Origin: an uncultured Candidatus Saccharibacteria bacterium
GTDB lineage: Bacteria; Patescibacteriota; JACPGU01
DNA length: 64,000 nt
Assembly: GCA_964355795.1 (NCBI GenBank)
Contig: CAYHEQ010000001.1
Span: 9,849 to 73,848 of the forward strand
Direction: 5' to 3'
Part shown: positions 1 through 64,000 of the stretch, piece by piece
Position numbering within the stretch: the first letter of the stretch is position 1
How the letters are laid out: each line of letters starts with the position of its first letter
Position numbers and translations under genes: made by a program
The notes under the pieces: model-generated
The model's input: only the letters and a program-made list of their open reading frames with translations
Databases searched by the model: none
Told to the model about the DNA's origin: nothing

Positions 1-284
1 ATCGCCGTTCCCTATCCGCGTGAATTTGTGTCTTCCCGTCTGCGTCCATCTGCGTCAAGTCTGCGCTAGTCTGCACTAGAGATTCCCATTCCCCTACTTC
101 CTTTTGCAATTCCCCCAATTCCCGCATCAAAACTCCGGCCGTCTTGGAATCCTGCCAAAAATTAGGAGCCGAGGAGAGAGCTTTTATTTCCTCAATCCTC
201 TTGTAGACTCCCCTATCGATTAGATTTTGCTTGCCCTTCGTAGCTTCGGATAACAATTCCTCGGCCGTTAATACTTCATGCATA
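1..284 (-). CDS. Peptide chain release factor (RF2-like), N-terminal part only; the CDS runs off the window start
   Basis: The minus-strand frame from ATG at 284 stays open to position 1 and is not in the ORF track. Its translation MHEVLTAEELLSEATKGKQNLIDRGVYKRIEEIKALSSAPNFWQDSKTAGVLMRELGELQKEVGEW fits the RF2 N-domain pattern P.FW.D...A...EL..L. No in-frame UGA frameshift site is visible. Confidence 0.4.
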
Positions 285-286
285 TT

Positions 287-1159
287 CTACATTATTACAG
301 TAGCTTTTTCATATAACATCGGTAAGCAATCCTGCCTCATACGAAATTTTGTTCCATGATTGTGGCCAGTACGAGCATCAAAATCAACAAGAATTTTGCC
401 TTCTTCAAGCGCTTTCAAAAATCCTTCGAAACTGAATTTTTGTAGCATGGTTACTCTCGTGTAATGGTAAAATTCTTTTTTGCGTCTAATCTCTACCTCT
501 GCCTGTACATAAAAAGTGTTAAGCAATTTTGTTCCTGCTTTATGCTCCAGATCATCAAAACCCCAATAGGGCTGGGGGTTAAGTTCGCCCAACCCAACCT
601 GTTTTTCAACTTGTTTTAGCCACGCCTTATGTCTTTTATCTACACACTGTGAGTCAAATGAAATTAAAATTTTTCGCTCTTCGCGGTCGATTATAACCCT
701 AAATCCCCTATCACTCCTTGAGTTTCCATGAATAGTCTGACGAAAGCTCATTTCGCCTTTTGGATATTTCTTCCCATCTTCCTGATGGGCCCAACCATAT
801 AAAGGCAATAAAACTTGTGAGACAAAACGAATTGCGCGAGGAGATGGTTCGGTGTGAAAGAGTGTCGTGAGTGATGTTGAGTTTAGGCGTTGCGCTTTAA
901 GCTCCCATTCAGCAGCATTTGGAATCGGTAGATTGTTTTCTTCAATACCAAGCAGATCCTCCAATGTATTGCCGATTCCACCGTGGTTCCCCCTTCGCGC
1001 ATTTGGAATAAACCCCATTTCGGAGATCTCTTTGAGTTTTGTTACCAAAGCTGGTTTCGTGTAAATAGTTGGTTTTTTCATATTAAAATAGCTTAGTTTG
1101 TGCTTTATGATTTTTAATTCTTTTTTTTGCTGATTCGCAATACTCTGGCGAAATATCAA
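287..1159 (-). CDS. Type II restriction endonuclease, MutH/Sau3AI-like fold (MvaI/BcnI-type family)
   Basis: Motif GNHGGIGNTLEDLLGIEENNLPIPNAAEWELKAQR matches the MutH/Sau3AI/MvaI-BcnI signature (G..G..LE.LLG....N..PD....ElK). It lies directly downstream of the methyltransferase on the same strand. The true start is probably the MKKPTIY Met at 1081, which removes the 77-bp overlap. Confidence 0.55.
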   Translation of the reverse strand: MIFRQSIANQQKKELKIIKHKLSYFNMKKPTIYTKPALVTKLKEISEMGFIPNARRGNHGGIGNTLEDLLGIEENNLPIPNAAEWELKAQRLNSTSLTTLFHTEPSPRAIRFVSQVLLPLYGWAHQEDGKKYPKGEMSFRQTIHGNSRSDRGFRVIIDREERKILISFDSQCVDKRHKAWLKQVEKQVGLGELNPQPYWGFDDLEHKAGTKLLNTFYVQAEVEIRRKKEFYHYTRVTMLQKFSFEGFLKALEEGKILVDFDARTGHNHGTKFRMRQDCLPMLYEKATVIM

Positions 1160-1829
1160 TGCCGATATAATTACGCTTGAAGTTTATTGCAGAAATCGCC
1201 GTTGTGCCAGAACCCATAAATGGATCGAGAATAGTCTTGGCGTTTGTTGATGAGATAATCTTGTCTATAAGCTTTATAGGAAAGGGAGCGGGATGCCCAT
1301 TCTTCATTTCCTGGGACACCTCCCAAATATCACCGAGAGCATTTGCTTTTTTTACTAGTTCAAATTTTGGCTTTGCAATAAGATAAATTACCTCATAAGT
1401 TGGCAAGAAATAGCCTGCGTTAAAATTTAAACCACCAGCGCGCTTCCAAATAATAACTTGCCGAACTGGAAATCCATCAACTATATCTTGGCGGTCTTGC
1501 AATAATCCTCCTTGAACACGCCATTTATGATTATAGAAGATTGCCCCGTTATCTGGAATAATTCGCATCATTTCAGTTAGACAATCTCTTTGCCACTTTA
1601 CATATTTTTCATGTGGCATATTGTCGTCATAATGTGAGTACCCATTTTGCAGGGCGGCATTCGCCCATTTTCCGCCCCTTCCATCTTTCATGCCATTACC
1701 AGTAGAATTTTTAAGATTATATGGTGGCGAAGTCACAATTAAATCAACCGAGCCGTTCGGTATTTTTTTCATTATATCTATTGCGTCTCCGCATATAATC
1801 CTATCTATAAACTCATGCGTGTCTTGCAT
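1083..1829 (-). CDS. DNA methyltransferase, beta-class N4-cytosine/N6-adenine type (motif IV SPPY precedes motif I DPFMGSGTT)
   Basis: TSPPYNL catalytic motif followed C-terminally by the AdoMet motif FMGSGTT. This motif order is that of beta-group N4C/N6A MTases such as M.MvaI and M.PvuII. Confidence 0.8.
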   Translation of the reverse strand: MQDTHEFIDRIICGDAIDIMKKIPNGSVDLIVTSPPYNLKNSTGNGMKDGRGGKWANAALQNGYSHYDDNMPHEKYVKWQRDCLTEMMRIIPDNGAIFYNHKWRVQGGLLQDRQDIVDGFPVRQVIIWKRAGGLNFNAGYFLPTYEVIYLIAKPKFELVKKANALGDIWEVSQEMKNGHPAPFPIKLIDKIISSTNAKTILDPFMGSGTTAISAINFKRNYIGIDISPEYCESAKKRIKNHKAQTKLF

Positions 1830-1889
1830 AAATTAATTATAACCTGAATTTAATTTTTGATAAATAGCCATCGTATACATAATATCCCC

Positions 1890-1918
1890 CACTAAAAAAC
1901 CCGCCTTGCGACGGGTTC
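1890..1918 (-). terminator. Rho-independent terminator downstream of the LPXTG gene
   Basis: On the minus strand, hairpin AACCCGTCGCAAGGCGGGTT is followed by a TTTTTT run. Confidence 0.55.
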
Positions 1919-1975
1919 TTTAGTTTTCTACTATCTGTAATCAGTATGTCTGTACCATCCGTAATCCGTAGAAAA

Positions 1976-3979
1976 TTATCTCTTGATCAATTTGGCCGCT
2001 TTGCTCAAAGCGTTGCTTTCTTTCAAGTAAATGGAAGAAGCGATAGCGCCAAACAAGGCAAGCAAGATCAGAGCGGCAATACTACCGGGCGTACCCGTAT
2101 CAGGCAAAGTACCGCCATCAGCCATAAGGTTGAAAGTGGCCAAGCTTGATACTTGAGCGGCGCCATCAGCGTTACCGGTGCCGGTAAAGCTCAATTGCGT
2201 AATATTGCTTGGCGTGTCCTGTTTTACTTTGACGGTGAAGTCCAGATAGCCGGCAGCTCCTTTGGCTAAAGAGCCGATAGAAGCTCCGGAAGAAATCACG
2301 CTGTCAGAGGTAGAAACAGTAGAGCCATTTACTACCACCTTCATACTACCGGCAATGTATTGTAGATTGGCTGGCAGGCTGTTGGTGATGCGAACATTGG
2401 TCAAGTCGCTATCGCCGTTGTTGGCAAAAGCCACACGAATGACAGCTGATTGACCGCGCTTGATAGTCAGCGCGCGCACATAGTTTTTGTTCACCGCGTC
2501 GTAGATAGAAGAAGTGATAGACAAAGACTTGCCGACTGGGGTAATATCCCCCTCTACCGTCACCTTACCACCATTGTCGTTAAGATTAACGGCGCCACTA
2601 TTAGAATAATAGTAGTTTGAGGTTGAGTAAGGACCACCAGCAACAGCGTTGGAGGCAACACGAACTTTGTAGTTCACATAGCCCCAGCTACCTACTGGGA
2701 TGTCAGGCATAACAACACCATTGGCAGAAACAATCGCATCGTTTAGGCCAACCCAAGTGGCGTTAGCGAAATAGAAACGAGAGTAATTACCAACATATTC
2801 CAAACCTGCTGGGATTTGAGCCTTGAAGACTCCACCCGTTAGAGGCGTAGTGCCAGTGTTGCTTACTTGCACTCTGTAGAACAGCTCTTCGCCACGCTTG
2901 GCAGTAGCTGAACTGACATAGTACTGATCATGACGAGTTTCGTTCAAAACTGTCGAAATGATACGAGCAGAAGCAACGGGGGCAGGCGTAACTCCAGAGA
3001 CCTCTACCGTCACCTTACCACCATTGTCGTTAAGATTAACGGCGCCACTATTAGAATAATAGTAGTTTGAGGTTGAGTAAGGACCACCAGCAACAGCGTT
3101 GGAGGCAACACGAACTTTGTAGTTCACATAGCCCCAGCTACCTACTGGGATGTCAGGCATAACAACACCATTGGCAGAAACAATCGCATCGTTTAGGCCA
3201 ACCCAAGTGGCGTTAGCGAAATAGAAACGAGAGTAATTACCAACATATTCCAAACCTGCTGGGATTTGAGCCTTGAAGACCCCACCCGTTAGAGGTGTAG
3301 TGCCAGTGTTGCTTACTTGCACTCTGTAGAACAGCTCTTCGCCACGCTTAGCGGTAGCTGAACTGACATAGTATTGATCATGACGAGTTTCGTTCAAAAC
3401 TGTCGAAATGATACGAGCAGAAGCAACAGGGGCAGGCGCGGTATTGCCATCAGATGGAGTGCCAGCTATTACCGTTGTCTTAGCTCTACTGTCGCCAATA
3501 TTAACGCCACCACCATTAGCAAAAACTTGAGTGGTTGGGGCAACTACAGTACCGGCAGTAGCGCTAGAAGCTACTTGGGTCTTGAAAGAAACATACACAT
3601 GAGTCATTGGCGGAACATCCTGCAAATTAACGCCATTTTCCGCAATAAGAGCATCCGACAATTGGACGACACTATTAGCGGTAGCGCCAACAGGCTTCCA
3701 GTAAAACTTTCCGCTACCAGGAACAAAATTTAAGCCAGCAGGAACAACAACGCGAGAGACAACTCCCTTAAGAGTTGTGGCCGTAACATTGTCGATAATA
3801 ACACTATACATCAGCGTATCGCCAGGCTTGGCAGAAGTTTGAGTAGTCCACTTCTTGTCGCTAGAAACATTGGCTACTTCGGAAGCTACAGAAACTGAAC
3901 CAGCGATAGCCAAAGCAGGAGCGACAATAGCCGTAATCATAGCGAAGACGGCTACGGAATTGATAAGTTTTTTTAACAT
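1976..3979 (-). CDS. LPXTG-anchored cell-surface protein with internal 150-aa tandem repeats
   Basis: N-terminal signal peptide MLKKLINSVAVFAMITAIVAPALA. The C-terminus carries LPDTG, then a hydrophobic stretch and a KR tail, which is a sortase sorting signal. Two identical 150-aa modules lie in between. Confidence 0.75.
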   Translation of the reverse strand: MLKKLINSVAVFAMITAIVAPALAIAGSVSVASEVANVSSDKKWTTQTSAKPGDTLMYSVIIDNVTATTLKGVVSRVVVPAGLNFVPGSGKFYWKPVGATANSVVQLSDALIAENGVNLQDVPPMTHVYVSFKTQVASSATAGTVVAPTTQVFANGGGVNIGDSRAKTTVIAGTPSDGNTAPAPVASARIISTVLNETRHDQYYVSSATAKRGEELFYRVQVSNTGTTPLTGGVFKAQIPAGLEYVGNYSRFYFANATWVGLNDAIVSANGVVMPDIPVGSWGYVNYKVRVASNAVAGGPYSTSNYYYSNSGAVNLNDNGGKVTVEVSGVTPAPVASARIISTVLNETRHDQYYVSSATAKRGEELFYRVQVSNTGTTPLTGGVFKAQIPAGLEYVGNYSRFYFANATWVGLNDAIVSANGVVMPDIPVGSWGYVNYKVRVASNAVAGGPYSTSNYYYSNSGAVNLNDNGGKVTVEGDITPVGKSLSITSSIYDAVNKNYVRALTIKRGQSAVIRVAFANNGDSDLTNVRITNSLPANLQYIAGSMKVVVNGSTVSTSDSVISSGASIGSLAKGAAGYLDFTVKVKQDTPSNITQLSFTGTGNADGAAQVSSLATFNLMADGGTLPDTGTPGSIAALILLALFGAIASSIYLKESNALSKAAKLIKR
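2551..3440. repeat. Near-perfect tandem duplication (2 x 450 bp) inside the LPXTG gene
   Basis: Landmarks recur at an exact 450-bp offset (cctctaccgtcaccttaccacc at 2551 and 3001; tgtcaggcat at 2701 and 3151). Only about 3 mismatches separate the copies. Confidence 0.9.
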
Positions 3980-4115
3980 AATTTTTCTCCATTTTCAAAT
4001 CGCTTGTTTTTTTGCTTTTTTGCGCCTATCGACCAGGATTTCTCCCAGTAAGACGTTTTGGCTTATGGCCAGAAAAGCGAAGCGATTAATGATTAATAAT
4101 TAATTTTTAATTTCT

Positions 4116-4196
4116 TATTTTTCCCGACGCGTTATATTTTTTAATATAATGAAGTCGGGATCCCGATTTCGCGATAGCGAACATCGGGACTTATTT
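4116..4196. repeat. About 82-bp conserved intergenic element, copy 1 of 2 (copy 2 at 30785..30866), containing palindrome TCGGGATCCCGA
   Basis: tatttttcccgacgcRYtatattttttaatataatgaagtcgggatcccgatttcgcgatagcgaacatcgggacttatttt is shared between the two loci. Both copies sit upstream of minus-strand surface-protein genes. Confidence 0.8.
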
Positions 4197-4245
4197 TTTT
4201 AATTTAATGCTCAATATCCAGTTGAGGAAAACAAAAAGAGAGAAT

Positions 4246-4281
4246 GTGGCCCCGACGATACCTTCGGTATGTCGGGGCCAC
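4246..4281 (-). terminator. Strong GC-rich hairpin with UUCG tetraloop, followed by a U-run on the minus strand; likely terminator of the 4398..5825 gene
   Basis: gtggccccgacgataccttcggtatgtcggggccac is a perfect 11-bp outer stem with an inner ATACC-TTC-GGTAT hairpin. On the minus strand it is followed by AUUCUCUCUUUUUGUUUUCC. Confidence 0.6.
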
Positions 4282-4397
4282 AAAGAAAATACAAAGGAAA
4301 CCTTACGGCAGTTGGGGATCTCCCGGGAAGGAGAAACCGCCACTAAGGCTAAAATTGAACAACATGGCGGTTCACCTCCTTCCTTAGAGGAGAACCC

Positions 4398-5825
4398 TCA
4401 GTCAGACTCCGGGTGATCGGCGCCTTGGCTGAAAAAGTCGGTGGCGCCGCTTCCGGCCTGGTTGAAAATGTTGGCCGTGTCGGTAAGCGCGGCGGTCGTT
4501 GCCGCGTTGTTCATCTGGGTCTCCGCCGGCGCAGTTGTCGCCCACGAAATTGTCGCCTGATTGGCCGAGCCCACCCCTGTCTGGGGCTGACTGGACAGTT
4601 GCGCCGAATTCTCCGGCGTGGTGTGGTCCCGATCGGGATCACCTTCCGGTATTTCCGGATGATCGGCTCCGCCGGTCTGGCCTCCGGATGTCTGCCCGCA
4701 ATTTCCGCATCCGCGGTCCTTGCCGAACCAGTCGTCCTTGGCCCAATCGGGCAGAATTAAATCGCCCAGCTGGTAAGTGGTCGCCACTCCGCCAATTACG
4801 CGGAAAACGTTGCCCTCTTTCCAGCCCTGACGTATTGCGTCGGTGGTCATGGAGCGCAGACCTCGTTGAGATCCATTCCAGATCTTTTTGAAGCCTTTCT
4901 CCTTCTTGGCCGCCGGAGCGTTGCAAACACCGCTCCACTTCCTCACCCAGTCCCAGTCTTCCTTCTTATAGCCGGGTGAGCCGATGTAGGGCACCAGCGC
5001 TGCGATGGCCTTGCAGAAACGGGTTTGGTCTTCCAATTTGAAAGCGGTAGAGGCTTCCGACCAAAGCGGCCCCAAGTCTTTCCCGCTCTTCCCGCCCGGA
5101 GAACCGAAATCCTTCTTGGGCTCCTGTTTTCCGGCGGTCTGCTCGCCCGTATCCTTCGGCCCCGTCTTGACGCCCGCGCCCGCGTTCTGCGACGCTGGCT
5201 TCTTGCCCGCGCCCGTTTCAGGCTTCCAGCCGACCAGAGCCTTGTTCAGATTCGTCTGGCCGTCAATTAAGGCCGGCATTTGATTGTCGGCCATCTTGTC
5301 GACCTTGACCTTGATTCCTTTCACATTCTCGGCCATTCCCGGGAGATGAGAAGCGTGCCCTTCGATCTTCTTGACATTCTTGTCGACTCGATCGAGAGCA
5401 TTGGACATGTGAGGCAAAACTTTCGTGTTCTCCTTGATGTCCCTGATGTCCTTGACCGCTCCCGGAAGACCATCCGTATTGCTCTTGATGCCCTTCACGT
5501 CATCGGCCATTCCCGGAAGCACGGACAGCTTGTCCAGCATCTTCTCTTCCGTGGTTGGCTCGCCCGCCTCCACTTCCGGCGCCAGAATGTTTTCCGCCAC
5601 TGAAGCGGGACTCTGCGCCGTTTTCATCTCCCGATTGTTCTTAAGCCAGAAAAAACTCGAGGTGAGAATCACCCCGACGAGAAGCGCCAACCCGATGGTC
5701 AACCAATGCTTTCTGTTCACTTGAACACCTCCGAAATTTTCTAGCGGTGGCGATGAGCCACAGCCGTCCTGCTCCGTTTTTGAAAAAACGGTTCGGCTTT
5801 CTTCCAAATTCAAACCGTTCCCCAA
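4398..5825 (-). CDS. Hypothetical membrane-anchored protein with degenerate about 17-aa repeats (LPGMADDVKGIK-like), encoded in a GC-rich segment
   Basis: One N-terminal TM segment, repeated LPG[MA]..VKGIK motifs, and a Gly/Cys-rich C-terminal region. Local GC is about 60% against about 40% for the window. A GTG at 5721 with a GGAGGTG RBS is an alternative start. Confidence 0.55.
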   Translation of the reverse strand: MGNGLNLEESRTVFSKTEQDGCGSSPPLENFGGVQVNRKHWLTIGLALLVGVILTSSFFWLKNNREMKTAQSPASVAENILAPEVEAGEPTTEEKMLDKLSVLPGMADDVKGIKSNTDGLPGAVKDIRDIKENTKVLPHMSNALDRVDKNVKKIEGHASHLPGMAENVKGIKVKVDKMADNQMPALIDGQTNLNKALVGWKPETGAGKKPASQNAGAGVKTGPKDTGEQTAGKQEPKKDFGSPGGKSGKDLGPLWSEASTAFKLEDQTRFCKAIAALVPYIGSPGYKKEDWDWVRKWSGVCNAPAAKKEKGFKKIWNGSQRGLRSMTTDAIRQGWKEGNVFRVIGGVATTYQLGDLILPDWAKDDWFGKDRGCGNCGQTSGGQTGGADHPEIPEGDPDRDHTTPENSAQLSSQPQTGVGSANQATISWATTAPAETQMNNAATTAALTDTANIFNQAGSGATDFFSQGADHPESD

Positions 5826-6389
5826 CGGTTTTGAACTCTTCCGAAAGCGCTCATCCCTTCACCTCGCCTCCCTTAGTAATATTGCGAAGCGAAAAGAAAT
5901 TTTTCACACTGTTGAGAGAAACAAAAAAACCAAAAAATAAACAACTTTGTAATTACATAGTAATTAGCTCATCCCGAATGCTCGGGATTCGCGTAACTAA
6001 TAGTAACTTGTTGCTTTTTTGGTTTTTATTTTTTCCGCACCTATCCGTATGAATCCGTTTAGAATCCGTGGATATCCGTGCTTTTCGTTCCCCTCAACTG
6101 GATATTTGAGTTTTGCTTGCCTTGTTATTAAAGAACTGACGTGGCATTTATTTCAACCACAAAAAACCCGGGGTAGTCTGGACAGATTACCTCTGGTTTT
6201 TTATGTTCGCAATAAAAATGCTTTTCGCCATGTTCATCTGGTGAAAATTAGTCTTTTCAATTTCTTGGCCATTTTAACACACTTCTCGGGAACCTGTCAA
6301 GGCTTTTTCTCTTGGGCTAGCCAAAAACAAAAGAGAGCCCACGCCCTCCTTGGAAACTACTACTAATTTAACTCAAAAAAACTACCCCG

Positions 6390-7523
6390 TCAAGAGGCTT
6401 CCTCTTCCGGCCTCTCTACCTGAACTTCGTCCAGTAGCTCCCTCTCCACTCCGCTGATTTTCACCACATCTTTGTCAATTTTCTTGAATTCCTTGTGCGC
6501 GACGTTATAGGCGTTAACGGTCGTGGACAAATTACCGCCCAATTTTTTCATATACTCGTCATATTTTCTGATATGCGTATCCAAATCCCCCACTCTTTTA
6601 ATGATTTCCTGCGTAGATTTCTGGATTTGCATCTGCTTCAAGCCCTGCAGAATAGTCTGGAGAAAAGCGTAAAAAGAATTAGGACTGACGATATTGACCC
6701 GTTTTTTGCCCGCGTATTCTATGAGATCGGCAGCATTCACTCCCGCGTCGCCCACTTTATTGATCAAAAGATCGTAATAAATCGCTTCCGACGGGATGAA
6801 CATCAGAGCAAAATCCATCGTCCCATTTTTCGGTTGAATATACTTGGCCGTCTCATCTATTCTATTTTTCAGATCCTGCTTGAAGGCTTTTTCTAGCTTT
6901 TCACGCACATCTTTTTCTTTACACTCTATTATTCTCGTATAATTTTCCAACGAAAATTTGGAATCAATAGGAATTATTTTGTCTTGGAGGAATATCGCCG
7001 CGTCCACGACTAAATCCGCGCCTTTGTCATCTTTACCAACCTTATACTGCATCTCATAAACACTGGGCGGCAAAACGTTTTTTAACACTGTTTCCAAATA
7101 ATATTCGCCGAGCACTCCCCGTCTTTTCGGATTTTGCAAAATATCCTGGAGAGATTGCAATTGGTCTGCGAATCCTACCACCTGTTTGTTCGTTTCGGAG
7201 AGTTTCGTCAGCTGTTCCGTCACATCAGAAATGATTTTCGCTGACTGGCCAAATTGTATTTGCATGGACTTCTGCGACTCCCCCAATTTGGTGTCCATCG
7301 TCTCCGTCAGTTTTTGCAACTGATTTTGGAGCAGTAATAATTGTCCATCGTTTTTCTCCTCCGGCTTTTTCTTGAGCGCAAAAAACATCGCGACTACCGA
7401 AATCGCCAATAACCCGACAAGACCAACCAAAATAAATAAAAGCGTATTCATTAAACAATCATACAAAAAATAGCCATATTTTGCAATAAATAAAACTACC
7501 CCCTTTCGGGGGATAAGTTCCAT
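6390..7523 (-). CDS. rmuC: DNA recombination protein RmuC
   Basis: N-terminal TM segment, long coiled coil, and the C-terminal RmuC domain (IPIDSKFSLENYTR ... MFIPSEAIYYDLL ... NIVSPNSFYAFLQTI). The likely true start is MNTLLFIL at about 7451. Confidence 0.8.
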   Translation of the reverse strand: MELIPRKGVVLFIAKYGYFLYDCLMNTLLFILVGLVGLLAISVVAMFFALKKKPEEKNDGQLLLLQNQLQKLTETMDTKLGESQKSMQIQFGQSAKIISDVTEQLTKLSETNKQVVGFADQLQSLQDILQNPKRRGVLGEYYLETVLKNVLPPSVYEMQYKVGKDDKGADLVVDAAIFLQDKIIPIDSKFSLENYTRIIECKEKDVREKLEKAFKQDLKNRIDETAKYIQPKNGTMDFALMFIPSEAIYYDLLINKVGDAGVNAADLIEYAGKKRVNIVSPNSFYAFLQTILQGLKQMQIQKSTQEIIKRVGDLDTHIRKYDEYMKKLGGNLSTTVNAYNVAHKEFKKIDKDVVKISGVERELLDEVQVERPEEEAS

Positions 7524-7818
7524 AGAGGGTGTTGCTTTTTCATCGCTATCTTCATTAATCTCTTGCTGAGAAAAGAATCAAGCTCTATTACTAAAACAAC
7601 TTCTCCAATGACCCAAGAAATGAGATTTCTCCCAACAAAGGCGGTGGGTTGCGTAAAGCAACACTGCCTAGCCTCTTCAAGAGTAGGCTCTGGGACACGC
7701 ACGGTAAGCTGTGCCTTCTCAACATCATTATTAACAATTTGATATTAAAAGCAATACCACTTTACTACCAGAACAAGATAGGTATAGGTATGGACGCCAC
7801 CATAGCCATTGGTGTTGT

Positions 7819-8361
7819 CTATTGATTTATCTCTGGATGTTCTTCTAAATATCTATCTCTAATGTATACTCCCAACGTTGGTGCTGTATTCTCCATATTG
7901 CGATCGGGATTATTGTAGAAAAATACTTTCAAAAAATCCATGGATTGAGTATCCGATAAAGTATACACCGATCTTATAGATAAAATCTCTACATCATGTT
8001 TCAACCTTGGCTTCTCATTATCTATAATACTGAAAAAGTTAGTCTTATTATCGGCAAATACCTTAGGAAAACTTAAATCTTCTAGTAATTTATTACCTGC
8101 CTCTGTAAGCCTTAGAGGGCTATAACTTTCCAGTTCTCGGTGATCAAACATAATGCTGGTATTGCCTATCAGGGCATCCGCCACTACCTTTATATTGACT
8201 TTTACCTTTTCCATAGTTTTTTCAAGAGAAGACAGTATTTGGAGTTTCCTTCCAATATAGATACACCCACCAATGATAGCTGGTATACCTATAATGATTA
8301 TTGCCTTGTTCGTAAGGTTTAGCCAATCCATATATTTTTTTACCGATATCAGCCTAAACAT
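7819..8361 (-). CDS. Hypothetical membrane protein
   Basis: ORF with one TM segment (IIIIGIPAIIGGCIYI). No recognizable domain. Confidence 0.45.
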   Translation of the reverse strand: MFRLISVKKYMDWLNLTNKAIIIIGIPAIIGGCIYIGRKLQILSSLEKTMEKVKVNIKVVADALIGNTSIMFDHRELESYSPLRLTEAGNKLLEDLSFPKVFADNKTNFFSIIDNEKPRLKHDVEILSIRSVYTLSDTQSMDFLKVFFYNNPDRNMENTAPTLGVYIRDRYLEEHPEINQ

Positions 8362-8425
8362 ATCAGTAGCACGACACTATTTCAATAGCATTTATCTGCA
8401 CTATATCATCTCTTGCAAATATCTA

Positions 8426-9250
8426 TTATTTCTTTGATAAAATTTTTATAGTCGTATCCGATTGAAGCCTTAGCTTATCATATGTGTAAACAGAATCTCC
8501 CCTCTTTATGAAAGCTTTGCCATTAAGCAAAAAGTTTTCGTTTCTAGAGAATGTATCAGCTAAATCGAAAATCTCTTTGTCATATATTGTTTCCTCTTGA
8601 ATCATCGGCTCTAGAGATATACCCTTGAGCGACCCAGTACGCACCACCATTGTCCTTGATAATTTATCGTGCCAAGCACTACCGCTAAAAAGAAAGGACA
8701 ATGGCTCAAATGGTATAAACCTAGAAATTGTTCTCACGAGAGCTTGATCCACTGTCTGGCTCGTACCGCCTAAATCCACAACACTCGTGCGAGTGATGAA
8801 TTTACCTGGAGTCTTACCGATAGATACCTCAAATAGGAAATAGTAGAGAAAATATAATAGTAGACCAAAAACAGAGTTGCCATGGGATGCCGAAGGCGTG
8901 ATAATATAAAAAATTGCTTCAAGCACGCCTATGCACAAAGTGTCTATAATGAAACCGTAAAATCTAGTGCTAAATGGCACCAGCCTAAGAGCATAAGGAT
9001 GTGTATTTTGTTTTAGCTTAAATATGCGTCGTTCTCTGAATAATTCTTCTTTTATCTTTTTTCCCAAAGCTTTCTTATTATCATTCTTTGTGCTACCTAA
9101 AACACCTCCACATTTAGAGCAGAATCTTGCCTTATCCCCAACCTTATTCCCGCACTTCACACAGTGCATATCGTCAGAAATTATATTCTTATAAACCATT
9201 TTCATGCAGGCATTTCTGGTACTCTTCGCCATAAAACTTATACCTAACAT
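8426..9250 (-). CDS. Zinc-ribbon plus RDD-family membrane protein
   Basis: N-terminal CVKCGNK..CSKCG zinc ribbon. RDD-type membrane domain with IGKTPGKFITRTSVVDL. Confidence 0.65.
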   Translation of the reverse strand: MLGISFMAKSTRNACMKMVYKNIISDDMHCVKCGNKVGDKARFCSKCGGVLGSTKNDNKKALGKKIKEELFRERRIFKLKQNTHPYALRLVPFSTRFYGFIIDTLCIGVLEAIFYIITPSASHGNSVFGLLLYFLYYFLFEVSIGKTPGKFITRTSVVDLGGTSQTVDQALVRTISRFIPFEPLSFLFSGSAWHDKLSRTMVVRTGSLKGISLEPMIQEETIYDKEIFDLADTFSRNENFLLNGKAFIKRGDSVYTYDKLRLQSDTTIKILSKK

Positions 9251-9536
9251 CTCCAGCTTGTCTAACGCAATTCTTTTTTATATTCACTGGCCTCAGTTCA
9301 AACCAATAAAATAAAAATCCAACGACAAGTAGTATCAAAATAAACCAAGCATATTTCATATTATTGCGCATTCTGTTCTTTTTTGTACCGCCAGCAATAC
9401 TTATTGCTGACAAACCACAAAATTCACAAAAGGTGGCTTCTTTCTCTATTTTTTTACCACAATTTTCACAGAACATAGCAAATTGATTACTTATGATATT
9501 CGCGATGTTATTATACCACACATGGTGTTCTTGCAT
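9189..9536 (-). CDS. Small zinc-ribbon membrane protein
   Basis: CENCGKK..CEFCG zinc ribbon followed by one TM helix. The true start is probably MFCENCG, which removes the overlap with the upstream ORF. Confidence 0.45.
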   Translation of the reverse strand: MQEHHVWYNNIANIISNQFAMFCENCGKKIEKEATFCEFCGLSAISIAGGTKKNRMRNNMKYAWFILILLVVGFLFYWFELRPVNIKKNCVRQAGDVRYKFYGEEYQKCLHENGL

Positions 9537-9543
9537 TAAAATT

Positions 9544-12500
9544 CTACACCGCGCTATCGTCGCAATACCGACTATACGGGCATTGCTCGCAGGTCATCTG
9601 GTCGGGTGTGGCGGTAAAAGCTTGGGCTCTAATTCCCTCGGCCGCTTTTTTGATATTTTCTTTGGTTTTGGCAATAGTCTTCTCGTCCGGTGTGGCCTTG
9701 CCCAAAATCCCTGATTCTAGGAAAAATAGGCCCACTTCATCTGGCATCTTACCATCATTTTCTTCCACCGCCAGCGCGTAAATAGCCAACTGAATGCTTT
9801 CTTTGGCTCTCCTCTCCGCCTTTTCTTCGCTGTCGATACTGGAAGTTTTGAAGTCGATGATGCGAATTTTCCCCTCCTCCGGCTCTTCCAAGATGTCAAT
9901 CCGTCCCTCAATAATAATATCGTCCAGTGTGAAAGTAAATTTTTTCTCCACTTCCTTGACATTAAAAATCTTGGAATAAGAGTGGACAAATTTCTTAATC
10001 ACCTCAATTCCTTGGTCAAATCTCTGCTTCTCATGCTCGGCGGAAAGAAATCCTTCCGAGCTCCAATTGTCGCGGTAAATATTCAACAATTCTTCCAGTG
10101 TCAAATCGCCTGAAAGTTCCCGAGGTCGCACCTCCGTCCGCTTCGCTCCCCGAGGAACGACCTCTTGAGCTATTTGGTCATTATAATTTGTTTGTAATTT
10201 GTAATTTGTAATTTGTAATTTTCTTTTATAATATTCTTCAATCACCTTGTGCACAGCTCGCCCAAAAATCACCCTTGGGTCGGTCATCAGCCGAATCGGC
10301 GTGATGTGGATATATTTGTATTTCCGCGGACAAGTCAGATAATCATCCACTTCCGCTCTTGACAGACGTAGCTTCCCTTCGCACATCTTGAGGCGAGTGG
10401 AATAAAGTGGCTCGGCTTGAGGCTGGTGTTGCTGGATGCGCTCAATCGGGGAAAAAGTAATCATCTCGGGCGCCACCTTACCCTGCCCCACCGCTTCCGC
10501 TACAAAACGCGAGACTTTTGTGGTTCTTTTGCCACCGTAATCTCGTCCAGCGGAGAGATACAATTTTTTCTTGGCGCGCGTCATTCCAACATAAAAAAGT
10601 CGGCGCTCTTCTTGAACATGGACATCACCCTCGGGTAATTTTTCTTTAATCAATTCTACTGGCACCTCAAAAGTATTACTGCGGTTCGCCCCCGGAAAAC
10701 GCGAGTCAATCAATCCCGCCATAAAAACATAATCAAATTCCAGCCCCTTGGCGGCGTGAAAAGTCAGCACTCGTACCGCGTCAAAATTGGGGTCGTCAGA
10801 GGACTCTTTCGCATCCTCCCCTACTTCCAATAGAACATCAAGGTATTCCATAAATTTCTGCAATCCCGTGTCCAAATTAGCGTCTTGAAAGCCCCGAATA
10901 CGGTCAAAAAATGAGGCAATAGAAATAATCTTTTCGGCATCAGCGATACTCCCCTCTTTTTCCCGTGAAGAAAGCATTTTCAGGTAATCACTCTCTTGCA
11001 AGAATTCGTAAAGAATCTCGCCTGTATTCTTACCGACACTCTCGCGCCGAAACTTCGTCAAAAGATCTAATGCTTTTTCTATTTTTCCGCGTTCTTCTGC
11101 GTTAATTTCCGCGACTTTTCCGCGCAAATACTCTTCAAGTGGAATGTTGGTAGAGCGCACTTTGTGGAGGATTACGCTCAAACCATCATAACCCACCCCC
11201 ACTACTTCACTGGTCAGCAAATTAAACAGAGCCAAATTGTCGGTCGGATTGGAGAGAATAGAGAGAAAAGAAATGAGTATCTTAATAACCTGTTTACGGA
11301 AAAGCCCCTCCGCGCCAGAAAAGGTGAAGGGAATTTTGTGCGCCGAAAGAGCATTGGTGAAAGCTAAAGCATTCTTGTTGCCTCGCACGAGAATGGCAAA
11401 ATCAGAATAATTATTTTCTTGTTTTTTTAATTTTTTAATTTCTTCGGCGACAGAGGCTGCTTCTTCTTGTTCTGAATCCTTGTAAATAAATTCCGGCTCA
11501 CTCCCCTGCTCGGTGGCAGAAATTAATTTTTTATCAATCTTGTATTTCGTCTCCAGCCGTTCTTCATTATTTTTTATGAGGCGGTAACTCGCATCCAAAA
11601 TTGCCTGGGTCGAGCGATAATTTTCCTTTAAGACAATTTGCTTCACATTGGGGTACTGCTCCGTAAAGGCCATAATGTTGGACACCGACGCCCCGCGAAA
11701 TTTGTAAATAGACTGATCGTCATCACCAACGACGGTAACCACTGGGCATGGCAGATTGCAGATTTCAGATTGCAGATTGTTTTGAATTTCGGATTTTGGA
11801 TTTTTGATTTGTTTGGGATTTTGGATTTGAGATTTGAGATTTGCTATAGTCAAAATCTTTAGAAGTTCGTTTTGACTATAGTTGGTGTCTTGGAATTCGT
11901 CAACTAAAATATATTTGTAGGTTTGGCGTAATCTGGCGAGAAGAGAAGGTTTTTCCTGCAAAGCCTTCAACATGTATAATAAGGTATCGCCAAAATCCAG
12001 TCGATCAGAGGCAATCATCATTTTTTGATAAGTCGCATACGCTCGCGCCAGCTCCAAATGCTTTTCTGCTTCCTCTTTTTCCGCCTCGATTTGCGCTTTG
12101 TCTGCGCTGGTCTGCGCGAAGTCAGTGTAGGTCTGCGGTTCTATCACCTCGTCTTTGAGGCGTGAAAAATATTTGAGCATATCGGCAATAAATTTCGTCG
12201 GGTCAGAAAGAGGGCGGAAAATTTTCAAATCAAAATCAAAAATCCTTTCGCGAACGAAAAGAATTTGTTGGATATCAGAGAGCACTTTGAAATTGGTGGA
12301 AAAGCCGAGATAGTAAGCGTTTTCTTGCAAAAATTCTTCAGCAAACGAGTGGAAAGTTTTGATTTTCACATCATTGTAACCATAAGGCGCGATGATATCC
12401 ACGCGCTCCTCCATTTCGTAAGCGGCTTTTTTGGTAAAGGTGAGAGCGAGAATTTCCGAGGGCTTTGCTAATTTTTCCGCAATCAAATAGGCTATTTTTT

Positions 12501-12621
12501 TCGTAATGACCGCGGTCTTTCCAGTCCCCGCGCCGGCCACGATTAAAAGAGGTCCGTCATTATATTTGACGGCCTCTCTTTGCTCGGAATTGAGCCCCTC
12601 CAATATTTCATCAGCTTGCAT
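9544..12621 (-). CDS. UvrD/PcrA-family helicase fused to a C-terminal PD-(D/E)XK (Cas4/AddB-like, Fe-S) nuclease domain
   Basis: Helicase motif I at GAGTGKT (the first G is the start of the quoted string, aa 29). The 1025-aa protein has a C-terminal IDFKTS nuclease motif and the cysteine cluster CEQCPYSRYC. Two low-complexity insertions are encoded by simple-sequence DNA. Confidence 0.85.
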   Translation of the reverse strand: MQADEILEGLNSEQREAVKYNDGPLLIVAGAGTGKTAVITKKIAYLIAEKLAKPSEILALTFTKKAAYEMEERVDIIAPYGYNDVKIKTFHSFAEEFLQENAYYLGFSTNFKVLSDIQQILFVRERIFDFDLKIFRPLSDPTKFIADMLKYFSRLKDEVIEPQTYTDFAQTSADKAQIEAEKEEAEKHLELARAYATYQKMMIASDRLDFGDTLLYMLKALQEKPSLLARLRQTYKYILVDEFQDTNYSQNELLKILTIANLKSQIQNPKQIKNPKSEIQNNLQSEICNLPCPVVTVVGDDDQSIYKFRGASVSNIMAFTEQYPNVKQIVLKENYRSTQAILDASYRLIKNNEERLETKYKIDKKLISATEQGSEPEFIYKDSEQEEAASVAEEIKKLKKQENNYSDFAILVRGNKNALAFTNALSAHKIPFTFSGAEGLFRKQVIKILISFLSILSNPTDNLALFNLLTSEVVGVGYDGLSVILHKVRSTNIPLEEYLRGKVAEINAEERGKIEKALDLLTKFRRESVGKNTGEILYEFLQESDYLKMLSSREKEGSIADAEKIISIASFFDRIRGFQDANLDTGLQKFMEYLDVLLEVGEDAKESSDDPNFDAVRVLTFHAAKGLEFDYVFMAGLIDSRFPGANRSNTFEVPVELIKEKLPEGDVHVQEERRLFYVGMTRAKKKLYLSAGRDYGGKRTTKVSRFVAEAVGQGKVAPEMITFSPIERIQQHQPQAEPLYSTRLKMCEGKLRLSRAEVDDYLTCPRKYKYIHITPIRLMTDPRVIFGRAVHKVIEEYYKRKLQITNYKLQTNYNDQIAQEVVPRGAKRTEVRPRELSGDLTLEELLNIYRDNWSSEGFLSAEHEKQRFDQGIEVIKKFVHSYSKIFNVKEVEKKFTFTLDDIIIEGRIDILEEPEEGKIRIIDFKTSSIDSEEKAERRAKESIQLAIYALAVEENDGKMPDEVGLFFLESGILGKATPDEKTIAKTKENIKKAAEGIRAQAFTATPDQMTCEQCPYSRYCDDSAV
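10191..10218. repeat. (TTTGTAA)x4 heptanucleotide tandem repeat inside the helicase-nuclease coding sequence
   Basis: tttgtaatttgtaatttgtaatttgtaa encodes LQITNYKLQTNY in frame. The unit length is not a multiple of 3. Confidence 0.85.
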
Positions 12622-12692
12622 AGGATCATTTTACCACAAAACAAAGAGGCGCGATACTCGCACTTCCGCACAAAACACTCTAACGAGTCTCC

Positions 12693-13142
12693 CTATTCCG
12701 CTAGTTCAATTTTGGTCACATCCATCAAAGCTCCGTCCCCTTCTACCGTTGGCTGGCTGACACCATAGACCTTCACATTCTTCCCAATATATTTGTCCAA
12801 ATTAACCGCTTTTGATTCCAAAATGACTAACGTAATCCCACCCGCTTCCAGATAATGCGTTCCTTGCTGGTAAATAGATGCCTCCAATTTCCTCACCACT
12901 CCCTCCAAATTACCAGTTTTGCTACCAAAGATATTATCCAGTTGGTTCTGGGCGCTAGATGATTGCCCACCCAAAAGCTCATTATTCAAGTCTCTTTTGG
13001 CCTTGACCTCATCGGCGATGTTATCTCCGGTGCTTTCATCGCGCGGTATTGTTACCAAGGTGCTAACCGAAATGCCCAAAGAAATCACAAAAATTGCGAT
13101 AATTGCGATGAAGATCCATTTTTTGCCAGAGTCATTTCCCAT
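12693..13142 (-). CDS. Hypothetical membrane-anchored secreted protein
   Basis: N-terminal TM/signal anchor IFIAIIAIFVISLGISV. No recognizable domain. Confidence 0.5.
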   Translation of the reverse strand: MGNDSGKKWIFIAIIAIFVISLGISVSTLVTIPRDESTGDNIADEVKAKRDLNNELLGGQSSSAQNQLDNIFGSKTGNLEGVVRKLEASIYQQGTHYLEAGGITLVILESKAVNLDKYIGKNVKVYGVSQPTVEGDGALMDVTKIELAE

Positions 13143-13177
13143 AACAATAAATTACTTTTTCTAATTCGAGTCTAATC

Positions 13178-13219
13178 CGAGGTTCGACCTTAAACAGCTA
13201 ATTCTCAAGGTCGAACCTC
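13178..13219. repeat. Hairpin repeat family copy (GAGGTTCGACC ... GGTCGAACCTC)
   Basis: ccgaggttcgaccttaaacagctaattctcaaggtcgaacctc; 13-bp inverted arms. Confidence 0.8.
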
Positions 13220-13233
13220 TAGGGGTCTGTTAT

Positions 13234-13279
13234 CCGAGGTTCGACCTTAGCTTCTGAACTTCCCCAAGGTCGAACCTCG
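13234..13279. repeat. Hairpin repeat family copy
   Basis: ccgaggttcgaccttagcttctgaacttccccaaggtcgaacctcgg. Confidence 0.8.
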
Positions 13280-13325
13280 GATTTAGGACATGTTCCGTTG
13301 TTCAATAGTAAATTACTTTTTCTAA

Positions 13326-13721
13326 TCAATACTTGTCCAATTCCTGATTTACCAAAGCGTCCGCTTCTTTATTTTTTTCTCGCCGAATATGCGTGAAGGT
13401 GATTTTTTCAAAATGGCCTTTCAATACGCAAACCTTGGCAAAAAGTGGCTTCAAACCCTCATCTTTGACCCGATATTGGCCATTTAACTGTTTGACCACC
13501 AATTCGCTGTCAAGAAAACATTTCACTTCCCCTTTCGTTATGGTCAAAAGTTTTTTCAACCCCAAAACTAACCCCTCGTATTCCGCCTGATTGTTGGTAG
13601 TTTTTCCTAAAAAAACTGCTCCATTGGCCACTATCTTTTCGCCCTTTTTTATCACAAAAGCTCCCGCTGCCGGTCCCGGATTCCCTCTTGCCCCTCCGTC
13701 CGTGAATAATTCGTAAATCAT
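13326..13721 (-). CDS. rnhA: Ribonuclease HI
   Basis: TDGGARGNPGPAAGAFV ... NNQAEYEGLVLGL ... reKNKEADALVN, the RNase H type 1 catalytic D-E-D-D arrangement, in 131 aa. Confidence 0.85.
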   Translation of the reverse strand: MIYELFTDGGARGNPGPAAGAFVIKKGEKIVANGAVFLGKTTNNQAEYEGLVLGLKKLLTITKGEVKCFLDSELVVKQLNGQYRVKDEGLKPLFAKVCVLKGHFEKITFTHIRREKNKEADALVNQELDKY

Positions 13722-13744
13722 AAATCGTGAATCTTAAATCTTTC

Positions 13745-14380
13745 TTAATAGCTTCTACTCGTCGCTGACGATGTGAGGTTGGTTTCTCCGCGCACCATCT
13801 GATTGCCAGAATCTAGATTAGCTCCGCTAGTAGCCTTGATGGCCACTTGAAGCTTTGGTGGCATTGACAAATTAGGGCTACTGGTTACTGAAAAGGAAAA
13901 ATTTTTGATCACCACTTTTTTATTATCATTGAGATCTACGGGGGTTGATGAAGTAAAGCTAGCGCTACCGATAGTTTTGGTTTCCTTGGTCTGTTTTAGT
14001 AGGCCGTCATCGCAAACAGCGGGGTTGGCGCAAACGAGACTAAAGATGTTACGAGAGACTTGACTCGTTTTGAAATCCGTAGAATAAATAACCAGCGCGT
14101 TCCCTTCCTTCTGATAGGCATGGATAGTTCTCGCCCCGCCCTTGGTCGGTAGATTATCGTATTCGCCGTTAGCCGCCTTGGCTTCACGGATTATTGATTC
14201 CAAAACATAACGAGTATCTTGTTGTGTTTTACGCAAAATACTAGCGCGCCTCTCCAAATTGACGGTGCTCACTAGCGCGTCAGTTGAGAGCGTTACAAAA
14301 ATAGCGAAGATGGATATCGCCACCAAAAGCTCGATCAAAGTAAAGCCTTTTTCTTTAGGTTTTAGGTTTTTGTTTTTCAT
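13745..14380 (-). CDS. Type IV pilin-like protein (pseudopilin/minor pilin) with prepilin N-terminal methylation motif
   Basis: KGFTLIELLVAISIFAIFV prepilin cleavage/methylation signature. Confidence 0.75.
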   Translation of the reverse strand: MKNKNLKPKEKGFTLIELLVAISIFAIFVTLSTDALVSTVNLERRASILRKTQQDTRYVLESIIREAKAANGEYDNLPTKGGARTIHAYQKEGNALVIYSTDFKTSQVSRNIFSLVCANPAVCDDGLLKQTKETKTIGSASFTSSTPVDLNDNKKVVIKNFSFSVTSSPNLSMPPKLQVAIKATSGANLDSGNQMVRGETNLTSSATSRSY

Positions 14381-14389
14381 AATATGTAA

Positions 14390-14590
14390 GCGATGCGAAT
14401 GATGCGAATTATCATGCCTGCCCGCAATGCTCTCGCCCGAAGCTTTTCATATCTGTTTATAATTATCGTACGTAATATTTAGGGAGCAAACAATATGGGT
14501 GGGGCGCATAGCGAGGCGGGCGGGCGAATCTACGAATCTTGTGCGAATTTATTCGCGATAATTCGCGTTAATTAGAGAAAATTAGCGACT
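14390..14590. repeat. GCGAAT-rich intergenic repeat locus containing a 117-bp MITE-like element (14413..14529)
   Basis: gatgcgaatgatgcgaatt ... ctacgaatcttgtgcgaatttattcgcg flanks a 117-bp segment. That segment is about 97% identical to 36201..36315. Confidence 0.8.
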
Positions 14591-15053
14591 AGTATTTGCC
14601 CTTCCAGTCAGTGAAATAAGTCGTTTCAGAAAGTGTCTTCTTCCCTATTTTGTCTGTCCAGCTAACTGTTACTATCACTTTTTTCTTAAAAATAGTCGCG
14701 CCATCATAAATTATTCCGGAGGAAATATCTGTAATGACAATGTCCCTCGTAAAACCGGCCGGCAAAGGCTTCATCAATACGCCATTGAGACTAGCATTAT
14801 CCGTTCCCGCAAACCATTCGGAAGCCGTAGCCACATTATTATCGCGAATATTGCGAATACTTTCCACCGCGTCTTGGATGATATTGTAAGCTACACTCCT
14901 TTTCTGGGCTGTATCCCAACTGCGCACCGCCATTTGCGCCACAAAATGAAGCGACAGCATCACCGTCGTCAGAATAGCAAGACTAACGACGACCTCTATG
15001 AGCGTAAAGCCGTTTTTAGGTTTCAGATTGTAGGTTTTGGGTTGTAGGCTCAT
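14589..15053 (-). CDS. Type IV pilin-like protein (pseudopilin)
   Basis: NGFTLIEVVVSLAILTTVM prepilin motif. Confidence 0.75.
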   Translation of the reverse strand: MSLQPKTYNLKPKNGFTLIEVVVSLAILTTVMLSLHFVAQMAVRSWDTAQKRSVAYNIIQDAVESIRNIRDNNVATASEWFAGTDNASLNGVLMKPLPAGFTRDIVITDISSGIIYDGATIFKKKVIVTVSWTDKIGKKTLSETTYFTDWKGKY

Positions 15054-15055
15054 TT

Positions 15056-15667
15056 TTAGGCTCTGACCACATCCATAGTAATAATATGGGTAGCCGCGTT
15101 AATCGTAATTTTGTAACGAATTTTTGTGTCTGGAGAGCTGATGATAATCTCCGCCTTGTCTCCCGTAATAAGGGAGTTTGTGGCGTCCGACAAAGAGATA
15201 TTCCCCCCCGTCCTATTGCCCACCGCAAAAGAAATCCTTAGGGAATTATAGGAGGTGGAAACCCCATTTTTGTATAATTTAATATCGGCGATAGAAAGTT
15301 TTTTATCCGAAACGAATCTGTCCAAAACTGGGAGCCCTTCGGTCGCTTCAGAGCCTACCATAACTGTTGGGTTACCCAACGAATCGGTGGTGATAGACTC
15401 GTCCTGCACAGAAGAAGTTACGCATGACGCTGGACACAGGCTGATATTGAAAAAATAGGCAGTAGTTTTGGCGCTCCTTGGCGATAAAGATAGCGCTTGT
15501 GCTCCCCAAAGAACGCTTTGGAGATCTTTGGCGGCGTTGCGAACAACAATATGGCTCCTATAAGAGCGCATATTGGGGATAGCGATAGCGGTCAACGAGA
15601 CGATAATGGAAATCACCACTATCGCCTCTATCAAGGTGAAGCCTTTTTGTTTTTTGTTTGTTTGCAT
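15056..15667 (-). CDS. Type IV pilin-like protein (pseudopilin, GspH/FimT-like)
   Basis: KGFTLIEAIVVISIIVSLTAIAIP prepilin motif. Confidence 0.75.
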   Translation of the reverse strand: MQTNKKQKGFTLIEAIVVISIIVSLTAIAIPNMRSYRSHIVVRNAAKDLQSVLWGAQALSLSPRSAKTTAYFFNISLCPASCVTSSVQDESITTDSLGNPTVMVGSEATEGLPVLDRFVSDKKLSIADIKLYKNGVSTSYNSLRISFAVGNRTGGNISLSDATNSLITGDKAEIIISSPDTKIRYKITINAATHIITMDVVRA

Positions 15668-15675
15668 ACTTTTGC

Positions 15676-15800
15676 GCTTATTTTTTAGCGATGCTAATCT
15701 ACGAATAATATGCGCCTATAGCGAATGTCTATGCAAATAGATTCGCATTCCATTCGTAGATTCGCGCGCATTCGCATTTCATTAGCATCGCGCTATCATT
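15676..15800. repeat. GCGAAT-rich intergenic repeat locus with inverted termini AGCGATGCTAAT / ATTAGCATCGCGCT
   Basis: Multiple ATTCGCAT / TCGTAGATTCGC motifs. The termini are reverse complements of each other. Confidence 0.75.
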
Positions 15801-16632
15801 ATACACCCAAATACCATTGAATAATATATTTTCCGAAGAACAAAGCGACGAGAAATCCACAGACCAGAAAAGGCGCAAAAGGGATGATGTCTTGACGCGT
15901 TTTTTTCTTCAGCGCTATCAGAACGAGGCTAAAGACCGAGCCCAAAATAAAGGCCGAAAAAAGCGCGACTAAAATAAGCGGCCATCCTAACAGCAAACCA
16001 ATGAATGTCCCCAATTTCACATCACCCCAACCCATCCATTTTTCTTTTGAAATCAAAACGAGAAGCAGAAAAAATCCCCCGCCAATGATCGGTCCCAAAA
16101 TGAATTGCCCAATATCTGGACTATAGATGAAGAAATTGGCGCCAAAGTCATTATGCAAAACTAGATTTAATAGCCCCAGCAAAAGCAAAAGTAAAATCCC
16201 GGGCAAAACTATTTTGTCCGGGACTAAATAAGTCCTCGCGTCAATGAAAAATATCGCTACCAGCGCCGCCAATCCTAAACCGTAAATGAGAAGAAATATC
16301 GTTAAATTATAGCCGAGGAAAGCTCCGGCGAAACGAAAATAAAGTCCAGCGAAAAGAAGTCCCATGAGCAATTCTAGCGCCGGATAAAGTAGCCCAATTT
16401 TGTTTCGGCAGTGGCGACAACGACCACGAAACGCCAAAAACGCCAAAATCGGCACTAATTCCAGCGCCGTGAGAGTTTGCTTGCATTGGGGACAACGACT
16501 GCGACCGAAAATAATCCCCTCGTCGGTATTAAATCTGGTGATAACCACCGAAAGGAAACTACCGATGATCGTGCCCACCACAAAGTATAAAGCTAGATTG
16601 AAATAGAAGCTGGTCATAAGATTATTATACAA
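15799..16632 (-). CDS. pilD: Prepilin peptidase (A24 family)
   Basis: CPQCKQ..CRHCRNKI zinc-binding tetracysteine. Multi-TM protein with a conserved GWGDVKLG Asp motif. Confidence 0.85.
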   Translation of the reverse strand: MYNNLMTSFYFNLALYFVVGTIIGSFLSVVITRFNTDEGIIFGRSRCPQCKQTLTALELVPILAFLAFRGRCRHCRNKIGLLYPALELLMGLLFAGLYFRFAGAFLGYNLTIFLLIYGLGLAALVAIFFIDARTYLVPDKIVLPGILLLLLLGLLNLVLHNDFGANFFIYSPDIGQFILGPIIGGGFFLLLVLISKEKWMGWGDVKLGTFIGLLLGWPLILVALFSAFILGSVFSLVLIALKKKTRQDIIPFAPFLVCGFLVALFFGKYIIQWYLGV

Positions 16633-16737
16633 CCAAAAACGTTAGATGTTAATCTTTTATTATTAGGGCTTACGCGTTTGATCTTATCTTTTTTTACCGT
16701 TCAATGTCAGGCGTTCTCTATTGGTTGCTGCGTCTTT

Positions 16738-16776
16738 TGAGGTTCGACCTCTGGGCATCCTTTGAGGTCGAACCTC
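16738..16776. repeat. Hairpin repeat family copy (loop variant B) located immediately downstream of the major pilin gene
   Basis: gaggttcgacctctgggcatcctttgaggtcgaacctc. The loop is the reverse complement of the loop in the copy at 29004..29043. Confidence 0.8.
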
Positions 16777-16881
16777 TTGGCGGGGAAGGTTAGGCGCGTA
16801 AGTCCTAATTATGCCATAATTTTCAACCGAATACGGCATCCAGAAGGATGCCGTATTCGTTGCGCGCTTTTGAATTTCCTA

Positions 16882-17325
16882 TCAACTGCTGGTGCAAGCG
16901 GCCGCAATAGCAACGTCTTTCCCCCCGCTACCGACAGAATAAGTGGCCGTACCCCCTGTCGGGATATTCTCAAGTGTGGCTACTAAAGCAAAATCTGTGG
17001 CGTTAGCGCAATATTTATAAAACTCTGTGGCGTTTGGCGCTACAATATCTTTCTCCACATATCCAAGCTTTCTTAGAGAAGTCGCTACAGCTGGATCCCA
17101 AATAATAGCCTTGAAAGAACCCGATGCCGCTGGATAAGTCCCCATATCCAAAGAATACTGCAATACTGCCTTAGAAACATAATCCAAATCCGCCTTTCTC
17201 TTCCCGTCTCTGGCCCTAGACCGAGCCGACGAGAAAGAAGCCAAACCAATAGTCGCCAAGATAGCGATAATGGCAATAACTATCAAAAGTTCAATTAAGG
17301 TAAAACCCTTTTCTTTTTTTTGCAT
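16882..17325 (-). CDS. pilA: Major type IV pilin (PilA-like)
   Basis: KGFTLIELLIVIAIIAILATIGL class III signal, small 147-aa protein, C-terminal Cys pair (YCANATDF...AAACTSS). Strong RBS AAGGAG 5 nt before the ATG. Confidence 0.8.
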   Translation of the reverse strand: MQKKEKGFTLIELLIVIAIIAILATIGLASFSSARSRARDGKRKADLDYVSKAVLQYSLDMGTYPAASGSFKAIIWDPAVATSLRKLGYVEKDIVAPNATEFYKYCANATDFALVATLENIPTGGTATYSVGSGGKDVAIAAACTSS

Positions 17326-17341
17326 AATTTCTCCTTTACTA

Positions 17342-17393
17342 TTAATTTCTTAATTTCTTAATTTCTTAATTTCTTAATTTCTTAATTTCTTAA
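17342..17393. repeat. (TTAATTTC)x6.5 octanucleotide tandem repeat in the 5' leader/promoter of the major pilin gene
   Basis: Six perfect 8-bp units plus a partial unit. They end 16 bp upstream of the pilin start codon, just upstream of the RBS. Confidence 0.9.
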
Positions 17394-17446
17394 CCCTATC
17401 GTAATACAATAACCTCTCTATGTTAAGGGCCACTTTTCAACAGGCT

Positions 17447-18664
17447 CTAAGTAATAACATTGGAAAGCTGGAATATCGGCATCAATATCGCCAAGACCAA
17501 AAACATTACTCCTAGACCAATAATCAACATAATCATTGGCTCAAGCAATGCCGTTAATCCTTTGATGGCCGTATTCGTTTCATCTTCATAAATGCTAGCT
17601 AATTTCAGCAAAATCTTGTCTAGTTGCCCGGTTTGTTCGCCAACAGCAATCATGGAAGCGACCAGTGGCGGGAAATAATGACTACGAGAGATAGGGACAG
17701 ATAAAGGAACTCCTCTCTCTACCTCGGCGATAGAACCCTTGATCTCTTGCTCTATCAAGATATTGCCAACGGATTCCGAGATCATGCTCAAAGATTTGAT
17801 GATAGGCACCCCGCCCCCCATCAAAAGACCGAGATTTTTGGCGAAGTGAGCCGTATAAATACCGAGATTGATCTTGCCAAAAACAGGAAATTTCAGCGCT
17901 ATCCACCCTATGGTATGTTTGCCCGTGGTAGTCAACATGAAATATCTAATCAACAAAACTGTAACAATGATAATGACAATAGTCAAATACCAATAGCTAA
18001 CGAGGAAGTGGCTCAAAGCGACCATCAGTCGCGTCAATACTGGCAGTTGCGCTCCAGAAGATTTGAAAACATCTTCTAGTTGAGGAATAACATAAACGAT
18101 AGCCACCAGGCCCACAGCGCCGATGGCGCCAATGATGAAGATTGGGTAAATCATCGCCGCCTTGATCTTGGACCGCATCGCGTAATCACCCTCCATCTGG
18201 TCGGCGACATCATTCAACGCTCCGTCCAGCTTGCCAGAGGCCTCTCCGCTCCTAATCATACTAATGAAAACTGGGGAAAAAACATAGGGGAACTGGCCAA
18301 TGGCAAAAGAAAAACTTTTGCCTTGTTCTATCAAAGATATTATTTTGATAATAACCTTAACCAAATTTTTATTAGTTGTTTGCCGAACCAGAGATCTCAA
18401 AGCCTCCATCAGGGGCAGACCAGCGTTAATCATCGTGGCTAACTGTCTGGAGAAAATAGCCTTATCTTTGGCTCTGATACCCGCAAAAATGCTACTAAAA
18501 AAATTGCGCACTCGGTCTTCCGTGGCCAAAAATGGTTTAACGGCCAGCACCGTCAGCTTGTTATAACGCAAAATATCATCCACCGCGTCAATGCTGTCGG
18601 CTTCTACCAAACCTTTGATGACCCTCCCCGATTTGTCTTGCGCTTCGTATTGATATTGATCCAT
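17447..18664 (-). CDS. pilC: Type IV pilus assembly platform protein PilC (GspF family)
   Basis: 405 aa with two GspF-like repeats and three TM segments, conserved across its length. Confidence 0.9.
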   Translation of the reverse strand: MDQYQYEAQDKSGRVIKGLVEADSIDAVDDILRYNKLTVLAVKPFLATEDRVRNFFSSIFAGIRAKDKAIFSRQLATMINAGLPLMEALRSLVRQTTNKNLVKVIIKIISLIEQGKSFSFAIGQFPYVFSPVFISMIRSGEASGKLDGALNDVADQMEGDYAMRSKIKAAMIYPIFIIGAIGAVGLVAIVYVIPQLEDVFKSSGAQLPVLTRLMVALSHFLVSYWYLTIVIIIVTVLLIRYFMLTTTGKHTIGWIALKFPVFGKINLGIYTAHFAKNLGLLMGGGVPIIKSLSMISESVGNILIEQEIKGSIAEVERGVPLSVPISRSHYFPPLVASMIAVGEQTGQLDKILLKLASIYEDETNTAIKGLTALLEPMIMLIIGLGVMFLVLAILMPIFQLSNVIT

Positions 18665-18791
18665 ATATTAGGTAAATCACAAACTACAAACTCCAAATCA
18701 CAAACCAATAATTAACGGCCTAGATTTTTGTTGTTTGAGATTTTTAACTTGAGATTTGTTTGCAATTTGTTATTTGTAATTTGTTATTTTA

Positions 18792-19871
18792 TCAAAGTAA
18801 TGCCTTAATCGTCTCCTTCGTCACCTTGCCTTGAGCCAGTAGTTCCGTCAGCGATTGCTCAAAGGTAGTCATCCCCTCGCTCTTCCCTGTTTCTATAATT
18901 GACTTCAACTGATTAGTTTTGCCTTCTTTAATGGAGCTGATGATCGCTGTATTCGCCACCATCACTTCCGTGGCCGGAATCCGTCCACCATGCACTTTTG
19001 GCAATAATCTTTGAGCGATCACCCCCAGTAAGACATTGGCCAGCTGGGTTCTCACTTGATTTTGGTAATGTGGCGGGAAAGCGTCAATAATCCTATCGGC
19101 TGTGGTCGCCGCTGAACCAGCGTGGACGGAAGCGAAAACCAGATGACCAGTTTCCGCGATAGTGAGAGCCGCCTCCATTGATTCGCTGTCTCGCAACTCC
19201 CCTATGAGAATAACATCAAAATCTTCTCGCAAAGCCGACCGTAGGGCTTCCTTGAAGCTTTTGGTGTCTCGCCCCACCTCTCTTTGATTTATAATACACT
19301 GTCGGGGACGAAAAACATACTCTATTGGATCTTCAATGGTCAAAATATGCGCCGCTCTGGTTCTATTAATTTCTTCCAAGATAGCCGCGATAGTCGTTGA
19401 TTTGCCCGAACCGGTAGGCCCTGTGACTAGAACCAATCCCTGATGACGGTGAGCAAAACTCTGCACAGAATCTGGCAAACCCAATTCATTAAAACTACGA
19501 ATCTCACTGGGGATCAAACGAATGGCGCAAGCCACGCTCCCTTTTTGTAAAAATATATTGGCGCGAATGAAAGCGCGATCTTTGAAGATATAGGAAAAAT
19601 CCAATTCTTTTTGTTCTCGGAAAGTCTCCTTCTGCTCGGGAGTCAAAAGCAAGTGCACCAATTTCTCTATGTATCCCGGTGTTAATCTAGGCCTATCAAC
19701 CAAAGGCAACAATTTGTTATCCACCCGCAGGACAGGGTAATAGCCGGCCGAAAGATGAATATCGGAAGCCCCTTTCTCCAATCCCTCATTGAGCAAAGAA
19801 AATATCTCTGATTTATTATCAGCCAGCGCTGGAATGTCTAAGAAATCATTGTATTCATTTTTCTGTACCAC
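18792..19871 (-). CDS. pilT: Twitching motility/retraction ATPase PilT
   Basis: 359 aa with Walker A GPTGSGKSTT, Asp box, Walker B and His box. Confidence 0.85.
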   Translation of the reverse strand: MVQKNEYNDFLDIPALADNKSEIFSLLNEGLEKGASDIHLSAGYYPVLRVDNKLLPLVDRPRLTPGYIEKLVHLLLTPEQKETFREQKELDFSYIFKDRAFIRANIFLQKGSVACAIRLIPSEIRSFNELGLPDSVQSFAHRHQGLVLVTGPTGSGKSTTIAAILEEINRTRAAHILTIEDPIEYVFRPRQCIINQREVGRDTKSFKEALRSALREDFDVILIGELRDSESMEAALTIAETGHLVFASVHAGSAATTADRIIDAFPPHYQNQVRTQLANVLLGVIAQRLLPKVHGGRIPATEVMVANTAIISSIKEGKTNQLKSIIETGKSEGMTTFEQSLTELLAQGKVTKETIKALL

Positions 19872-19970
19872 GGTAATAGTTTATAGGTTTTAGTTTGTAG
19901 TGATTAGTGGAATAAAATTACTTAATTTAACCTAAAAACTATAAACTAAAAACTGATATTTTTATTTTTT

Positions 19971-21815
19971 CTACAAGCTCGTTACTCTATACACTTCTTC
20001 CATCGTCGTAATCCCTTGCAATACTTTCAAAACCCCGTCTTGCTTCATAGTAATCATCCCCTCTTTCAAGGCTTGATTTAAGATGTCGGTGGAAGACGAC
20101 CTCTGGATAGTCAATTTCTGCACTTCTTCGGAGATAGGGAGTAATTCATACACGCCCAATCGCCCCTTGTAACCAGAGTTATTGCATTTCTTGCAACCCT
20201 TGCCTTGCAAAATATTTTTCTTTTCAAAAGGGATTTCTTTCTTGTATTCTTCGGGGATAGCTTCATACTCTTTTTTCATATCAGCGATGATGGCTTCGGA
20301 AACTTCCGCTTTTTCCTTACATTCATCACAAACTTTCCTCACCAATCTTTGCGCGATAATAGTATGCAGGGAGGAAGCGATGAGAAATGGTTCCACGCCC
20401 ATATCCACCAAGCGCGGGATAGCGCCGGCAGCGTCATTGGTGTGCAGGGTGGACAAGACTAGATGCCCCGTCAGAGCCGACTGCACCGCCATTTCGGCTG
20501 TTTCTTTGTCGCGAATCTCCCCCACCATAATGATATTGGGGTCTTGGCGCAAAATAGAACGGAGTCCTTGGGCGAAAGAATAACCGATATAGGGTTTCAC
20601 CTGCGATTGGCTAACGCCATTCATCTGGTATTCCACGGGATCTTCTAGAGTGACGATATTAACTCCTTCGGTATTGAGCCGAGCGATGGCCGCGTAAAGA
20701 GTGGTTGATTTACCAGAACCAGTAGGCCCCGTCACGAGCAAGATGCCGTGCGGGATTTGGATAGCTTTGAGCAGGTAATCAAAAGATTTGCCTTGCACGC
20801 CCAGTTGCTCCAATTGAATCACTCCCCCACCTTTGTCCAAGATTCTCATCACCACTTTCTCGCCGTTAGTGGTGGGAAAAGTGGAGATACGCAGGTCAAT
20901 CTCGCGATCAGCGAAGACCACATCAATTCTGCCGTCTTGTGGCACTCTTTGTTCATCAATTTTCAATTTTGCCAAGATTTTGATGCGAGAAACAAAAGCC
21001 GGATGGTCCTTGAGGGGGATACTGGCCACTTGATGCAAGACACCATCAATACGACAACGGATTCTAGTGTCCGCTTTGTCGTTGGGCTCCACGTGAATAT
21101 CGGAAGCGCGAGAAAAAACGGCAAATTTGATAATCGCCGCCACAATTCTTGGGATAGCGGAATTTTTGATTAATTCTTGGAGCTGTTCTGCGGTTTCTAC
21201 CTCTTCCTGCACCAAAGTCGCCAGCGCTGTGTCCGATCGGGGCGCTTCTTCCTTTTTTTCTTCCTGACGAGAGGTCTCTTTTTTTTCTCCAACAGGAGGC
21301 ACTGTCTGCTGGACGATTGGTTGCGCTTCTTCCGTAGCGCCAGTGTCTTTTTCCATTAAGACTGGGTTTTTGTACTGCTCTAAAACTTTTTCTAGTCCCG
21401 CTTGGCTAGCCACATAAGGATCAACGTTGATATTGTTTTTACTCTTAATGAAATCAAAAGCTTTGCGCGTGACAGGATCCCATGGCTTGGAAACAGCTAC
21501 CTTGATCATTTGATCGGAAATTGTCTCAAAAACCACCATATTGTATTTGCGTGCTATCTCTTCCGGAAATTTGGACAAAACAACGAAAGGGATCTTGACC
21601 GCGGAAAGATCAATATAGGGCATCCCATAAATCTCTCCGGCAAATCTGGCGATATCTTCCACATTAACCTTTTCTGACCCAATTAAAGCATCTTCTAAAA
21701 AGGCCCCAGATTGCGCGGCCGTTTCCTTAATCTTTTTGGCGCTTTCTTCATCTAGGAGCTTTTTTCCCAGCGCCAATTCTAAAATGTTTTTTGCATTAAC
21801 TGTCATTGAATGCAT
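19971..21815 (-). CDS. pilB: Type IV pilus assembly ATPase PilB (GspE family)
   Basis: N-terminal T2SSE_N domain, Walker A GPTGSGKSTT, C-terminal tetracysteine CDECK...CKKC. A low-complexity insert makes it 614 aa. Confidence 0.9.
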   Translation of the reverse strand: MHSMTVNAKNILELALGKKLLDEESAKKIKETAAQSGAFLEDALIGSEKVNVEDIARFAGEIYGMPYIDLSAVKIPFVVLSKFPEEIARKYNMVVFETISDQMIKVAVSKPWDPVTRKAFDFIKSKNNINVDPYVASQAGLEKVLEQYKNPVLMEKDTGATEEAQPIVQQTVPPVGEKKETSRQEEKKEEAPRSDTALATLVQEEVETAEQLQELIKNSAIPRIVAAIIKFAVFSRASDIHVEPNDKADTRIRCRIDGVLHQVASIPLKDHPAFVSRIKILAKLKIDEQRVPQDGRIDVVFADREIDLRISTFPTTNGEKVVMRILDKGGGVIQLEQLGVQGKSFDYLLKAIQIPHGILLVTGPTGSGKSTTLYAAIARLNTEGVNIVTLEDPVEYQMNGVSQSQVKPYIGYSFAQGLRSILRQDPNIIMVGEIRDKETAEMAVQSALTGHLVLSTLHTNDAAGAIPRLVDMGVEPFLIASSLHTIIAQRLVRKVCDECKEKAEVSEAIIADMKKEYEAIPEEYKKEIPFEKKNILQGKGCKKCNNSGYKGRLGVYELLPISEEVQKLTIQRSSSTDILNQALKEGMITMKQDGVLKVLQGITTMEEVYRVTSL

Positions 21816-21896
21816 ACTGAATTATGATTCAGGATTTAGGATTTAGGATTTAAAAGATTATTCATGAATCATAAATCATAAATCTTGAATCCCTTC

Positions 21897-22175
21897 CTAA
21901 AGATATGGATTCTCCTTCCCCACATCGGCTGGATCAACCACGACTGGCGTATCAGCAATCTTTTTCAGATCTTTCAGTTCGTTATCCAGAACTTCACTAT
22001 AAGCTTGAGGCACGACTACGGGAGGAAAACTGGTTAATTGTTCTGACTTTGGCGCTGTTTTGATGATAGCGATGACAACGAAAAGCACCATCAAAAAAGC
22101 GGCCACTATACCGATCGTATTGATAGCAGAAAATTCCCCTTTCATTTTTTTCAACCAAAAATTAATCTTTTTCAT
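21897..22175 (-). CDS. Small single-pass membrane protein (pilus-locus associated)
   Basis: 92 aa with one TM segment, located between pilB and pilO-like genes. Confidence 0.4.
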   Translation of the reverse strand: MKKINFWLKKMKGEFSAINTIGIVAAFLMVLFVVIAIIKTAPKSEQLTSFPPVVVPQAYSEVLDNELKDLKKIADTPVVVDPADVGKENPYL

Positions 22176-22195
22176 AAAGCCCCCTCACCTTGACG

Positions 22196-22885
22196 TTACT
22201 TCTCCATTTCAAACGTAGAAATAATAGTTTTCATCAATACATCAGCGCCAGTGTTTCCAGAACTTATATTAAAAATGTAAGAAGCGCCGGCTTTATCCAT
22301 TCTGTAATATACGAAGCCCCCATCGGTGCCGTAACGAGGTATTGTATATTTTTCCCATTGCTGATTGCCTGATTTAATGATTTTTTTATCTATTTTTAGT
22401 GAACTGCCCCCATCAGAAAAGAGTTTTTCTTGTTTTTTTATTATATCGTCGTAATCTGACGGTTTCCCACTTTCAAAATAGAAATTATCAGGGCTAAATG
22501 CCCATCCATAGACGAAAGAGGACCTGTACATAGATGTAAACCCTATCACACTGGAAGGAGCATCTGGATTTTTGGGCTTCTCCCAAACAAAATCAGCAGG
22601 ATACCTAAATCTAACGCCAAGATCTTCGTCTTGATATTTTTTCCATGCATATTTCTCGCCATCACGATACATTTCCTCGGTAGGCCTCGTAAGCTCCTCT
22701 GCGATATTGGACTGCGCATCATTGGATATCGCTTTGTTTGTATCTTTTTTATTTAAAAAATCATTTTGCCATAAATAAACCCCTCCACCAGAAACTATGG
22801 CAACCATTACTAAGATAAAAATGCTTGATATTGCTTTCATACCCCTACTCCCTTCTTTTTGTTCTATTTGTATTGCTCCCCTCAT
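22196..22885 (-). CDS. Hypothetical membrane-anchored protein (pilus locus)
   Basis: Probable start at MKAISSIFILVMVAIV (signal anchor). No known domain. Confidence 0.45.
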   Translation of the reverse strand: MRGAIQIEQKEGSRGMKAISSIFILVMVAIVSGGGVYLWQNDFLNKKDTNKAISNDAQSNIAEELTRPTEEMYRDGEKYAWKKYQDEDLGVRFRYPADFVWEKPKNPDAPSSVIGFTSMYRSSFVYGWAFSPDNFYFESGKPSDYDDIIKKQEKLFSDGGSSLKIDKKIIKSGNQQWEKYTIPRYGTDGGFVYYRMDKAGASYIFNISSGNTGADVLMKTIISTFEMEK

Positions 22886-22930
22886 TATTAAATTTAAATT
22901 AGCCTACTATTACCTGTTTGCTTTGCTATT

Positions 22931-23626
22931 TTATTCTTTACTTCCTCCCACTCCTTCTTGATAAAAAATATTCGCCGTTACAGAGAATCGCAACAAAGGC
23001 TGTCCAATACGGACATCGCCGGAGCCATTAACGCTAATGACTTTGATGTGAAATGGCCTGATATTATCTTCCAGCTCTTTGACGAAATTATAAACGGCAG
23101 AATAATTGCCCGTGATATCAAAGACGATTTCTTGCGTTTTCCAAGTATTGGGAGCCGAAGGCTTGACGCCAACAGCGCCAGCGTTAACCCCCGCTTCTCC
23201 ACTGACAACCGTCCTGTCCGCGCTACTGGCTTCCTTGGGAGTAAAATTGGTGATGAAAAGCGAATTGTCCGAAGCGGCTTTTTCCAGAGTGACCAAAATT
23301 TCAGGAATTTCAATACCTTTCGGCAAAGACTGCTCCACCTCTTCAATGAAATCTTTTTGCTCATCAATACTTTTGGCGAGATTTTCTAATTTAGTTTTCT
23401 TTTCCTCAAGCTTGGCTTTCTCATTAGTATTATTGACAATATTCACCCTGTTTTGCTTGTAGGCGCTGTACAAAGGACCAAAAACTAGATAGCCAAAAAT
23501 ACCCACGATGAGGATGACTAAGAAAATGATCGTGCCGGTTTGATTTTCCCCCGTCCTGAAAAATTCCTCCACTTTTTTGGTGTTGAGAATTTTCTTTTTG
23601 GGCTTTGGTGGTAAAAGATTGTCCAT
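22931..23626 (-). CDS. PilO-like pilus assembly protein
   Basis: Short cytoplasmic N-terminus, one TM segment, a coiled-coil (EKAKLEEKKTKLENLAKSIDEQKDFIEEVEQ), then a C-terminal beta domain. This matches PilO architecture. Confidence 0.55.
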   Translation of the reverse strand: MDNLLPPKPKKKILNTKKVEEFFRTGENQTGTIIFLVILIVGIFGYLVFGPLYSAYKQNRVNIVNNTNEKAKLEEKKTKLENLAKSIDEQKDFIEEVEQSLPKGIEIPEILVTLEKAASDNSLFITNFTPKEASSADRTVVSGEAGVNAGAVGVKPSAPNTWKTQEIVFDITGNYSAVYNFVKELEDNIRPFHIKVISVNGSGDVRIGQPLLRFSVTANIFYQEGVGGSKE

Positions 23627-23711
23627 AAAATTCTGTAATTCGTAGTAACTTATTGTAATTTATCGTAATTAATTGCAACCAGACAACCAATTACCACGAG
23701 TTGCCTAATTA

Positions 23712-24359
23712 CTATAAATTACTGTCATCCAATATCCCCTGCTCCTGCGCTTTTTTGGCTTCCTCCTCTTTAATAACTGTTCTAGTAATATCCTTCTTTA
23801 AGCGCAAAGAAATGGAAAATTCTACCTTTGATTTACCGATGTCATTGACCGTTAATGAGGAGCTGATCAAGGAAGCCCCTTCAAAGAAAGAGGAATTATT
23901 GAAAGACACCAGCAGCTTGGCCACGCCCTGATAAGTTTCGGCCGAACCATTGATTCTGACAATCCCCGCCTTGTCTATCTCAAATCGAGAAAAAGACACT
24001 GTTTTCGGTTCAACGCTCTCCACTTCTTTGAAAACAACTGACCAGAAAGGCGTTTGTTGCAGAAGAGTCAGAGCGTTCCGATTTCTTTGCGCGATAGACA
24101 GCCCTTGTTGCTCTACGCTCAAAAGGGCGGCGTTGGCCGTCTTCAGCCCAGTAATAGCGTCTTTCAACACTTCATTTTTGTTCTTGGCGGAAACTTCTAG
24201 TCCCGCGAAAAGTAGCGTCCCCAAAACGAAAATACCCACAAAAATAGCGGAAAAGACCAGCGCCATCTTGCGATTTTGCTTATCTTTTTCGCTCTCCACG
24301 AAACGAGCCGTCGGCTCTCCTACTTCATTGGTGATTTTGGAAATATCAATATCTAACAT
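23712..24359 (-). CDS. PilN-like pilus assembly protein
   Basis: Cytoplasmic N-terminal segment, one TM segment, coiled-coil, and a periplasmic domain, as in PilN. It lies adjacent to the PilO-like gene. Confidence 0.55.
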   Translation of the reverse strand: MLDIDISKITNEVGEPTARFVESEKDKQNRKMALVFSAIFVGIFVLGTLLFAGLEVSAKNKNEVLKDAITGLKTANAALLSVEQQGLSIAQRNRNALTLLQQTPFWSVVFKEVESVEPKTVSFSRFEIDKAGIVRINGSAETYQGVAKLLVSFNNSSFFEGASLISSSLTVNDIGKSKVEFSISLRLKKDITRTVIKEEEAKKAQEQGILDDSNL

Positions 24360-24414
24360 TTTGTTTTTGTTTTCCTCTTACGACTTGCTCTTACTATAAA
24401 TGAAAGATTTTTAT

Positions 24415-24487
24415 TTTGCAACTATGTAATTGCTTAAGCGATGCGAATCTACAAATAACATGCGAATATAGCGAATGTCTATGCGAA
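24415..24487. repeat. GCGAAT-rich repeat, left flank of the GxxExxY gene
   Basis: taagcgatgcgaatctacaaataacatgcgaatatagcgaatgtctatgcgaatc. Confidence 0.7.
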
Positions 24488-24844
24488 TCAAATTTTTGTA
24501 TTTAATATCCTATTGGGCTTAAGATGGCTATTTCTAAAATTAACTATCATCCCCAACTTCAAATTATTAATTTCTAGGTATCTTTTTACTTGAAAATAAT
24601 CTTCTTTGTCCGCAAAATTTTTTGCTTTGCATTCTACTACTATTTTATCTTCTATGAGAAAATCCATTCTATTCCCACTGCCATCATTTAATTCTCTTTT
24701 ATAAGCAACACCTTTATTCTGCAGTTCCTTCTCTATTTCATCACAATATTGTTTTTCTTTACAGAATCGCCCTAGTCTATTTTGAACTGCAAAAAATATC
24801 CCATTTATTTTGTAAGACAATTCCGGATAAATTACATCCTTCAT
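24488..24844 (-). CDS. GxxExxY-family protein (PD-(D/E)XK superfamily)
   Basis: INGIFFAVQNRLGRFCKEKQYCDEIEKEL ... IVVECKAKNF ... LKLGMIVNF fits the GxxExxY family profile. Confidence 0.65.
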   Translation of the reverse strand: MKDVIYPELSYKINGIFFAVQNRLGRFCKEKQYCDEIEKELQNKGVAYKRELNDGSGNRMDFLIEDKIVVECKAKNFADKEDYFQVKRYLEINNLKLGMIVNFRNSHLKPNRILNTKI

Positions 24845-24849
24845 TTATT

Positions 24850-24910
24850 ACTTATTATTCGCATTATATTCGTAGATTCGCATGAGAATTCGCATTATTC
24901 GCATCGCTTA
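24850..24910. repeat. GCGAAT-rich repeat, right flank of the GxxExxY gene
   Basis: ttattcgcattatattcgtagattcgcatgagaattcgcattattcgcatcgcttattac. Confidence 0.7.
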
Positions 24911-27076
24911 TTACTGCCTGGCTTTGAATACTTCTTTGGCAAATCCCGGTGGCGGGGACAAGACTACTCGCGGATCGTATTGGAAATCTTCGGCTGGTTG
25001 CCAATCCAGATATTTAGGATCGTTAGGCTTTATTGAACCCTTGCAAATTGGTGGCAAGGCGTTATCGCAAGACCAGAGTAGCTCTTTCGGACCAATGTAA
25101 TTGCGATAAAGTTGGAAAGCTTCTGATCGCGAAGAAACATTCCACCACCCGCTAGCGATGACCACTCCATGAATGACTAATTGTTTGTCATAAGTCTCTC
25201 CGCCACAAGCAGCGGGGGTAATAGCGCAAGAACCGCTAATAAAGCTCCCCTTTTGACCGGTATTGGCTTTGTCAGAATAGATGAAGAATACGCCCTCCAG
25301 CCTTCCTACCCTCGGACTGACATTGACATTGCCATTTTTGACAATGAAGCCCACCATATCTTTGTTTTTGTTCTCGTATTGCAGACTGTCGTTAATAGAA
25401 AGATCGCCATCAACAACAACCGTTCCTCTGCCACGCAGGGTCATCGGCGAACCGCTATTGTTACCTATCGTCAAACCGTCACTATAATAAAGAGCGCCTC
25501 CTTCAGGGATATTGGTGGGATTGAGGTCTATTGTCGCGCTAGTGAGACTACCTTTGCCATAACTAGTTTTGGCTATTTTGGCGCCATTAATTAGTTTCGT
25601 CCGACTTTTTTCTATAATTCCGCAAGCCGAATTTTCTTGACAGACTTTGTCTTCATCTAGACCAAAACTGGAAGGACTATTAGAGCTGATGCCGTATGCG
25701 CCCACCGTCCAATCGCTCGCTGATTTTGATTGAGACGCTATATTGCCACCAGAACCGATGATGTAGAGAACGCTAGAAGGATTTCTCAAGTTCACTCCCT
25801 TGCGACCAAAAACGCTACCCCCGGTGGATTCTTTGAGGAAAGAATAAGTAACGATGTCTATGTCTGTTTTGGTAGTTTGCTCTGTCCCCGTCGTAAAGGT
25901 CGCGGTATTGGTAATTACTGAATTGGCTGTCACCTCTTTGGCAATAGTTACTTCTACTTCAAAATGATAATTGGTGGCGTGGACCAAAGAATTGATCGTT
26001 ATGGACAAAGAATTAGTCCCCGCAGTAGCGACGCTATAACTAGCGGAAATGATGTTAGCGCTTTTTACCCTGATACCCTTGATGGCAGACGCTGGCGTAA
26101 CCGTATCGTTGATGGTCAAAGTTCCTCCATCGGTAATATTATCCACCGCTACATCAAGATCGTAAGTGGTGGTGAAATCAATGCCCGGATTAATGAGGAG
26201 AGAAGTATCGTCGCTTTTACTCGCTGTTATCAGAGCCGACATCGGACTGATGAGCAAGACTTCCGCCGCCGAGTATTGCCAATGAATCTTGTCTTCAGAA
26301 ATAGCGGCTACTCCTTTGACTAAATACATGGCGGGATCAACCAAGGAGTTGCCCTTGTTGTCAAAAACTAGCGCTTCCGCCGTAGAACGATCAATATTTT
26401 TGAGATCGGACATTTTGTAAAAAGTGAGCGCGAGATTAGTCGTAGAATTGGCAAAAACAGTAAATCTCCTTCCCTCTTTCGGTTGCGGAACATAATATTG
26501 AACGCCTCCGATGGTTATCGTATCAGATCCGCCACTATCCACGGAGATGAAGTGTGTGCCGACTTTCAGATTAGAAATATTAAAATTCCCACTAGTAGGC
26601 GTGGCCGTTACCCCATCTATCAAAAGAGGGGCGATGATCGGACCGCTGTCGCTATTTTTCATCTCAATGCTGGCCGATCCCAAACCGATTGCTTCCGTAG
26701 CTGTCAACATTACTGTCTTGGAAATTTCCGCGCTAGCACCATTGATGCAAAGTAATTTGTAGATGGCCGAACCTTGCGGAACAAAAGTTTTCACTACTCC
26801 AAGAGGAGCGCCCCAACTACTGACGATAGTGGCGCCTAAGTCATCTATAATCCTGCATGAAGTAGCGCTGGAAACAGTGTAATAGAGAGTTATTGGGTCC
26901 ATCGGGTTTTTGATAGTGACATTTTTGAATGGCAGACCGCTAATACCATCAAAAACAAATTTCGTGATCGTCGGCTCGCCGACCGCCCGCGCGGAAGTGG
27001 CGCCAAAAATAATCCCCGCTACCAACGCTGGGAGAAAAACTAGCCCGAAAATAATGGATGAATATCTTTTGTTCAT
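24911..27076 (-). CDS. Large secreted protein (721 aa), possible adhesin
   Basis: N-terminal signal peptide (IIFGLVFLPALVAGIIFGATSARA). Ser/Thr/Gly/Asn-rich beta-type composition. No catalytic motifs. Confidence 0.65.
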   Translation of the reverse strand: MNKRYSSIIFGLVFLPALVAGIIFGATSARAVGEPTITKFVFDGISGLPFKNVTIKNPMDPITLYYTVSSATSCRIIDDLGATIVSSWGAPLGVVKTFVPQGSAIYKLLCINGASAEISKTVMLTATEAIGLGSASIEMKNSDSGPIIAPLLIDGVTATPTSGNFNISNLKVGTHFISVDSGGSDTITIGGVQYYVPQPKEGRRFTVFANSTTNLALTFYKMSDLKNIDRSTAEALVFDNKGNSLVDPAMYLVKGVAAISEDKIHWQYSAAEVLLISPMSALITASKSDDTSLLINPGIDFTTTYDLDVAVDNITDGGTLTINDTVTPASAIKGIRVKSANIISASYSVATAGTNSLSITINSLVHATNYHFEVEVTIAKEVTANSVITNTATFTTGTEQTTKTDIDIVTYSFLKESTGGSVFGRKGVNLRNPSSVLYIIGSGGNIASQSKSASDWTVGAYGISSNSPSSFGLDEDKVCQENSACGIIEKSRTKLINGAKIAKTSYGKGSLTSATIDLNPTNIPEGGALYYSDGLTIGNNSGSPMTLRGRGTVVVDGDLSINDSLQYENKNKDMVGFIVKNGNVNVSPRVGRLEGVFFIYSDKANTGQKGSFISGSCAITPAACGGETYDKQLVIHGVVIASGWWNVSSRSEAFQLYRNYIGPKELLWSCDNALPPICKGSIKPNDPKYLDWQPAEDFQYDPRVVLSPPPGFAKEVFKARQ

Positions 27077-27103
27077 TTGAATTTTGACTTTATGGTTCCT
27101 CGT

Positions 27104-27140
27104 CCGAGGTTCGACCTTAGCTTCTAAATTTCTCCGAAGT
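27104..27140. repeat. Hairpin repeat family, half copy
   Basis: ccgaggttcgaccttagcttctaaatttctccgaagtctc; the right arm is absent. Confidence 0.6.
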
Positions 27141-27146
27141 CTCCGT

Positions 27147-27191
27147 CCGAGGTTCGACCTTAACTTCTAAACTTCTCCAAGGTCGAACCTC
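27147..27191. repeat. Hairpin repeat family copy
   Basis: ccgaggttcgaccttaacttctaaacttctccaaggtcgaacctc. Confidence 0.8.
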
Positions 27192-27261
27192 TTTACCCCT
27201 GTTTTTCTGTTTTTTTTAATTTTATTCAATCTGCAATCTGAAATCTAGAATCTGCAATTCT

Positions 27262-28017
27262 CTATGGCGCCTTTACCTTGAATTTAACCGAACTCTCCCC
27301 CGGTGTGGCGGTATATGAATTCCAAAGCAATTCGTTGCTGGTAGACGAAAGGGTAAAACCTGTTCCATCGACTATCGTAGCCTTAGTTTTATCAAACATG
27401 CTTGGCAGGACGTATCTCAAATTAACAATCTTGTCCACCGACCCCTGATTGGTAACGCGCAAAGTATAGGTGATGAATCCACCCTTGAAAGATGTCGCAT
27501 TACCGCCTCCCGCGTCTCCCTCCGCTTCCACATAAACCAAGACGCCTTTGGGATAATTGTAAGAGTCGGTATAAGTATATTCTACAGGTTCAATGACGCC
27601 TCCTTGAGGGATAAGATTGACGCTAAAATTGGCCGTTAAAGTAGTACTGCCTTGACCAAAAGTGAAGGTCGCAGAACTAGCAAGGGTATTAGAGAGATTG
27701 CCATAAATAGGGCTAGAAGTAAAAGTCCAACCAGAAAAAACATAACCAGAATTAGCAGTAGCCTTAATTTCTTTGGTAGAACCACCCACTCCTGTTGTTG
27801 CTCCGCCAGTTATAGCTACCGTCCCGCCAGCCACTGGATTGACGACAAGAGTCAACGTGTAATTAGCCACACAAAGATTGGGCATTATGGCGCAGAGACT
27901 CGTCGCCACTGGTGGCACCATGGCCGATACCCCACCGGTCAAAAGCAAAATCAACCCTGCCGCCATACCAGCAAAAATTGTCTTCCTCCGCAAATTATTT
28001 ATGCTCTTTTTAATCAT
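27262..28017 (-). CDS. Secreted protein with InlB B-repeat (Listeria-Bacteroides repeat) domain
   Basis: Signal peptide, then GYVFSGWTFTSSPIYGNLS ... ATFTFGQGSTTLTANF. The same module, with similar DNA, occurs in the 860-aa protein. Confidence 0.65.
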   Translation of the reverse strand: MIKKSINNLRRKTIFAGMAAGLILLLTGGVSAMVPPVATSLCAIMPNLCVANYTLTLVVNPVAGGTVAITGGATTGVGGSTKEIKATANSGYVFSGWTFTSSPIYGNLSNTLASSATFTFGQGSTTLTANFSVNLIPQGGVIEPVEYTYTDSYNYPKGVLVYVEAEGDAGGGNATSFKGGFITYTLRVTNQGSVDKIVNLRYVLPSMFDKTKATIVDGTGFTLSSTSNELLWNSYTATPGESSVKFKVKAP

Positions 28018-28037
28018 TTTAATTGTTAGTTTCGCGT

Positions 28038-28101
28038 CCGAGGTTCAACCTTAGCTCCTAAACTTCTCCACTTGTCCGCCTCTGGAGGAAGGTTGAACCT
28101 C
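28038..28101. repeat. Hairpin repeat family copy (T-to-A variant, long loop)
   Basis: ccgaggttcaaccttagctcctaaacttctccacttgtccgcctctggaggaaggttgaacctc. Confidence 0.7.
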
Positions 28102-28123
28102 TTAATTCTTGTTTGCGCTTTCC

Positions 28124-28654
28124 TTACGGCGCTATCGTCCCGGTAACTGTCCATTGATTTGGTATTTGAACATAAGCAGTTGCGTTTGCCTTCTCATTAC
28201 ATCCCGAACCTGATACTATTTGGCCACCAACTGCTGAATATAGCCCCTGAACAGCTGCGCAATTTTGACCAGCAGCGACAAAAGTGGCAGGAGTATTAAA
28301 GCTAGTAAATGCGCCATTTGTTGCCCCGGCAATAACATTGCCACTCCAACTCCCACTAGGCACTGTCCATGTTTCAGTTATGGTAGTTGTCGAGCCAGTA
28401 ACTCCCCCTGTAACTGTCCATTCGGCTGGCCCTAACGATATCGTCGCCGCTGTATTACCTGGGCCCGAATTGGGTATAGGAATATTCCTCCACGTCTTCA
28501 CAATCCAAGTGAAAGAATACCCCGTTGCCGCTTGGGCTCTCTGATTTTGTGTTCCCCAAGCCACTACCGCGACGACGATAAGAACGATGCCAATGATAAA
28601 AAGCGCTAGGCTTTTTTTGTCCAAAGTTTTTGTCATATTTTCCTCCTCGCACAC
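28124..28654 (-). CDS. Secreted protein sharing a conserved N-terminal leader with the 860-aa protein
   Basis: MTKTLDKKSLALFIIGIVLIVVAVVAWGTQNQRAQAA against MIKTLDKKKLAIFVIGIALIIAAVMAWGTQNQKAQAA. The leader is about 80% identical and is also conserved at the DNA level. Confidence 0.6.
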   Translation of the reverse strand: MCEEENMTKTLDKKSLALFIIGIVLIVVAVVAWGTQNQRAQAATGYSFTWIVKTWRNIPIPNSGPGNTAATISLGPAEWTVTGGVTGSTTTITETWTVPSGSWSGNVIAGATNGAFTSFNTPATFVAAGQNCAAVQGLYSAVGGQIVSGSGCNEKANATAYVQIPNQWTVTGTIAP

Positions 28655-28741
28655 TTTAATTTTAATATAAATTCCTTATCCGACTTCTAATTTTTTATTT
28701 TTTTAATTTTCTTGTCCCGCGAAACCTTTGGCGAAGTGGGA

Positions 28742-29020
28742 TTACTTTTTTAGCCCTTCCCCCGCTATAGGTCCCGGCATTTGACTCGTTTCAAAGCCAT
28801 AAGTCGTTTCCCCCTTCTTCTTCGCCTCCTCTATCGCCAGATTTCTTTTAATCATATCCGGCGTGCCGGCTATCGGTGACTTACTTCGTAACCGTATCTC
28901 GTTATACGCCACCACTCCCAGCAAAACGACTCCGACCGCAAGAGTGATGATAGCAATATGGCGAAAAGTTATTTCTTTCATACTAAATTTTAATTTCTCC
29001 AATCCGAGGCTCAACCTCAA
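28742..29020 (-). CDS. Small membrane protein
   Basis: The N-terminal 13 codons lie inside a hairpin repeat. The likely real start is MKEITFRHIAIITLAVGVVLLGVVA at about 28981. Confidence 0.4.
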   Translation of the reverse strand: MRLSLGLEKLKFSMKEITFRHIAIITLAVGVVLLGVVAYNEIRLRSKSPIAGTPDMIKRNLAIEEAKKKGETTYGFETSQMPGPIAGEGLKK

Positions 29021-29043
29021 AGGATGCCCAGAGGTTGAACCTC
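29004..29043. repeat. Hairpin repeat family copy (loop variant B, opposite orientation)
   Basis: ccgaggctcaacctcaaaggatgcccagaggttgaacctc. Confidence 0.75.
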
Positions 29044-29065
29044 TTTACCCTAGATGGTTTCCTGT

Positions 29066-29110
29066 CCGAGGTTCAACCTTAGCTTCCAAACTTCCCCAAG
29101 GTTGAACCTC
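29066..29110. repeat. Hairpin repeat family copy
   Basis: ccgaggttcaaccttagcttccaaacttccccaaggttgaacctc. Confidence 0.8.
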
Positions 29111-29173
29111 TGACCAATAATTTTTGTCTTCCGCGTAAGTCTGCGTTAAGTCTGCGTCCGTCCGCGGTCGGCG

Positions 29174-29830
29174 CTACTGCGCGACTCCCTGTCCCAATCC
29201 ATCATACAATTTATAATCGTCACTACAAGTGGTCAAGATTTCTGCCGTGGATTTGTGAGCGTAATTGGTTTGCGTTTTGTCAATCACCGTCCCGATGCCG
29301 TAAAGCAATTTAGCCGATAGTGGGTCGCAAACGGACTTAATTATGAATTCGGCAATCGCTGTATTGCCACCATATGTCGCCGTAACTATTATTTTCTTGC
29401 CAGGCACAGAATCGGGACCCAATTTGATGAAAGCTCTAGAATAAGAATCAATAGAAGATACTTCAGGGTTAGCCGTCAAAGAAGTCGTGCTCCCACCAGG
29501 TGATTTATAAAAATTAGCATCGAACTCAACATCTGTTTTCGGCAAAAAAGAAGCTCCTGTAACCTGCGAAATATCCCATTCATACGTGACTGTTGGCCCT
29601 TTAATTGGCAGTCCGGCACCAAGGTTGTCTGTCGTCTGCACTACTAGCTGTAATACTTGCCCCGGCTGAACATCACAACTACTAGGATCATTACACCCGA
29701 CGACAGTCGCGCTAACACTTTCGATGGCAAAGGGAGTCCTCCCATTATTTTTGAAAGCAAAAACTCCTGCGACCATAATGACAATGACCACAACAAACAC
29801 TCCTATTTTTTTTATTCTGTTTTTTATCAT
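29174..29830 (-). CDS. Membrane-anchored secreted protein
   Basis: Signal anchor IGVFVVVIVIMVAGVFAF. Contains Cys pairs. No known domain. Confidence 0.5.
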   Translation of the reverse strand: MIKNRIKKIGVFVVVIVIMVAGVFAFKNNGRTPFAIESVSATVVGCNDPSSCDVQPGQVLQLVVQTTDNLGAGLPIKGPTVTYEWDISQVTGASFLPKTDVEFDANFYKSPGGSTTSLTANPEVSSIDSYSRAFIKLGPDSVPGKKIIVTATYGGNTAIAEFIIKSVCDPLSAKLLYGIGTVIDKTQTNYAHKSTAEILTTCSDDYKLYDGLGQGVAQ

Positions 29831-29868
29831 AATATTCTCTGCCTTTATCTAAAAATCTAAAACCTAAT

Positions 29869-30768
29869 TTATTTTACTGGCACCAATTTTATCGGATTAT
29901 TATACTGATCCAACAAACTTTGCAAAAATGGATCTTGAGGATTTTGCGCCAAACCATCTTTTAAGACCAGCTTCGCTCCCGCAATATCTTTCTGACTATG
30001 CAACATAGTGGCCAAACCATAATAAGCGGCCACTAATTTCGCGTCCAGCCTGATAGCTTCTCGATATTGTTTCTCGGCCGCCTCGTATTTTTCCTGACTA
30101 CTCAAGACATTAGCAAAATTGTTGTGGTAAATAGCGACAGAAGGCTCTTTGGCCACTACTTGCCCCCAAGTTTCTACAGCCTTGGTGAGATTACCAACAT
30201 TTTGGTAAAGTGAAGCTAATGTCGCCAAATCCTCCGCGCTGACAGCTGATTTTTCCAAAATCGTCGTCGCCTCCACATACCTCTTCAGTCTTTCTTCTGG
30301 TGTCAGGGTTCGGCCACTATCTGCGTCCACACCCATCCCCGCTTCTTGGATAGTCTGTTGAAGAGTTTTTTGCGTATCAGAACCAATGATATTTTCCCTG
30401 ATAGTCGTGAGGTAGAAAGAGCCCGCAATGCCAGCTATGATGATAACCAGTAAAGTTGCCCCCAAGAAAATCCCTATTCTCCTGCGGTATCGCGGTATCT
30501 GCAAACGCGAGATATCCACCACCCGCACCGTCCCGGGCTCGGCAAAATTATGCACCAAAATCTCCCCTTGCCGAAGCTTACCAACAACCACTTTTTTGTT
30601 TTTTCGCGCACCTTGATTTTTTCTAATAATCTTGCGCGACCCTCCGAAACTTGCTACTCGCGAGACAGGAATAGTAGTTCCGTGAGCGAGTAAGCGTGAA
30701 GGACGGGTTGGTTTTACTACCTTTTTTGGCTTCAGTTTCTCTTTTTGTTTGCGTTTTTTGATTGACAT
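29869..30768 (-). CDS. TPR-repeat membrane protein
   Basis: Basic N-terminus, one TM segment (IGIFLGATLLVIIIAGIAGSF), then TPR-like repeats (AIYHNNFANVLSSQEKYEAAEKQYREAIRLD). It is paralogous to 34002..34730 and 38073..38759. Confidence 0.7.
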   Translation of the reverse strand: MSIKKRKQKEKLKPKKVVKPTRPSRLLAHGTTIPVSRVASFGGSRKIIRKNQGARKNKKVVVGKLRQGEILVHNFAEPGTVRVVDISRLQIPRYRRRIGIFLGATLLVIIIAGIAGSFYLTTIRENIIGSDTQKTLQQTIQEAGMGVDADSGRTLTPEERLKRYVEATTILEKSAVSAEDLATLASLYQNVGNLTKAVETWGQVVAKEPSVAIYHNNFANVLSSQEKYEAAEKQYREAIRLDAKLVAAYYGLATMLHSQKDIAGAKLVLKDGLAQNPQDPFLQSLLDQYNNPIKLVPVK

Positions 30769-30784
30769 ATATTTCTTTATTTTT

Positions 30785-30866
30785 TATTTTTCCCGACGCA
30801 CTATATTTTTTAATATAATGAAGTCGGGATCCCGATTTCGCGATAGCGAACATCGGGACTTATTTT
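30785..30866. repeat. About 82-bp conserved intergenic element, copy 2 of 2, abutting the TPR gene start
   Basis: About 95% identical to 4116..4196. Contains the TCGGGATCCCGA palindrome and the AT-rich TATATTAAAAAATATA box. It ends about 20 bp before the ATG at 30768. Confidence 0.8.
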
Positions 30867-30872
30867 CTTGAC

Positions 30873-31265
30873 TTATCGTAAAACTGGAGAAGCTTCCATC
30901 GATTTTATTTCTTTAATGTCTTTAGAATTAAAAATTTTCTTCTCTCCAAGCTTATCCACTACTTTTTCTAATTTTTCGTCCCTTTTCCTCATCATAACAA
31001 TCAAATCGCTCTTCAAATTAATCATTTTGTCTGTCATGAAACTCTTGGTGACCATTTGATTCCTTACGCTATCTATATCGGCTTGCAGATCAGTTTTGAC
31101 GGCTTGCAGATCAGTTTTGACACTCTGCAGGTCAGTTTTTACACCCTGAAGATCGGTTTTTATTTCCTTAATATCCCCATGAATACCGCCAAATTGATCA
31201 GTAAGGAAATCCATGAATTTCTCATCATTCATGATGCTAGATTGTTTGGTATTTTCTCCTGTCAT
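30873..31265 (-). CDS. Small coiled-coil protein with 7-aa tandem repeats (KTDLQxV x4)
   Basis: IKTDLQGVKTDLQSVKTDLQAVKTDLQA is encoded by a 4 x 21-bp tandem repeat. Confidence 0.5.
   Translation of the reverse strand: MTGENTKQSSIMNDEKFMDFLTDQFGGIHGDIKEIKTDLQGVKTDLQSVKTDLQAVKTDLQADIDSVRNQMVTKSFMTDKMINLKSDLIVMMRKRDEKLEKVVDKLGEKKIFNSKDIKEIKSMEASPVLR
31080..31163. repeat. 4 x 21-bp tandem repeat (coding)
   Basis: ggcttgcagatcagttttgac x2, followed by two diverged units. Confidence 0.85.
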
Positions 31266-31406
31266 TTTATTTTCTTAATTTTCGCACACCATAATATTTT
31301 TACAATAGTCTGTGCGACCCTCCGAAACGCAACCTATTTGCAAATTTCTGATATTCAGAATATTGCAAGAGGTTAAGTGAAGGATGGGTTTATTTTTTTA
31401 GCCCCA

Positions 31407-33989
31407 CTATTTCACCGGATTCAATATGTGCTTCGGCACAGTGATTGTTACGGCCTTAGTGTTATCGGTAATAATGACTGCGGTAGCGCCACTAGTGGCC
31501 GTGGCCACCAGATTCACTGCGTAAGTGCTGTTGGATTTTAATATACTGAAACTGCAATTGGTCGTAACCGAAGAACAATTGGGAAGACTGGTTGGCAAAA
31601 TGACAGTCCCATTTTCTTTAACTTGCCAATTATAGCCAGAGGTCACCGTCCCTCCCACTGCTACCATCTCTGGCTTCACCGTTACCGTATCCCCTACTCG
31701 GAGAGAGCCGGAAATAGTCCAGTCGCCAGTAGTTTCTTGAGTGGGAGTCACCGAAGCGCCAGCGTTGACGATAGCGCCATCGGTAATGATGTTCGCTCCC
31801 GCTCTGCCCACATCCGGCTTGATGCTCAAAGAGGCCGAAGAGGGAGCGGGAGGATTAAGCCCTGCTGTTTTAGTCACTGTTCCCATCGCCCCGCGACTGT
31901 CTGTTACGGTCAAAGTAAAGGAATAAAGTCCTCCTCCATTAGTATACTCGGGATATGTATAAGCGAGGTCTTTTTTGGTAAAAAGAAGGAATGGAGAAGG
32001 ATCGTCAGAGATTTTTTGGGAATCAGAGGAAGTGTAAGTATAGATATAAGCGGGGTCCCAAGACTTTGTTACCTTCCATGCCCAACTCGTAATTGTATCC
32101 CCATCGGGATCGGTTGATTGATCGTAATATTTGAAATCCATCGTCGTCCCGAGCTGCGTGCCATCAAACTTCGCCACAGGAGGGCTATTCACAGATGTAT
32201 AACTACACACAAAACCAATTGTTCCGCCAGCAGTAAGTGTTCTTATTGATGGAGGAATAAATGTGTATCCCGTCTTAGCCGGACAGGTGGCGGTATAAGA
32301 GCCAATTGGAGCAGTTGTTGAAACAGCAACGGCTACATTCGGCGTAACCACCGTCCCCGTATAGGTTGTCGTAGCAGGACTGGGACCCTTAACTGTGATA
32401 GTTGTATCAGGAAGAGTGGAGTTGATGTTGATGGTGCCAGGTAATACTTTGTCCACCGTAATTGTTTTCGTCGCTGTGTCACTAAACGCCCCTCGACTAT
32501 CCTGAACCATAAGAGACGCTGTATATGTCCCTACGGACGAATACTTATGGAGAGGTTTTTTTTCAACACTATCAATTATCCCGTCATTATTAAAATCCCA
32601 AAACCAACCAGTAATACCGTCGCCATCAGGATCGGTGGAGGTATCTGTAAATTGCACTGAAAGTGGTACAGAGCCAGAAATGGGGCTGGCAACAAACCTG
32701 ACTAAAGGAGATTTATTGGGAAAGGACAATCCTCCGCAACCATCCGTTCTAGATATAACAACAGTACCGTCACCAGCGACTTCTCTAGCGCCTCCTGTGC
32801 CAATGCCACTTCCACCAATACCGCCGTTAGCAGTAACTGTCTTAAATCTCACATCTCTTCCGGCTTCAAAAACTTGCTCGCCACTCCATGTCCCGTCTTC
32901 TTTCTTCGATAATATCTTTATTCTCCCACCACCACCAGCATAAGGTGGAAAATAGCTACCAGCTACCCCGTCGCCACCATTAGCGCTAATCATACCTTCG
33001 TGATTGAAGCTATTTGTAACAATACAAATAGATCCACCAGAGCCACCACCGCCTATTCGTCCACCATTACCTATCTCACCTATCTTGCCATTAGCAGAGA
33101 TACTACCATCTTTATCTATGATGATTTTGTTAGCAGATATTACTATGAGACCACCACCGCTACCGCCAGTATAATCACCATTATAGCCATAAGATCCTAC
33201 TCCCATGCCACCTCCACCTCCACTGCCCCACTGGTCTGGATTATTCTTATCGCCATAAGTATATGACCCAACATCCGCTCCTAAACCTCCATAGCCTCCG
33301 CCCGAACCGGCATATACATAAATAGAGTTAGTAAATGACCAACCTCCACCTCCAGGACCATAGCCATACTGCTTACCAGTGCCACCACTATACCCAAATC
33401 CATCTGCGGTTATTTTACCGCCAGAGTTAATTATCAGTTCTTTATTGATGATGAGTTGCATACTACCAACATCGCCGGGAGATCTTGTCTTTTGGGTTAA
33501 AACACCGTCGTTTATTATAGTTAAGCTATTGAAATAATGCTCTCCATCAATTTGTACCGTTGAACCATTAATAACAACATCTTTCTTGTCGTACTGAACA
33601 TTAGTTGATGAGATAACTCCCGATGGAAATACGGCGCTAATAGGCACAAAATTAGCCATCAAAGCAGTGTTGCCTTGACCAAAAGTGAAGGTCGCAGTAC
33701 TAGTGACCTTGCTAGAAATATTGCCATAAATAGGGTTAGAAGTAAAAGTCCAACCATAAAATTTATATCCCAGATTCGCAGTGGCGGTAATGGTCCTGGT
33801 GGAATTTTCATTCGTCCCTCCGCCAATCACCACGCCATACTCGCTCGGACCAGCCGTCAATGTGAGAGTATAAGTCGTTGCGGCTTGGGCTTTTTGGTTT
33901 TGCGTACCCCAAGCCATTACTGCGGCAATAATTAGCGCAATTCCGATGACGAAAATAGCTAACTTCTTTTTGTCTAAAGTTTTTATCAT
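31407..33989 (-). CDS. Large secreted adhesin-like protein (860 aa) with InlB B-repeat, Gly-rich region and two PKD domains
   Basis: Conserved leader MIKTLDKKKLAIF...AQAA, B-repeat GYKFYGWTFTSNPIYG, and long GGSGGG tracts. PKD motifs WFWDFNNDG and STDPDGDTITSWAW are present. Confidence 0.75.
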   Translation of the reverse strand: MIKTLDKKKLAIFVIGIALIIAAVMAWGTQNQKAQAATTYTLTLTAGPSEYGVVIGGGTNENSTRTITATANLGYKFYGWTFTSNPIYGNISSKVTSTATFTFGQGNTALMANFVPISAVFPSGVISSTNVQYDKKDVVINGSTVQIDGEHYFNSLTIINDGVLTQKTRSPGDVGSMQLIINKELIINSGGKITADGFGYSGGTGKQYGYGPGGGGWSFTNSIYVYAGSGGGYGGLGADVGSYTYGDKNNPDQWGSGGGGGMGVGSYGYNGDYTGGSGGGLIVISANKIIIDKDGSISANGKIGEIGNGGRIGGGGSGGSICIVTNSFNHEGMISANGGDGVAGSYFPPYAGGGGRIKILSKKEDGTWSGEQVFEAGRDVRFKTVTANGGIGGSGIGTGGAREVAGDGTVVISRTDGCGGLSFPNKSPLVRFVASPISGSVPLSVQFTDTSTDPDGDGITGWFWDFNNDGIIDSVEKKPLHKYSSVGTYTASLMVQDSRGAFSDTATKTITVDKVLPGTININSTLPDTTITVKGPSPATTTYTGTVVTPNVAVAVSTTAPIGSYTATCPAKTGYTFIPPSIRTLTAGGTIGFVCSYTSVNSPPVAKFDGTQLGTTMDFKYYDQSTDPDGDTITSWAWKVTKSWDPAYIYTYTSSDSQKISDDPSPFLLFTKKDLAYTYPEYTNGGGLYSFTLTVTDSRGAMGTVTKTAGLNPPAPSSASLSIKPDVGRAGANIITDGAIVNAGASVTPTQETTGDWTISGSLRVGDTVTVKPEMVAVGGTVTSGYNWQVKENGTVILPTSLPNCSSVTTNCSFSILKSNSTYAVNLVATATSGATAVIITDNTKAVTITVPKHILNPVK

Positions 33990-34001
33990 TTTTTTCTTGT
34001 T

Positions 34002-34730
34002 TTATCCTCTTCTGTATGTCATCAATATCTGCTTCAACATCTCATCTTTTGGAATTTGAGCTGTTCCCTCTTCTAAAACTTTTATCGCTTCTGCTCTATT
34101 ATTTTCGAAATCTCTCAAAAGTACCGCTAGATTAACATAGGTGGCAGAAAAATGTGGGTCAATGGTGATGGCTTCGCGATAATGCTTTTTTGCTTCTTCG
34201 TATTTTTTTTCACTACGCAAAACATTGCCCAGATTATTATGCAAAATAGCGTCTTGAGGAGTTACTTTTACGGCTTGTGAGAAAAACTCCTCGGCTTTAC
34301 CCAAATCTCCAAGATTATAATAAGAAACGGCAAGTTTCTGTAAAACATCCTTGTTGTTAGGCTGTGTATTGATAACTTTTTCTAATTCTTCCACGGTTTC
34401 TTTGTATTTTTTTGTTTGCATTTCTGCGCTTATTGCCTGATCGCCACTTTTACCCATCGTTGCCTCCCTGTACGCATCCAGCCCATTCGCTAACCATTCC
34501 TGCGCTTTCACATCGCGCCAAATACGATATTTATTCAACAGAACATTCGCCAACAAAGATCCCCCATAAACCACAACTATAAGAATAATTATACTAATTA
34601 TAATTTTTGCTTTTTTATTAAAAATCTTCCTCTTTCTCTCCTCCCAATTTTTGTTTTTCTTTTTCATAAGTGAAATTTCTGTATCTGTAGTATATATTTC
34701 CTCATTTAGAGGTTCGACCTTAGTTTCCAA
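34002..34730 (-). CDS. TPR-repeat membrane protein (paralog)
   Basis: The first about 11 codons of the ORF are a hairpin repeat, so the start is likely MKKKNKNW at about 34667. One TM segment then TPR repeats (ILHNNLGNVLRSEKKYEEAKKHYREAITID). Confidence 0.65.
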   Translation of the reverse strand: METKVEPLNEEIYTTDTEISLMKKKNKNWEERKRKIFNKKAKIIISIIILIVVVYGGSLLANVLLNKYRIWRDVKAQEWLANGLDAYREATMGKSGDQAISAEMQTKKYKETVEELEKVINTQPNNKDVLQKLAVSYYNLGDLGKAEEFFSQAVKVTPQDAILHNNLGNVLRSEKKYEEAKKHYREAITIDPHFSATYVNLAVLLRDFENNRAEAIKVLEEGTAQIPKDEMLKQILMTYRRG

Positions 34731-34752
34731 ACTTCTCCGAGGCCAAATCTCT
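34708..34752. repeat. Hairpin repeat family copy (degenerate right arm)
   Basis: agaggttcgaccttagtttccaaacttctccgaggccaaatctc. Confidence 0.65.
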
Positions 34753-34781
34753 TATCCCTAATAATTTTTCTCAATCTCCGA

Positions 34782-35168
34782 CTATCCTATTGCTCCTACT
34801 TTGTGCATACTGCTTGCTTCTTCTTCACTCAAAATCCTTTTTCTTGCCAGAATACTTGTCAAAGTGTGTAGTTTTTGCGCTATTCTCCCCTCACTTTGCC
34901 TCACTCTTTTATCCGTCCAATCTTTGTTATTTCCTTCTGATTGCCTAATTTCTTGTTTTAATTCTTTTTCCATCGGTTCCAAAAAATTAACATTGAATTT
35001 AGCTAATTGATCCTTTACTACATCTTCAACTGAATCCTTGAATCTTTGACCCTCAAATATATTCTCTACGGCGTTCTTGAATTTCTCGCCAGCAAAAGAA
35101 TTCTCAATAACCCCCGTTACGATTTCCTTAATTTCCTCTCTGGTTGTGGTAATCTTTTTTTCTGACAT
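34782..35168 (-). CDS. Hypothetical protein
   Basis: 128-aa acidic/basic ORF with no known motif. Confidence 0.45.
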   Translation of the reverse strand: MSEKKITTTREEIKEIVTGVIENSFAGEKFKNAVENIFEGQRFKDSVEDVVKDQLAKFNVNFLEPMEKELKQEIRQSEGNNKDWTDKRVRQSEGRIAQKLHTLTSILARKRILSEEEASSMHKVGAIG

Positions 35169-35179
35169 TTTTGCTAAAA

Positions 35180-35383
35180 TTAAACATTCACCGCGCGCTT
35201 GGCTATAATTTTCGTTGCTTTTCCGCAGTTACCGCAATATTGCTCGTTATCGTCTAGTATACATTTACAATTCAAACATCTTTTGGCGGTTTTCTTTGGC
35301 AACCTTAAGCCACACCCAGTACAAAATTGGTCACTATATCCTTTCCAGTATTGTTTTTTGCACTGCGGACATTTCTTGAACAT
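35180..35383 (-). CDS. Double zinc-ribbon small protein
   Basis: CPQCKK...CTGCG and CLNCKC...CGNCG. Confidence 0.5.
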   Translation of the reverse strand: MFKKCPQCKKQYWKGYSDQFCTGCGLRLPKKTAKRCLNCKCILDDNEQYCGNCGKATKIIAKRAVNV

Positions 35384-35543
35384 ATGTCTTCTCTAAAATC
35401 TTTTTTCTAATATCCATTTTTTTACAAATTACGGTAATATCTTTTGCCATAGACTTTCCTCTACTTTTCCTTTTTGTTTTTTTTGATTCACTATATTGTG
35501 TACTTTGATCCCTTATTTTCTTAATTTCTTATTTTCTTAGCCC

Positions 35544-36095
35544 CTACGGCGCCAAAGTGTCCAAGACGATGAACGAATCGCCAGATTTGGCGGAATAGTT
35601 GCACCAGATCATATCCCCGGAATAGCCCGTTACTATGGCAGTGGCGCAACCCCCCGTTGTTGGCGCAGAAGCGGTAGTGCCATCAGAGCCAGCCTTCATA
35701 CCGCTATATTTGAATCCTGTCGGTGTGGAGAATTTGACATCTGTGGACTTGGCTAAACTTTCAGGATTGTTGACGGTTAAAGTGAATTTGACTGTATCGC
35801 CCGCTTTCGCCGTCGCCGTGTTGTTTCGCGCAGATACTGGCGCGATGTTTTCTGCCTTCGTATGCACCGAAACACCTTGATAATTGAAATTGTAGCCGAC
35901 ATCAATAGGTTGTCTATCGGCCGCGAATGTTCCCAGTTTGAATCCTCCCAAGGCCACGCCAGCCAAAAGCAAAAGGCCTACTACATATATAGTAGCCTTT
36001 CTGTTGGAAAGTTTTTTGGAAAAACCCTTGAGAGTGGAGGCTCTTTTGATGCGATTGCTCCTGCGCACGATTTTTTCAAAATTGAAAGATAACAT
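35544..36095 (-). CDS. Secreted/membrane-anchored protein with Thr/Ala-rich beta domain
   Basis: Signal anchor IYVVGLLLLAGVALGGF. DUF11-like composition. Confidence 0.5.
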   Translation of the reverse strand: MLSFNFEKIVRRSNRIKRASTLKGFSKKLSNRKATIYVVGLLLLAGVALGGFKLGTFAADRQPIDVGYNFNYQGVSVHTKAENIAPVSARNNTATAKAGDTVKFTLTVNNPESLAKSTDVKFSTPTGFKYSGMKAGSDGTTASAPTTGGCATAIVTGYSGDMIWCNYSAKSGDSFIVLDTLAP

Positions 36096-36180
36096 CTTTT
36101 TTGTATTACTGTTATGAAAATTTTGTTTTGAAATATCTATTGCTAACTGACATTAAGCCTGACTTAAAATCTTGCTGAAC

Positions 36181-36430
36181 CGATGCTAATCTGCGAATGG
36201 ATGCCTGCCCGCAATGCTCTCGCCCGAAGCTTTCATATCTGTTTACAATTATCGTACGCAATATTTAGGGAGCAAACAATATGGGTGGGGCGCATAGCGA
36301 GGCGGGCGGGCGAATATGGCGAATATTTATGCGAATTAATTCGCATGGGATTCGTAAATTCGCATCGCGTTCGTAGATTCGCATGGCATTTCAAATTCGC
36401 ATCGCATTATTCGTGTCGCTTAACTCAAAA
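36181..36430. repeat. GCGAAT-rich repeat locus containing the second 115-bp MITE-like element copy (36201..36315)
   Basis: atgcctgcccgcaatgctctcgcccgaagctttcatatctgtttacaattatcgtacgcaatatttagggagcaaacaatatgggtggggcgcatagcgaggcgggcgggcgaat, followed by four ATTCGCAT octamers. Confidence 0.8.
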
Positions 36431-36608
36431 CCAAGACAGAAATATCTCCCTTTTGCGTCTTCTCGACTGAAAATCACACTCCTTAACCCATTCCTTTATT
36501 ATCTAGCGTTGTCTCTATTATAGACGATAAGTCCACCCCTACAAGAGCCGATTTATCCCCAAGCTCGTAACAGAAATGGCCTCAAAACTTGAAGCCATTT
36601 CTGCGCAA

Positions 36609-36790
36609 ACAGGGGCGGAAGTCGCAACTTTACATCGGGAGAAACTGATCAGTTTGCGTTTTTGGCAGGGGCTGAGGGAATCGAACCCCCGACCTCGGTT
36701 TTGTCCCGACGATTGCAGGGCAATGTCGGGATCCCGATCCTCCGATGCAAAATCGGAGCGTCGGGAGAGACCGATAAGTTTGCGTTTTTA
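36609..36790 (-). other. Two tRNA 3'-end-like fragments with no 5' halves (pseudo-tRNA or att-site remnants) downstream of tRNA-Trp, with an internal TCGGGATCCCGA palindrome
   Basis: 36663..36700 encodes GGGGGUUCGAUUCCCUCAGCCCCUGCCA, which is a T-arm, acceptor 3' strand and CCA. No matching 5' acceptor strand exists. 36609..36629 is a degenerate copy of the tRNA-Trp 3' end. Direct repeat GATMAGTTTGCGTTTTT at 36645 and 36773. Confidence 0.5.
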
Positions 36791-36791
36791 A

Positions 36792-36862
36792 CAGGGGCGG
36801 TAGGAGTCGAACCCACACTATTGGTTTTGGAGACCAACGTTCTACCGCTAAACTACGCCCCT
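36792..36862 (-). tRNA. tRNA-Trp (anticodon CCA)
   Basis: The cloverleaf folds by hand: acceptor AGGGGCG/CGCCCCU, anticodon stem UUGGU/ACCAA, loop CUCCAAA, T-loop UUCGACU. Confidence 0.85.
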
Positions 36863-36927
36863 ATTCTAAGAACGGTTTTGCCTTAATATTCGAGCGATTA
36901 GCGTTAATTCGAGAAAATTAGCGATTC

Positions 36928-37101
36928 CTATTTCCCCTCTTTGTGCTTCGTCACCTTCCTGCATCGCTTGCACTTTTTATTCAATTCCAATCTCTCCGTC
37001 GTATTGCGTTTGTTTTTGGAAGTGAAATAATTTTTTTCTTTGCAAACGGTGCATTCCATTGTCACCATCCCTCTTGGTCCTCTTTTCTTTTTTCCTGGCA
37101 T
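36928..37101 (-). CDS. rpmG: 50S ribosomal protein L33
   Basis: [40 protein letters not shown] matches the L33 consensus (C..C...NY.T.KNKRN..ERLEL.K.C..C...T.H.E.K). The ORF-track N-terminal extension to 37203 runs through tRNA-derived sequence and is artefactual. The true start may be further downstream at 37059 or 37068. Confidence 0.6.
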
Positions 37102-37136
37102 AAAATTTGTATTAAGTATTAAGATTTCTATCAAAA

Positions 37137-37184
37137 TGACGGGAGTAGGATTTGCACCTACGAAGGCCGAAGCCAGCAGATTTA
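37137..37184 (-). other. Exact 44-nt duplicate of the 3' part of tRNA-Tyr (3' part of anticodon loop through acceptor 3' strand) with no 5' half
   Basis: gggagtaggatttgcacctacgaaggccgaagccagcagattta is identical to 37248..37291 of the intact tRNA-Tyr. It is joined directly to a double-hairpin element. Confidence 0.75.
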
Positions 37185-37214
37185 TCACCCTGCGGGTGAC
37201 CACCCGTAGGGTGG
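37185..37214. repeat. 30-nt double-hairpin element, copy 1 (TCACCC-tgc-GGGTGA / CCACCC-gta-GGGTGG)
   Basis: tcaccctgcgggtgaccacccgtagggtgg. It sits exactly at an anticodon-loop position (GACU | element | UAAAUCU). Confidence 0.75.
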
Positions 37215-37243
37215 CAGTCTTCTTTAACCAATGATTTTCAAAA

Positions 37244-37326
37244 TGGCGGGAGTAGGATTTGCACCTACGAAGGCCGAAGCCAGCAGATTTACAGTCTGCC
37301 CTCGTTGACTACTTGAGTATCCCGCC
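37244..37326 (-). tRNA. tRNA-Tyr (anticodon GTA), class II with long variable arm
   Basis: Acceptor GGCGGGA/UCCCGCC, anticodon stem GCAGA/UCUGC with loop CUGUAAA, variable arm GGC-UUCG-GCC. The T-loop UGCAAAU is atypical. Confidence 0.75.
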
Positions 37327-37342
37327 ACCATTTTGAAAATCA

Positions 37343-37606
37343 TTAAATTCCCAATCTTTTAAAAAGCATCTCCTTTTGCTGGTTGTTATTTTTAAGCTCA
37401 TTTTCTCTTTTTCTAGCCAGAGTATATGTTTCGTAAGCTTCATAGTATACGAGCCTTAATGGCGCATACATTTTGGTCGAAATAACTTTTTTGTTATTAT
37501 GTTGCAATAATCTCGTTTTCAAATCACGCGTCGAACCTATATAGCGCCATTTTTTTATGGTACTTTTCAATAAGTATACATATCCATTCATATTGTTTTC
37601 TTGCAA
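37343..37606 (-). CDS. Small GIY-YIG nuclease-domain protein (YhbQ/UPF0213-like)
   Basis: GYVYLLKS...YIGSTRDLKTRLLQHNN...YYEAYET...ARKRENELK is the GIY-YIG signature. ATG at 37591 is the likely start; 37606 is a TTG. Confidence 0.7.
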   Translation of the reverse strand: MQENNMNGYVYLLKSTIKKWRYIGSTRDLKTRLLQHNNKKVISTKMYAPLRLVYYEAYETYTLARKRENELKNNNQQKEMLFKRLGI

Positions 37607-37618
37607 ATAAGAGATTTA

Positions 37619-37648
37619 TCACCCTGCGGGTGACCACCCGTAGGGTGG
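37619..37648. repeat. 30-nt double-hairpin element, copy 2 (identical to copy 1)
   Basis: tcaccctgcgggtgaccacccgtagggtgg, directly 3' of a tRNA-Tyr-like 5' half. Confidence 0.75.
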
Positions 37649-37683
37649 CAGTCTGCCCCGTTTGACCGCTTCGGTACCCCACC
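37649..37683 (-). other. Orphan tRNA-Tyr-like 5' half (acceptor through anticodon nt 33), truncated by the double-hairpin element
   Basis: GGUGGGGUACCGAAGCGGUCAAACGGGGCAGACU closely resembles the canonical bacterial tRNA-Tyr 5' half. No partner 3' half with a CCCCACC acceptor strand is present. Confidence 0.65.
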
Positions 37684-37728
37684 ATTTTGGTAATTATCAA
37701 ATTCCTAATCCTTGCCTAAAGCCCACGA

Positions 37729-37768
37729 GCAGGGTTGAACTGCTGACCTTTTCCTTACCATGCTTGCC
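37729..37768 (-). other. Degenerate partial copy of tRNA-Thr(GGT) (T-arm to anticodon loop)
   Basis: agggttgaactgctgaccttttccttaccatg compared with agggttgaactcgagaccttcaccttaccatg in the intact gene. Confidence 0.6.
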
Positions 37769-37779
37769 CGCCTATGCAA

Positions 37780-37852
37780 AGCCGTTGTCGAGGGTTGAAC
37801 TCGAGACCTTCACCTTACCATGGTGACGCTCTACCAACTGAGCTACAACGGC
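37780..37852 (-). tRNA. tRNA-Thr (anticodon GGT)
   Basis: GCCGUUG acceptor, D-loop AGUUGGUA, anticodon stem UCACC/GGUGA with loop AUGGUAA, T-loop UUCAACC. Confidence 0.85.
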
Positions 37853-37889
37853 ATAGGCTTTGGCGGGCGGGGAAATGCTCTACCAACTG

Positions 37890-37920
37890 CCACCCCTGCG
37901 GGTGGTCACCCGAAGGGTGA
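37890..37920. repeat. Double-hairpin element, copy 3 (inverted, loop variants), next to a duplicated tRNA-Thr D-arm fragment
   Basis: ccacccctgcgggtgg tcacccgaagggtga. The stems are conserved and the loop nucleotides changed. It is preceded by tgctctaccaactg, a partial copy of the tRNA-Thr D-arm. Confidence 0.7.
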
Positions 37921-37937
37921 AGCTACTCCTTGCCAAA

Positions 37938-38009
37938 AGCCACCTGTCGGGCTCGAACCGACGACCTACCGCTTACAAGGCGGTTGCTCTACCACTGAGC
38001 TAAGGTGGC
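37938..38009 (-). tRNA. tRNA-Thr (anticodon TGT)
   Basis: GCCACCU acceptor, anticodon stem ACCGC/GCGGU with loop CUUGUAA, T-loop UUCGAGC. Confidence 0.85.
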
Positions 38010-38072
38010 CCGAAAACCACTGCCTGCCCCGACCATGGCGTCGGGGAGCTAAGGTGGCAAATCTACAAAAAA

Positions 38073-38759
38073 TTATTCCACCCGCAATTCCGCCATTTTT
38101 TCCGTCGCTTCTTTAATCAATTGCTGATAATCCTCATTATCTTTTTCCAAAACTAAAGCTTTCTTGTAGCTATCCAAAGCCTTGTCATACTGCCGTAAAG
38201 CCGCGTAAGATAACCCCAGATTGATATAGCGATGAGGCACCAAACCATTGAGCTGAATAGATCTCTGATACGCCTCTATCGCTTCCACGTATCGCCCTTG
38301 ATTGAAAAGCGCCAAGCCAAGATTGTTGTGAATCAGATCATTGTTTTTGTCATACTTCAAAGCCGTCCTGAAAGCTTCTTTGGCGTCAGCGAAATTTTCC
38401 TGTTCTATATATATAACGCCCAATTTGTTGTAAAGCTTAGGATTTTTCGGATCTTTCTCAATAGTAGAAATTAAAATCTTTTCCGCCTCTGTATGATTTT
38501 TCTGATCGATCAATTCTCCCACTTTTTCCAACACTTCGTCGGCAGAATTGCTTTTCTGTTTGACAAATCTCGGGATGGACTTGCTGGTTTTTTTACTCTT
38601 TTTACCGTTGGTTTCTTCGGAAGCTTCGTATCTATTGAGCTTCGCCTCGCCATTACTATTGCCCCGCCTTTTCAAAAGCTCCTCGGAAACTTCTGGCATT
38701 TTGCGAGCCACAACAAAAACCAACGCCGCCAATGCTACAACTAGAATGATGATTTCCAT
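38073..38759 (-). CDS. TPR-repeat membrane protein (paralog)
   Basis: N-terminal TM segment (IIILVVALAALVFVV), then three or four TPR repeats (LYNKLGVIYIEQENFADAKEAFRTALKYD ...). Confidence 0.65.
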   Translation of the reverse strand: MEIIILVVALAALVFVVARKMPEVSEELLKRRGNSNGEAKLNRYEASEETNGKKSKKTSKSIPRFVKQKSNSADEVLEKVGELIDQKNHTEAEKILISTIEKDPKNPKLYNKLGVIYIEQENFADAKEAFRTALKYDKNNDLIHNNLGLALFNQGRYVEAIEAYQRSIQLNGLVPHRYINLGLSYAALRQYDKALDSYKKALVLEKDNEDYQQLIKEATEKMAELRVE

Positions 38760-38884
38760 ATACTTTTAGTTAATAGCGATGCGAATGATACGAATTTTTC
38801 ATGCGAATATGGCGAATCCCTATGCGAATCCAATTTGCATGAATATTCGTAGATTCGCATGTCATTCGTAGATTAGCATCGCGT
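38760..38884. repeat. GCGAAT-rich repeat locus with inverted termini
   Basis: agcgatgcgaatgatacgaat ... ttcgtagattcgcatgtcattcgtagattagcatcgcg. Confidence 0.75.
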
Positions 38885-39727
38885 TTATGAAATGAACAGA
38901 TTCTCAAAAAAAATCCTCTTGGAGGCATTACTCTCCAAGGCGCTTTCCACTTTCAACAGCTTTTCCAAAACCTTGGCTATTCTACCATAAGGCAATGATT
39001 TTTCCAAGTCTCCCCAAGAATCTTTTTCAAAATCCCCCAATTCCCCTATCCCTTGCGTATTCAAAGCCAAATTTCTCAAAACCCAAATCATCATATCAAT
39101 GTCTTTTTGCGGTTCTTCTTTCTCCGCCAGCTCCTTGGCTCTGATTAATTTCAAGAAATCTTTTTCGGATAACAAATCACGGCAAATAGCGATGGCGTTT
39201 CCCCCTTCTTCTCCGTCTGTTGCGGAAAAATCTTCGTAAAAATAGACTGATTGCGCTCGAGACAAAATAGTCTTGGGCATACCGCTCTTATCCCCAGCGG
39301 TTAAGATGATGATAGACTTCGCCGGTGGTTCCTCCAGGGTTTTGAGGAGCGCCTCACAAGCTTCATTGGTCAGCTTCTCCGCATTGTTTATTATCAGAAA
39401 TTTCCACTCGCCCTTGGAGCGAGAAAGATTGATGCCCCTTTGCGCCTCCCGAATATCGTCTATCAAAATATGCTCGTCGCCTTTGTCTATCATATGAGTA
39501 TCAACAAAGGTGCCCGACGAAGCTAGGCGACAATGATGACATTTTCCACAAGGGCTATCCCCCTTCCTTTCTTGACATTGAAAATATTGGGAAAGATATT
39601 TGGCAAAATCTTTCTTCTTTTCGCCCTTTGGACCGTAAAAAATATAGGCGTGAGAAAGCCTCTCTGACTCCAAAGCTTTTTGAAAAAATCCCAATTGTCT
39701 CGGGTATTCTTCTTTAATATCCACCAT
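38885..39727 (-). CDS. holB: DNA polymerase III delta-prime subunit
   Basis: HAYIFYGPKG Walker A-like, zinc module C..C..C..C, EACEALLKTLEEPP box. Confidence 0.8.
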   Translation of the reverse strand: MVDIKEEYPRQLGFFQKALESERLSHAYIFYGPKGEKKKDFAKYLSQYFQCQERKGDSPCGKCHHCRLASSGTFVDTHMIDKGDEHILIDDIREAQRGINLSRSKGEWKFLIINNAEKLTNEACEALLKTLEEPPAKSIIILTAGDKSGMPKTILSRAQSVYFYEDFSATDGEEGGNAIAICRDLLSEKDFLKLIRAKELAEKEEPQKDIDMMIWVLRNLALNTQGIGELGDFEKDSWGDLEKSLPYGRIAKVLEKLLKVESALESNASKRIFFENLFIS

Positions 39728-39860
39728 AGAAGATTATTATACCATTTCTCCAAATATGGTATACTAGGTTCTACGGATTACAGATAGTACAGATGTACGG
39801 ATAATGCAAACATATCCTATCTGTAATCTGTAAATCCGTATTATCCGTAATCCGTAGAGT

Positions 39861-40178
39861 ATGAAATTTGAAGACAAAGAATTAGAATGCCAAGATTGCG
39901 GAGCCAAATTCACTTGGGATGCTTCCGAACAAGCTTATTTTGCCAAAAAAGGCTTCAAAGAAGTTCCTCGCCGTTGTCGCGCCTGTCGAGCGAAAAAGAA
40001 AATTGAAAAGGAAGCCGAAGAGGCTAAGGAAAAAGAAATCACCTGCGCTATTTGCGGAGTCAAATCAGTATCAACGCACGAGATAGCTCCGGATGAAGAA
40101 ACGATATGTATGGACTGCGTTCTGAAAGAACAAATGGAGCCAACTGTTGCCCCTCCGCTAGAAACCCCAGCAACCTAG
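39861..40178 (+). CDS. Zinc-ribbon protein (two CxxC pairs twice)
   Basis: CQDCGAK...CRACRAK and CAICG...CMDC. Confidence 0.5.
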   Translation: MKFEDKELECQDCGAKFTWDASEQAYFAKKGFKEVPRRCRACRAKKKIEKEAEEAKEKEITCAICGVKSVSTHEIAPDEETICMDCVLKEQMEPTVAPPLETPAT

Positions 40179-40195
40179 AACCGACCTAGAACAAA

Positions 40196-40226
40196 AAAGA
40201 GATTCCTAACGGAATTTCTTTTTTCA
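40196..40226. terminator. Bidirectional terminator hairpin between the zinc-ribbon gene and rpmB
   Basis: aaaaagagattcctaacggaatttctttttt is a stem-loop flanked by A-runs and T-runs. Confidence 0.5.
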
Positions 40227-40271
40227 TACTATCATTTTTCTCACCAGAGATTAGAAGCTAAAAACTGAAAA

Positions 40272-40460
40272 CTATAAACTAATTTTCCCCTTGCTTTTCA
40301 TACACTTCGTACACAGCTTCACGCGAATCTTCTTCCCGCGGATTATTAGGCTGGTTGGCTGAATATTGGCGTTGAAAACTCTTCTCGTATGACGATTGGA
40401 GTGACTAACGTTATTGCCGGTCGTTCTCGTTTTTCCGCATGCTTGACACATCTTTGACAT
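40272..40460 (-). CDS. rpmB: 50S ribosomal protein L28
   Basis: MSKMCQACGKTRTTGNNVSHSNRHTRRVF matches L28 (M.K.C...GK....GN.VSHS). GAGG RBS 7 nt upstream of the ATG at 40460. The ORF-track extension to 40535 is probably not translated. Confidence 0.7.
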   Translation of the reverse strand: MSKMCQACGKTRTTGNNVSHSNRHTRRVFNANIQPTSLIIRGKKIRVKLCTKCMKSKGKISL

Positions 40461-40559
40461 TGTTGTTTCCCTCAAGTAATATGGATAATAGAAATGTAAC
40501 TTAGTTATTTTATCAAAAAGATTTGCTTTTGGCAAGAAGGAAAGGCAAAGGAAAGATAT

Positions 40560-41246
40560 ATGTTGCTCCTCAATCTATTCTCCCAGCCTCTTGACCTCGC
40601 GGCGGTTTTGATCGCCATCGTCATCGGTCTGACTGTCCACGAATTTGCTCACGCTTGGATGGCGGCTCGCCTCGGCGACTTGACCGCCAAATACGCGGGA
40701 AGATTATCTTTGAATCCTTCGCGTCATTTTGATTTCACCGGCACATTATTTTTGCTTTTGGTCGGCTTTGGTTGGGGCAAGCCAGTGCCGATCAATCCCA
40801 ACGCTCTGCACGGTCGCTACGCTGAACTCAAAGTTTCCTTGGCTGGACCTTTTTCTAATATTTTAATGGCGCTCATTTGCTCCATCCCTATCGCTATCGC
40901 CTTGGGACTCGGCCTCTCTTACGAAGCTAATATCTATCTGCATTTCATTAGGGTTATCGCGGAGATCAATGTTTTCTTTGCCGCCTTCAATCTCTTACCT
41001 ATCTTTCCGCTGGATGGATCGGCCATCATCAAAGCTCTCGCGCCTCGCTCTTGGCATTATAAATTAGCCGATTGGGAGAGATCCGGTATCATCATTCTTT
41101 TTGGCATCCTTTTTGTGGAAATGGTCTTTCGCATCAATATCCTTTTTCCTTTTATTTATGCAATCAGCAGATTTTTTCTTTTCATTATCGCTTTTGTTTT
41201 GCAACCATTTTCGTATCTCTCCGCATATCTCTCTTCCCTATTTTAA
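40560..41246 (+). CDS. Membrane zinc metalloprotease (HExxH; site-2 protease/M50-like)
   Basis: HEFAHAWMAARLGD in the first TM region, multiple TM segments, and LPIFPLDGS, which is similar to the M50 LDG motif. Confidence 0.6.
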   Translation: MLLLNLFSQPLDLAAVLIAIVIGLTVHEFAHAWMAARLGDLTAKYAGRLSLNPSRHFDFTGTLFLLLVGFGWGKPVPINPNALHGRYAELKVSLAGPFSNILMALICSIPIAIALGLGLSYEANIYLHFIRVIAEINVFFAAFNLLPIFPLDGSAIIKALAPRSWHYKLADWERSGIIILFGILFVEMVFRINILFPFIYAISRFFLFIIAFVLQPFSYLSAYLSSLF

Positions 41247-41360
41247 TCGCGATGCGAATAGCGCAAATTTGAAATGCCGTGCGAATATAACGAATTTTTA
41301 TACTAATAATCTCGTTCGCATAAGATTCGTAGATTCGCATACCATTCGTAGATTAGCATC
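41240..41360. repeat. GCGAAT-rich repeat locus with inverted termini
   Basis: cgcgatgcgaatagcgcaaat ... ttcgtagattcgcataccattcgtagattagcatcgc. Confidence 0.75.
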
Positions 41361-41394
41361 GCTTGTGTTGTTAAGTCGTTGCACGCGCAAAAAA

Positions 41395-41600
41395 ATTTCA
41401 GTATAATCATAATATCCACAGTATCAGACGAAACCTGTTCTGTGGATGGGATGAGCTAAGATCGACCTACACTATAATCGAGGGAGTCCAACATAGATAC
41501 TTGCCCGCGATTCGTTCGTAGCATTTATTTGCGGACACCCACCTAGATTTCCTAGGTCATCGATCTTTCTTTCGTCCCATCCATAGAGTAGGTTTTTTTA
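41395..41600 (+). ncRNA. Candidate structured non-coding region (unassigned) ending in a T-run, upstream of tRNA-Pro
   Basis: No ORF. Local stem CCACAG...CUGUGG. Long-range pairing GGAUGGGAUGAG (41444..) with CGUCCCAUCCAU (41576..). Hairpin CCUAGAUUUCCUAGG. Ends with GGUUUUUUUAUUUG. Confidence 0.25.
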
Positions 41601-41638
41601 TTTGAAAAAATCAGGTATAATATTTTTGCTTCTTTTCT

Positions 41639-41709
41639 CGGAGCGTAGCATAATGGTAGTGTGCACGCATGGGGTGCGTGTGGCCCGGGTTCGATTCCCG
41701 GCGTTCCGA
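41639..41709 (+). tRNA. tRNA-Pro (anticodon GGG)
   Basis: Acceptor CGGAGCG/CGUUCCG, anticodon stem CACGC/GCGUG with loop AUGGGGU (G37), T-arm CCGGG-UUCGAUU-CCCGG. TATAAT box about 20 nt upstream. Confidence 0.8.
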
Positions 41710-41738
41710 TTCAATTCGCATATAACTAAATCCATATT

Positions 41739-42332
41739 ATGAAAAGTTACAACAAGGTTAAAGAGCTACCTTTCCAAGAGCTCAAGGGAATTTCTGCCAA
41801 AACGATGGAGGTTCATTTTGGCAAACTTTATCAGGGCTATGTGAAAAAATGGCAAGAGATTCAGGACAAGGTGGCTAACGCCGACCAAGCTTCGGCCAAC
41901 GCCAGCTTCAGCGATTTGCGAGAGCTGAAATTGGAAGAAACCTTCACTGCTGACGCTATTCTCCTCCACGAAGCGTATTTTGACATCTTAGGTGGAGACG
42001 GTAAGCCAAGTGGAAGCATTATGGAGGCGATCGCCAAAGATTTTGGTTCTTTTGAGCAATGGGTAGAAGAATTCAAAGCCCTCGGTCTTTGCGCTCGCGG
42101 TTGGGTTATTCTAGCCTACGACTTCAATGACGGTCGGCTACGAAATTATACCGCCGACGCGCACAATCAAGGCGGTATCTGGGGTTCAGCGCCCATTGTC
42201 GTCCTCGATGTCTATGAACACGCCTACTTCATTGATTTCGGCTCCGACCGCAAAGCCTATATTGAAGCCTATTTTGAAAATCTCAATTGGGAAGCAGTAG
42301 AAAAAAAATGCACTAAGGTTAAAATAAACTAG
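41739..42332 (+). CDS. Fe/Mn superoxide dismutase
   Basis: HFGKLYQGYV N-terminal metal ligand region and DVYEHAYFIDFG C-terminal signature. Confidence 0.85.
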   Translation: MKSYNKVKELPFQELKGISAKTMEVHFGKLYQGYVKKWQEIQDKVANADQASANASFSDLRELKLEETFTADAILLHEAYFDILGGDGKPSGSIMEAIAKDFGSFEQWVEEFKALGLCARGWVILAYDFNDGRLRNYTADAHNQGGIWGSAPIVVLDVYEHAYFIDFGSDRKAYIEAYFENLNWEAVEKKCTKVKIN

Positions 42333-42380
42333 GTCTTGATGTTTCGTTAGAAATTAGTAATTAGAAATTAGAAATTTATT

Positions 42381-42914
42381 CTATTTGGCATTCATTCTCT
42401 CCGCCAAATAGAATATGGCTATCCCAAAGGCCACTGAAACATTGAGAGATTTGCGCGCCCCTAGCATCGGAATTTCAATAACGACATCGGCCAACCGTTG
42501 CAAGGATTTAGACACTCCCCTAACTTCATTGCCGATGATCAAAGCGATCTTGCCACTCGGTTTGTATTTTTTGTAACCAATCGCATCTTTTGCCTGTTCT
42601 AGGCAAACTATTTGATAACCCTCCCCCTTCAAGCATTTAATGAGCTCCCCTATCGTCTTCACTGGATGAATGTTCTCTTGTGATATTTTTTCTGCGTACT
42701 TCCGCGTAAATTTCCGCGTAGATCCGCGCAAAGTAACCCACGGAACCATATTTTCGGAGCCCAAAGCCACCTTGGCTATCTCTTTCTTCGGCGGACAGCC
42801 TGTATAGCCAGTCAAAAAAATCTTGTCCACCCCCGCCCCCTCCGCGGTACGAAAAATAGACCCCACATTGTGGAGCGAACGAATATTGTGAGCGATAATA
42901 ACGATATTTTTCAT
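42381..42914 (-). CDS. SpoU-family RNA 2'-O-methyltransferase (TrmH/TrmL-like)
   Basis: HNVGSIFRTAEGAGV motif I, IIGNEVRGVS motif II, IPMLGARKSLNVSVAFGI motif III. Confidence 0.8.
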   Translation of the reverse strand: MKNIVIIAHNIRSLHNVGSIFRTAEGAGVDKIFLTGYTGCPPKKEIAKVALGSENMVPWVTLRGSTRKFTRKYAEKISQENIHPVKTIGELIKCLKGEGYQIVCLEQAKDAIGYKKYKPSGKIALIIGNEVRGVSKSLQRLADVVIEIPMLGARKSLNVSVAFGIAIFYLAERMNAK

Positions 42915-42964
42915 ATAACTTCACATAGCATACTCAATAAAACATCCCACCACAACACCACGAC

Positions 42965-42992
42965 ATTCTCACATTCGCAAGAATGTGAGAAT
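42965..42992. promoter_or_regulatory. Palindromic operator ATTCTCACATTC-gcaa-GAATGTGAGAAT (copy 1), upstream of the SpoU methyltransferase gene
   Basis: Perfect 12-bp inverted arms. Identical arms recur at 43280 and 45305. Confidence 0.7.
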
Positions 42993-42993
42993 G

Positions 42994-43266
42994 TTAAAAT
43001 TGCTTAGTGAAGTTGATAACTTTCTTCCCATAGGGTGAGAGAGAATGAGCCACTGCTCTACCCTGATACTTTTTGTTCAAAAGACCAGCCTGAACTAATC
43101 GCCTTGTGTGTTCGGAGATTGTTTTCATATTACAATTGAGAGCCTCTGCAATCTCATCTAGCGTCATGCCACTTTTCTTATCTATCAGAAAAAGAATGTC
43201 CAGACGCCGATGGTTAGCCGCCCCTTTAAAATATCTCTCTAACTGTTTGGCTGTTTTCATATTCAA
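42994..43266 (-). CDS. ArsR/SmtB-family transcriptional regulator
   Basis: ANHRRLDILFLI...MTLDEIAEALNCNMKTISEHTRRLVQAGLL is the ArsR wHTH signature, in 90 aa. Confidence 0.8.
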   Translation of the reverse strand: MNMKTAKQLERYFKGAANHRRLDILFLIDKKSGMTLDEIAEALNCNMKTISEHTRRLVQAGLLNKKYQGRAVAHSLSPYGKKVINFTKQF

Positions 43267-43279
43267 ATGATATCACAAT

Positions 43280-43307
43280 ATTCTCACATTCTCAAGAATG
43301 TGAGAAT
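43280..43307. promoter_or_regulatory. Palindromic operator (copy 2), immediately upstream of the ArsR gene
   Basis: attctcacattctcaagaatgtgagaat. Confidence 0.7.
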
Positions 43308-43309
43308 AT

Positions 43310-45253
43310 CTAATTTCTGTATATTTTATCTACTAGCCCCAATTTAACAAGACGCGACCTGATAGATCCTTTTGTTCTTTCAAACATGGTTGCAAGATTG
43401 ACGGTAGATTTACCTTCTCTAAAAAGCTTTGTTAATTTTTCATCCTGCGCTTCATCCCATGGCAAGTAAGCGCTTGGATGCTTTTCTCGCATTTCATCAA
43501 GATCAACTTTCTTGTCAGTAATTGCTTTTCGTTCTTCTCCTATCAACATTCTCGCAATTCGTAATTCTTCATATGAATATTTCCCATTAAATTTTTCAAA
43601 AACCGGCGAGAGCCTCATCGTATCAAGCTCTCTAAATGTTGCTTGTATTTGCGAAATATTTTTGGCTAGAGAATCCGAAACCAAACGAGCAAAGACATCA
43701 GCAAGGAGTATTTTCTCCCCTTCTACTAAATGTTCTATGTGATCTAATATCGTTCGCTCGTGGAGAGAACGCACTTTGGCTATTTCAATAATATTTTTGC
43801 CCTCCAACCATAGTTTCAGGGTTTCTTGGTATGTATCTGTTTTCTTTTTCTTGACCTTCAGAGAGTGCTGGTTGTTTTCTGCCAATGGCGTAATATGTCC
43901 GCCACAAGCAATGATAAAGTTTTCATGCGTTTTAACCAATTCTGTCTGATTGACCAAAGAATATCTCCTTTCTACTTCAAAAGATGCCTGGCGAAATGAA
44001 TTATCTTGAGTCAAAACATCCGGACTCACTCGAAAAGCCATTTCATTCCAGCCGAGAAGATGGACACCAGAAAGTCGTCGCACGCGAGAAAGCGCCACAT
44101 ACCCCTGTCCAAATTCAAAAACACCCGAGAGATCCATCACCGCTTCGTCCAAACTCATGCCCTGACTTTTGTGCACAGTAATGGCCCATGCGAGACGCAA
44201 TGGCAGTTGAGTGAGACGCGCGCGCGCTTCACCGCCTACCTCTATCGTCCAATCCATCGGCTTAACGAGAATATGCCTGCCATTTTTTGTTTTAACTACC
44301 GGATGCCCGTTCTCCTCATTAAATGATGCAACTACTCCCAGAGTACCATTGGCAAATCCTTCGCGAGGATTATTTTTTGTGAACATCACCACCGCGCCTT
44401 TTTTCAAATGTAATATCTCCGGCGAAAGACAACCCTTTTTCATTGATGCGACCAATGATTTATGCCCCCTTGAACCCATCGTAAAGGTATGATTGTTGTC
44501 AGTAAGATTCCCCAACATCATATCGTTAATTCGATCCACATCGGCATTATGTGAAAAAAGTTTCGTCATACCATCCGACAACATATCGCGCGTCACTTTT
44601 CTTTCTTTAATATGCTTGAAATGATTTTCGTCAAAATTATTTCGCCTGATAGCCGATAGTAAAGAAAGAAATACAGGATCATCCTGACGATACTGCTCGT
44701 CCAAATAACAAGTAGTTAGCTCCGCTTTTTCCCAAGCAGGCGAAGCGTAAGCAAAAGGACTTTCCTCCTCATCGCCCAAAAATGTCGTTTGCCTATTCAT
44801 ACTTTCATCTTTTCTAACAATAGGCGGGAGCTGAAAAAAATCACCTACCAAAACTATCTGCATACCACCAAATGGTTTTTCTTTGTTTTTGATAGCTCGG
44901 CATACCATATCCACCATAGTAAGCGTTGTCGCCGACAACATAGATACTTCGTCAATGACGAGAACTCGCGCATCCTCAATACGATCGGTAATATATTTGC
45001 TTGAGACAATATCGTTAATATCGCTTTTGCTTAGTTTATCTTTGATGCCAATCCCCGACCACGAATGGATGGTCATCCCGCCAAGATGCGTCGCTGCGAT
45101 ACCTGTTGAAGCTGTAATTGCTGGCTCTATTTTATAAGAACGCAAATACCGCACATATTCATTAACAGTATGTGTCTTGCCACTCCCAGGTTCTCCAGTC
45201 AAAAAAACATTGGCCCCAGATTTCAATATATTCAGAGCTTGATCTTGTGTCAT
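43310..45253 (-). CDS. Pif1/RecD-like superfamily 1 helicase with C-terminal HTH region
   Basis: GEPGSGKTH Walker A, VLVIDEVSM Walker B, FFQLPPI Pif1 motif, GDFFQL. 647 aa. Confidence 0.75.
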   Translation of the reverse strand: MTQDQALNILKSGANVFLTGEPGSGKTHTVNEYVRYLRSYKIEPAITASTGIAATHLGGMTIHSWSGIGIKDKLSKSDINDIVSSKYITDRIEDARVLVIDEVSMLSATTLTMVDMVCRAIKNKEKPFGGMQIVLVGDFFQLPPIVRKDESMNRQTTFLGDEEESPFAYASPAWEKAELTTCYLDEQYRQDDPVFLSLLSAIRRNNFDENHFKHIKERKVTRDMLSDGMTKLFSHNADVDRINDMMLGNLTDNNHTFTMGSRGHKSLVASMKKGCLSPEILHLKKGAVVMFTKNNPREGFANGTLGVVASFNEENGHPVVKTKNGRHILVKPMDWTIEVGGEARARLTQLPLRLAWAITVHKSQGMSLDEAVMDLSGVFEFGQGYVALSRVRRLSGVHLLGWNEMAFRVSPDVLTQDNSFRQASFEVERRYSLVNQTELVKTHENFIIACGGHITPLAENNQHSLKVKKKKTDTYQETLKLWLEGKNIIEIAKVRSLHERTILDHIEHLVEGEKILLADVFARLVSDSLAKNISQIQATFRELDTMRLSPVFEKFNGKYSYEELRIARMLIGEERKAITDKKVDLDEMREKHPSAYLPWDEAQDEKLTKLFREGKSTVNLATMFERTKGSIRSRLVKLGLVDKIYRN

Positions 45254-45304
45254 ACGCCACCATTATACACACAACCCCCTCGCAGATAAAGATAAGCAAC
45301 TATC

Positions 45305-45332
45305 ATTCTCACATTCTTGAGAATGTGAGAAT
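45305..45332. promoter_or_regulatory. Palindromic operator (copy 3), about 50 bp upstream of the Pif1-like helicase gene
   Basis: attctcacattcttgagaatgtgagaat. Confidence 0.7.
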
Positions 45333-45418
45333 GAGTTGTAAAATAACAAAAACGAAAAGATACGCGTGGGCGAGTGAGCAATGTGATATAATTATTACAA
45401 CTAAAACTAAGAGGCTCT

Positions 45419-45883
45419 ATGAACAAAAAAACATTTTGGATTTTGGTTTTTTTCATCCTCCTCTCCCTCATCGGATTGGCAGACTCTATTTACTTAACTT
45501 ACGAACATTATACGGGAGCGCCTCTGGTTTGTATTATAACCCAAGGTTGCGATACCGTCACCACCTCCCCCCAAGCCTATATTTTTGGCGTCTATATCGC
45601 CATTTATGGCGTTATCTATTATTCTCTGATTTTCTTTTTGAGCTTGATGGCAATTACCACCAATTACGCGCGAAGCGCAAATTTCTATAAATTTCTTATC
45701 TTTCTAACCCCCCTCGGTTTCCTCGCCTCTCTCTATTTCCTCTACCTCCAAGCCTTCGTTATTGGCACTTTCTGTACCTGGTGCCTCATCTCGGCTATTG
45801 ATTCAACCCTGCTCTTCATATTGGGACTATATTTAGCAAACGATAACCACCGTAGCCATATTTTCGTGGAAGATAAGCTCTAA
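45419..45883 (+). CDS. Vitamin K epoxide reductase (VKOR) family membrane protein
   Basis: Loop Cys pair (CIITQGCD) and active-site CTWC in a TM helix. Four or five TM segments. Confidence 0.7.
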   Translation: MNKKTFWILVFFILLSLIGLADSIYLTYEHYTGAPLVCIITQGCDTVTTSPQAYIFGVYIAIYGVIYYSLIFFLSLMAITTNYARSANFYKFLIFLTPLGFLASLYFLYLQAFVIGTFCTWCLISAIDSTLLFILGLYLANDNHRSHIFVEDKL

Positions 45884-46074
45884 TTTCTTATTTTCTTAAT
45901 TTTTTATTTTCTTAGCCCTACCGTTTTCCACAAGAAAACTCCCCTTGCGTAAAATCCTTATCGGGTTAAAATGAGAGAGAACACCAGCAATTTGGTAATT
46001 TGTTGTAATTGAGTAACTGATTGCAATTAATTACTATAAATTAGCATCAGTTACCACCAATTACCCGAATCCCC

Positions 46075-48348
46075 ATGCCCAATTTCGTCACCAAAGTCGG
46101 CAAGATCCTCTCCCGTCAGAAATCTCCTGACCGCTACACCCTAGTCTCTATCTTCAAGCCCAAAGATATTGAAGAAAGAAATCATGGCGTGCTTTATTTC
46201 ATCTTGGAAATTCTTTCTCCCGATCCGGCTATGAGCAGGGTCGCCAAGATGATTGAAGATACCGTGATAGAAGAATACTATCAAAATACTTCTAACGGAT
46301 TGACCTCCTTGGAACACGCTCTGAAAAAGGTTAACGACGCTCTAGCCAATTTTGCCGAAGAGGGCGAAGTCGGCTGGGTCGGCAAAATCAATGGCATCAT
46401 CGCCACTTTGGAAGGCAATACCTTGCATCTCACCCAGGCCGGAACAGTTGAGGCCTATATGGTGAGGGGAGGTAAAATGATTCATGTTTCCGAAGGCCTC
46501 TCGTCCGCCGCTGACCGTCCCAATCCTTTGAAAACTTTTGTCAATATCACTTCCGGAGAGCTAGAACTCGGCGATCGCTTGATATTTTCCACCTCCGAAC
46601 TCTTCTACCATTTTTCTCTGGACGACTTGAAGAGAATTGTGGCCAAATTCCCTCCCGCGCAAGCTGCCACCTATGTCGTCAAGGCTTTGCAAAAAGAAGA
46701 GATTGAATGCATCAACACCCTCGTTTTGGAACTCACTACCGAAGAGGCTTTGCATGAGGAAGGTGGTGAAGCGGAAGAGAGGAACGCTATGGCCGAATGG
46801 ATTGGCGAGGAAACTCCAGCGCTACAAAAATATGTCGCCAAGGCTCTGCCGATATTTAATTTCTTGTTGAGAAATTCCAAGAAAGGCTTGACCGAAGGTT
46901 TCAAGAAGTCCAGAGATATTTACAAAGAAAGAATCTCGCCCAATATCAGCAAAATGCATCAGGAGGCCAGTCGCAAGGTGAACGAAAAAGTTTCTGAAAT
47001 CGCGCAGAAAAAAGGCCTCAAGACTCCCGGCCAAGATTTCTGGGATGAGAACGAAAAGTTTTTCAAAAAAGGCGCGAAGGTAGGAGAAAAAGGTCCGCAA
47101 CAAGAGCTTTTTGAAGCGCCCCGTCGCAGTATTTTCGCGCCCGTCACCAAGGTCTTGGTGATTATCAAAATCACTATCTTGAAAGTGAAAGACAGGGGAA
47201 AGGAGCAAAGCCAGCTTTACGCTATTATCGGTATCTTGCTCATTACGGTGATCGTCGTCTCTAGCATTTTTTCCTATCAAAATCGTAAAGCTATCGCCAA
47301 AAGGAATGAGATTGCCCAGAAATATGAACAGATTGCTATCAAAACTGACGCCTCCATCAAGGCTAAAGAATTGGGCGACGAGAAAAAATCTCGCGAGCTT
47401 TTGACCCAAGCTCAAGAAGAAATCAAGGCCATCATTGATTCCAAATATATGGGGAGCGAGATCTCCGTTCTGATTGAGAAAATAGATGCCGAATCAGAAA
47501 AGCTTTTTCTCGTCAAAAGACTAAACGACATCTCCCCCATCGCTAGTTTCACCGCTATTGATCCCACGATCAAAATTGAAGGACTCTACAAAAGTAAAAA
47601 TAAACTCTTCTCCTTTGATAAGGAGAGGAATACCGTCCTCTCTTATTCTCTGGACACAAAAAACGCGACTAAAATCGCTGGCGCTTATTTTGAGGGTAAT
47701 TTGGTTCACCTAACCACGCCTGACAACAAAGATATTGCTCTGATTGCCACCACCAATCCCAATAGCATTTACTCTTACAACGCCGGTTCGGACAAAGTGG
47801 ATAAAAAAGCGCAAATCACTGGAGAGGCTTGGTCAGAAGCCACTGGTATCGGCACTTTCTTCAATAATATTTATCTCCTAGTCCCCAAAGAAAACCAGAT
47901 TTATAAATATGTGGCTCTGACTAATAATTACGGCTCCAAAACGGCCTACCTGAAAAGTAATGAAAATCTCGCTGACGCGGTAGATATGGCTATTGACAGC
48001 AGTATCTACGTCCTAATGAAAGACGGCGCAGTTAATCAATATCTGACTGGTGAGAGAACAGCTTTCAAACTTTCCGCCCTGCCCACCCAGATGAAGAGCA
48101 ATGACCCCGCCAAGATCACGGCGGAGAAATTGCTAGACCCTATTCGCATTATCACTACGAAAGATTTGGGCAGTATTTTCATCGCCGACCGTGGCGCGAA
48201 AAGAGTGGTTGTTTATGACAAAGAGGGCAATTACAAGGCGCAATATATTTCTGACAAATTTAACGACCTGAAAGACATCTGGGTCTCCAAAGAAGATAAC
48301 AAGGTCTATGTTCTCTCTGGCGCGGATGTGTATGAGGTAGGATTATAG
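46075..48348 (+). CDS. Hypothetical membrane protein (cytoplasmic N-domain, one TM segment, extracytoplasmic beta-propeller-like C-domain)
   Basis: 757 aa with TM segment LYAIIGILLITVIVVSSIF near aa 390 and repeated beta-strand-rich C-terminal segments. Confidence 0.5.
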   Translation: MPNFVTKVGKILSRQKSPDRYTLVSIFKPKDIEERNHGVLYFILEILSPDPAMSRVAKMIEDTVIEEYYQNTSNGLTSLEHALKKVNDALANFAEEGEVGWVGKINGIIATLEGNTLHLTQAGTVEAYMVRGGKMIHVSEGLSSAADRPNPLKTFVNITSGELELGDRLIFSTSELFYHFSLDDLKRIVAKFPPAQAATYVVKALQKEEIECINTLVLELTTEEALHEEGGEAEERNAMAEWIGEETPALQKYVAKALPIFNFLLRNSKKGLTEGFKKSRDIYKERISPNISKMHQEASRKVNEKVSEIAQKKGLKTPGQDFWDENEKFFKKGAKVGEKGPQQELFEAPRRSIFAPVTKVLVIIKITILKVKDRGKEQSQLYAIIGILLITVIVVSSIFSYQNRKAIAKRNEIAQKYEQIAIKTDASIKAKELGDEKKSRELLTQAQEEIKAIIDSKYMGSEISVLIEKIDAESEKLFLVKRLNDISPIASFTAIDPTIKIEGLYKSKNKLFSFDKERNTVLSYSLDTKNATKIAGAYFEGNLVHLTTPDNKDIALIATTNPNSIYSYNAGSDKVDKKAQITGEAWSEATGIGTFFNNIYLLVPKENQIYKYVALTNNYGSKTAYLKSNENLADAVDMAIDSSIYVLMKDGAVNQYLTGERTAFKLSALPTQMKSNDPAKITAEKLLDPIRIITTKDLGSIFIADRGAKRVVVYDKEGNYKAQYISDKFNDLKDIWVSKEDNKVYVLSGADVYEVGL

Positions 48349-48369
48349 GGTGATAGTGACTAGCAAATT

Positions 48370-48606
48370 CTATCTTTTTGTAAACCATCCTTCCTGCAAA
48401 ATCCCCGATTGCTTAATAATGCCCTTCATAGTTCTGGGCTTAAAAATCTTAGCTCCATGAAAAGGAACACAAACCTGGCGATACTGACCGCCATATTGGC
48501 CACCATAAAAATAATGGCTTCCCTCTGTATTAATAAGAGAGAAGCCATTTTCTTTTAATTTTCTCACGACATCATTAAATGTCCAATTGAAAATTTTGTT
48601 GGGCAT
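48370..48606 (-). CDS. hicA: HicA-family mRNA interferase toxin
   Basis: LKENGFSLINTEGSHYFY ... VPFHGAKIFKPRTMKGIIKQSGI matches the YcfA/HicA profile. Confidence 0.7.
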   Translation of the reverse strand: MPNKIFNWTFNDVVRKLKENGFSLINTEGSHYFYGGQYGGQYRQVCVPFHGAKIFKPRTMKGIIKQSGILQEGWFTKR

Positions 48607-48612
48607 AATATA

Positions 48613-48948
48613 TCAAGCAGAAGCCAATGACATCCGGCCAAAACTATGCACTGTGGGTGCATTTTCTTTCTCTTTTTTGCTCATTAATTGGTCTTTTTGA
48701 GCCAACGCCCACAGATTTTCATATTCGGTATCTGATTTCTGATTCAGGATATTCGGACGCGCTTTTATCAATTGGGCAGATTTAACATACCCCCTGAGAG
48801 CTTCCATAAGCAATGAATACACTTCCGTGGGGTCGTCTCCTGACTCCACAATATTAAATTCCAAACCAACACCATACCAAGTATTATCTTCCTTGAAAAT
48901 GATATAGCGAACTGAGCCTCTTTCTAAAGTATTCTTATTTTTTGCCAT
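48613..48948 (-). CDS. hicB: HicB-family antitoxin (UPF0150)
   Basis: YIIFKEDNTWYGVGLEFNIVESGDDPTEVYSLLMEALRGYV is the HicB N-domain. Adjacent to hicA. Confidence 0.6.
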   Translation of the reverse strand: MAKNKNTLERGSVRYIIFKEDNTWYGVGLEFNIVESGDDPTEVYSLLMEALRGYVKSAQLIKARPNILNQKSDTEYENLWALAQKDQLMSKKEKENAPTVHSFGRMSLASA

Positions 48949-49004
48949 ATTATGTCCTTTTTATTTACAAAAACATTATACCACGAACATGAGGGGAGAG
49001 CCAA

Positions 49005-50702
49005 TCACATCTTTTTCTTTGGCACGATCCCCAAAAGCCCCAGAGTATTCTCGAGTACTATTTTGGTCGCACGAATCAGCTTCAGCCTCTCGGCTTCTTT
49101 TTCGTCCCCTATTATCCGACAATTGTCGTAAAATTTATGGAAGACTCCCGCCAGTTCATAGGCGTAAGCAGTGATTCTGTGCACTTGAAAGCTCTCTGCA
49201 ATTTCTTGCACTAGTTCCGGCAATTGAATCATCTTTTTGATCAAATCCAATTCGTATTCTGAATTTTGCTCATTGATATTTGTAATTTGTTTGTGTTTTG
49301 CCTGCCTGCGCGGGCGAGCGTTTTGTGTTTTGTGTTTTCTCGCCTTAGCGATTACACTATTTATCCTCGCGCTCGCGTATTGGATATAATGAATCGGGTT
49401 CCTATTGCTTTTTTCCTTAGCCAGCTTCAGGTCAATATCAACATGGGTATTGAAGTCGCGCGAGATGAAAAAATATCGCGCCGCGTCCAAACCAATGTCT
49501 TCCACCACCTCGTCAAGCGTGACGAATGTCCCCTTTCTCTTGCTCATACGAATTTCTTCGCCATCTTTTATGACCCTGACTATTTGAAAAACAATAATTT
49601 TTAGTTGCCCTTTGAAACCCAATATCTCTGTCGCCGCCTGCCAGCGATTGATATATCCGTGGTGATCCGCGCCAACGAAAACTATGACTTCTTGGAATTT
49701 TCTCATCACAAATCTATCGTACAGCAGGGCGATGTCGGACATCAGATAAGTGAAATCTCCGTCTTTGGTGCGCACTACTCGATCTTTGTCATCGCCAAAT
49801 TTTGTGGTTTTCAGCCAATAGGCTTCGTCTTTTTCGTAGACCAAGTTTTTTTTCACGATCTTTTGCCAGACTTTTTCAATCAATTTTCTTTTGAAAAGAG
49901 ATTCTTCCGAGAACCACACATCGTACCTGATGCCAAATTTCCGGCAATCTTTTTTGATGAAGTCAGACAAAATAATATCCGCCGCCAATACGCCCACTTC
50001 ACTTTTGCCCTTTTCTACCCAGCCAATCCCCTTTTTCTTTTTGATCTTGCCCGCGACATATTCTATATATTCGCCCTGATAGATTTCTTCGCCTTCTTTT
50101 TCTTGAACCTCAACCCCCAGTTGTTTCTTGACCGATTTGGTTAGTATATTTTTCACCTGATTGCCGGCATCGTTAATATAATATTCTCGGTGCGTGTCAT
50201 ATCCGGCCATCTCAAGAATCTCCGCCAAAGTATCGCCGGAAAATCCCCCCCGACCGTTACCCAAGGTCATCGGCCCTGTCGGATTGGCGGAAAGGAATTC
50301 CACCATCACCTTTCGGTTTTTTGAAGAAAAACCGTCCTTCGTAGCCTTGCGCGAAGAAGGATTACCCTTTCCGTAGTTTTTCTTGGCTTTCAGTATTTCC
50401 TCCACCGATTTTTCCAAAATCTTCGGCTCTACAAAGAAATTGACAAATCCTCCGCCGGCCACTTCCACTCGAGAAAAATCTCTGATTTTTATCAATTCTG
50501 AAACTAGCGTCTCCGCGATCTCTTTTGGATTTTTGCCTAACTTTTTCCCCAAAGAAAAGGCTACATTACTAGAATAATCTCCGAATTCACTTCTTTCCGG
50601 TATATCCAAAGAATATTCGAGATTTGTAACCTTGAATTTCTTTTTGACAATAGTGTCCAATTGTTTTTTTATCTCCGCTTTCATTATTCTCCTTTGTTCC
50701 AT
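49005..50702 (-). CDS. argS: Arginine--tRNA ligase
   Basis: Class I HIGH-region variant SANPTGPMTLGNGRGG, ArgRS anticodon-binding C-terminal domain. 565 aa. Confidence 0.9.
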   Translation of the reverse strand: MEQRRIMKAEIKKQLDTIVKKKFKVTNLEYSLDIPERSEFGDYSSNVAFSLGKKLGKNPKEIAETLVSELIKIRDFSRVEVAGGGFVNFFVEPKILEKSVEEILKAKKNYGKGNPSSRKATKDGFSSKNRKVMVEFLSANPTGPMTLGNGRGGFSGDTLAEILEMAGYDTHREYYINDAGNQVKNILTKSVKKQLGVEVQEKEGEEIYQGEYIEYVAGKIKKKKGIGWVEKGKSEVGVLAADIILSDFIKKDCRKFGIRYDVWFSEESLFKRKLIEKVWQKIVKKNLVYEKDEAYWLKTTKFGDDKDRVVRTKDGDFTYLMSDIALLYDRFVMRKFQEVIVFVGADHHGYINRWQAATEILGFKGQLKIIVFQIVRVIKDGEEIRMSKRKGTFVTLDEVVEDIGLDAARYFFISRDFNTHVDIDLKLAKEKSNRNPIHYIQYASARINSVIAKARKHKTQNARPRRQAKHKQITNINEQNSEYELDLIKKMIQLPELVQEIAESFQVHRITAYAYELAGVFHKFYDNCRIIGDEKEAERLKLIRATKIVLENTLGLLGIVPKKKM

Positions 50703-50728
50703 CCGCCCACTCTCTTTCCTTTTGAATG

Positions 50729-51910
50729 CTACTTTTTAACTTTCACCATCCGATGCTTGCCAATTTTGATAATTATACCAGCAACGACATCTATGGTTGC
50801 GGTCACGTCTGTTGCCTTCCGCTCGTCAATGCTAACCCCGCCTTGCTGAACCAATCTGCGAGCATCACTTTTGCTAGAAACCTGACCGGTCGCGAAAACT
50901 AGCTCAACAATATTCATTTTGCCACTTTTAACCTTCACCTCTGGCATTTTCACATCCGTTTTCTTCTCGCGAAAAATGGCGTTGAATCTCTCCCCCGCTT
51001 TCTTCGCTTCCTTGTCGCCATAAATAGCGCCCACTAATTTTCCCGCCAAAAGAAATTTCGCGTCACGAGGATTTTTTTGAATATCTTTTTTCGCCTGCGC
51101 CAAATCAATATCTGTCAAAAGCTCATATCCGGACAACATCATCTTATCAGGCCAGCTCATCACTTTGCCAAATATCTCATCAGCGCTGTCTTTGAAGGAG
51201 ACTATATTGCCTTCTGTTTTTCCCATTTTCTTCCCCTCTGCATCTTCCAACAATTTTGTGGTCAAAACATATTTTTCTTTATTCTTCATTTTCTTCATCA
51301 ATGTTCTGCCCGCCAACATATTAAACATCTGATCATTACCCCCTATTTCCATATCCACGTCCATAGTCACCGAATCATAAGCCTGAAATATCGGATAGAG
51401 GAATTCATGAAGCGCAATACTTTTATCTTCCCTAATCCTTTTTTGGAACATCTCTCTCTCAATTAACTGACCGACCGTAAAATGCGATGCCAATTCTAGC
51501 AAATCCACCGGTTTTAATTTGTTGGTCCATTTCTCATTGTAAAGAAAACGCACCTTGGCGCTTTTCAAATTCAAAACGCCACCAATTTGTTTCTTATAGG
51601 CCTTGGCGTTTTCCAGAACTTGCTTGTGGGTCAACGGCTTGCGAGTCGCTGCTTTGTCAGTCGGATCGCCAATCTGGGCAGTGAAATCGCCAATCAAAAT
51701 AATAATCTCATGTCCCATCTGCTGGAATTGTCGCAATTTTCGGAGCTGGATGAGATGCCCTAAATGCAACGAATCCCCCGTCGGATCAATCCCATAATAA
51801 ATCCGCAGTTTCTTGCCGGACTGCAAAGCTTTTTCCACCGCTCCCCTACTCGGATAAATGTTTTCTACTCCCCTTTCCAGAAGAGTTTTTATTTGCGCCT
51901 CTTTTGACAT
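50729..51910 (-). CDS. tyrS: Tyrosine--tRNA ligase
   Basis: YYGIDPTGDSLHLGHL (HIGH), KMGKT (KMSKS), C-terminal S4 domain. Confidence 0.85.
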   Translation of the reverse strand: MSKEAQIKTLLERGVENIYPSRGAVEKALQSGKKLRIYYGIDPTGDSLHLGHLIQLRKLRQFQQMGHEIIILIGDFTAQIGDPTDKAATRKPLTHKQVLENAKAYKKQIGGVLNLKSAKVRFLYNEKWTNKLKPVDLLELASHFTVGQLIEREMFQKRIREDKSIALHEFLYPIFQAYDSVTMDVDMEIGGNDQMFNMLAGRTLMKKMKNKEKYVLTTKLLEDAEGKKMGKTEGNIVSFKDSADEIFGKVMSWPDKMMLSGYELLTDIDLAQAKKDIQKNPRDAKFLLAGKLVGAIYGDKEAKKAGERFNAIFREKKTDVKMPEVKVKSGKMNIVELVFATGQVSSKSDARRLVQQGGVSIDERKATDVTATIDVVAGIIIKIGKHRMVKVKK

Positions 51911-52068
51911 AAAAAATAACTTATTTTTAGTTTCTTATTTTCTCAATTTCTTATTTTCTTATTTTACCATTTTGCTGTATAATAATAAAGAGGCGTAAAT
52001 TGCCTGTTTCGTTTTGATTTTTTATTTTCTTATTTTTTTTAATTTCTTAATTTTTTAGCCCCAAACCC

Positions 52069-54717
52069 ATGCGCAAAAAGCTCCACCACCTCCTTTCTCG
52101 CCACCACAAAAAACACCGTCGCCACTCTGTCGTCGGCACTCATTACACCTATTCCTCCGACGAAAATTCGGTAACTCAAAAGTTTTTGCAGAAAAAAACT
52201 CGTCTTTGGGGTGGTTTTTTGGGTGACTTGCTTCAAAATGTTAATTGGAAAAAAACTATCATTTATGGTTCTTTTGGCTTTATCCTGCTGGTGGCCACGC
52301 TCTTCCTTTGGTATGGCAAGGATTTGCCCAATCCTTACAGACTGAACGATCGCTCCGTTACTCAATCAACGAAAATCGTGGATAGAAATGGCCAATTGCT
52401 TTATCAAATCCATGGCGAAGAAAATAGGACGCTAGTGAAATTTGAGGATATCCCCAATGCCGTCAAACAAGCCACGGTCGCGCTGGAAGACAAAGATTTT
52501 TACCGCCACTCGGGATTCAATTTCAAAGGCATCGCCCGCGCTTTCCTCTACGACATCTTTCACCGTCAAGTCAAACAGGGAGGCTCCACCATCACCCAAC
52601 AATTCGTGAAAAACGCGGTGCTAACCAACGAAAAAAGCCTTTCGAGAAAAATCAAAGAGTTCATTATGTCTATAGAAATCGAGCAGATTTATTCGAAAAA
52701 CGAGATTCTTTCGATGTATTTGAATGAAATCCCCTACGGTAACAACGCCTACGGCATTCAACAAGCATCAAAAACTTATTTTGACAAAGATACTAAAGAG
52801 TTAAATCTGGCCGAGTCGGCTCTACTCGCCTCTCTGCCCCAAGCGCCGACCTATTACAATCCTTACGGCTCCAACACTGACGCGCTGATGGGCAGGAAAG
52901 ACTTTACTCTCGACCAGATGGCCGAGCTGAAAATGATTAATCGCGAGGAAGCCGAGAAAGCGAAGAAGGAGGTGATCAAATTCGCCGAACAGACTCAGGG
53001 CATTACCGCTCCGCATTTTGTGATGTACGTGAAAGAAAAGCTGGCTGAACAATTCGGCGAAGCGCGACTGGAAAACGAAGGGTTCGTCATCACTACCACG
53101 CTCGATCTCGACAAACAAAAAATAGCCGAGGAAGCGGTGGCCTCCAATGTCGCCGCCATCAAAGCTCGTGGCGCCTCCAATGCTTCACTGGTTTCTCTCG
53201 ATCCCAAAACCGGACAGATTTTGGCGATGGTGGGTTCGGTCGATTATTTCGACAAAGAAAATGACGGTAATGTTAATGTTTCAGTTCGCCTACGCCAGCC
53301 CGGTTCGTCGATTAAGCCCATCATCTACGCCTTGGCTTTCAAAAACGGCTACTCCCCCGCCACCATGCTGATGGATGTGTCTATTGATTTCGGCCAAGGC
53401 TACCGACCGACCAATTATGATAATAGATTTCGCGGACCGGTGACTATCAGGAAAGCGCTCGGCAATTCCCTGAATATCCCGGCGGTAGAAACTTTGGCGC
53501 TGGTGGGAGTGAAAAACGCCACTGATTTCGCGCAAAAAATGGGCGTCAAGTCGCTGACCGATCCCGACCGCTACGGCTTGTCTCTAGTTCTGGGCGGTGG
53601 CGAAGTGAAGCTCTTGGAACTGGCCTCCGGTTACGCAACACTGGCCAATCAAGGCGCGTACAACGAACCGCTGTCTATTTTGAAAATAGAAGACGGTCGG
53701 GGCGATGTCGTTTATGAATACAAATCCGAGGAACACAAAGGCGAGAAAGTGCTGGACGAAAATGTCGCCTATATGACCAGCAATGTCCTCTCCGATGATT
53801 CGGCTCGCGCCGAGATCTTCGGTATGGGCGGGACATTGACTCTGCCCGGCCGACCAGTGGCCGCCAAATCCGGCACCACCAACGAATATCGCGATGCTTG
53901 GACGATGGGCTACACGCCATCGCTAGTGACCGGTGTCTGGGTGGGCAATAATGACAACAAACCGATGGCTGGAGCTTCCGGCTCTATGGCCGCCGCGCCT
54001 ATTTGGAATCAATATATGAGGCGCGCGCTCGCCAATACTCCGGTAGAACAATTCGTCAACCCGGGCGGAGTGGAATCCGCTACCGTGGACGCCCTTACCG
54101 GCCAGTTGCCTTTGACTGATATTCCCGAAGAGCTGAAGGAAAAACTTCCCACTCGCCAAGAAATTTTCTTGAAAGGTCGGGCGCCGACAGAGGTAGATTC
54201 TACACATAAGATCGTAAAGATAATCAAACCGGCGACCCCTGATGAGAAAAATCTAAAACTGGCCGGCGATTCTTGTCCGGCAAGCCTCGTAGAAAACCGC
54301 GTTTTCTTTGATTTCCATTCCATTATGCCCGGCTGGAGTAATTGGGAGGAAGGCGTAGTGGCTTGGGCCAAAGCTTCCGGACACAACAGTATCCCGACCG
54401 AGAAGCAAGATTGTGATCAATTGGTGAAAGAAAATCAGCCGACAGTGACCATTACTTCGCCATCTGACAACTCTATGCTCTCCTCCCTCATCAGCGTCAC
54501 CATTTCTTACAAGGCGCCGAAAGAAATCGGCAAGATTGAGTATTTCTTGGACGAACAAAAAATCGGCGAAAAGATTAATGACGGCAAAACGAATAATTAC
54601 AATCTGGAGAGCGTGAAACTCTCACCGACCACTCTCGGCTACGCCACTATCAAGGTCGTCCTCACCGACAAACTCGGCCTTGTCGCCACTGATTCCGTGC
54701 CGGTGGTGATAAAATAA
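52069..54717 (+). CDS. Penicillin-binding protein 1A (bifunctional glycosyltransferase/transpeptidase)
   Basis: GT51 motifs (EDKDFYRHSGFNFKGIARA, GGSTITQQ), transpeptidase SSIKP (SxxK), SLN, KSGTT. Confidence 0.9.
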   Translation: MRKKLHHLLSRHHKKHRRHSVVGTHYTYSSDENSVTQKFLQKKTRLWGGFLGDLLQNVNWKKTIIYGSFGFILLVATLFLWYGKDLPNPYRLNDRSVTQSTKIVDRNGQLLYQIHGEENRTLVKFEDIPNAVKQATVALEDKDFYRHSGFNFKGIARAFLYDIFHRQVKQGGSTITQQFVKNAVLTNEKSLSRKIKEFIMSIEIEQIYSKNEILSMYLNEIPYGNNAYGIQQASKTYFDKDTKELNLAESALLASLPQAPTYYNPYGSNTDALMGRKDFTLDQMAELKMINREEAEKAKKEVIKFAEQTQGITAPHFVMYVKEKLAEQFGEARLENEGFVITTTLDLDKQKIAEEAVASNVAAIKARGASNASLVSLDPKTGQILAMVGSVDYFDKENDGNVNVSVRLRQPGSSIKPIIYALAFKNGYSPATMLMDVSIDFGQGYRPTNYDNRFRGPVTIRKALGNSLNIPAVETLALVGVKNATDFAQKMGVKSLTDPDRYGLSLVLGGGEVKLLELASGYATLANQGAYNEPLSILKIEDGRGDVVYEYKSEEHKGEKVLDENVAYMTSNVLSDDSARAEIFGMGGTLTLPGRPVAAKSGTTNEYRDAWTMGYTPSLVTGVWVGNNDNKPMAGASGSMAAAPIWNQYMRRALANTPVEQFVNPGGVESATVDALTGQLPLTDIPEELKEKLPTRQEIFLKGRAPTEVDSTHKIVKIIKPATPDEKNLKLAGDSCPASLVENRVFFDFHSIMPGWSNWEEGVVAWAKASGHNSIPTEKQDCDQLVKENQPTVTITSPSDNSMLSSLISVTISYKAPKEIGKIEYFLDEQKIGEKINDGKTNNYNLESVKLSPTTLGYATIKVVLTDKLGLVATDSVPVVIK

Positions 54718-54755
54718 GAATCGGGATTTTTGACAGCTTTCTTTGGTTTGGTATA

Positions 54756-55064
54756 ATGATGATAACAAAATTAATTCGCCTAATTATGAAATTATTTATC
54801 AATTCTTATATTGAAGAGGTCTTGAAAAAAGCAAAGTATGAATATGGGAAAACGACAGACAGCTGGTGCGCTAGTATCGATATTTTACCTGGTGCTTACG
54901 CGCAAGCAGACACGTTGGAAGAAGCAAGAAGTCAATTAGCCGAAGTTATTGAAGAATATGTTTTGGTGAGCTTGGTTAGCGGTGATAAATTACCGGCAAT
55001 AAACGATCTTGATTTTTCTTTTATATCAAAAAAACAAAAGGTAAAAACTTTGCAAAATGTCTAA
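54756..55064 (+). CDS. hicB: HicB-family antitoxin (second pair)
   Basis: WCASIDILPGAYAQADTLEEARSQLAEVIEEYV. Overlaps the downstream hicA-like gene by 8 bp. Confidence 0.6.
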   Translation: MMITKLIRLIMKLFINSYIEEVLKKAKYEYGKTTDSWCASIDILPGAYAQADTLEEARSQLAEVIEEYVLVSLVSGDKLPAINDLDFSFISKKQKVKTLQNV

Positions 55065-55275
55065 GATAAAGCCTCTTGCGAGAAAGGTTTTAATAAGAAA
55101 ATTAGCTAAGCTAGGATTTTCTGGACCCTATGTGGCATCAAGACATCAATTTATGATAAGCAACAGCAAAAAGATATTTGTTCCCAACCCTCACAAAAAA
55201 GATATTGATATTCCCATTCTAATGGCGATAATCAAACAAATCGGGATCGATAAAGACGCGTTTGTTGATTTGTAA
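55057..55275 (+). CDS. hicA: HicA-family toxin (second pair)
   Basis: ARKVLIRKLAKLGFSGPYVASRHQFM ... VPNPHKKDIDIPILMAIIKQIGI. Confidence 0.65.
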   Translation: MSKIKPLARKVLIRKLAKLGFSGPYVASRHQFMISNSKKIFVPNPHKKDIDIPILMAIIKQIGIDKDAFVDL

Positions 55276-55307
55276 AAACGACTCTTTGATATATTACTCT
55301 TTAATCA

Positions 55308-56051
55308 ATGACCAACAAAAAAACAAAAAAAAATCGTTTCTCTTTCCGCGGAAGTCAGCGCGCATTTCCTGTCTGCGTTCGTCCGCGTTCCTGTCCGCGT
55401 TCATCCGCATCTTCCCAGCGAGGCGTGGCTCTCATCATCACCATTTTTCTTTCCAGCATTATGCTGACTTCGGTGGGTGTTTTCGCCAAAGAAATGGCCG
55501 AAGAAGCTCGCAATTCCGCTCGGCTGGACAATTCTCTCATCGCCTACTACGCCGCCGAAGCGGGAATCGAAGACGCCCTGCTCGCTTGGCGGTACAATAA
55601 GGACGCGGAGATCTCTAGTGATAACGACAAGAATCCCTCTGTTGATGTGACAGAAAAATTAAATGTTACCCCTCGCTGTGTCAGTCTAGAGACCGACGCC
55701 TTCACAGACCCCACCGTCTGCTCCAGCCTGACCTCCAATTATACGAATTTCAACAATCGGTATTACGCTCTAAAAATGTGGTACAAGACCAATGAAATAA
55801 AAAATTACAAGCTGAACCGTGACGATGTGCTGGAGATAGAAGTGCCTAATTTGACGGGGAATGTGGATTTGAGTTGGGCGATACCAAAGGAGATAAAAGC
55901 ACAACTGCTCCTAAACAATAGTGGCTTCAGTATGGAAATCACCGCTTATGACGAGAACGGTAACATAATACCCAAAGAAGAGGGGGGGAAATTTTTACTG
56001 ATACTCAAAAAATGTCTGTGCCGATTTCAAATCCCATTGGTAATAAAATAA
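55308..56051 (+). CDS. PilX-like minor pilin / pilus-associated protein, probably truncated or phase-variable at a G7 tract
   Basis: QRGVALIITIFLSSIMLTSVGVFA resembles the PilX N-terminal domain. The true start is probably internal (GTG at VALIIT). The ORF ends 66 bp after a G7 run, and a second frame continues downstream. Confidence 0.4.
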   Translation: MTNKKTKKNRFSFRGSQRAFPVCVRPRSCPRSSASSQRGVALIITIFLSSIMLTSVGVFAKEMAEEARNSARLDNSLIAYYAAEAGIEDALLAWRYNKDAEISSDNDKNPSVDVTEKLNVTPRCVSLETDAFTDPTVCSSLTSNYTNFNNRYYALKMWYKTNEIKNYKLNRDDVLEIEVPNLTGNVDLSWAIPKEIKAQLLLNNSGFSMEITAYDENGNIIPKEEGGKFLLILKKCLCRFQIPLVIK

Positions 56052-56326
56052 AAATTATTCGTATCAAGCCTTGGTACACAAAAGTAGTGACTGATGGAAC
56101 GCAACCCAGAACTGAAGGCGCACCGATAGCCGGGGTCACCCCCTCTGTTCTCCTCAACGCTTCCTCTGGCTCTGACCTCATGACCACACCCATCACCCAC
56201 ATTGAATCCATCGGCTATTACGGCGGAGTAGCGCGCAAGATTTCCGTTGACCTCGACCGCGCCACCGGCAAAATCATCGGGATGCTGGATTATGCTATCT
56301 ATTCGGAATCAACATTAGTAAAGTAG
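56012..56326 (+). CDS. Possible C-terminal continuation of the PilX-like gene in the +2 frame
   Basis: This frame is open from 55964, upstream of the G7 tract. Adding one G at 55982..55988 would fuse it to the 55308 ORF. Confidence 0.3.
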   Translation: MSVPISNPIGNKIKIIRIKPWYTKVVTDGTQPRTEGAPIAGVTPSVLLNASSGSDLMTTPITHIESIGYYGGVARKISVDLDRATGKIIGMLDYAIYSESTLVK

Positions 56327-56402
56327 CTCGTCATTCGTTTCTTTGTCATTCCCAGCTTGACTGGAAATCCATTACAGCAAGAATAAATGTGGTAACACAA
56401 AG

Positions 56403-56436
56403 AAAAATCCCAGCGTACTGTATACTGGGATTTTAC
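56403..56436. terminator. Bidirectional terminator hairpin between the PilX-like region and rsgA
   Basis: aaaaatcccagcgtactgtatactgggatttt is a 9-bp stem flanked by A-runs and T-runs. Confidence 0.55.
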
Positions 56437-56468
56437 AATTTGTCGAAAATTAATCCGTGACAATAGAC

Positions 56469-57512
56469 CTACAGCTCCTCTAGTATTTTGATGTAGCTAC
56501 CATATCTTTCTTTAGATATGGCGCCATTATCAACAGCATTTCTTACGGCGCATGAAGGTTCAAAAAGATGCATACATCCATAATACTTACACTTACCCAA
56601 ATAGGGAGCAAACTCATCAAAGTAGTATTGAAGGCTCTTCTTATCGATTCCCCAGGCCTTTAATGAACGTATCCCAGGAGTATCTATAATATAAGAACCC
56701 TTTCCCCACTTATAAACCTTTGTGAAGGTAGTCGTGTGTGTCCCCTTTTTTGACTTTTGGCTCACGCCACCAACCTTTAGATTTAGCCCCGGAGCAATCT
56801 TGTTAATCAAAGAAGACTTACCGACACCACTGTGCCCTACAAAAACAACCATCTTGCCTGCAATACGACTCTTTAGGCCATCTATGCCAATGTCCTTGAT
56901 GGCAGAAGTCTCTATGATGTCAATGCCCAAAGAAGCATATTTAGCGATGACCGCCCTTTCCGCGTCACCCTCCAGCTCACACTTGTTCACGCAAACCAAT
57001 GGGTCTATGCCGGAGTTTTGCGCAATCACCAACCAACGATCAATGAATTTCGGATGCAAAGGTGGTTCTTTTGCTGACACAACGACGACCATGAGATCAA
57101 CGTTGGCGGCTATAATATGGCGATGTGCCTCTGCTGCCTTAGTGTGCCTCCTGGTCTCGTCCCTCCTCATACGCACCAAAACATTACTCCTAACCACCAC
57201 ACCCTTTATAGACAACCAGTTGTCGTTATCGTCCATAATAACATGGTCACCAACAACCATGTCCTTGTTGGCCTTGGAGGAATAACGGGGCCGACCCAGA
57301 TGAACTAGCTCATCGCCGACATAAATGTCCAGGGATTCTCCGCGAACATCCGCCACTAAGCCAACAACCGAACTCTTCTGTGGCTCCTTCAAAAAGAAAG
57401 TGCCATCGTCAATGCCAGAAAAAGAGCTCAAAGACTTTTTCTTTGCGCGCTCTTTTTTTGCAATCGCTTTTTTGCTTTCTCTCCACTGATATCCACGAAG
57501 ATGCTTGCTCAT
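56469..57512 (-). CDS. rsgA: Ribosome small-subunit-dependent GTPase A
   Basis: OB-fold N-domain, circularly permuted GTPase (NKCEL ... GHSGVGKSSLIN ... DTPG), C-terminal zinc finger CKYYGCMHLFEPSC. Confidence 0.85.
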   Translation of the reverse strand: MSKHLRGYQWRESKKAIAKKERAKKKSLSSFSGIDDGTFFLKEPQKSSVVGLVADVRGESLDIYVGDELVHLGRPRYSSKANKDMVVGDHVIMDDNDNWLSIKGVVVRSNVLVRMRRDETRRHTKAAEAHRHIIAANVDLMVVVVSAKEPPLHPKFIDRWLVIAQNSGIDPLVCVNKCELEGDAERAVIAKYASLGIDIIETSAIKDIGIDGLKSRIAGKMVVFVGHSGVGKSSLINKIAPGLNLKVGGVSQKSKKGTHTTTFTKVYKWGKGSYIIDTPGIRSLKAWGIDKKSLQYYFDEFAPYLGKCKYYGCMHLFEPSCAVRNAVDNGAISKERYGSYIKILEEL

Positions 57513-57839
57513 TTTATCCCTCCTTTCTTTTCTTATTTTGGATGTAAACGTGCTTTCCTCCTAGCAAAATAAGCCTTAGCCTTTTTGCATAATATTCCAG
57601 CGTCACATTTGATAGTCTTACTGTGTTCCCGTGAAAGTTAGTTATTAACCCTGGGTGCTTTGCAACTTTAGTGGTCATAAAAGTAAAATACTAAAACTTT
57701 TAAGAACTGTAAGACAATGACACATACAATGGAATATCAGTCAAGCAACAAGTTTTTTCCATCTGCAGTCAAGCTAGAACGATCTGCGCGAAAAAACACC
57801 TACGGCTAGCCTCTTGCATGCGACGAAACCGGACTAGCC

Positions 57840-58778
57840 CTAAAGCCCAGAGATTAGGCTTCTGGCATACCCAGATGCAAGTTTATTGAATTCCGATATC
57901 TTATTTATTAAAAATCTTTGTCTCTTGGGATCAGAAATAATACATTCTTTTTTGAGTAGCAACTGCGTCGCATGGATCAGCTCCATCATGGTAGCCAGTC
58001 TGCCCGTGGGGTATCCTTTTGTAAACCAATGTTTCTGACTCATCTGTTTCTCGTGAAGACGGTAATGAACGAGTATTTCTTTCAAGAAAAATATATCGAA
58101 TCTATTCGCAATCTTTATCCACATATTGAGATCAAAGGAATTGTAGCAAAGTTCATCGATGAACATTCCAACCTTGTCAAAAACAGATCTACGAAAGACT
58201 ACGGTTGGCGCTATGGTCACACAGCACCCATTCTGGATTATATACATAAGATAGTCACCGCCCCTTATCAACCCTTTGCGCAGATATAAATCTGACCATA
58301 TTGAGATATAATTTAGCTGAGAGTCTACCTTATTCGCCTGCGCATAGCTCATCATGGCACTCGGATTTGCCTCTAGCGCAGTCACCGATTTACTCAAAAA
58401 TCCAGTCAGCATGACATCATCGTCATGAAAAATAGAGAGATATTTCGTATCGCATATCTCAACTGCCCTGTTCCACCCACCGATTATTCCTGTGTCTTCA
58501 TCAAACTTAATATATTCGACCTGCCCACCACCAATTTCTTCTACAACCGTCTGCGCTACTATATCCGGAGCATTGTCTATAACTACAATTCTCTTGTTTT
58601 GAAAATCTTGACCCAAAACGCTCTGTAGGGCCTGCTTCAAATAATCAGGTCTGTTCCTGGTCGGGATAACAACTGTTATTATGGGGTTGTTTTTATTCAT
58701 GAGACAATAAAGGCAATAGATACTTATCGATATAGCTTTTGGCAGAATACTCCTCTGTCCACTGCACACTAAGCTCAT
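57840..58778 (-). CDS. Family 2 glycosyltransferase
   Basis: ITVVIPTRNRPDYLKQALQSVLGQ, DNAPD, HDDDV (DxD). Confidence 0.8.
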   Translation of the reverse strand: MSLVCSGQRSILPKAISISIYCLYCLMNKNNPIITVVIPTRNRPDYLKQALQSVLGQDFQNKRIVVIDNAPDIVAQTVVEEIGGGQVEYIKFDEDTGIIGGWNRAVEICDTKYLSIFHDDDVMLTGFLSKSVTALEANPSAMMSYAQANKVDSQLNYISIWSDLYLRKGLIRGGDYLMYIIQNGCCVTIAPTVVFRRSVFDKVGMFIDELCYNSFDLNMWIKIANRFDIFFLKEILVHYRLHEKQMSQKHWFTKGYPTGRLATMMELIHATQLLLKKECIISDPKRQRFLINKISEFNKLASGYARSLISGL

Positions 58779-59937
58779 TTAGTTTAGTTTTGTTTTTTGT
58801 GCTGTCTGTTGCTTTTCCCAATTCAGTAATCGCCCTGATGATATCTGAGCTCCTGTTCGAGCGCATGATTGCTCCAAAAAGCCTCCCCTCTTTCACCCAT
58901 TTAGCCATACTCGTACCTTTATGAACCAAGACTGGGACACCCATCATCCCACACTCTACCGCGATACCAGACAAGCGAATACTATAGTGCCTTGGGTGGT
59001 GCAATAATATGGCCAAACTGCATTTGTACAACTGATGGTGGTATTCATCTGTGTCAAGATGCCCCCATATTATTTCGATTGACCCGTCTTGTCCCATATC
59101 CTTCAGTAATTCTCCTATTTCAAAAGTTTCTTTCTTAGCAAAACCGCGTGGGTTTTGAACATTGACGATGAAATGGTAACGCTTCGCGTTATTGTATTTT
59201 TTTGTTATTATTTTTACCAAACGTAGAAAATCCAATAGGCCCTTCTCTTTCCTGCCATCTCCGAAGAAACCTATATTGGTAGCGAACAAGTTCTTTTTTT
59301 TATTTGAAAACGGCGTGTGTGCGCTAAATGGTACGGGAAACATTTTTGGTCTATGCCCAGTAATCTTAGCTATTTTTGTTGCCAAGAGAGCTACGGGCGT
59401 AACCACTATGCTAATTTTTTTCTGATTAATGCCACGCATAGCCTTTTGATATCTATTTTCCAGCTTTCCATTAATACTGGCATCAGAGATCATGCATGCG
59501 TCTGGCAAAGGCGGGTAATACTGGTGGAGTTGCAACACGAATTTTGGTATTTTGCTTTTTTTCGATATCTTCTTGACCGCTCTTATCTCTCGTAGATGGG
59601 CGGTAGTAAATACGATCGCATCATGCTCGGATAAATCAAATGTTGTAATTATTTTTCTTATATCATCCATGGCAATATCGGTTTTCCCTCGCTCAAAACA
59701 GGACATTCGATAAAGAGGCTTAATATAAGGAAAATATTCTAATATTTTTTCGTCTGCAGAATAATTACAGACGAAACCCACCTGTAGGTTTGTTTGTCTT
59801 TCGACACAGTATGCCACCAAAGACTTTGTTGTTTCGAAGAAATGCCCCGACATTATTTTCAAATTTGGCTCGACAAAAATAATTTTCATAATTGCTCTCC
59901 ATTTTTCAGAATGAGTTCTTTTACCTCGTCTGCGCAT
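58693..59937 (-). CDS. Putative glycosyltransferase (GT-B-like)
   Basis: C-terminal GMMGVPVLVHKG...KWVKEG resembles a GT1/GT4 nucleotide-binding region. Low certainty. Confidence 0.4.
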   Translation of the reverse strand: MRRRGKRTHSEKWRAIMKIIFVEPNLKIMSGHFFETTKSLVAYCVERQTNLQVGFVCNYSADEKILEYFPYIKPLYRMSCFERGKTDIAMDDIRKIITTFDLSEHDAIVFTTAHLREIRAVKKISKKSKIPKFVLQLHQYYPPLPDACMISDASINGKLENRYQKAMRGINQKKISIVVTPVALLATKIAKITGHRPKMFPVPFSAHTPFSNKKKNLFATNIGFFGDGRKEKGLLDFLRLVKIITKKYNNAKRYHFIVNVQNPRGFAKKETFEIGELLKDMGQDGSIEIIWGHLDTDEYHHQLYKCSLAILLHHPRHYSIRLSGIAVECGMMGVPVLVHKGTSMAKWVKEGRLFGAIMRSNRSSDIIRAITELGKATDSTKNKTKLNELSVQWTEEYSAKSYIDKYLLPLLSHE

Positions 59938-60704
59938 AACAATGCTGTCTTTTTGACGTTGTCATTGGCACTACCACTATATGCGAGCGCTAATAAATTC
60001 GCGTAAGCATGGTGGATGGGAGAATTTATGTTTACAAAATCTCCACTATCCCTTATTCGACTATTGTGATACTTACGATTACGATATTCGAATATATCTT
60101 CCAAGTTAAGGTTGACATGCTCTTTATCTCTTATTAGCTCCTCTATATCTTCAAAAAAGCCTTCTCCACACAAAGCCATCCCAGACCATATTGCTCCCCG
60201 TTTTATATCTGTCGTCGGATGTTTTGCCACCCTAATGACTGTGTCTAAACCTTGCGTTTCTATCACCCCGCCATTATGCATTTCGGAGATCTGCGATATC
60301 ATTTTCCCAACCAATATATCTCCTTCGACATTAATGTCAGACAGTCCGATGAACGGGTTACCAACATAATAAACGTCCCCCAACACCAGCAACGGGGTTT
60401 TGCCATCGGATAAGACTTTTCCGACACAAGCCAGAGAGTCTAGCAGTGATAACTCTCGAGAGGGCACAATCTGTATCTTTGATTTTTTTTCGCCTCCGAG
60501 ATGGTCAATCAACACGTCAATCCATTCGATATACTCCAACTGGACACAGATGATGATCTGACAAAAATTACTTTTAAATATTTGCCGCAAAGTTCTTAAT
60601 AACAAAATTTCTTCATGCACAGGAAGAAGAAATTTTGGGATTGCCGTACCGACCTCCTTCATTCTAGAGCCAACACCACCCGCCAATATTATTACTGAGA
60701 TCAT
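59886..60704 (-). CDS. Sugar-phosphate nucleotidyltransferase (NTP_transferase family)
   Basis: IILAGGVGSRM N-terminal signature of the nucleotidyltransferase family. Confidence 0.7.
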   Translation of the reverse strand: MISVIILAGGVGSRMKEVGTAIPKFLLPVHEEILLLRTLRQIFKSNFCQIIICVQLEYIEWIDVLIDHLGGEKKSKIQIVPSRELSLLDSLACVGKVLSDGKTPLLVLGDVYYVGNPFIGLSDINVEGDILVGKMISQISEMHNGGVIETQGLDTVIRVAKHPTTDIKRGAIWSGMALCGEGFFEDIEELIRDKEHVNLNLEDIFEYRNRKYHNSRIRDSGDFVNINSPIHHAYANLLALAYSGSANDNVKKTALLCADEVKELILKNGEQL

Positions 60705-62341
60705 AGGGGTTGTTCAGCTAGCAATTCTTGATAAAACCCCTCCTCTATTGGCAAATTTGCCATTTCTTTAATTTTGTTTTTGGTAATCATATACGCTTTA
60801 TCAATGTTTATCTTTTTCAGGAAGTCAATGTCATGCGATACCACTAGTATGGCCCCCTCAAACTGTTTTAATGTTTCGGCGATTATATCTACAGTTTCTA
60901 CATCTAGATTATTTGTTGGCTCGTCAAGTACCAGCAAGCTTACTGGGGACGCGCTCACTATTGCAAAGGCCAATCGAGCAGTTTCTCCTCCGCTAAGGCT
61001 CTTTGCTAGTTTGTCTACCTCGTGTTGTTTTTTGAATAGCAAATTACCCAAAATAGTTCTCGCCTCCTGCAAGCTTATTCTTGGATTTGCCAGGAAGATA
61101 TTGTCAATCAAAGATTTCTTTCGATCTATTTGGTCATATCTTTGACTGACATACATACTGGGAAGGTTTGGTGCCCTTTTCACTTCCTGTCCTCTTAGCT
61201 CTATGTCAGAAGCAGGACTCCCAAGCAACATCTTTATGAAAGATGTTTTGCCACTTCCGTTTTTGCCCGACAAGACTATTCTCTCTCCATATCCAACCGA
61301 AAAATTGATGTCCCCTATCAGCTCCCTCCCCCCGACAATCAATGAACAGTCTTTTATCCCCAATAGCATTTTGCCTTTAAACCCTTCGGTTTCAGATATA
61401 TCTAGTTTGGCCATTTTATTTTTGACTTTTCTGTTAATCACAGTTCTCTCTCTAGCTTCATTTATGTTGCTTTTGATTTTCTCGCTTTTTTTGCCGGCAC
61501 TCGCTGTAGCCCTGTTTTTAAAATATCCTCTTTCCATCGCCGACATGCTTCTGTCTCCGGCCATTCTCTTGCCCGTACCTACTGAGCGACTTGCCCTCTT
61601 CTGTTCTCTGACAAGCGTCTCTTTCGCCCGCGTAATTTCTTTCTCCGCGTCCATCAGTCTTCGCTGTCTAGCTTCATCATCTTGTTCCTTTATCTGTGTG
61701 ACTTTCTGATAATTCCCACCATACTTTTTTAACTTTTGCTCAGATAGTTCCCACACTTCTTTAGCAACTTGATCCACAAAATAAGTGTCATGGGAAACTA
61801 TCACCACCCCTCCTGCAAATTTTTCTATGAATTTACGGAGCACCTCCTTGGATGAAATGTCTAGATGATTCGTGGGCTCATCAAGAAGCAGTATCTTTGG
61901 CTCTTTGAAGGTGGCGATAGCCAGTTTCAGCCTCATATACTCACCACCGCTCAGTTGTTTTAGTTTCATAGATACATCTGGCAATTCTTGGCCAAACATT
62001 TTTTCATAATAGATTTGTATGCGCCACCATTCTTCGTTAGCTACGTTCATATAGTCCATGAGTGTTTGGTCTCCCCTATCATCTATGCCCTCATCTAGCT
62101 GATCTACATAAGACGTAGTGCTTAGGTCTATACTCCCAGATGTCGGCCGTATTGCTCCGGCTAGTACTTTCAGGAGGGTTGATTTGCCCACCCCGTTCCT
62201 GCCCATCAGCGCTATTCTGTCCCCTTTATTAACAGCCAAATCAACATTGTCAAACAATGTCTCTCCTGTTGGCAAAGTGAAACTCAAATGTCTCGCGACT
62301 AATGCGGACTTTTCATTCATATCTGGCATCTTTTCTTTCAT
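60701..62341 (-). CDS. ABC-F family ATPase (two ABC domains with charged linker)
   Basis: Two sets of Walker A (GRNGVGKST / GKNGSGKTS), ABC signature (LSGGEYMRL / LSGGETARL) and Walker B (LLLDEPTNHLD / LVLDEPTNNLD). The linker is Arg/Lys-rich. Confidence 0.85.
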   Translation of the reverse strand: MKEKMPDMNEKSALVARHLSFTLPTGETLFDNVDLAVNKGDRIALMGRNGVGKSTLLKVLAGAIRPTSGSIDLSTTSYVDQLDEGIDDRGDQTLMDYMNVANEEWWRIQIYYEKMFGQELPDVSMKLKQLSGGEYMRLKLAIATFKEPKILLLDEPTNHLDISSKEVLRKFIEKFAGGVVIVSHDTYFVDQVAKEVWELSEQKLKKYGGNYQKVTQIKEQDDEARQRRLMDAEKEITRAKETLVREQKRASRSVGTGKRMAGDRSMSAMERGYFKNRATASAGKKSEKIKSNINEARERTVINRKVKNKMAKLDISETEGFKGKMLLGIKDCSLIVGGRELIGDINFSVGYGERIVLSGKNGSGKTSFIKMLLGSPASDIELRGQEVKRAPNLPSMYVSQRYDQIDRKKSLIDNIFLANPRISLQEARTILGNLLFKKQHEVDKLAKSLSGGETARLAFAIVSASPVSLLVLDEPTNNLDVETVDIIAETLKQFEGAILVVSHDIDFLKKINIDKAYMITKNKIKEMANLPIEEGFYQELLAEQPL

Positions 62342-63147
62342 GTACTAGTAATTAATTTGTATAGATATTGGTTGGCTTCTTCAATTGGCTTCTCCCAATC
62401 AATTATGGGAGCCAAAAACGGCATATGCGCATGCGTTGCCAATGATGGCATAGGCCCTAACAACAATCTTCTTTCGCCAGCGTCAGGATATTTGCCAAGT
62501 CGTTGCAAGTGCCTGAACAGTTCTCTGTCATTTGGACATTTTTCATTATCTAGAGAATATTTCCGATGTAAATCAAAATCTTTTTTAATTATTTTCCCTG
62601 AAGTCATAAAGGTCATACACGTGGACTCCTGAGATCTATAATGCCTATTGCCTCTCAAAAATATCGTGTTCTCCCAATGCGGAAGATCTGCTCCTCCACG
62701 ATACTCTTCATCATATCTTACCGGATGATCATAGGGGGTTAGATAATCAGCGCCGTTGATATTGTCTATCGCATCAATCAGCTCGTAAACTGCTTCAGTA
62801 ACCCACATATAATCATCCTCAACAAACAACAACCTGTCGTTATCATCTGCCACCCTTGCTTCTTCCAATATATAGAGGTATGACTTCGCATTACTATTGG
62901 TAGACAGATAGTCCACCTTTGCCTTAAACGCGAGAGATATACTATAGATAATCTCCTTTTCCTGCACAGACAGCGCATCGGTTTTGTCTATAAAAATTCG
63001 CCATTCCACCTCATCACCATAACGATTACGGTCAAGATGGTTCCTTACACTTAATGCAAAACTAGCCAAGCACAACCGCTTGGAGAACCACGTCGGGCGT
63101 ATTCCTACTCTATCTTCTGGACAATAGCGATAGAATATCCTCAACAT
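62338..63147 (-). CDS. Hypothetical protein (glycosylation cluster)
   Basis: 269-aa ORF with no TM segment and no recognized motif. Confidence 0.45.
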   Translation of the reverse strand: MLRIFYRYCPEDRVGIRPTWFSKRLCLASFALSVRNHLDRNRYGDEVEWRIFIDKTDALSVQEKEIIYSISLAFKAKVDYLSTNSNAKSYLYILEEARVADDNDRLLFVEDDYMWVTEAVYELIDAIDNINGADYLTPYDHPVRYDEEYRGGADLPHWENTIFLRGNRHYRSQESTCMTFMTSGKIIKKDFDLHRKYSLDNEKCPNDRELFRHLQRLGKYPDAGERRLLLGPMPSLATHAHMPFLAPIIDWEKPIEEANQYLYKLITST

Positions 63148-63374
63148 ATGCTACACCACTAGCTTAATCTTCTTGCGAAACTGACTGTGCGACAGACGCC
63201 TTGCTTATTAGATAATGACGCTTCTGGTCAAAGGTGCGTTTCTGTAATTATTATGTAGTATATAGCCAATATTATGTTTCTTCAATATTGACAAAAAAAG
63301 AGAAGTGTTTTAATGCATAGAGTAGCCTGTAAGAATTAAGAGTGTTGTTCACACTTTACCATTCTTGGGATAAA

Positions 63375-64000
63375 GTAGGAACACTATGACAATACATAAA
63401 TCTACACGGCTCACCCCCGTCCAAAGGAAAGAGGTGGCTAATCAGTATTTTCGGCAAAATGTTCGGATAGCTACACTGGCTCGTGACTACCATGTTAGCA
63501 GGCACACTATCTACAATATCGTCCATCGCGCCAGAAGGAACGATTACAGCATCCACAAAAGCACCAACCAACGCTACCGGTGCCTAAAATACGGGATTAG
63601 GCGATTGGCAAAGGTCGAAGCGGCAATAGAGAAAAGACTGAAAGGCCAAGCCCTCCGCTACCACAAGAACTATCCGTGTGAAATGATGCATTCTGACAAC
63701 ACGGAACTACCTATGCTGGAAGGAGAAAAAGTTACCGATAAGCCTGAAACTCTATACGTGGCGATTGATGACTTTTCTAGGGAGCTGTATGCGGCCATTC
63801 TGCCTGACCGCACCCAATATTCCTCGGCCACGTTTCTCGATCAAGTCTTGGAAGAATGCCCCTATACCATGGAAGTCTGGTATACTGACAATGGCACCGA
63901 ATACAAGGGTAACCCTCGCAAACATGAACTGATGAAAATGTGCGAAGCAAACGGTATTAAGCAATACTTTACCAAACCGCATACCCCTCAAACTAATGGC
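63375..64000 (+). mobile_element. IS481-family (rve/DDE) transposase gene, 5' part; runs off the window end
   Basis: ATG at 63375, then an HTH (LTPVQRKEVANQYF...IATLARDYHVSRHTIYNIV). It is followed by DDE integrase-core motifs VAIDDFSR, YTDNGTEY and KPHTPQTNG. It is open to position 64000 and is not in the ORF track because no stop falls inside the window. Confidence 0.65.

Follow-up and report, generated by a model that had tools for sequence, protein, structure and literature searches.

The locus considered here raises the question of whether a perfect tandem array of an 8-nt unit, lying immediately upstream of a type IV pilin gene, changes in length and what such changes would do to pilin output. 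The window, i.e., the whole stretch of DNA analysed, is 64,000 nucleotides long. The tract is most likely a slippage-prone octanucleotide microsatellite in an AU-rich transcribed pilin leader, in which changes of unit number would have graded or nearly neutral effects; on/off switching of pilin by the tract is unlikely.

The pilin ORF matched the Pfam families N_methyl (PF07963, E = 2e-10) and T2SSG (PF08334), and the N-terminus of the protein reads MQKKEKG followed, after the prepilin cleavage point, by FTLIELLIVIAIIA. The gene lies in an operon with the order pilB-pilT-pilC-pilin-pilD, then minor pilins; this arrangement, together with the pilin features, makes the label "major pilin" reasonable. 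PilC is 405 aa long as the ORF read here (387 aa from the database start), and its best named homologues are from Candidatus Microgenomates (68% identity) and CPR3 (58%), placing the organism in the Patescibacteria. On the minus strand, the order is pilC stop (17447) ... ccc TTAACA tagagaggttattgtat TACGAT AGGG TTAA(GAAATTAA)x6 TAGT AAAGGAG AAATT ATG (17325), with only 17 nt, Shine-Dalgarno (SD) sequence included, between the array and the ATG. The features of the locus are as follows.

17447–18664, minus strand: pilC (T2SSF platform protein), with its stop codon 50 nt upstream of the array head.
17398–17426, minus strand: predicted sigma-70-like promoter candidate, TTAACA-17 nt-TACGAT, matching the consensus at 9 of 12 positions.
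17394–17397, minus strand: AGGG "head", abutting the 5′ side of the array and, with the first units, matching the family consensus GGGGCTAAGAAAATAAGAAATTAAG.
17342–17393, minus strand: octamer array, TTAA(GAAATTAA)x6 on the coding strand and 6.5 copies of TTAATTTC on the plus strand; copy number polymorphic (5.5/6.5/7.5).
17331–17337, minus strand: SD sequence AAAGGAG, 4 nt 3′ of the array and 5 nt 5′ of the ATG; (A)GGAG is kept in relatives.
16882–17325, minus strand: type IV (major-type) pilin gene, 147 aa, prepilin leader MQKKEKG before FTLIE, two C-terminal Cys residues.
16828–16859, no strand assigned: hairpin with a 14-bp stem, 22 nt past the pilin stop codon and lacking a clear T-run; a probable transcript end or stabiliser.

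Several other observations were made in this operon. An A8 homopolymer at 17313–17320 (minus strand) covers pilin codons 2–4 (ATG CAA AAA AAA GAA AAG) and is a potentially frameshift-prone tract; it was invariant in 4 of 4 assemblies, and relatives have A6–A7. The TTG start listed for pilD (16632) overlaps a TTAACA-17-TATAAT promoter, for which reason translation probably begins at the ATG at 16617 instead. Nearly all spacers of the pilB-pilT-pilC operon contain a hairpin with both arms made of locus-specific 7-nt repeat arrays (18665–18791, 19872–19970 and 21816–21890 in the window; 6216–6290 in the related contig L011; 4470–4581 and 6413–6462 in L010), the facing arms being, for example, ACAAAT(A/T)n and TTTGT(G/A)An, TAGTTTT and AAAACTA, and GATTTAT and TAAATCC. 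These hairpins stop a few nucleotides 5′ of start codons lacking an SD sequence; family-level relatives have the same style of hairpin with other units, and the heptamer arrays, including that of the pilT-pilC spacer, were invariant between assemblies. They may be intercistronic stabiliser or processing elements.

Tandem Repeats Finder reported the region 17342–17393 as a repeat of period 8 with 6.5 copies of TTAATTTC, 100% matches and a score of 104, and direct reading of the raw sequence gave the same array with no imperfections. The original prediction of a perfect array of this size ending just 5′ of the pilin ribosome-binding site (RBS) was therefore correct. No other perfect short-period run in the 64-kb window is as long as its 52 nt, the runner-up being 31 nt long with a period of 7. 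In first-order Markov simulations (n = 200), the longest period-8 run had a mean of 16 nt and a maximum of 20 nt. A perfect, uninterrupted tract, as is typical of simple sequence repeat (SSR) contingency loci, was thus present. The base composition of the array is 87.5% A/U.

A look-up of the exact pilin sequence matched three metaSPAdes contigs, which derive from the 0.1 μm replicates R1, R2, and R3 of Hainich groundwater well H52. The three filters were taken as a triplicate during a single sampling in January 2019, sequenced as 2 × 150 bp reads and each assembled separately with metaSPAdes 3.13 (PMC8672522). The exact pilin was found only in H52 assemblies and one NCBI contig, and its 90% cluster has a single member, present on 3 ENA contigs and the NCBI contig. 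The tract had 6.5 units in R1, 7.5 in R2 (to be read as a lower bound, see below), 5.5 in R3, and 6.5 in the window. When aligned to the window, the pilC-pilin spacers of R1–R3 were identical apart from the tract, and in the approximately 2.3 kb common to all four sequences only one SNP, near a contig end, was observed besides it. Variation in length between otherwise identical flanks, another property of SSR contingency loci, was thus seen here in low-coverage assemblies (n = 4). The same samples supplied a control in five additional contigs, which together account for 12.3 kb of the window and showed 0 indels and 2 SNPs; this region includes the imperfect sister arrays at 35512–35539 and 45884–45914 and a 19-nt array at 36338–36408. 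The identical flanks and the indel-free controls indicate that the perfect tract is a specific hot spot in a near-clonal population. We conclude, with a probability of roughly 0.85, that the tract is a genuine hypervariable microsatellite and its variability real. Variation in unit number, as had been foreseen, was thus found among triplicate samples of one near-clonal population, and counting repeats, a check that had been proposed for raw reads or related genomes, did not return an invariant number in assemblies with identical pilin. The Hainich contigs L001–L003 break at a palindromic copy of the GAGGTTCGACCT type downstream of pilin.

The pilC-pilin spacer was scanned for promoters. TTAACA-17-TACGAT, 4 nt upstream of the tract, was the sole candidate, and none was detected inside or downstream of the tract. 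The transcription start predicted from it falls approximately at the first array unit. This candidate is unlike the TGGTAWAAT extended −10 boxes apparently typical of the genome; relatives have TATAAT boxes in their pilC-pilin spacer, which supports a dedicated pilin promoter there. Whether transcription starts at the predicted promoter or reads through from pilC, the tract would lie within the transcribed leader. The earlier placement of the tract in a leader/promoter was supported for the leader, the array ending 4 nt before the SD sequence, and not for the promoter, the candidate site being upstream of the tract. Since TAA is present in every unit, the tract is non-coding, with all frames closed on both strands; the 8-nt period rotates the frames, so that an ORF entering from upstream stops within three units at any copy number. 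In several other genes of the window, extended −10 boxes (TGGTATAAT or TGGTAAAAT) lie only 6–8 nt 5′ of the ATG (9510–9518, 12628–12636, 39736–39744, 54749–54757, 16624–16629, and around 45258–45266), a placement that suggests frequent leaderless mRNAs in this CPR genome.

RNA folding predicted that (GAAAUUAA)n forms only 4-bp UUAA:UUAA helices of approximately −0.4 kcal/mol per unit, and in the full-transcript ensemble the array was approximately 55% unpaired. The predicted mean unpaired probability from the SD sequence to the AUG was constant for 0 to 12 units (0.26–0.27 in the short construct and 0.39 in the full transcript). A 7-nt complementarity between AAUUAAG and CUUAAUU (T-L-I codons) was absent from the minimum-free-energy structures. 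An hmw-like hairpin or copy-number-dependent occlusion of the RBS was considered and rejected, neither being predicted with the short or the full transcript. With no copy-number-dependent effect predicted at the RBS, any functional effect is purely inferred; the effect on expression may be quantitative, if there is one, and could be nil.

The following mechanism is proposed. The mRNA of the major type IV pilin would have an AU-rich, unstructured 5′ leader in which an octanucleotide microsatellite has expanded. Transcription would begin at TTAACA-17-TACGAT, or read through from pilC, and the transcript would carry the tract as (GAAAUUAA)n immediately before the SD sequence. Slipped-strand mispairing would add or remove 8-nt units, giving leaders of about 61, 69, or 77 nt. 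Pilin output could then shift modestly and in a graded way with the amount of single-stranded A/U-rich ribosome-loading sequence (of the S1 or standby type) or, by an alternative route, because the leader acts as an RNase-sensitive sequence. Such a tract would be a rheostat and not an on/off switch. In E. coli, translation is reported to be raised by A/U-rich enhancers and by standby tails that lack structure (PMC2176067, PMC5934652). We rate the chance that the tract modulates pilin output in a graded way as about even.

The tract is not the only sequence of its kind in the window. Searching with a two-unit pattern and allowing up to 3 mismatches gave 26 matches, compared with 3.1 expected, and no shuffle reached 26; the matches included 35513–35536, 45880–45911, 51927–51966, and 52014–52054, as well as sites near 4107, 28695, and 31267. 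Recurrence of related motifs, which had been noted at 35515, 45886, 51920, and 52010, was recovered by this search. In intergenic DNA, TTAWTTTC was counted 19 times on the plus strand and 0 times in the opposite orientation; beyond the pilin array, 13 such units are distributed over 8 sites, all on one strand. A 25-nt head-plus-array consensus, GGGGCTAAGAAAATAAGAAATTAAG, is present at four sites (17373–17397, with 3 mismatches; 35520–35544; 45895–45919; and 52038–52062), all on the minus strand, where 0 were expected by chance. By this match, the AGGG before the pilin tract is the "head" of the family and the pilin tract its one homogenised, expanded member. The other main members are as follows.

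35512–35544, minus strand: imperfect sister array, GGGGCTAA GAAAATAA GAAATTAA GAAAATAA G; invariant in 4 assemblies.
45884–45919, minus strand: imperfect sister array, AGGGCTAA GAAAATAA AAAATTAA GAAAATAA GAAATTAG; invariant in 3 assemblies.
51920–51969, minus strand: TyrRS leader, with an extended −10 box TGGTAAAAT (51969–51961) and then AAGAAAAT-type units up to the ATG at 51910; no SD sequence.
52012–52062, minus strand: sister array, GGGGCTAAAAAATTAAGAAATTAAAAAAAATAAGAAAATAAAAAAT; antisense to the plus-strand PBP1 gene and immediately upstream of its ATG at 52069.

Tandem copies of one unit thus recur across many intergenic loci of this genome, as is characteristic of dispersed repeats, and the suggestion of a lineage-specific AT-rich, promoter-proximal motif family was substantiated by the excess of matches, the shared consensus, and the strand bias. 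The genes at 3979 and 30768 share TATA(A/G)(C/T)-gcgtc-GGGAAAAATAA..., a −10-like box followed by GGG and an A-rich run, and at the gene at 31265 family units run up to the ATG with no SD sequence. These arrangements support the first transcribed bases after a −10 box, or the leader, as a putative common context of the family. The members at 45884–45919, which abuts the stop codon of the plus-strand VKOR gene, and 52012–52062 lie outside the sense leaders of all genes, and a role as leader RNA therefore cannot explain the whole family. In the window, 44 of the 54 genes are on the minus strand and the GC skew has the same sign throughout, so the strand bias of the family may reflect gene or replication orientation. 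A role as a marker of highly expressed genes was rejected; the gene guessed to be EF-Tu is TyrRS, and its neighbour is PBP1. The pilin tract would be a recently homogenised and expanded member of this genome-wide GGGGCTAA(GAAAWTAA)n family.

Other repeats were also observed in the window. A dispersed palindromic element based on GAGGTTCGACCT has 16 copies, compared with 0.17 expected; they usually occur in intergenic spacers, paired in inverted orientation (13179–13278, 16739–16776, 27106–27191, 28040–28101, 29032–29110, and 34709–34720). A dispersed intergenic family of ATTCGCAT-type 19-nt repeats is located at 15668–15800, 24360–24480, 36338–36408, 38760–38880, and 41315–41359, and a repeat of approximately 140–170 nt is 89–92% identical between two spacers (14388–14556 and 36170–36314). 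Within ORF 1976–3979 (minus strand), which encodes a DUF11-domain protein, probably a surface protein, and has a leader beginning with GGGAAAAATAAGAAATTAAAAATTAAT, a 450-bp sequence is tandemly duplicated with 98% identity (2551–3438). The ORF at 9544–12621 (minus strand), for a UvrD/AddA-type helicase, contains in-frame heptamer arrays and a GAGGT(T/G)CGACC palindromic element (11751–11843 and 10123–10221); the in-frame repeats encode IANLKSQIQNPKQIKNPKSEIQNNLQSEICNL and LQITNYKLQTNY...EVVPRGAKRTEVRPRELSG. They recall two kinds of repeat by which proteins gain peptide segments, Rickettsia palindromic elements and Borg tandem repeats.

In the nearest genomes (PilC 65–68% identical; L004, L008/9, L010, and L011/12), the pilC-pilin spacer has no tandem array; these genomes keep the operon and an AU-rich leader of 30–50 nt with a conserved (A)GGAG. 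In two Patescibacteria species at a greater distance, represented by several contigs each (L026–31 and L032–35), there is likewise no array, and their pilin leaders show only SNPs. A GAAAWTAA double unit was absent from all relatives' loci examined. The homologous position in L010 reads cccTTAAGAAtat, which may resemble the seed from which TTAAGAAA was amplified. Absence of the array from relatives points to a recent, lineage-specific expansion and not to a conserved regulatory device. A scan of viral contigs for the array gave matches only in unrelated AT-rich phage contigs, where an identical (GAAATTAA)n was observed at 23–37% GC (IMG/VR L018, L021, L022, and L025; L019 and L023). In one phage family, 5 or 7 units lie downstream of a TTGACA-17-TATAAT promoter, approximately 100 nt before a gene, and two viral contigs have at least 15 units at the contig end. 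The viral arrays are independent origins of the same octamer array in a leader-like position, with differing unit numbers.

These comparisons bear on the strongest alternative, in which the polymorphism is real and the tract a neutral by-product of slippage in AT-rich leader DNA, with no effect on expression or fitness. Such neutrality would agree with the predicted SD accessibility and leader structure, both independent of unit number, and with the lack of an array in the pilC-pilin spacer of six other Patescibacteria lineages, the comparison with related genomes that had been called for and by which the array is lineage-specific. It would also fit the position of imperfect sister arrays near housekeeping genes (TyrRS, PBP1, and VKOR) and in non-leader contexts, and the independent emergence of (GAAATTAA)n in unrelated viral DNA. 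The points against it are circumstantial: the sole perfect, expanded, and variable member of the family is at a surface pilus subunit gene, a class typical of contingency loci, and the tract abuts a strong SD sequence, where A/U-rich sequence is reported to affect translation in model bacteria (PMC2176067). We regard neutrality as a serious possibility, though a less probable one than a graded effect.

An artefact, in which one true tract length was turned into 5.5, 6.5, and 7.5 units by low-coverage de Bruijn assembly or by sequencing, is improbable. The pilin contigs of R1–R3 have a k-mer coverage of only 2.9–4.5, so the alleles, known from n = 4 assemblies, are thinly covered, and the k-mer set is not given in PMC8672522; k = 55 was taken as the default maximum. 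At this k, no k-mer recurs within a tract of 5.5 to 7.5 units, each such tract is a unique path, and the 5.5- and 6.5-unit alleles should therefore be read-supported and not products of collapse. A true tract of at least 8.5 units would collapse to 7.5, which makes the 7.5-unit allele a lower bound, and collapse at k = 33 would give 4.5; neither yields 5.5 or 6.5. Moreover, tracts of 44–60 nt are spanned by 150-nt reads, and 0 indels were seen elsewhere in these assemblies, in approximately 20 kb that takes in several imperfect arrays with units of 7–19 nt. Stutter from PCR or Illumina sequencing is generally not expected with 8-nt units, which also counts against an artefact.

The geometry described above makes classic on/off phase variation, in which unit number would re-space a promoter or re-phase an UP element or activator site, very improbable. 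The tract is AT-rich, variable in length, and adjoins a fimbrial-type gene, and it contains hexamers that weakly resemble −35 (TTAAGA) and −10 (TAATAG, at the 3′ edge) boxes. However, a tract of 44–60 nt is too long to be a −35/−10 spacer, so the classic fimbrial promoter-spacing switch invoked by the original prediction found no support, and the promoter scan placed the best candidate upstream, with none within or after the tract. Phasing of an UP element fared no better, because the 17 nt left before the ATG, SD sequence included, leave no room for a promoter; a promoter built from tract units would in any case keep its local geometry at any unit number. The promoter-to-RBS distance does change with unit number, as had been suggested, but this only lengthens an unstructured 5′ leader in which the accessibility of the SD sequence is predicted to be constant. 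A switch of expression by length change in an ORF or core promoter, a further property of SSR contingency loci, was thus not found, the tract being outside any ORF and 3′ of the promoter candidate. Three further devices were rejected or gave no match. Frameshifting, an uORF, or attenuation of the S. gallolyticus pil1 type was rejected because the TAA in each unit stops upstream ORFs within three units; no terminator hairpin was seen between the tract and pilin, which also counts against attenuation. A sigma-54 promoter was rejected after reading of the spacer gave no GG-N10-GC match. An Rfam search of the window returned tRNAs only, with no known RNA family at the tract.

It is equally hard to credit that each unit offers a site to a nucleoid protein or to a regulator that binds DNA or RNA, with the array acting as a roadblock or translational repressor and copy number setting occupancy: the dispersed family, its conserved GGGGCTAA head, and its strict strand bias (19 versus 0) would suit such sites, as would the precedents of the binders proposed for Beggiatoaceae TAACTGA repeats (PMC4679880) and, in a preprint, the ToxR/H-NS heptads at ctxAB, whereas no candidate binding protein was identified, family members stand in heterogeneous contexts relative to genes, and the strand bias could simply track gene or replication orientation.

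The preferred reading, a hypervariable microsatellite in the pilin leader with graded effects if any, would matter for the biology of the host lineage. In Patescibacteria, type IV pili are considered the chief organelle for host attachment and DNA uptake (PMC8672522). A full-text literature search found no paper discussing phase variation in Patescibacteria, the single paper with both terms being on archaeal methylation. A leader SSR beside a surface-structure gene is of a known kind, and the present tract is a candidate for the first such found in Patescibacteria. In this uncultivated, regulator-poor lineage with a tiny genome, it offers a concrete case in which a surface appendage may be tuned stochastically. 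A larger claim, which we hold to be rather unlikely, is that this is the first CPR contingency-type locus, in which the octamer tract would let clonal episymbionts bet-hedge pilus abundance, and at the same time the active member of a new GGGGCTAA(GAAAWTAA)n family of leader elements. If bet-hedging were true, variation in pilus abundance could affect host attachment or DNA uptake in a genome-reduced episymbiont; if the leader elements were functional, they would set translation or stability of SD-poor mRNAs in the lineage. If neutral, the tract would still be useful for telling strains apart and would illustrate that SSRs can be unstable in CPR genomes.

Among known systems, the H. influenzae hifA/hifB TA repeats and the Bordetella fim poly-C tract are fimbrial promoter-spacer SSR switches, located between −35 and −10, in which the spacer changes by 1–2 bp. 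The present tract resembles them as a slippage-prone repeat of varying length beside a pilus/fimbrial subunit gene and differs in that its 52 nt lie downstream of the sole promoter candidate and abut the SD sequence. SSRs with units of 6–9 nt are rarely reported as phase-variation tracts (PMC4692102).

With A/U-rich enhancers and standby tails (PMC2176067 and PMC5934652), the tract shares high A/U content, an essentially unstructured state, and a position immediately 5′ of a strong SD sequence; a segment predicted to be single-stranded and A/U-rich (87.5%) is present directly 5′ of the SD sequence, with a 4-nt gap. Relatives have non-repetitive AU-rich leaders at the same place. Unlike the present tract, such enhancers are not known to be hypervariable tandem arrays.

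The TAACTGA heptamers of Beggiatoaceae, cyanobacteria, and Bacteroidetes are dispersed intergenic repeats located just before RBS-less start codons, for which a post-transcriptional role has been suggested (PMC4679880). Like them, the family described here has a short unit repeated 2–6 times at many intergenic sites of one genome, and its arrays at TyrRS and gene 31265 run up to starts with no canonical RBS. Unlike them, it is built on an octamer, GAAAWTAA, of different sequence, with a conserved GGGGCTAA head, and its pilin copy keeps a strong SD sequence. Heptamers before RBS-less starts, by which the TAACTGA/STRR repeats are recognised, were therefore not found in this family, and only at members such as TyrRS and gene 31265 do the units run up to an ATG with no SD sequence. 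For one member of the present family, copy-number polymorphism within a population was observed.

The functionally closest known system is (ATCTTTC)n of H. influenzae hmw1A, a heptamer SSR transcribed in the 5′-UTR that grades adhesin expression (PMC12721329). With at least 11 units, the hmw repeats fold into a long hairpin, one arm of which is G-rich; RNase III cleaves it, and expression falls as repeat number rises (PMC12721329). Unlike hmw, no stable hairpin or pairing partner is predicted at the pilin tract; in place of a long stable hairpin with a partner arm, only 4-bp UUAA:UUAA helices were found. Its unit is A/U-rich, 5.5–7.5 units were seen, and its host is an uncultivated CPR bacterium. 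Transcription in the 5′ leader, shown for hmw, is predicted for the pilin tract. As in hmw1A/hmw2A, a 7–8 nt unit is located upstream of an adhesin or surface-appendage gene, the length of the repeat is polymorphic within populations, and a graded effect would be expected.

Follow-up and report, generated by a model that had tools for sequence, protein, structure and literature searches.

A conserved type IV pilus-linked module of TPR membrane proteins and modular exported proteins in one lineage of Patescibacteria

Among the ultra-small Patescibacteria, the host-contact organelle with the best support is the type IV pilus, whose extracellular parts are unaccounted for because the cells appear to have neither an outer membrane nor a secretin. 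In diderms, type IV and Tad pilus systems encode small TPR proteins (PilF/PilW, Tgl and TadD) with a TPR domain outside the cytoplasm, which are thought to help other proteins of the pilus system to assemble; they carry about six TPRs, are lipoproteins of the outer membrane and act as pilots of a secretin. PilY1, a Sec-exported non-pilin protein of the pilus cluster, combines a variable N-terminal part with a conserved C-terminal domain, a beta-propeller, and is encoded with minor pilins. ComZ (PDB 6qvi), at the tip of the Thermus thermophilus competence pilus, has a pilin-like domain that houses a solenoid, and its partner is the minor pilin PilA2. The stalks of fibrillar adhesins are built from CLIPPER domains, and some DUF11 domains lack the intramolecular isopeptide triad (PMC12617251).

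We analyzed a window of 64,000 nucleotides (the whole stretch of DNA under study) from an uncultivated, ultra-small groundwater bacterium, in which a small and sharply defined set of families without a Pfam model is encoded together with pilN and pilO. Two TPR proteins of this locus, TPR1 and TPR2, are likewise small and pilus-encoded, with the TPR domain predicted outside the cytoplasm. Unlike PilF/PilW and Tgl, they have an N-terminal membrane helix and about three TPRs, and they score far under the 154-bit cut-off of TIGR02521; no lipobox was found at either N-terminus, and a secretin domain turned up neither in the window nor in any annotated relative. The exported protein s721 has the export route and the division into variable N-terminal and conserved C-terminal parts seen in PilY1, a likeness that would concern a possible mode of action only, homology having not been detected. 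It differs from PilY1 in its predicted beta-solenoid (neither Pfam nor fold comparison matched a beta-propeller) and in being encoded before pilN. Unlike ComZ, s721 combines a Sec-type N-terminus with additional Ig-like stalk domains, lacks a pilin domain, adjoins pilN and is without sequence-level similarity to the Thermus protein. The module proteins also differ from CnaA, CnaB and CLIPPER fibrillar adhesins and from sortase pilins: they have no LPXTG motif, their DUF11 scores lie below the cut-off, and their domains occur singly, not as tandem stalks. We interpret the array as an expanded form of a type IV pilus operon accessory module of one Patescibacteria (CPR) lineage.

Gene order of the array and its conservation in relatives

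The array comprises TPR membrane proteins, exported proteins and coiled-coil proteins, and its open reading frames were found where the initial annotation had placed them, all on the minus strand:

38073..38759, minus: TPR3, a separate TPR family, ahead of a tRNA/rpmG island
35544..36095, minus: s183, exported, 183 aa, DUF11/CLIPPER-like; first conserved module gene, after rpmG and tRNA-Trp
34782..35168, minus: cc128, 128 aa, of the cc130 family; precedes the distal TPR gene
34002..34667, minus: TPR2 (distal TPR), 221 aa, Pfam TPR_1
31407..33989, minus: s860, exported, modular, 860 aa
30873..31265, minus: cc130, 130-aa coiled-coil protein; precedes the proximal TPR gene
29869..30768, minus: TPR1 (pilN-proximal TPR), 299 aa, Pfam TPR_16
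29174..29830, minus: s218, exported, Ig-like, conserved cysteines; next after the proximal TPR gene
28742..28981, minus: s92, small membrane protein with a single pass, 79 aa (start ATG 28981); conserved pair with s176
28124..28636, minus: s176, exported, 170 aa; source family of the leader also found on s860
27262..28017, minus: s251, exported; InlB B-repeat, then a C-terminal domain of CLIPPER/DUF11-like type
24911..27076, minus: s721, exported, 721 aa; family directly before pilN
24488..24844, minus: small PD-(D/E)XK_3 gene, Pfam PDDEXK_3 67.8 bits
23712..24359, minus: pilN, Pfam PilN 33.1 bits (cut-off 22.8)
22931..23626, minus: pilO, Pfam PilO 33.8 bits (cut-off 22)
21897..22175, minus: p92, small single-pass membrane protein between pilO and pilB
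19971-21815, minus: pilB
18792-19871, minus: pilT
17447-18664, minus: pilC
16882-17325, minus: pilin
15799-16632, minus: prepilin peptidase
15056-15667, 14589-15053 and 13745-14380, minus: pilins

The array had been described as lying downstream of the pilus genes, which is wrong in transcriptional terms: because all genes are on the minus strand, it lies upstream of pilN, pilO and pilB. The unit is also wider than first delimited, running from 36095 down through the pilus genes, and its groups include genes for non-secreted proteins (the coiled-coil genes at 34782-35168 and 30873-31265 and the PD-(D/E)XK gene at 24488-24844). Start codons were revised for TPR2 (ATG 34667, set by an exact database match, P0001), s92 (28981) and s176 (28636). 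Pilins and peptidase were called by the Pfam models N_methyl, T2SSG and Peptidase_A24; pilB, pilT and pilC were assigned by translation, mutual paralogy, tblastn to pilus loci and orthology to relatives annotated with T2SSE or T2SSF. The window carries the retraction ATPase PilT and four pilin genes, and no PilM, PilP or secretin is encoded beside pilN and pilO in the window or in the loci of annotated relatives.

Synteny in relatives supports a single conserved unit that comprises the genes of the TPR membrane proteins, those of the exported proteins and those of the pilus, a pattern that recurs in about ten related genomes, far beyond chance. In relatives with enough upstream sequence for gene order to be judged, the order is a CLIPPER-like protein, a TPR protein, the s218 family, an optional small pair (s92/s176) and a CLIPPER-tailed protein, continuing with the s721 family, pilN, pilO, a protein of about 85 aa, pilB, pilT and pilC. 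The TPR gene stands directly ahead of the s218-family gene in eight of nine genomes (gaps of -4 to 83 nt), and on 13 contigs the gene immediately before pilN encodes an s721-family protein with a predicted beta-solenoid, short versions of 170-200 aa included; the contigs of two short solenoid proteins are too short to give useful gene context. Homologs of p92, with a conserved C-terminal ..GKENPY. tail, occur in all relatives whose sequence covers the stretch from pilO to pilB. Orthologs of s183 occupy the same position in three relatives (L083, L088 and L093), and the gene before s721 encodes the s251-type C-terminal domain in eight (L003, L083, L086, L087, L088, L091, L093 and L095). In L092, a small NYN-domain gene separates the s721 gene from a clip-family ORF lying upstream.

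This order is conserved even though the relatives' PilB proteins are 63-73% identical and the module proteins 26-46% identical, a divergence of about the same rate as that of PilN (35-49% identity) and PilO (34-46%). In the most compact relative, L087, gaps from the CLIPPER-like gene to pilT measure -4 to 70 nt, which suggests that this string is one operon. Intergenic gaps in the window reach 185 nt, or 551 nt around the inserted PD-(D/E)XK_3 gene, and contain hairpin repeats, so co-transcription in the window is not certain. A scan for sigma-70 consensus promoters and terminators found no enrichment (32 promoter-like sites, 33 expected).

The unit appears to be lineage-specific. A PilB-anchored genome scan yielded 80 loci with one close relative (L003), and HMMs of the module families had no match in 78 other PilB loci from other lineages. 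A metagenome scan with a six-sequence alignment gave six loci, two of them informative.

TPR proteins and exported proteins of the module

Domain scans bear out the TPR domains assigned initially to 29869-30768, 34002-34730 and 38073-38759. TPR1 and TPR2 are true paralogs (40% identity, E 1e-25) of a specific, rare family: homolog searches with TPR2 alone and with a nine-member TPR profile returned nearly all generic long TPR proteins, and the true family members among the matches were those already found through synteny. Topologies predicted from the positive-inside rule give TPR2 a basic N-tail, a single membrane helix at residues 22-40 and about three extracellular TPRs (Pfam TPR_1, 66.6 bits), and TPR1 a very basic N-terminal extension of 97 aa, a membrane helix at residues 98-116 and again about three extracellular TPRs (TPR_16, 42.7 bits). 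Among NCBIfam models, type_IV_pilW matches TPR2 best, at 63.5 bits, and TPR1 scores 35.9 bits; the likeness to pilus TPR proteins is generic, and both scores lie below the 154-bit cut-off. In a tree, the pilN-proximal TPR copies of four genomes group together, TPR1 with those of L003, L088 and L093, which suggests an old duplication with positional orthology.

The window and four relatives carry this duplication, the distal TPR accompanying a large B-repeat/PKD protein and the proximal TPR accompanying s218. In the window, the s860 gene starts 12 nt after TPR2. A large B-repeat or PKD protein is encoded directly behind the distal TPR in L003, L093 and L095 and after two small genes in L088; L086 and L100 have a large protein with no TPR gene ahead, so this pairing is imperfect. 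The initial annotation had each group of exported proteins headed by a TPR membrane protein, which is correct for TPR1 and TPR2 and fails for TPR3, a member of a different family followed by tRNAs and rpmG, with no secreted-protein gene. TPR3 is 29% identical to TPR2 over 100 aa, and its membrane helix at residues 1-19, with basic residues behind, predicts an N-out/C-in topology with a cytoplasmic TPR domain. On its family, opposite predicted topology and neighbors, we rejected TPR3 as a third instance of the pattern; its orthologs lie in L093 (392-1102; same place, 58% identity) and L095 (252-959). The idea that TPR proteins partner secreted proteins in general did not hold either, since the LPDTG-anchored DUF11 protein at 1976-3979 has no adjoining TPR gene.

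All the proteins designated as secreted have hydrophobic N-termini preceded by K/R. Pilin-like leaders were rejected from the sequences, which have ordinary Sec-type N-termini instead, and a SipW/TasA-type signal peptide was rejected for the shared leader after an NCBIfam scan gave no match. The claim that these proteins share recombined modules is well founded: B-repeats, Gly-rich beta-helix regions, PKD domains and CLIPPER-like tails are combined differently from genome to genome. The motif GY.F.GWTFTS.PIYGN, reported for 27262-28017 and 31407-33989, is present in both proteins, and the DNA of the repeat is conserved (27625-27768 and 33648-33791, 79.9% over 144 nt, E 3e-31). The divergent InlB B-repeat model (PF18998, threshold 23.6 bits) matches s251 at 43.4 bits and s860 at 33.8 bits, and also proteins of L093 (779 aa) and L095 (683 aa). 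The leader shared by s176 and s860 is likewise confirmed, with 74% DNA identity over 136 nt (28509-28644 and 33862-33997) and 72-74% peptide identity across 35-43 aa. In s860, this s176-type leader is followed by the B-repeat, a Gly-rich beta-helix region, PKD and further Ig-like domains (Pfam Flg_new_2, PKD_4 and Big_9); PKD_4 (PF18911, threshold 27 bits) covers residues 425-512 at 48.9 bits. Orthologs of s176 in L086 and L087 bear the same ...QNQKAKAAT.Y leader, and in each of these genomes an s92 homolog stands immediately ahead of the s176 homolog.

By fold comparison, the Ig-like domains of the module match CLIPPER and Gram-positive pilins. In the Pfam scan, no module protein reached the CLIPPER/DUF11 (PF01345) threshold of 24.6 bits: s183, which has a membrane helix at residues 34-52, scores 21.0 bits (22.5 bits for NCBIfam B_ant_repeat, cut-off 24), and s251 scores 15.9 bits. 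The model of the s218 family, built on four sequences, is weak (pLDDT 60) and matches generic Ig-like folds only. An LPXTG motif with a membrane helix was absent from the C-termini of all module proteins; 1976-3979 has LPDTG. The coiled-coil cc128 has no hydrophobic segment and no membrane helix, and its homologs include two proteins of L088 (135 and 146 aa, E 2e-26), with family HMM matches in L095 and L100. In its relative cc130, a 21-nt tandem repeat (7 aa, VKTDLQx) occurs in 3.7 copies at 31084-31160; cc130 is 50% identical to the 146-aa protein of L088.

The s721 family is rare, with 42 matches among 1.84 billion representatives. The protein begins with MNKRYSSIIFGLVFLPALVAGIIFGATSARA; its variable N-terminal part is followed by Ig-like domains and by a C-terminal core, conserved and about 250 aa long, that ends in PPPGF. 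Its model (mean pLDDT 65) predicts Ig-like stalk domains and a beta-solenoid like those of ice-binding proteins and Thermus ComZ, fold matches that come without sequence support. A Pfam scan of 18 family members found no shared family and no match to ice-binding protein/DUF3494 at E<=0.1, and a profile search against PDB sequences returned nothing meaningful. The N_methyl motif, which Pfam detects in the true pilins of the window, was absent from s721.

Candidate functions and competing explanations

Our confidence that the array represents a conserved module linked to the pilus is high, and because it is kept in front of the pilus machinery genes in about ten genomes, it probably works together with the pilus. 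Our fuller reading, to which we give about even chances, is that it may be a lineage-specific extracellular accessory and adhesin module serving the type IV pilus, in which the membrane-anchored TPR proteins would be docking or assembly partners; a specific docking or chaperone role for these TPR proteins is a more tentative proposal. It is from gene linkage and domain content that we infer both a TPR role in assembly or secretion and a role in host attachment. Once exported through Sec, these proteins would assemble outside the cell into a complex located at the pilus machine or on it. Docking and assembly would fall to the parts that stay constant (the TPR ectodomain, s218, the CLIPPER-like tails and the s721 solenoid), and shuffled heads (B-repeat, PKD and Gly-rich beta-helix) would present adhesive surfaces toward a host or partner. 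The membrane-anchored TPR domain would hold or chaperone the protein encoded next, possibly gripping short peptides at a protein terminus, a binding mode of other three-TPR domains. Candidates for the missing extracellular parts and for host-choosing adhesins are thus the TPR anchor, s218, the CLIPPER-tailed proteins and the solenoid protein, and heads shuffled on constant docking parts, if real, would explain quick changes of binding specificity.

The same constant proteins could instead be structural parts of the machine and not adhesins: the TPR proteins, s218, the CLIPPER-tailed protein, the s721 solenoid and p92 would make up a complex that spans the envelope, serves for alignment or as a conduit, and stands in for PilP, PilQ and the pilotin in cells lacking an outer membrane, the adhesin-like heads being secondary additions. 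That the constant families evolve at the PilN/PilO rate, that short solenoid-only forms still stand before pilN, that the loci encode no PilM, PilP or PilQ and that a large modular protein is missing from the minimal L087 operon would all fit. However, domains of the CLIPPER, B-repeat, PKD and beta-helix types are characteristic of surface adhesins, the N-terminal heads differ strongly from genome to genome, and the fold search matched no known machine component, and we consider such a complex unlikely. Equally doubtful is a combined form, in which an undescribed extracellular sub-complex would replace the PilP/PilQ/pilotin layer, with membrane-anchored three-TPR proteins docking the Sec-exported Ig-like proteins and a non-pilin, ComZ-like solenoid protein, encoded in every case before pilN, linking the machine or fiber to exchangeable heads that grip the host.

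Alternatively, the exported proteins might be independent surface adhesins or envelope proteins, merely co-located and co-regulated, and the TPR proteins might serve an unrelated role such as regulation or envelope maintenance. Their ordinary Sec-type N-termini, the generic nature of TPR domains as interaction modules and the adhesin-like LPDTG protein at 1976-3979, which needs no TPR neighbor, agree with this; the TPR-s218 and s721-pilN adjacencies, kept over deep divergence despite repeated insertions, and the genes that overlap or almost abut in L087 and L095 make it quite improbable. Some type IV pilus systems secrete proteins, and cargo-like genes lie here beside a pilB/pilC/pilin machine, so the apparatus could be a type II secretion-like piston whose Sec-exported neighbors are cargo, which the TPR proteins would retain at the membrane until the piston drives it across the wall or S-layer. 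We find this very improbable: the retraction ATPase PilT is present, the four pilin genes are typical of true pili, a second secretion step has no obvious need where neither an outer membrane nor a secretin is evident, and no cargo signal was identified. Chance juxtaposition might be entertained on the grounds that TPR proteins are abundant and that an unrelated TPR gene, TPR3, lies nearby; it is effectively refuted by the same order in about ten genomes and by the membership of TPR1 and TPR2 in a specific, rare family.

Inserted genes and neighboring loci

An LPDTG-anchored DUF11 protein is encoded elsewhere in the window, at 1976-3979. The PD-(D/E)XK_3 gene at 24488-24844, flanked by GCGAAT-rich repeats, appears to be an insertion outside the conserved module: relatives have no PDDEXK_3 gene between s721 and pilN, and L086 has one elsewhere in its cluster. 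Genes for 23S_rRNA_IVP proteins occur at various places in the clusters of other relatives. Small mobile-looking genes (PDDEXK_3, 23S_rRNA_IVP and GIY-YIG) have been inserted at various points of the cluster, and the order of the module is still kept.

Gene order of the array and its conservation in relatives

All genes of the array lie on the minus strand and are listed in transcription order, from high to low coordinates. The proteins s183, s860, s218, s92, s176, s251 and s721 (the last of 721 aa) are exported or small membrane proteins, and cc128 and cc130 are small proteins without a hydrophobic segment.

Genes of the array and the pilus locus in the window
(-), holB-like gene, first in transcription order
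38073-38759 (-), TPR3
(-), tRNA island with a GIY-YIG gene and rpmG
35544-36095 (-), s183
34782-35168 (-), cc128
34002-34667 (-), TPR2, the distal TPR protein
31407-33989 (-), s860
30873-31265 (-), cc130
29869-30768 (-), TPR1, the pilN-proximal TPR protein
29174-29830 (-), s218
28742-28981 (-), s92
28124-28636 (-), s176
27262-28017 (-), s251
24911-27076 (-), s721
24488-24844 (-), PD-(D/E)XK_3 gene
(-), pilN, pilO, a 229-aa gene and p92 (a small membrane protein), in that order
(-), pilB, pilT, pilC, a pilin, prepilin peptidase and three more pilins, last in transcription order

Because this order puts pilN and its neighbors last, the array lies upstream of the pilus genes and not downstream, as the title of the initial annotation had it; the observation itself was otherwise largely correct.

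By an exact protein match, the sequence comes from the Hainich groundwater 0.1 um metagenome; the nearest relatives of the window are Patescibacteria MAGs. We compared the neighborhoods of s721 relatives, one PilB relative and one s218 relative, scoring genes with family HMMs built from eight genomes. The recurrent order is CLIPPER-like protein, TPR, s218, optional s92 and s176, CLIPPER-tailed protein, s721, pilN, pilO, p92, pilB and pilT, and in one locus (L087) the gaps across the entire string range from -4 to 70 nt. The s218 gene comes immediately after a TPR gene in eight of nine genomes, the exception (L083) having a 1191-aa protein in between. Small mobile-looking genes (PDDEXK_3, 23S_rRNA_IVP, GIY-YIG and integrase) occupy positions that differ by genome and leave the order unbroken. 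All module families are absent from 78 PilB loci of other lineages. The original interpretation is thus supported in part, strongly so for the linkage of TPR proteins, exported proteins and pilus genes: membrane-anchored TPR proteins head a rare set of exported proteins whose genes form a conserved module linked to the pilus. It belongs to a known kind of gene set, type IV pilus accessory and adhesin genes, and is built of families without a Pfam model, which in the sampling so far occur in a single uncultivated lineage.

Compared with its relatives, the window shows identities of 63-73% in PilB, 35-49% in PilN, 34-46% in PilO, 29-40% in s721, 32-41% in s218 and 26-46% in TPR. Given these values, the module has been retained across a long divergence and evolves in the manner of the extracellular pilus proteins.

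TPR proteins

TPR repeats were found in all three ORFs for which they had been proposed. TPR1 is a paralog of TPR2 (40% identical across 154 aa, E 1e-25). In both, a K/R-rich N-terminus and a single membrane helix precede about three TPRs, a C-terminal block that the positive-inside rule predicts to face outward. Five genomes (the window, L003, L088, L093 and L095) carry two TPR genes; in these, a 2-2.5 kb B-repeat or PKD protein comes after the distal gene and s218 after the proximal one. The proximal TPRs of four genomes group together in a neighbor-joining tree (short alignment, no bootstrap support), so the duplication is probably old, each paralog having kept its downstream neighbor, although this is only suggestive.

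TPR3 is a separate family, with just 29% identity to TPR2 over 100 aa. Its membrane helix spans residues 1-19 and, because basic residues follow this helix, its domain of four TPRs is predicted to be cytoplasmic. Orthologs occupy the same position in L093 (392-1102, 58% identity) and L095 (252-959). The family is well conserved and always placed just ahead of the tRNA/rpmG island preceding the module.

Membership of TPR1 and TPR2 in the PilF/PilW family was rejected: scores fall far under the cut-off, there is neither a lipobox nor a secretin, and they have about three TPR repeats instead of six.

The broader proposal that TPR proteins partner secreted proteins in general did not hold, as no TPR gene lies beside the gene for an LPDTG-anchored DUF11 protein (1976-3979, -). 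This 667-aa protein is a classical sortase substrate: besides a signal peptide and three DUF11/CLIPPER repeats (66 bits) it has a C-terminal LPDTG motif, behind which come a membrane helix and a basic tail.

Several relatives, too, have TPR or adhesin genes preceded by members of a family of ~120-146 aa that lacks a hydrophobic segment (window 30873-31265 and 34782-35168; L088 2777-3184 and 4075-4515; L095 4138-4506; L100). Its coiled-coil member cc130 has a 7-aa tandem repeat, VKTDLQx.

Exported proteins and their relation to the pilus

The InlB B-repeat and PKD assignments both exceed Pfam thresholds, and the reported sharing of modules was confirmed in the DNA, at 79.9% identity over 144 nt for the B-repeat and 74% over 136 nt for the N-terminal leader. 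The s176 family is the native carrier of the leader, which its orthologs in L086 and L087 also have; s860 has an s176-type leader too, suggesting that the two genes have exchanged sequence. In their C-terminal domains s251 and s183 are distantly paralogous, with DUF11/CLIPPER matches that fall below threshold. Heads of the exported proteins are shuffled between genomes: the Gly-rich beta-helix, which in the window is fused with B-repeat and PKD, has a CLIPPER-like tail as its fusion partner in L003, and relatives carry other modules (IgGFc_binding, Peptidase_S74 or PQQ). A CLIPPER-like tail, in the window as in relatives, nearly always stops directly after its last strand (..[KT].[AV]P), and among the large PKD or B-repeat proteins the ending is ..VP[KR]I....; neither conserved C-terminus carries a known sorting signal.

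Among 1.84 billion cluster representatives, s721 has 42 relatives at E<=1e-3, ~19 of them full-length. An AF2 model from 18 sequences (mean pLDDT 65) is confident in Ig-like domains at about residues 130-410 (pLDDT 70-85) and in residues 480-680 (pLDDT 85-95). In its C-terminal domain a single long helix precedes many short strands. We infer that the model's fold matches to ice-binding proteins and ComZ belong to this domain; no sequence-level link of the family to that fold was found. ComZ, located at the pilus tip, contains a solenoid with the fold of ice-binding proteins (PMC6561018). Two loci (L098 and L090) encode, directly ahead of pilN, proteins of 170-200 aa consisting of a membrane helix and the s721-type core alone. 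The pairing of a solenoid protein with pilN, seen on 13 contigs, is thus the most constant feature of all.

The module proteins may form an extracellular complex acting with the pilus, in which TPR ectodomains would be docking or assembly partners, constant domains connectors and shuffled heads adhesive surfaces. The main alternative makes the constant proteins parts of the pilus machine instead of adhesins, a reading that overlaps with that of an adhesin and docking complex. PilM, PilP and secretin are not encoded in the pilus loci of the window and of the relatives examined; pilM is neither beside pilN in any locus nor anywhere within the 64-kb window. PilM is reported to be well conserved in Patescibacteria (PMC12206443) and may be encoded elsewhere in the genome.

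The most conserved part of PilN (23712-24359; L003, L083, L086, L087 and L088) is its N-terminus, M.DID.SKI..E.GEP.ARF.E.E. The C-terminus reads ..LP[VS]L in five of the six PilN proteins and ..GK[EQS]NPY.. in p92 proteins; both ends are possible short docking peptides. The 229-aa membrane-anchored protein between pilO and p92 (22196-22885, -) occurs in this genome only; it has no Pfam match, and the relatives' loci lack a homolog.

Repeats and mobile-looking elements

A genome-specific palindromic repeat (stem GAGGTTCRACCTT / AAGGTYGAACCTC, 13-15 bp; loop 13-30 nt; then GGAC or GGAT) lies in gaps between array genes and after pilin genes (27077-27220, 28018-28123, 28990-29135, 34709-34772 (degenerate) and 13160-13300). 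Nine copies were observed versus zero expected; no T-run follows the repeat, and it is missing from all relatives' loci.

Blocks rich in GCGAAT/ATTCGCAT (24406-24495, 24857-24913, 36310-36411 and 38771-38915), including a 19-nt tandem array at 36338-36408, lie upstream of TPR3, near tRNA-Trp and on both sides of the PD-(D/E)XK_3 gene that splits s721 from pilN. This gene looks like an inserted cassette; relatives have PDDEXK_3 or 23S_rRNA_IVP genes elsewhere within the same cluster.

The tRNA island (37131-37713) contains duplicated pieces of tRNA-Tyr, namely a second 3' half at 37131-37184, which matches 37238-37291 at 98% identity, and a piece at 37649-37684 that resembles the 5' half at 75% identity. 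The GIY-YIG gene and the intact tRNA-Tyr are enclosed by a direct repeat of 43 nt without mismatches (37178-37220 and 37612-37654), as if a mobile GIY-YIG cassette had split a tRNA gene. An MvaI/BcnI-type restriction endonuclease and an N4/N6 DNA methyltransferase, encoded by overlapping genes at 287-1829 (-), make up a type II restriction-modification pair.

Follow-up and report, generated by a model that had tools for sequence, protein, structure and literature searches.

The window, by which is meant the whole stretch of 64 kb that was analysed, holds two genes whose products begin with nearly the same leader of 37 amino acids. The first encodes a secreted protein of 170 amino acids (g170) and the second a much larger one of 860 amino acids (g860). 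Both belong to a region between 13.7 and 36.1 kb in which all genes are on the minus strand. A run of genes for secreted and membrane proteins comprises g183, a zinc-ribbon protein, two coiled-coil proteins, two TPR paralogues, g860, g218, g79, g170, g251 and g721, and is followed by genes for PilN, PilO, PilB, PilT, PilC, the major pilin, the prepilin peptidase and the minor pilins. The features referred to below are the following (a slash in a sequence marks a cleavage position, which is putative for the proteins of the window):

13745..24359, minus strand: type IV pilus operon, recognised by Pfam matches to PilN, PilO and Peptidase_A24, by pilins with KGFTLIE and by open reading frames for PilB and PilT.
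24911..27076, minus strand: g721, a large secreted protein whose C-terminal ~500 amino acids recur downstream of g170 homologues.
27262..28017, minus strand: g251, directly downstream of g170, with a leader of its own (...GGVSA/MVPPVATSLC...) and a DUF11-like C-terminus.
27616..27861, minus strand: Flg_new_2 domain of g251 (Pfam), residues about 53-134.
28124..28636, minus strand: g170, with its ATG at 28636 and AGGAGG 7-12 nt upstream of the ATG.
28526..28636, minus strand: leader of g170, residues 1-37, MTKTLDKKSLALFIIGIVLIVVAVVAWGTQNQRAQA/A, based on translation and identity, with a core at residues 9-29 and the family-wide -3/-1 rule.
28742..28981, minus strand: g79, a small single-pass membrane protein preceding g170, also present in relatives.
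29869..30768, minus strand: membrane-anchored TPR paralogue 1, in a module with g218, g79, g170 and g251.
31407..33989, minus strand: g860, an 860-residue secreted multidomain protein.
33639..33872, minus strand: Flg_new_2 domain of g860, residues 40-117, homologous to g251, with the leader junction at T38-Y40.
33879..33989, minus strand: leader of g860, residues 1-37, MIKTLDKKKLAIFVIGIALIIAAVMAWGTQNQKAQA/A, based on identity, BLASTP, codon comparison and a leader HMM.
34002..34667, minus strand: membrane-anchored TPR paralogue 2, which stops 12 nt ahead of the g860 start codon.

The two TPR paralogues are 33% identical to each other, and paralogue 1 has TPR matches together with a sub-threshold PilW-like match. 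With their coiled-coil, TPR and secreted proteins, the two halves of the locus resemble the products of an old tandem duplication.

Comparison of the two leaders shows identity in 28 of 37 residues (76%) and in 83 of 111 nucleotides (75%). The original prediction had put the identity of the peptides at about 80%; the match is real but the value is lower. BLASTP aligns residues 1-35 of g170 and g860 at E 2e-15 and gives no significant match between them beyond the leader. An HMM of the leader from which g860 was left out retrieves g860 at E 6e-11 among 10,618 ORF segments (from the window and 90 other loci), and the best non-family match after it reaches only E 0.35. The match is thus far above the chance likeness between two hydrophobic signal peptides, and two otherwise different secreted proteins do have a 37-residue leader in common. 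Both copies are encoded on the minus strand, and at the coordinates originally stated the plus strand offers nothing but stops. In DNA the likeness runs from the ATG to near codon 43, and none was found upstream of the ATG. Position 28654, which had earlier been taken as the leader's end in g170, falls on a GTG that is in frame but six codons upstream of the g170 ATG, the codon at which the orthologues start. A search of the 64-kb window in six frames, by the motif as had been proposed and also by HMM, returned these two carriers and no third copy. An assembly artefact was rejected, because 28 of 111 nt are different between the copies and because four independent assemblies of Hainich groundwater (0.1 um fraction), three from ENA and one from Logan, contain identical copies of the g170 locus.

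The protein g170 belongs to an uncharacterised family of secreted proteins of ~165 amino acids. An exhaustive phmmer search with g170 among 1.84 billion representatives gave 26 full-length homologues with E values from 2e-17 to 9e-4, nearly all 157-190 amino acids long and aligned end to end at 30-44% identity. This search is blind to leader-only matches, and g860 is not among its matches. Invariant residues in the mature beta domain are W73, P159, W162 and G166, and the C-terminus reads P-x-K-W-T-V-T-G-T-I. None of the Pfam and NCBIfam models cover the family. The AlphaFold2 model of g170 (pLDDT 81.5) has a helix at residues 7-33, a first strand at residues 40-54 and an all-beta domain from Y40; fold comparison of the model gave no match, and the fold is not that of a pilin. 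One homologue (P0025) repeats the mature domain three times in tandem, each time from the x-Y-T-x-x-W strand and with no leader in between, which places the domain boundary at residue ~39-40. The leader is all that g860 has in common with the g170 family; the mature beta domain is absent from it.

The leader has the three parts of a signal peptide. The n-region is rich in lysine and follows M-x-K-x-L-D-K-K, with K3, K7 and K8 next to D6 (MTKTLDKKS and MIKTLDKKK in the two copies). It is followed by an h-region of 18-20 uninterrupted uncharged residues (core 9-29) with a mean Kyte-Doolittle value of 3.2-3.5 (3.5 over 15 residues). The c-region is polar and Q/N-rich, G-T-Q-N-Q-K/R followed by A-Q-A/A, and A34-x-A36/A37 is present in both copies, with no Pro close to the site. 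Among the 24 family members with an N-terminus, whose leaders are 27-41 residues long, position -1 is Ala in all and position -3 is A, T, S, V or I in all. This rule is kept even in distant members without other leader motifs, and from the putative site it is one to three residues to the beta strand (T-x-Y-x-x-W) that opens the mature domain. Conservation of -1 and -3 at a domain boundary is characteristic of a signal peptidase I site, and cleavage at A36/A37 is therefore predicted to be likely. The prediction of an n/h/c leader with a signal-peptidase type of site is borne out to this extent.

Other classes of signal could be set aside. A lipoprotein signal for signal peptidase II is excluded by the lack of an L-[AS]-[GA]-C lipobox; residues 1-60 of g170 and 1-130 of g860 contain no Cys at all. 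Neither n-region contains Arg, which excludes a Tat signal, and neither leader has a Gly at -1 before the core or F/M-T-L-I-E, which excludes a class III (prepilin) signal. The motifs of the YSIRK/GXXS, KxYKxGKxW and SipW-cognate signals are also absent. The NCBIfam library carries models for these three classes, and a scan at E<=1 matched no family for g170 or g860.

The DNA of the two leaders is similar, as had been stated, but the likeness is no greater than the peptide requires, given that synonymous sites are saturated while pN is low. As many as 18 of the 28 nucleotide differences are synonymous, with pS 0.71 (saturated) against pN 0.12 (binomial p against neutrality 3.6e-6), and in the c-region pN is as low as 0.04. 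A nucleic-acid element as the cause of the likeness is excluded by the same saturation and by the lack of similarity 5' of the ATG. Saturation also means that the copying of the leader is old and not recent. The leader peptide has been held by purifying selection since the fusion proposed below.

The same constraint is seen within the g170 family. For the seven subfamily orthologues with DNA recovered, pN is 0.25 in the leader and 0.52 in the mature part, with the leader lower in 21 of 21 pairs and pS saturated in both. At the protein level the identity in the subfamily is 57% for the leader and 31% for the mature part. Signal peptides usually show the opposite trend, with Ka/Ks values 2-7 times higher than in the mature protein (PMC3729583), so that a leader evolving at about half the rate of the mature domain is the reverse of what is usual. 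Between the window and one of its relatives (L088), identity is 56% for the leader but only 35-36% for PilN and PilO, which shows that the constraint on the leader is real and does not merely reflect fast-evolving bodies. The suggestion that the leader is conserved beyond what is usual for Sec targeting is thus upheld, and the leader ranks in conservation with the best-preserved segments of the pilus proteins. A leader that is slower than its mature domain and as conserved as the best pilus parts probably engages in contacts that depend on its sequence, within the membrane and ahead of its cleavage; candidates are the translocon or peptidase, a small partner membrane protein and the pilus platform. 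Such a role beyond export would be one that we infer from rates alone.

The protein g860 has the domain order leader, InlB-B-repeat (Flg_new_2), Gly-rich region, PKD and Ig-like region, with Pfam matches to Flg_new_2 at residues 43-117, PKD_4 at 425-512 and Big_9 at 601-706. Its residues 1-38 align with g170 and its residues 40-117 with g251. The scores for Flg_new_2 (PF18998) are 33.8 bits in g860 and 43.4 bits in g251 (gathering cut-off 23.6), and the two domains are 56% identical over 79 amino acids, which makes g251 the best match to this part of g860 among the ORFs of the window and the relatives' loci that were compared. In the closest relative, the counterpart shows 45% identity and has a different leader (...GGTIKGFAQ/TTYNLAL). 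The divergence after the leader that was originally described as complete is therefore correct for the bodies of g170 and g860, which are unrelated, but residues 40-117 of g860 are homologous to the neighbouring g251.

Judged by these alignments, g860 looks like a chimera of a g170-type leader and a g251-type Flg_new_2 domain. The 5' end of a g170-like gene, to about codon 38-40, would have been fused to the part of a g251-like gene that encodes the InlB-B-repeat domain. Y-x-x-T is found at the junction in both source proteins, g170 and g251, whose genes adjoin each other in the locus. Most simply, a g170-g251 pair would have been duplicated and one copy would then have lost the ~720 nt that separate the leader of g170 from the domain of g251, a deletion suggested by a single junction of about four residues. 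The leader would then be common to g170 and g860 because of gene fusion. Alternatively, it may have been inherited from an ancestor common to both lineages.

Taken together, the segment is with a probability of roughly 0.6 a Sec-type signal peptide of the g170 family that was reused on g860 by an old fusion and is under purifying selection. Compared with substrates of Sec and signal peptidase I in general, it has the charged n-region, the hydrophobic h-region, the polar c-region and the small residues at -3 and -1, and its site directly precedes the first structured element of the mature domain. It differs in being far more conserved and in having a long h-region (18-20 residues) and a long c-region (9-10 residues).

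The g170 family is an unannotated secreted family of Patescibacteria that travels with pilus genes. The genome closest at the species level is a Patescibacteria MAG whose PilB is 63% identical, the other relatives being near 42%. A g170 homologue is found upstream of the pilus genes in six other Patescibacteria genomes, which supports, at the level of gene linkage and for the g170 family, the pilus association that had been proposed. The order small transmembrane protein, g170 homologue, large secreted protein and PilN-PilO-PilB-PilT-PilC-pilin-PilD is seen in L088, L100 and L101, and in part in L085, L090 and L099, where short contigs show the reachable parts only. Homologues of g79 are situated directly upstream of the g170 homologue in L090, L099, L100 and L101, and in L088 a NYN gene is in between. 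The large secreted protein g721 is 32-33% identical over ~530 amino acids to L088_10579 and L085_5870.

Module shuffling is widespread in these neighbourhoods. A second leader, MIK[FL]xNKK[ST]KIILTA..LVVLVGLVSGVVWTKKSGTGE.AKAESG, is 84% identical between proteins of 1253 and 645 amino acids from two genomes with unrelated bodies, and is found on a protein of 305 amino acids too. The gene after each g170 homologue keeps A/MVPPAGSIC...P.LC across seven genomes, with a variable body. DUF11-like modules and the C-terminal modules of ~500 amino acids are also shuffled, and the pilins in the locus show similarity in the N-terminus without similarity in the body. The reuse of the leader is one aspect of a general shuffling of modules among pilus-linked surface proteins. 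This shuffling fits both recombination among fast-diversifying surface proteins and N-terminal units for docking.

The main rival to a cleaved leader is an uncleaved, conserved membrane anchor (N-in, C-out) through which cargo would dock at the pilus platform or at a small partner membrane protein. The core is long and very hydrophobic and the A-x-A is 9-10 residues past it. Together with a helix that extends to residue 33 in the model, this leaves some room for such an anchor, which we regard as a minor but serious possibility. A hydrophobic stretch of 20-21 residues that is modelled as one helix (7-33) would suit it, and neither g170 nor g860 has a C-terminal anchor or sorting motif. The invariant positions of the subfamily outside -3 and -1 (K7, L10, G16, L19, V24, Q30 and N31), the strict linkage of the family to pilus genes and the occurrence in relatives of other leader modules common to unrelated bodies, with up to 84% identity, also speak in its favour. 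The same is true of the conservation of the leader relative to the body, as the N-terminal 60 residues of PilN are likewise more conserved (51-69%) than its body (32-41%). On the other hand, an anchor has no need for the Ala at -1 and the small or aliphatic residue at -3 that are found in 24 of 24 members, distant ones included, and the site is exactly at the domain boundary. A test for a conserved helical face in the h-region was not significant (best angle 85 degrees, permutation p 0.11). With an anchor, g170 and the adhesin-like g860 would be held at the same site, and, as in pilins and PilN, the function would reside in the N-terminus while the bodies could be exchanged.

The N-terminus of PilN binds a cytoplasmic partner. 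As in the leader, the N-terminal segment and membrane helix of PilN are more conserved than the extracytoplasmic body, and the genes are in the same cluster, but PilN has no sequence relationship to the leader and no A-x-A at the end of its helix. Type IV pilins also combine a conserved hydrophobic N-terminal module with exchangeable bodies, and their genes are adjacent. The true pilins at 13745..17325 carry KGFTLIE. In contrast, the leader lacks G/F-T-L-I-E, and its putative site comes after the hydrophobic stretch and not before it as in pilins.

A related and somewhat more doubtful idea is that the leader is one of several exchangeable N-terminal modules by which Patescibacteria tether surface proteins to the type IV pilus machinery or pass them on to it. 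The platform or a small partner membrane protein would recognise the transmembrane helix together with the Q/N-rich stretch next to the membrane, which would make the leader a non-pilin counterpart of the pilin N-terminus, and the adhesin-like bodies (Ig, PKD and B-repeat domains) would be swapped by recombination. The level of conservation, the second and third shared N-terminal modules and the strict linkage to the pilus operon are compatible with this idea.

The original prediction proposed a dedicated recognition signal for a specific secretion or sorting route, which would be read by a specialised peptidase or pathway with substrates throughout the genome. Q30-N31 is invariant in the subfamily and the pN of the c-region between the copies (0.04) agrees with such a signal. 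There is a precedent in Gram-positive bacteria, where YSIRK/GXXS signal peptides are conserved on different surface proteins of bacteria with a single membrane and have a role beyond plain export, in that they direct the site of secretion (PMC5962339, PMC11370438). The leader is similarly a sequence-conserved signal peptide on different surface proteins, but it matches neither the YSIRK/GXXS motif nor any NCBIfam model for a specialised signal peptide, and its carriers have no LPXTG anchor. Moreover, YSIRK occurs on many proteins per genome and in many genera, whereas the leader is found on one family and one chimera. In the pilus neighbourhoods of seven relatives it is carried by the g170 orthologue only, which leaves the proposed route with no third substrate there or in the window.

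A scan of 30 window proteins (all genes from 21.9 to 36.1 kb and most of the unannotated ones elsewhere in the window) for an additional signal peptidase or sortase-like gene found none, the prepilin peptidase and an M50 protease being the only peptidases among them. Searches outside the window gave no further carriers either. Scans of GTDB genomes with M[TI]KTLDKK and V[VM]AWGTQN, which like the JGI scans demand exact motifs, gave 56 chance matches and none that was confirmed. In the JGI metagenomes W-G-T-Q-N-Q-x-A-Q-A had 0 matches and Q-N-Q-[KR]-A-[KQ]-A-A-T had 8, all out of context and thus due to chance. Word-indexed protein searches returned only g170 itself with g170 and nothing with the first 136 amino acids of g860 or the leader alignment; this tool also misses g860 itself. 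The genome may have more than two carriers, the count of two being that of the 64-kb window. A dedicated route for several substrates has no support so far and is improbable, and a fusion would explain why the two proteins share the leader.

In the original prediction, two carriers that stem from a single recent segmental duplication were taken to mean that no special sorting role is implied. Two carriers are indeed all that were found, yet with synonymous sites saturated the duplication cannot be called recent. A functionally meaningless leftover of recent segmental duplication or gene conversion, for which the distance of 5.3 kb between g170 and g860 in an apparently tandemly duplicated module could be cited, is very hard to reconcile with pS 0.71 against pN 0.12, with 18 synonymous differences out of 28, with DNA likeness that does not extend upstream of the ATG and with TPR paralogues of the same modules that are as distant as 33% identity.

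A near-identical signal peptide on divergent mature regions is also known from the paralogous Vlp, Vsp and Vsa surface lipoproteins of mycoplasmas, which have a lipobox Cys, a conserved 5' untranslated region and a history of recent recombination. The similarity lies in a bacterium with a small genome and surface proteins with a conserved leader and differing exposed bodies. Unlike these lipoproteins, g170 and g860 have leaders with no Cys, with no similarity in the upstream DNA and with saturated synonymous sites.

The lifestyle of Patescibacteria is one of attachment to other microbes, for which pili and surface proteins are the likely organs of contact. To our knowledge, almost none of the genes around the Patescibacteria pilus operon has a known role. 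The g170 family adds to these an unannotated family of secreted proteins that travels with the pilus genes. The surface proteins in this region are built by shuffling of leaders, middle domains and C-terminal domains, and the signal peptide is kept more strictly than the protein that is exported. If the leader has no part in docking, this is an ordinary reuse of a signal peptide by gene fusion. If the constraint on it does reflect docking to the pilus machinery, it would represent a novel means by which a type IV pilus system recruits its cargo.

The g170-family homologue P0025 (391 amino acids, from the representative library) consists of a single leader followed by three tandem copies of the mature domain of g170, the 170-amino-acid secreted protein of the window. 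This triplication shows that the domain stands alone and can be repeated as a unit, which starts at the x-Y-T-x-x-W strand.

N-terminal modules are also combined with differing bodies. A second type of leader, MIK[FL]xNKK[ST]KIILTA..LVVLVGLVSGVVWTKKSGTGE.AKAESG, is common to proteins with unrelated bodies and is 84% identical between a 1253-amino-acid and a 645-amino-acid protein from two different genomes. Similarly, the gene after each g170 homologue keeps its N-terminus, a signal peptide ending in ...A|MVPPAGSIC...P.LC with two cysteines, while the bodies vary among the seven genomes and carry Flg_new_2 (the InlB B-repeat domain), PKD, a C-terminus like that of the large secreted protein g721, or nothing shared. 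At the other end, a DUF11-like module of about 110 amino acids terminates otherwise different secreted proteins, including g251 (directly downstream of g170), g183 from the minus-strand run and several in relatives; the DUF11 domain is clear in the 667-amino-acid protein at 1976-3979.

Proteins sharing terminal modules (window or locus coordinates)
Second leader type: L085 4831-5748, L085 5861-9622, L088 7044-8981
Genes following g170 homologues: window 27262-28017 (g251, minus strand), L085 1062-2846, L088 10579-12504, L090 4171-5262, L099 2888-4402, L100 10535-11818, L101 1268-3163
DUF11-like set: window 27262-28017, 35544-36095, 1976-3979; L085 4831-5748, L088 5482-6030, L088 7044-8981, L090 474-1925

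The 860-amino-acid secreted protein g860 (31407-33989, minus strand) contains a repetitive glycine-rich region at residues ~195-400, with the motifs GGGG, GSGGG and ANGG and no Pfam match. A region of like character is found in a 529-amino-acid protein of the closest relative (L005 4868-6457), and in g860 it may form a beta-helix-like stalk.

Repeated elements were also found between the genes. One is the octamer ATGCGAAT, with 26 occurrences where 4.1 would be expected, grouped in intergenic clusters. Its arrays bracket a small PD-(D/E)XK gene (24488-24844) in opposite orientations, and at 36329-36402 two arrays adjoin with no gene between them, resembling an empty site. In relatives, the equivalent position is taken by small 23S-rRNA-IVP or PDDEXK_3 genes. 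The arrays could be binding sites or form the termini of a small mobile cassette.

On the minus strand, the 3' half of tRNA-Trp (T-arm and acceptor end) recurs together with its downstream flank as a 69-nt copy with 78% identity (36635-36703 against 36761-36829). The intact tRNA-Trp gene is at 36791-36863, and the copy follows 126 nt downstream of it. The copy is called by neither ARAGORN nor Rfam; it may be what is left of a duplicated attachment site, or a tRNA that has decayed.

Intergenic elements of the window
ATGCGAAT clusters: 24441-24488 with 24857-24904; 36329-36402; further 14393-14409, 15741-15777, 38779-38860, 41252-41340
Hairpins: 13179-13278, 16739-16776, 27106-27191, 28040-28101, 29006-29110, 34709-34721

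The hairpins occupy gaps separating genes in the pilus and secreted-protein operons; one such gap separates the major pilin from PilD (the prepilin peptidase), another g170 from g251. With at most one mismatch allowed, there are 25 matches to the 13-nt arm GAGGTTCGACCTY and its complement, where 0.3 are expected. Stems are perfect (13-15 bp) with loops of 13-35 nt, frequently GGAGAAGTTTAGAAGCT, and no U-run follows them. None of the 99 loci from other organisms contains the family, which is organism-specific; the hairpins may be REP-like elements, or may serve to stabilise or process transcripts.
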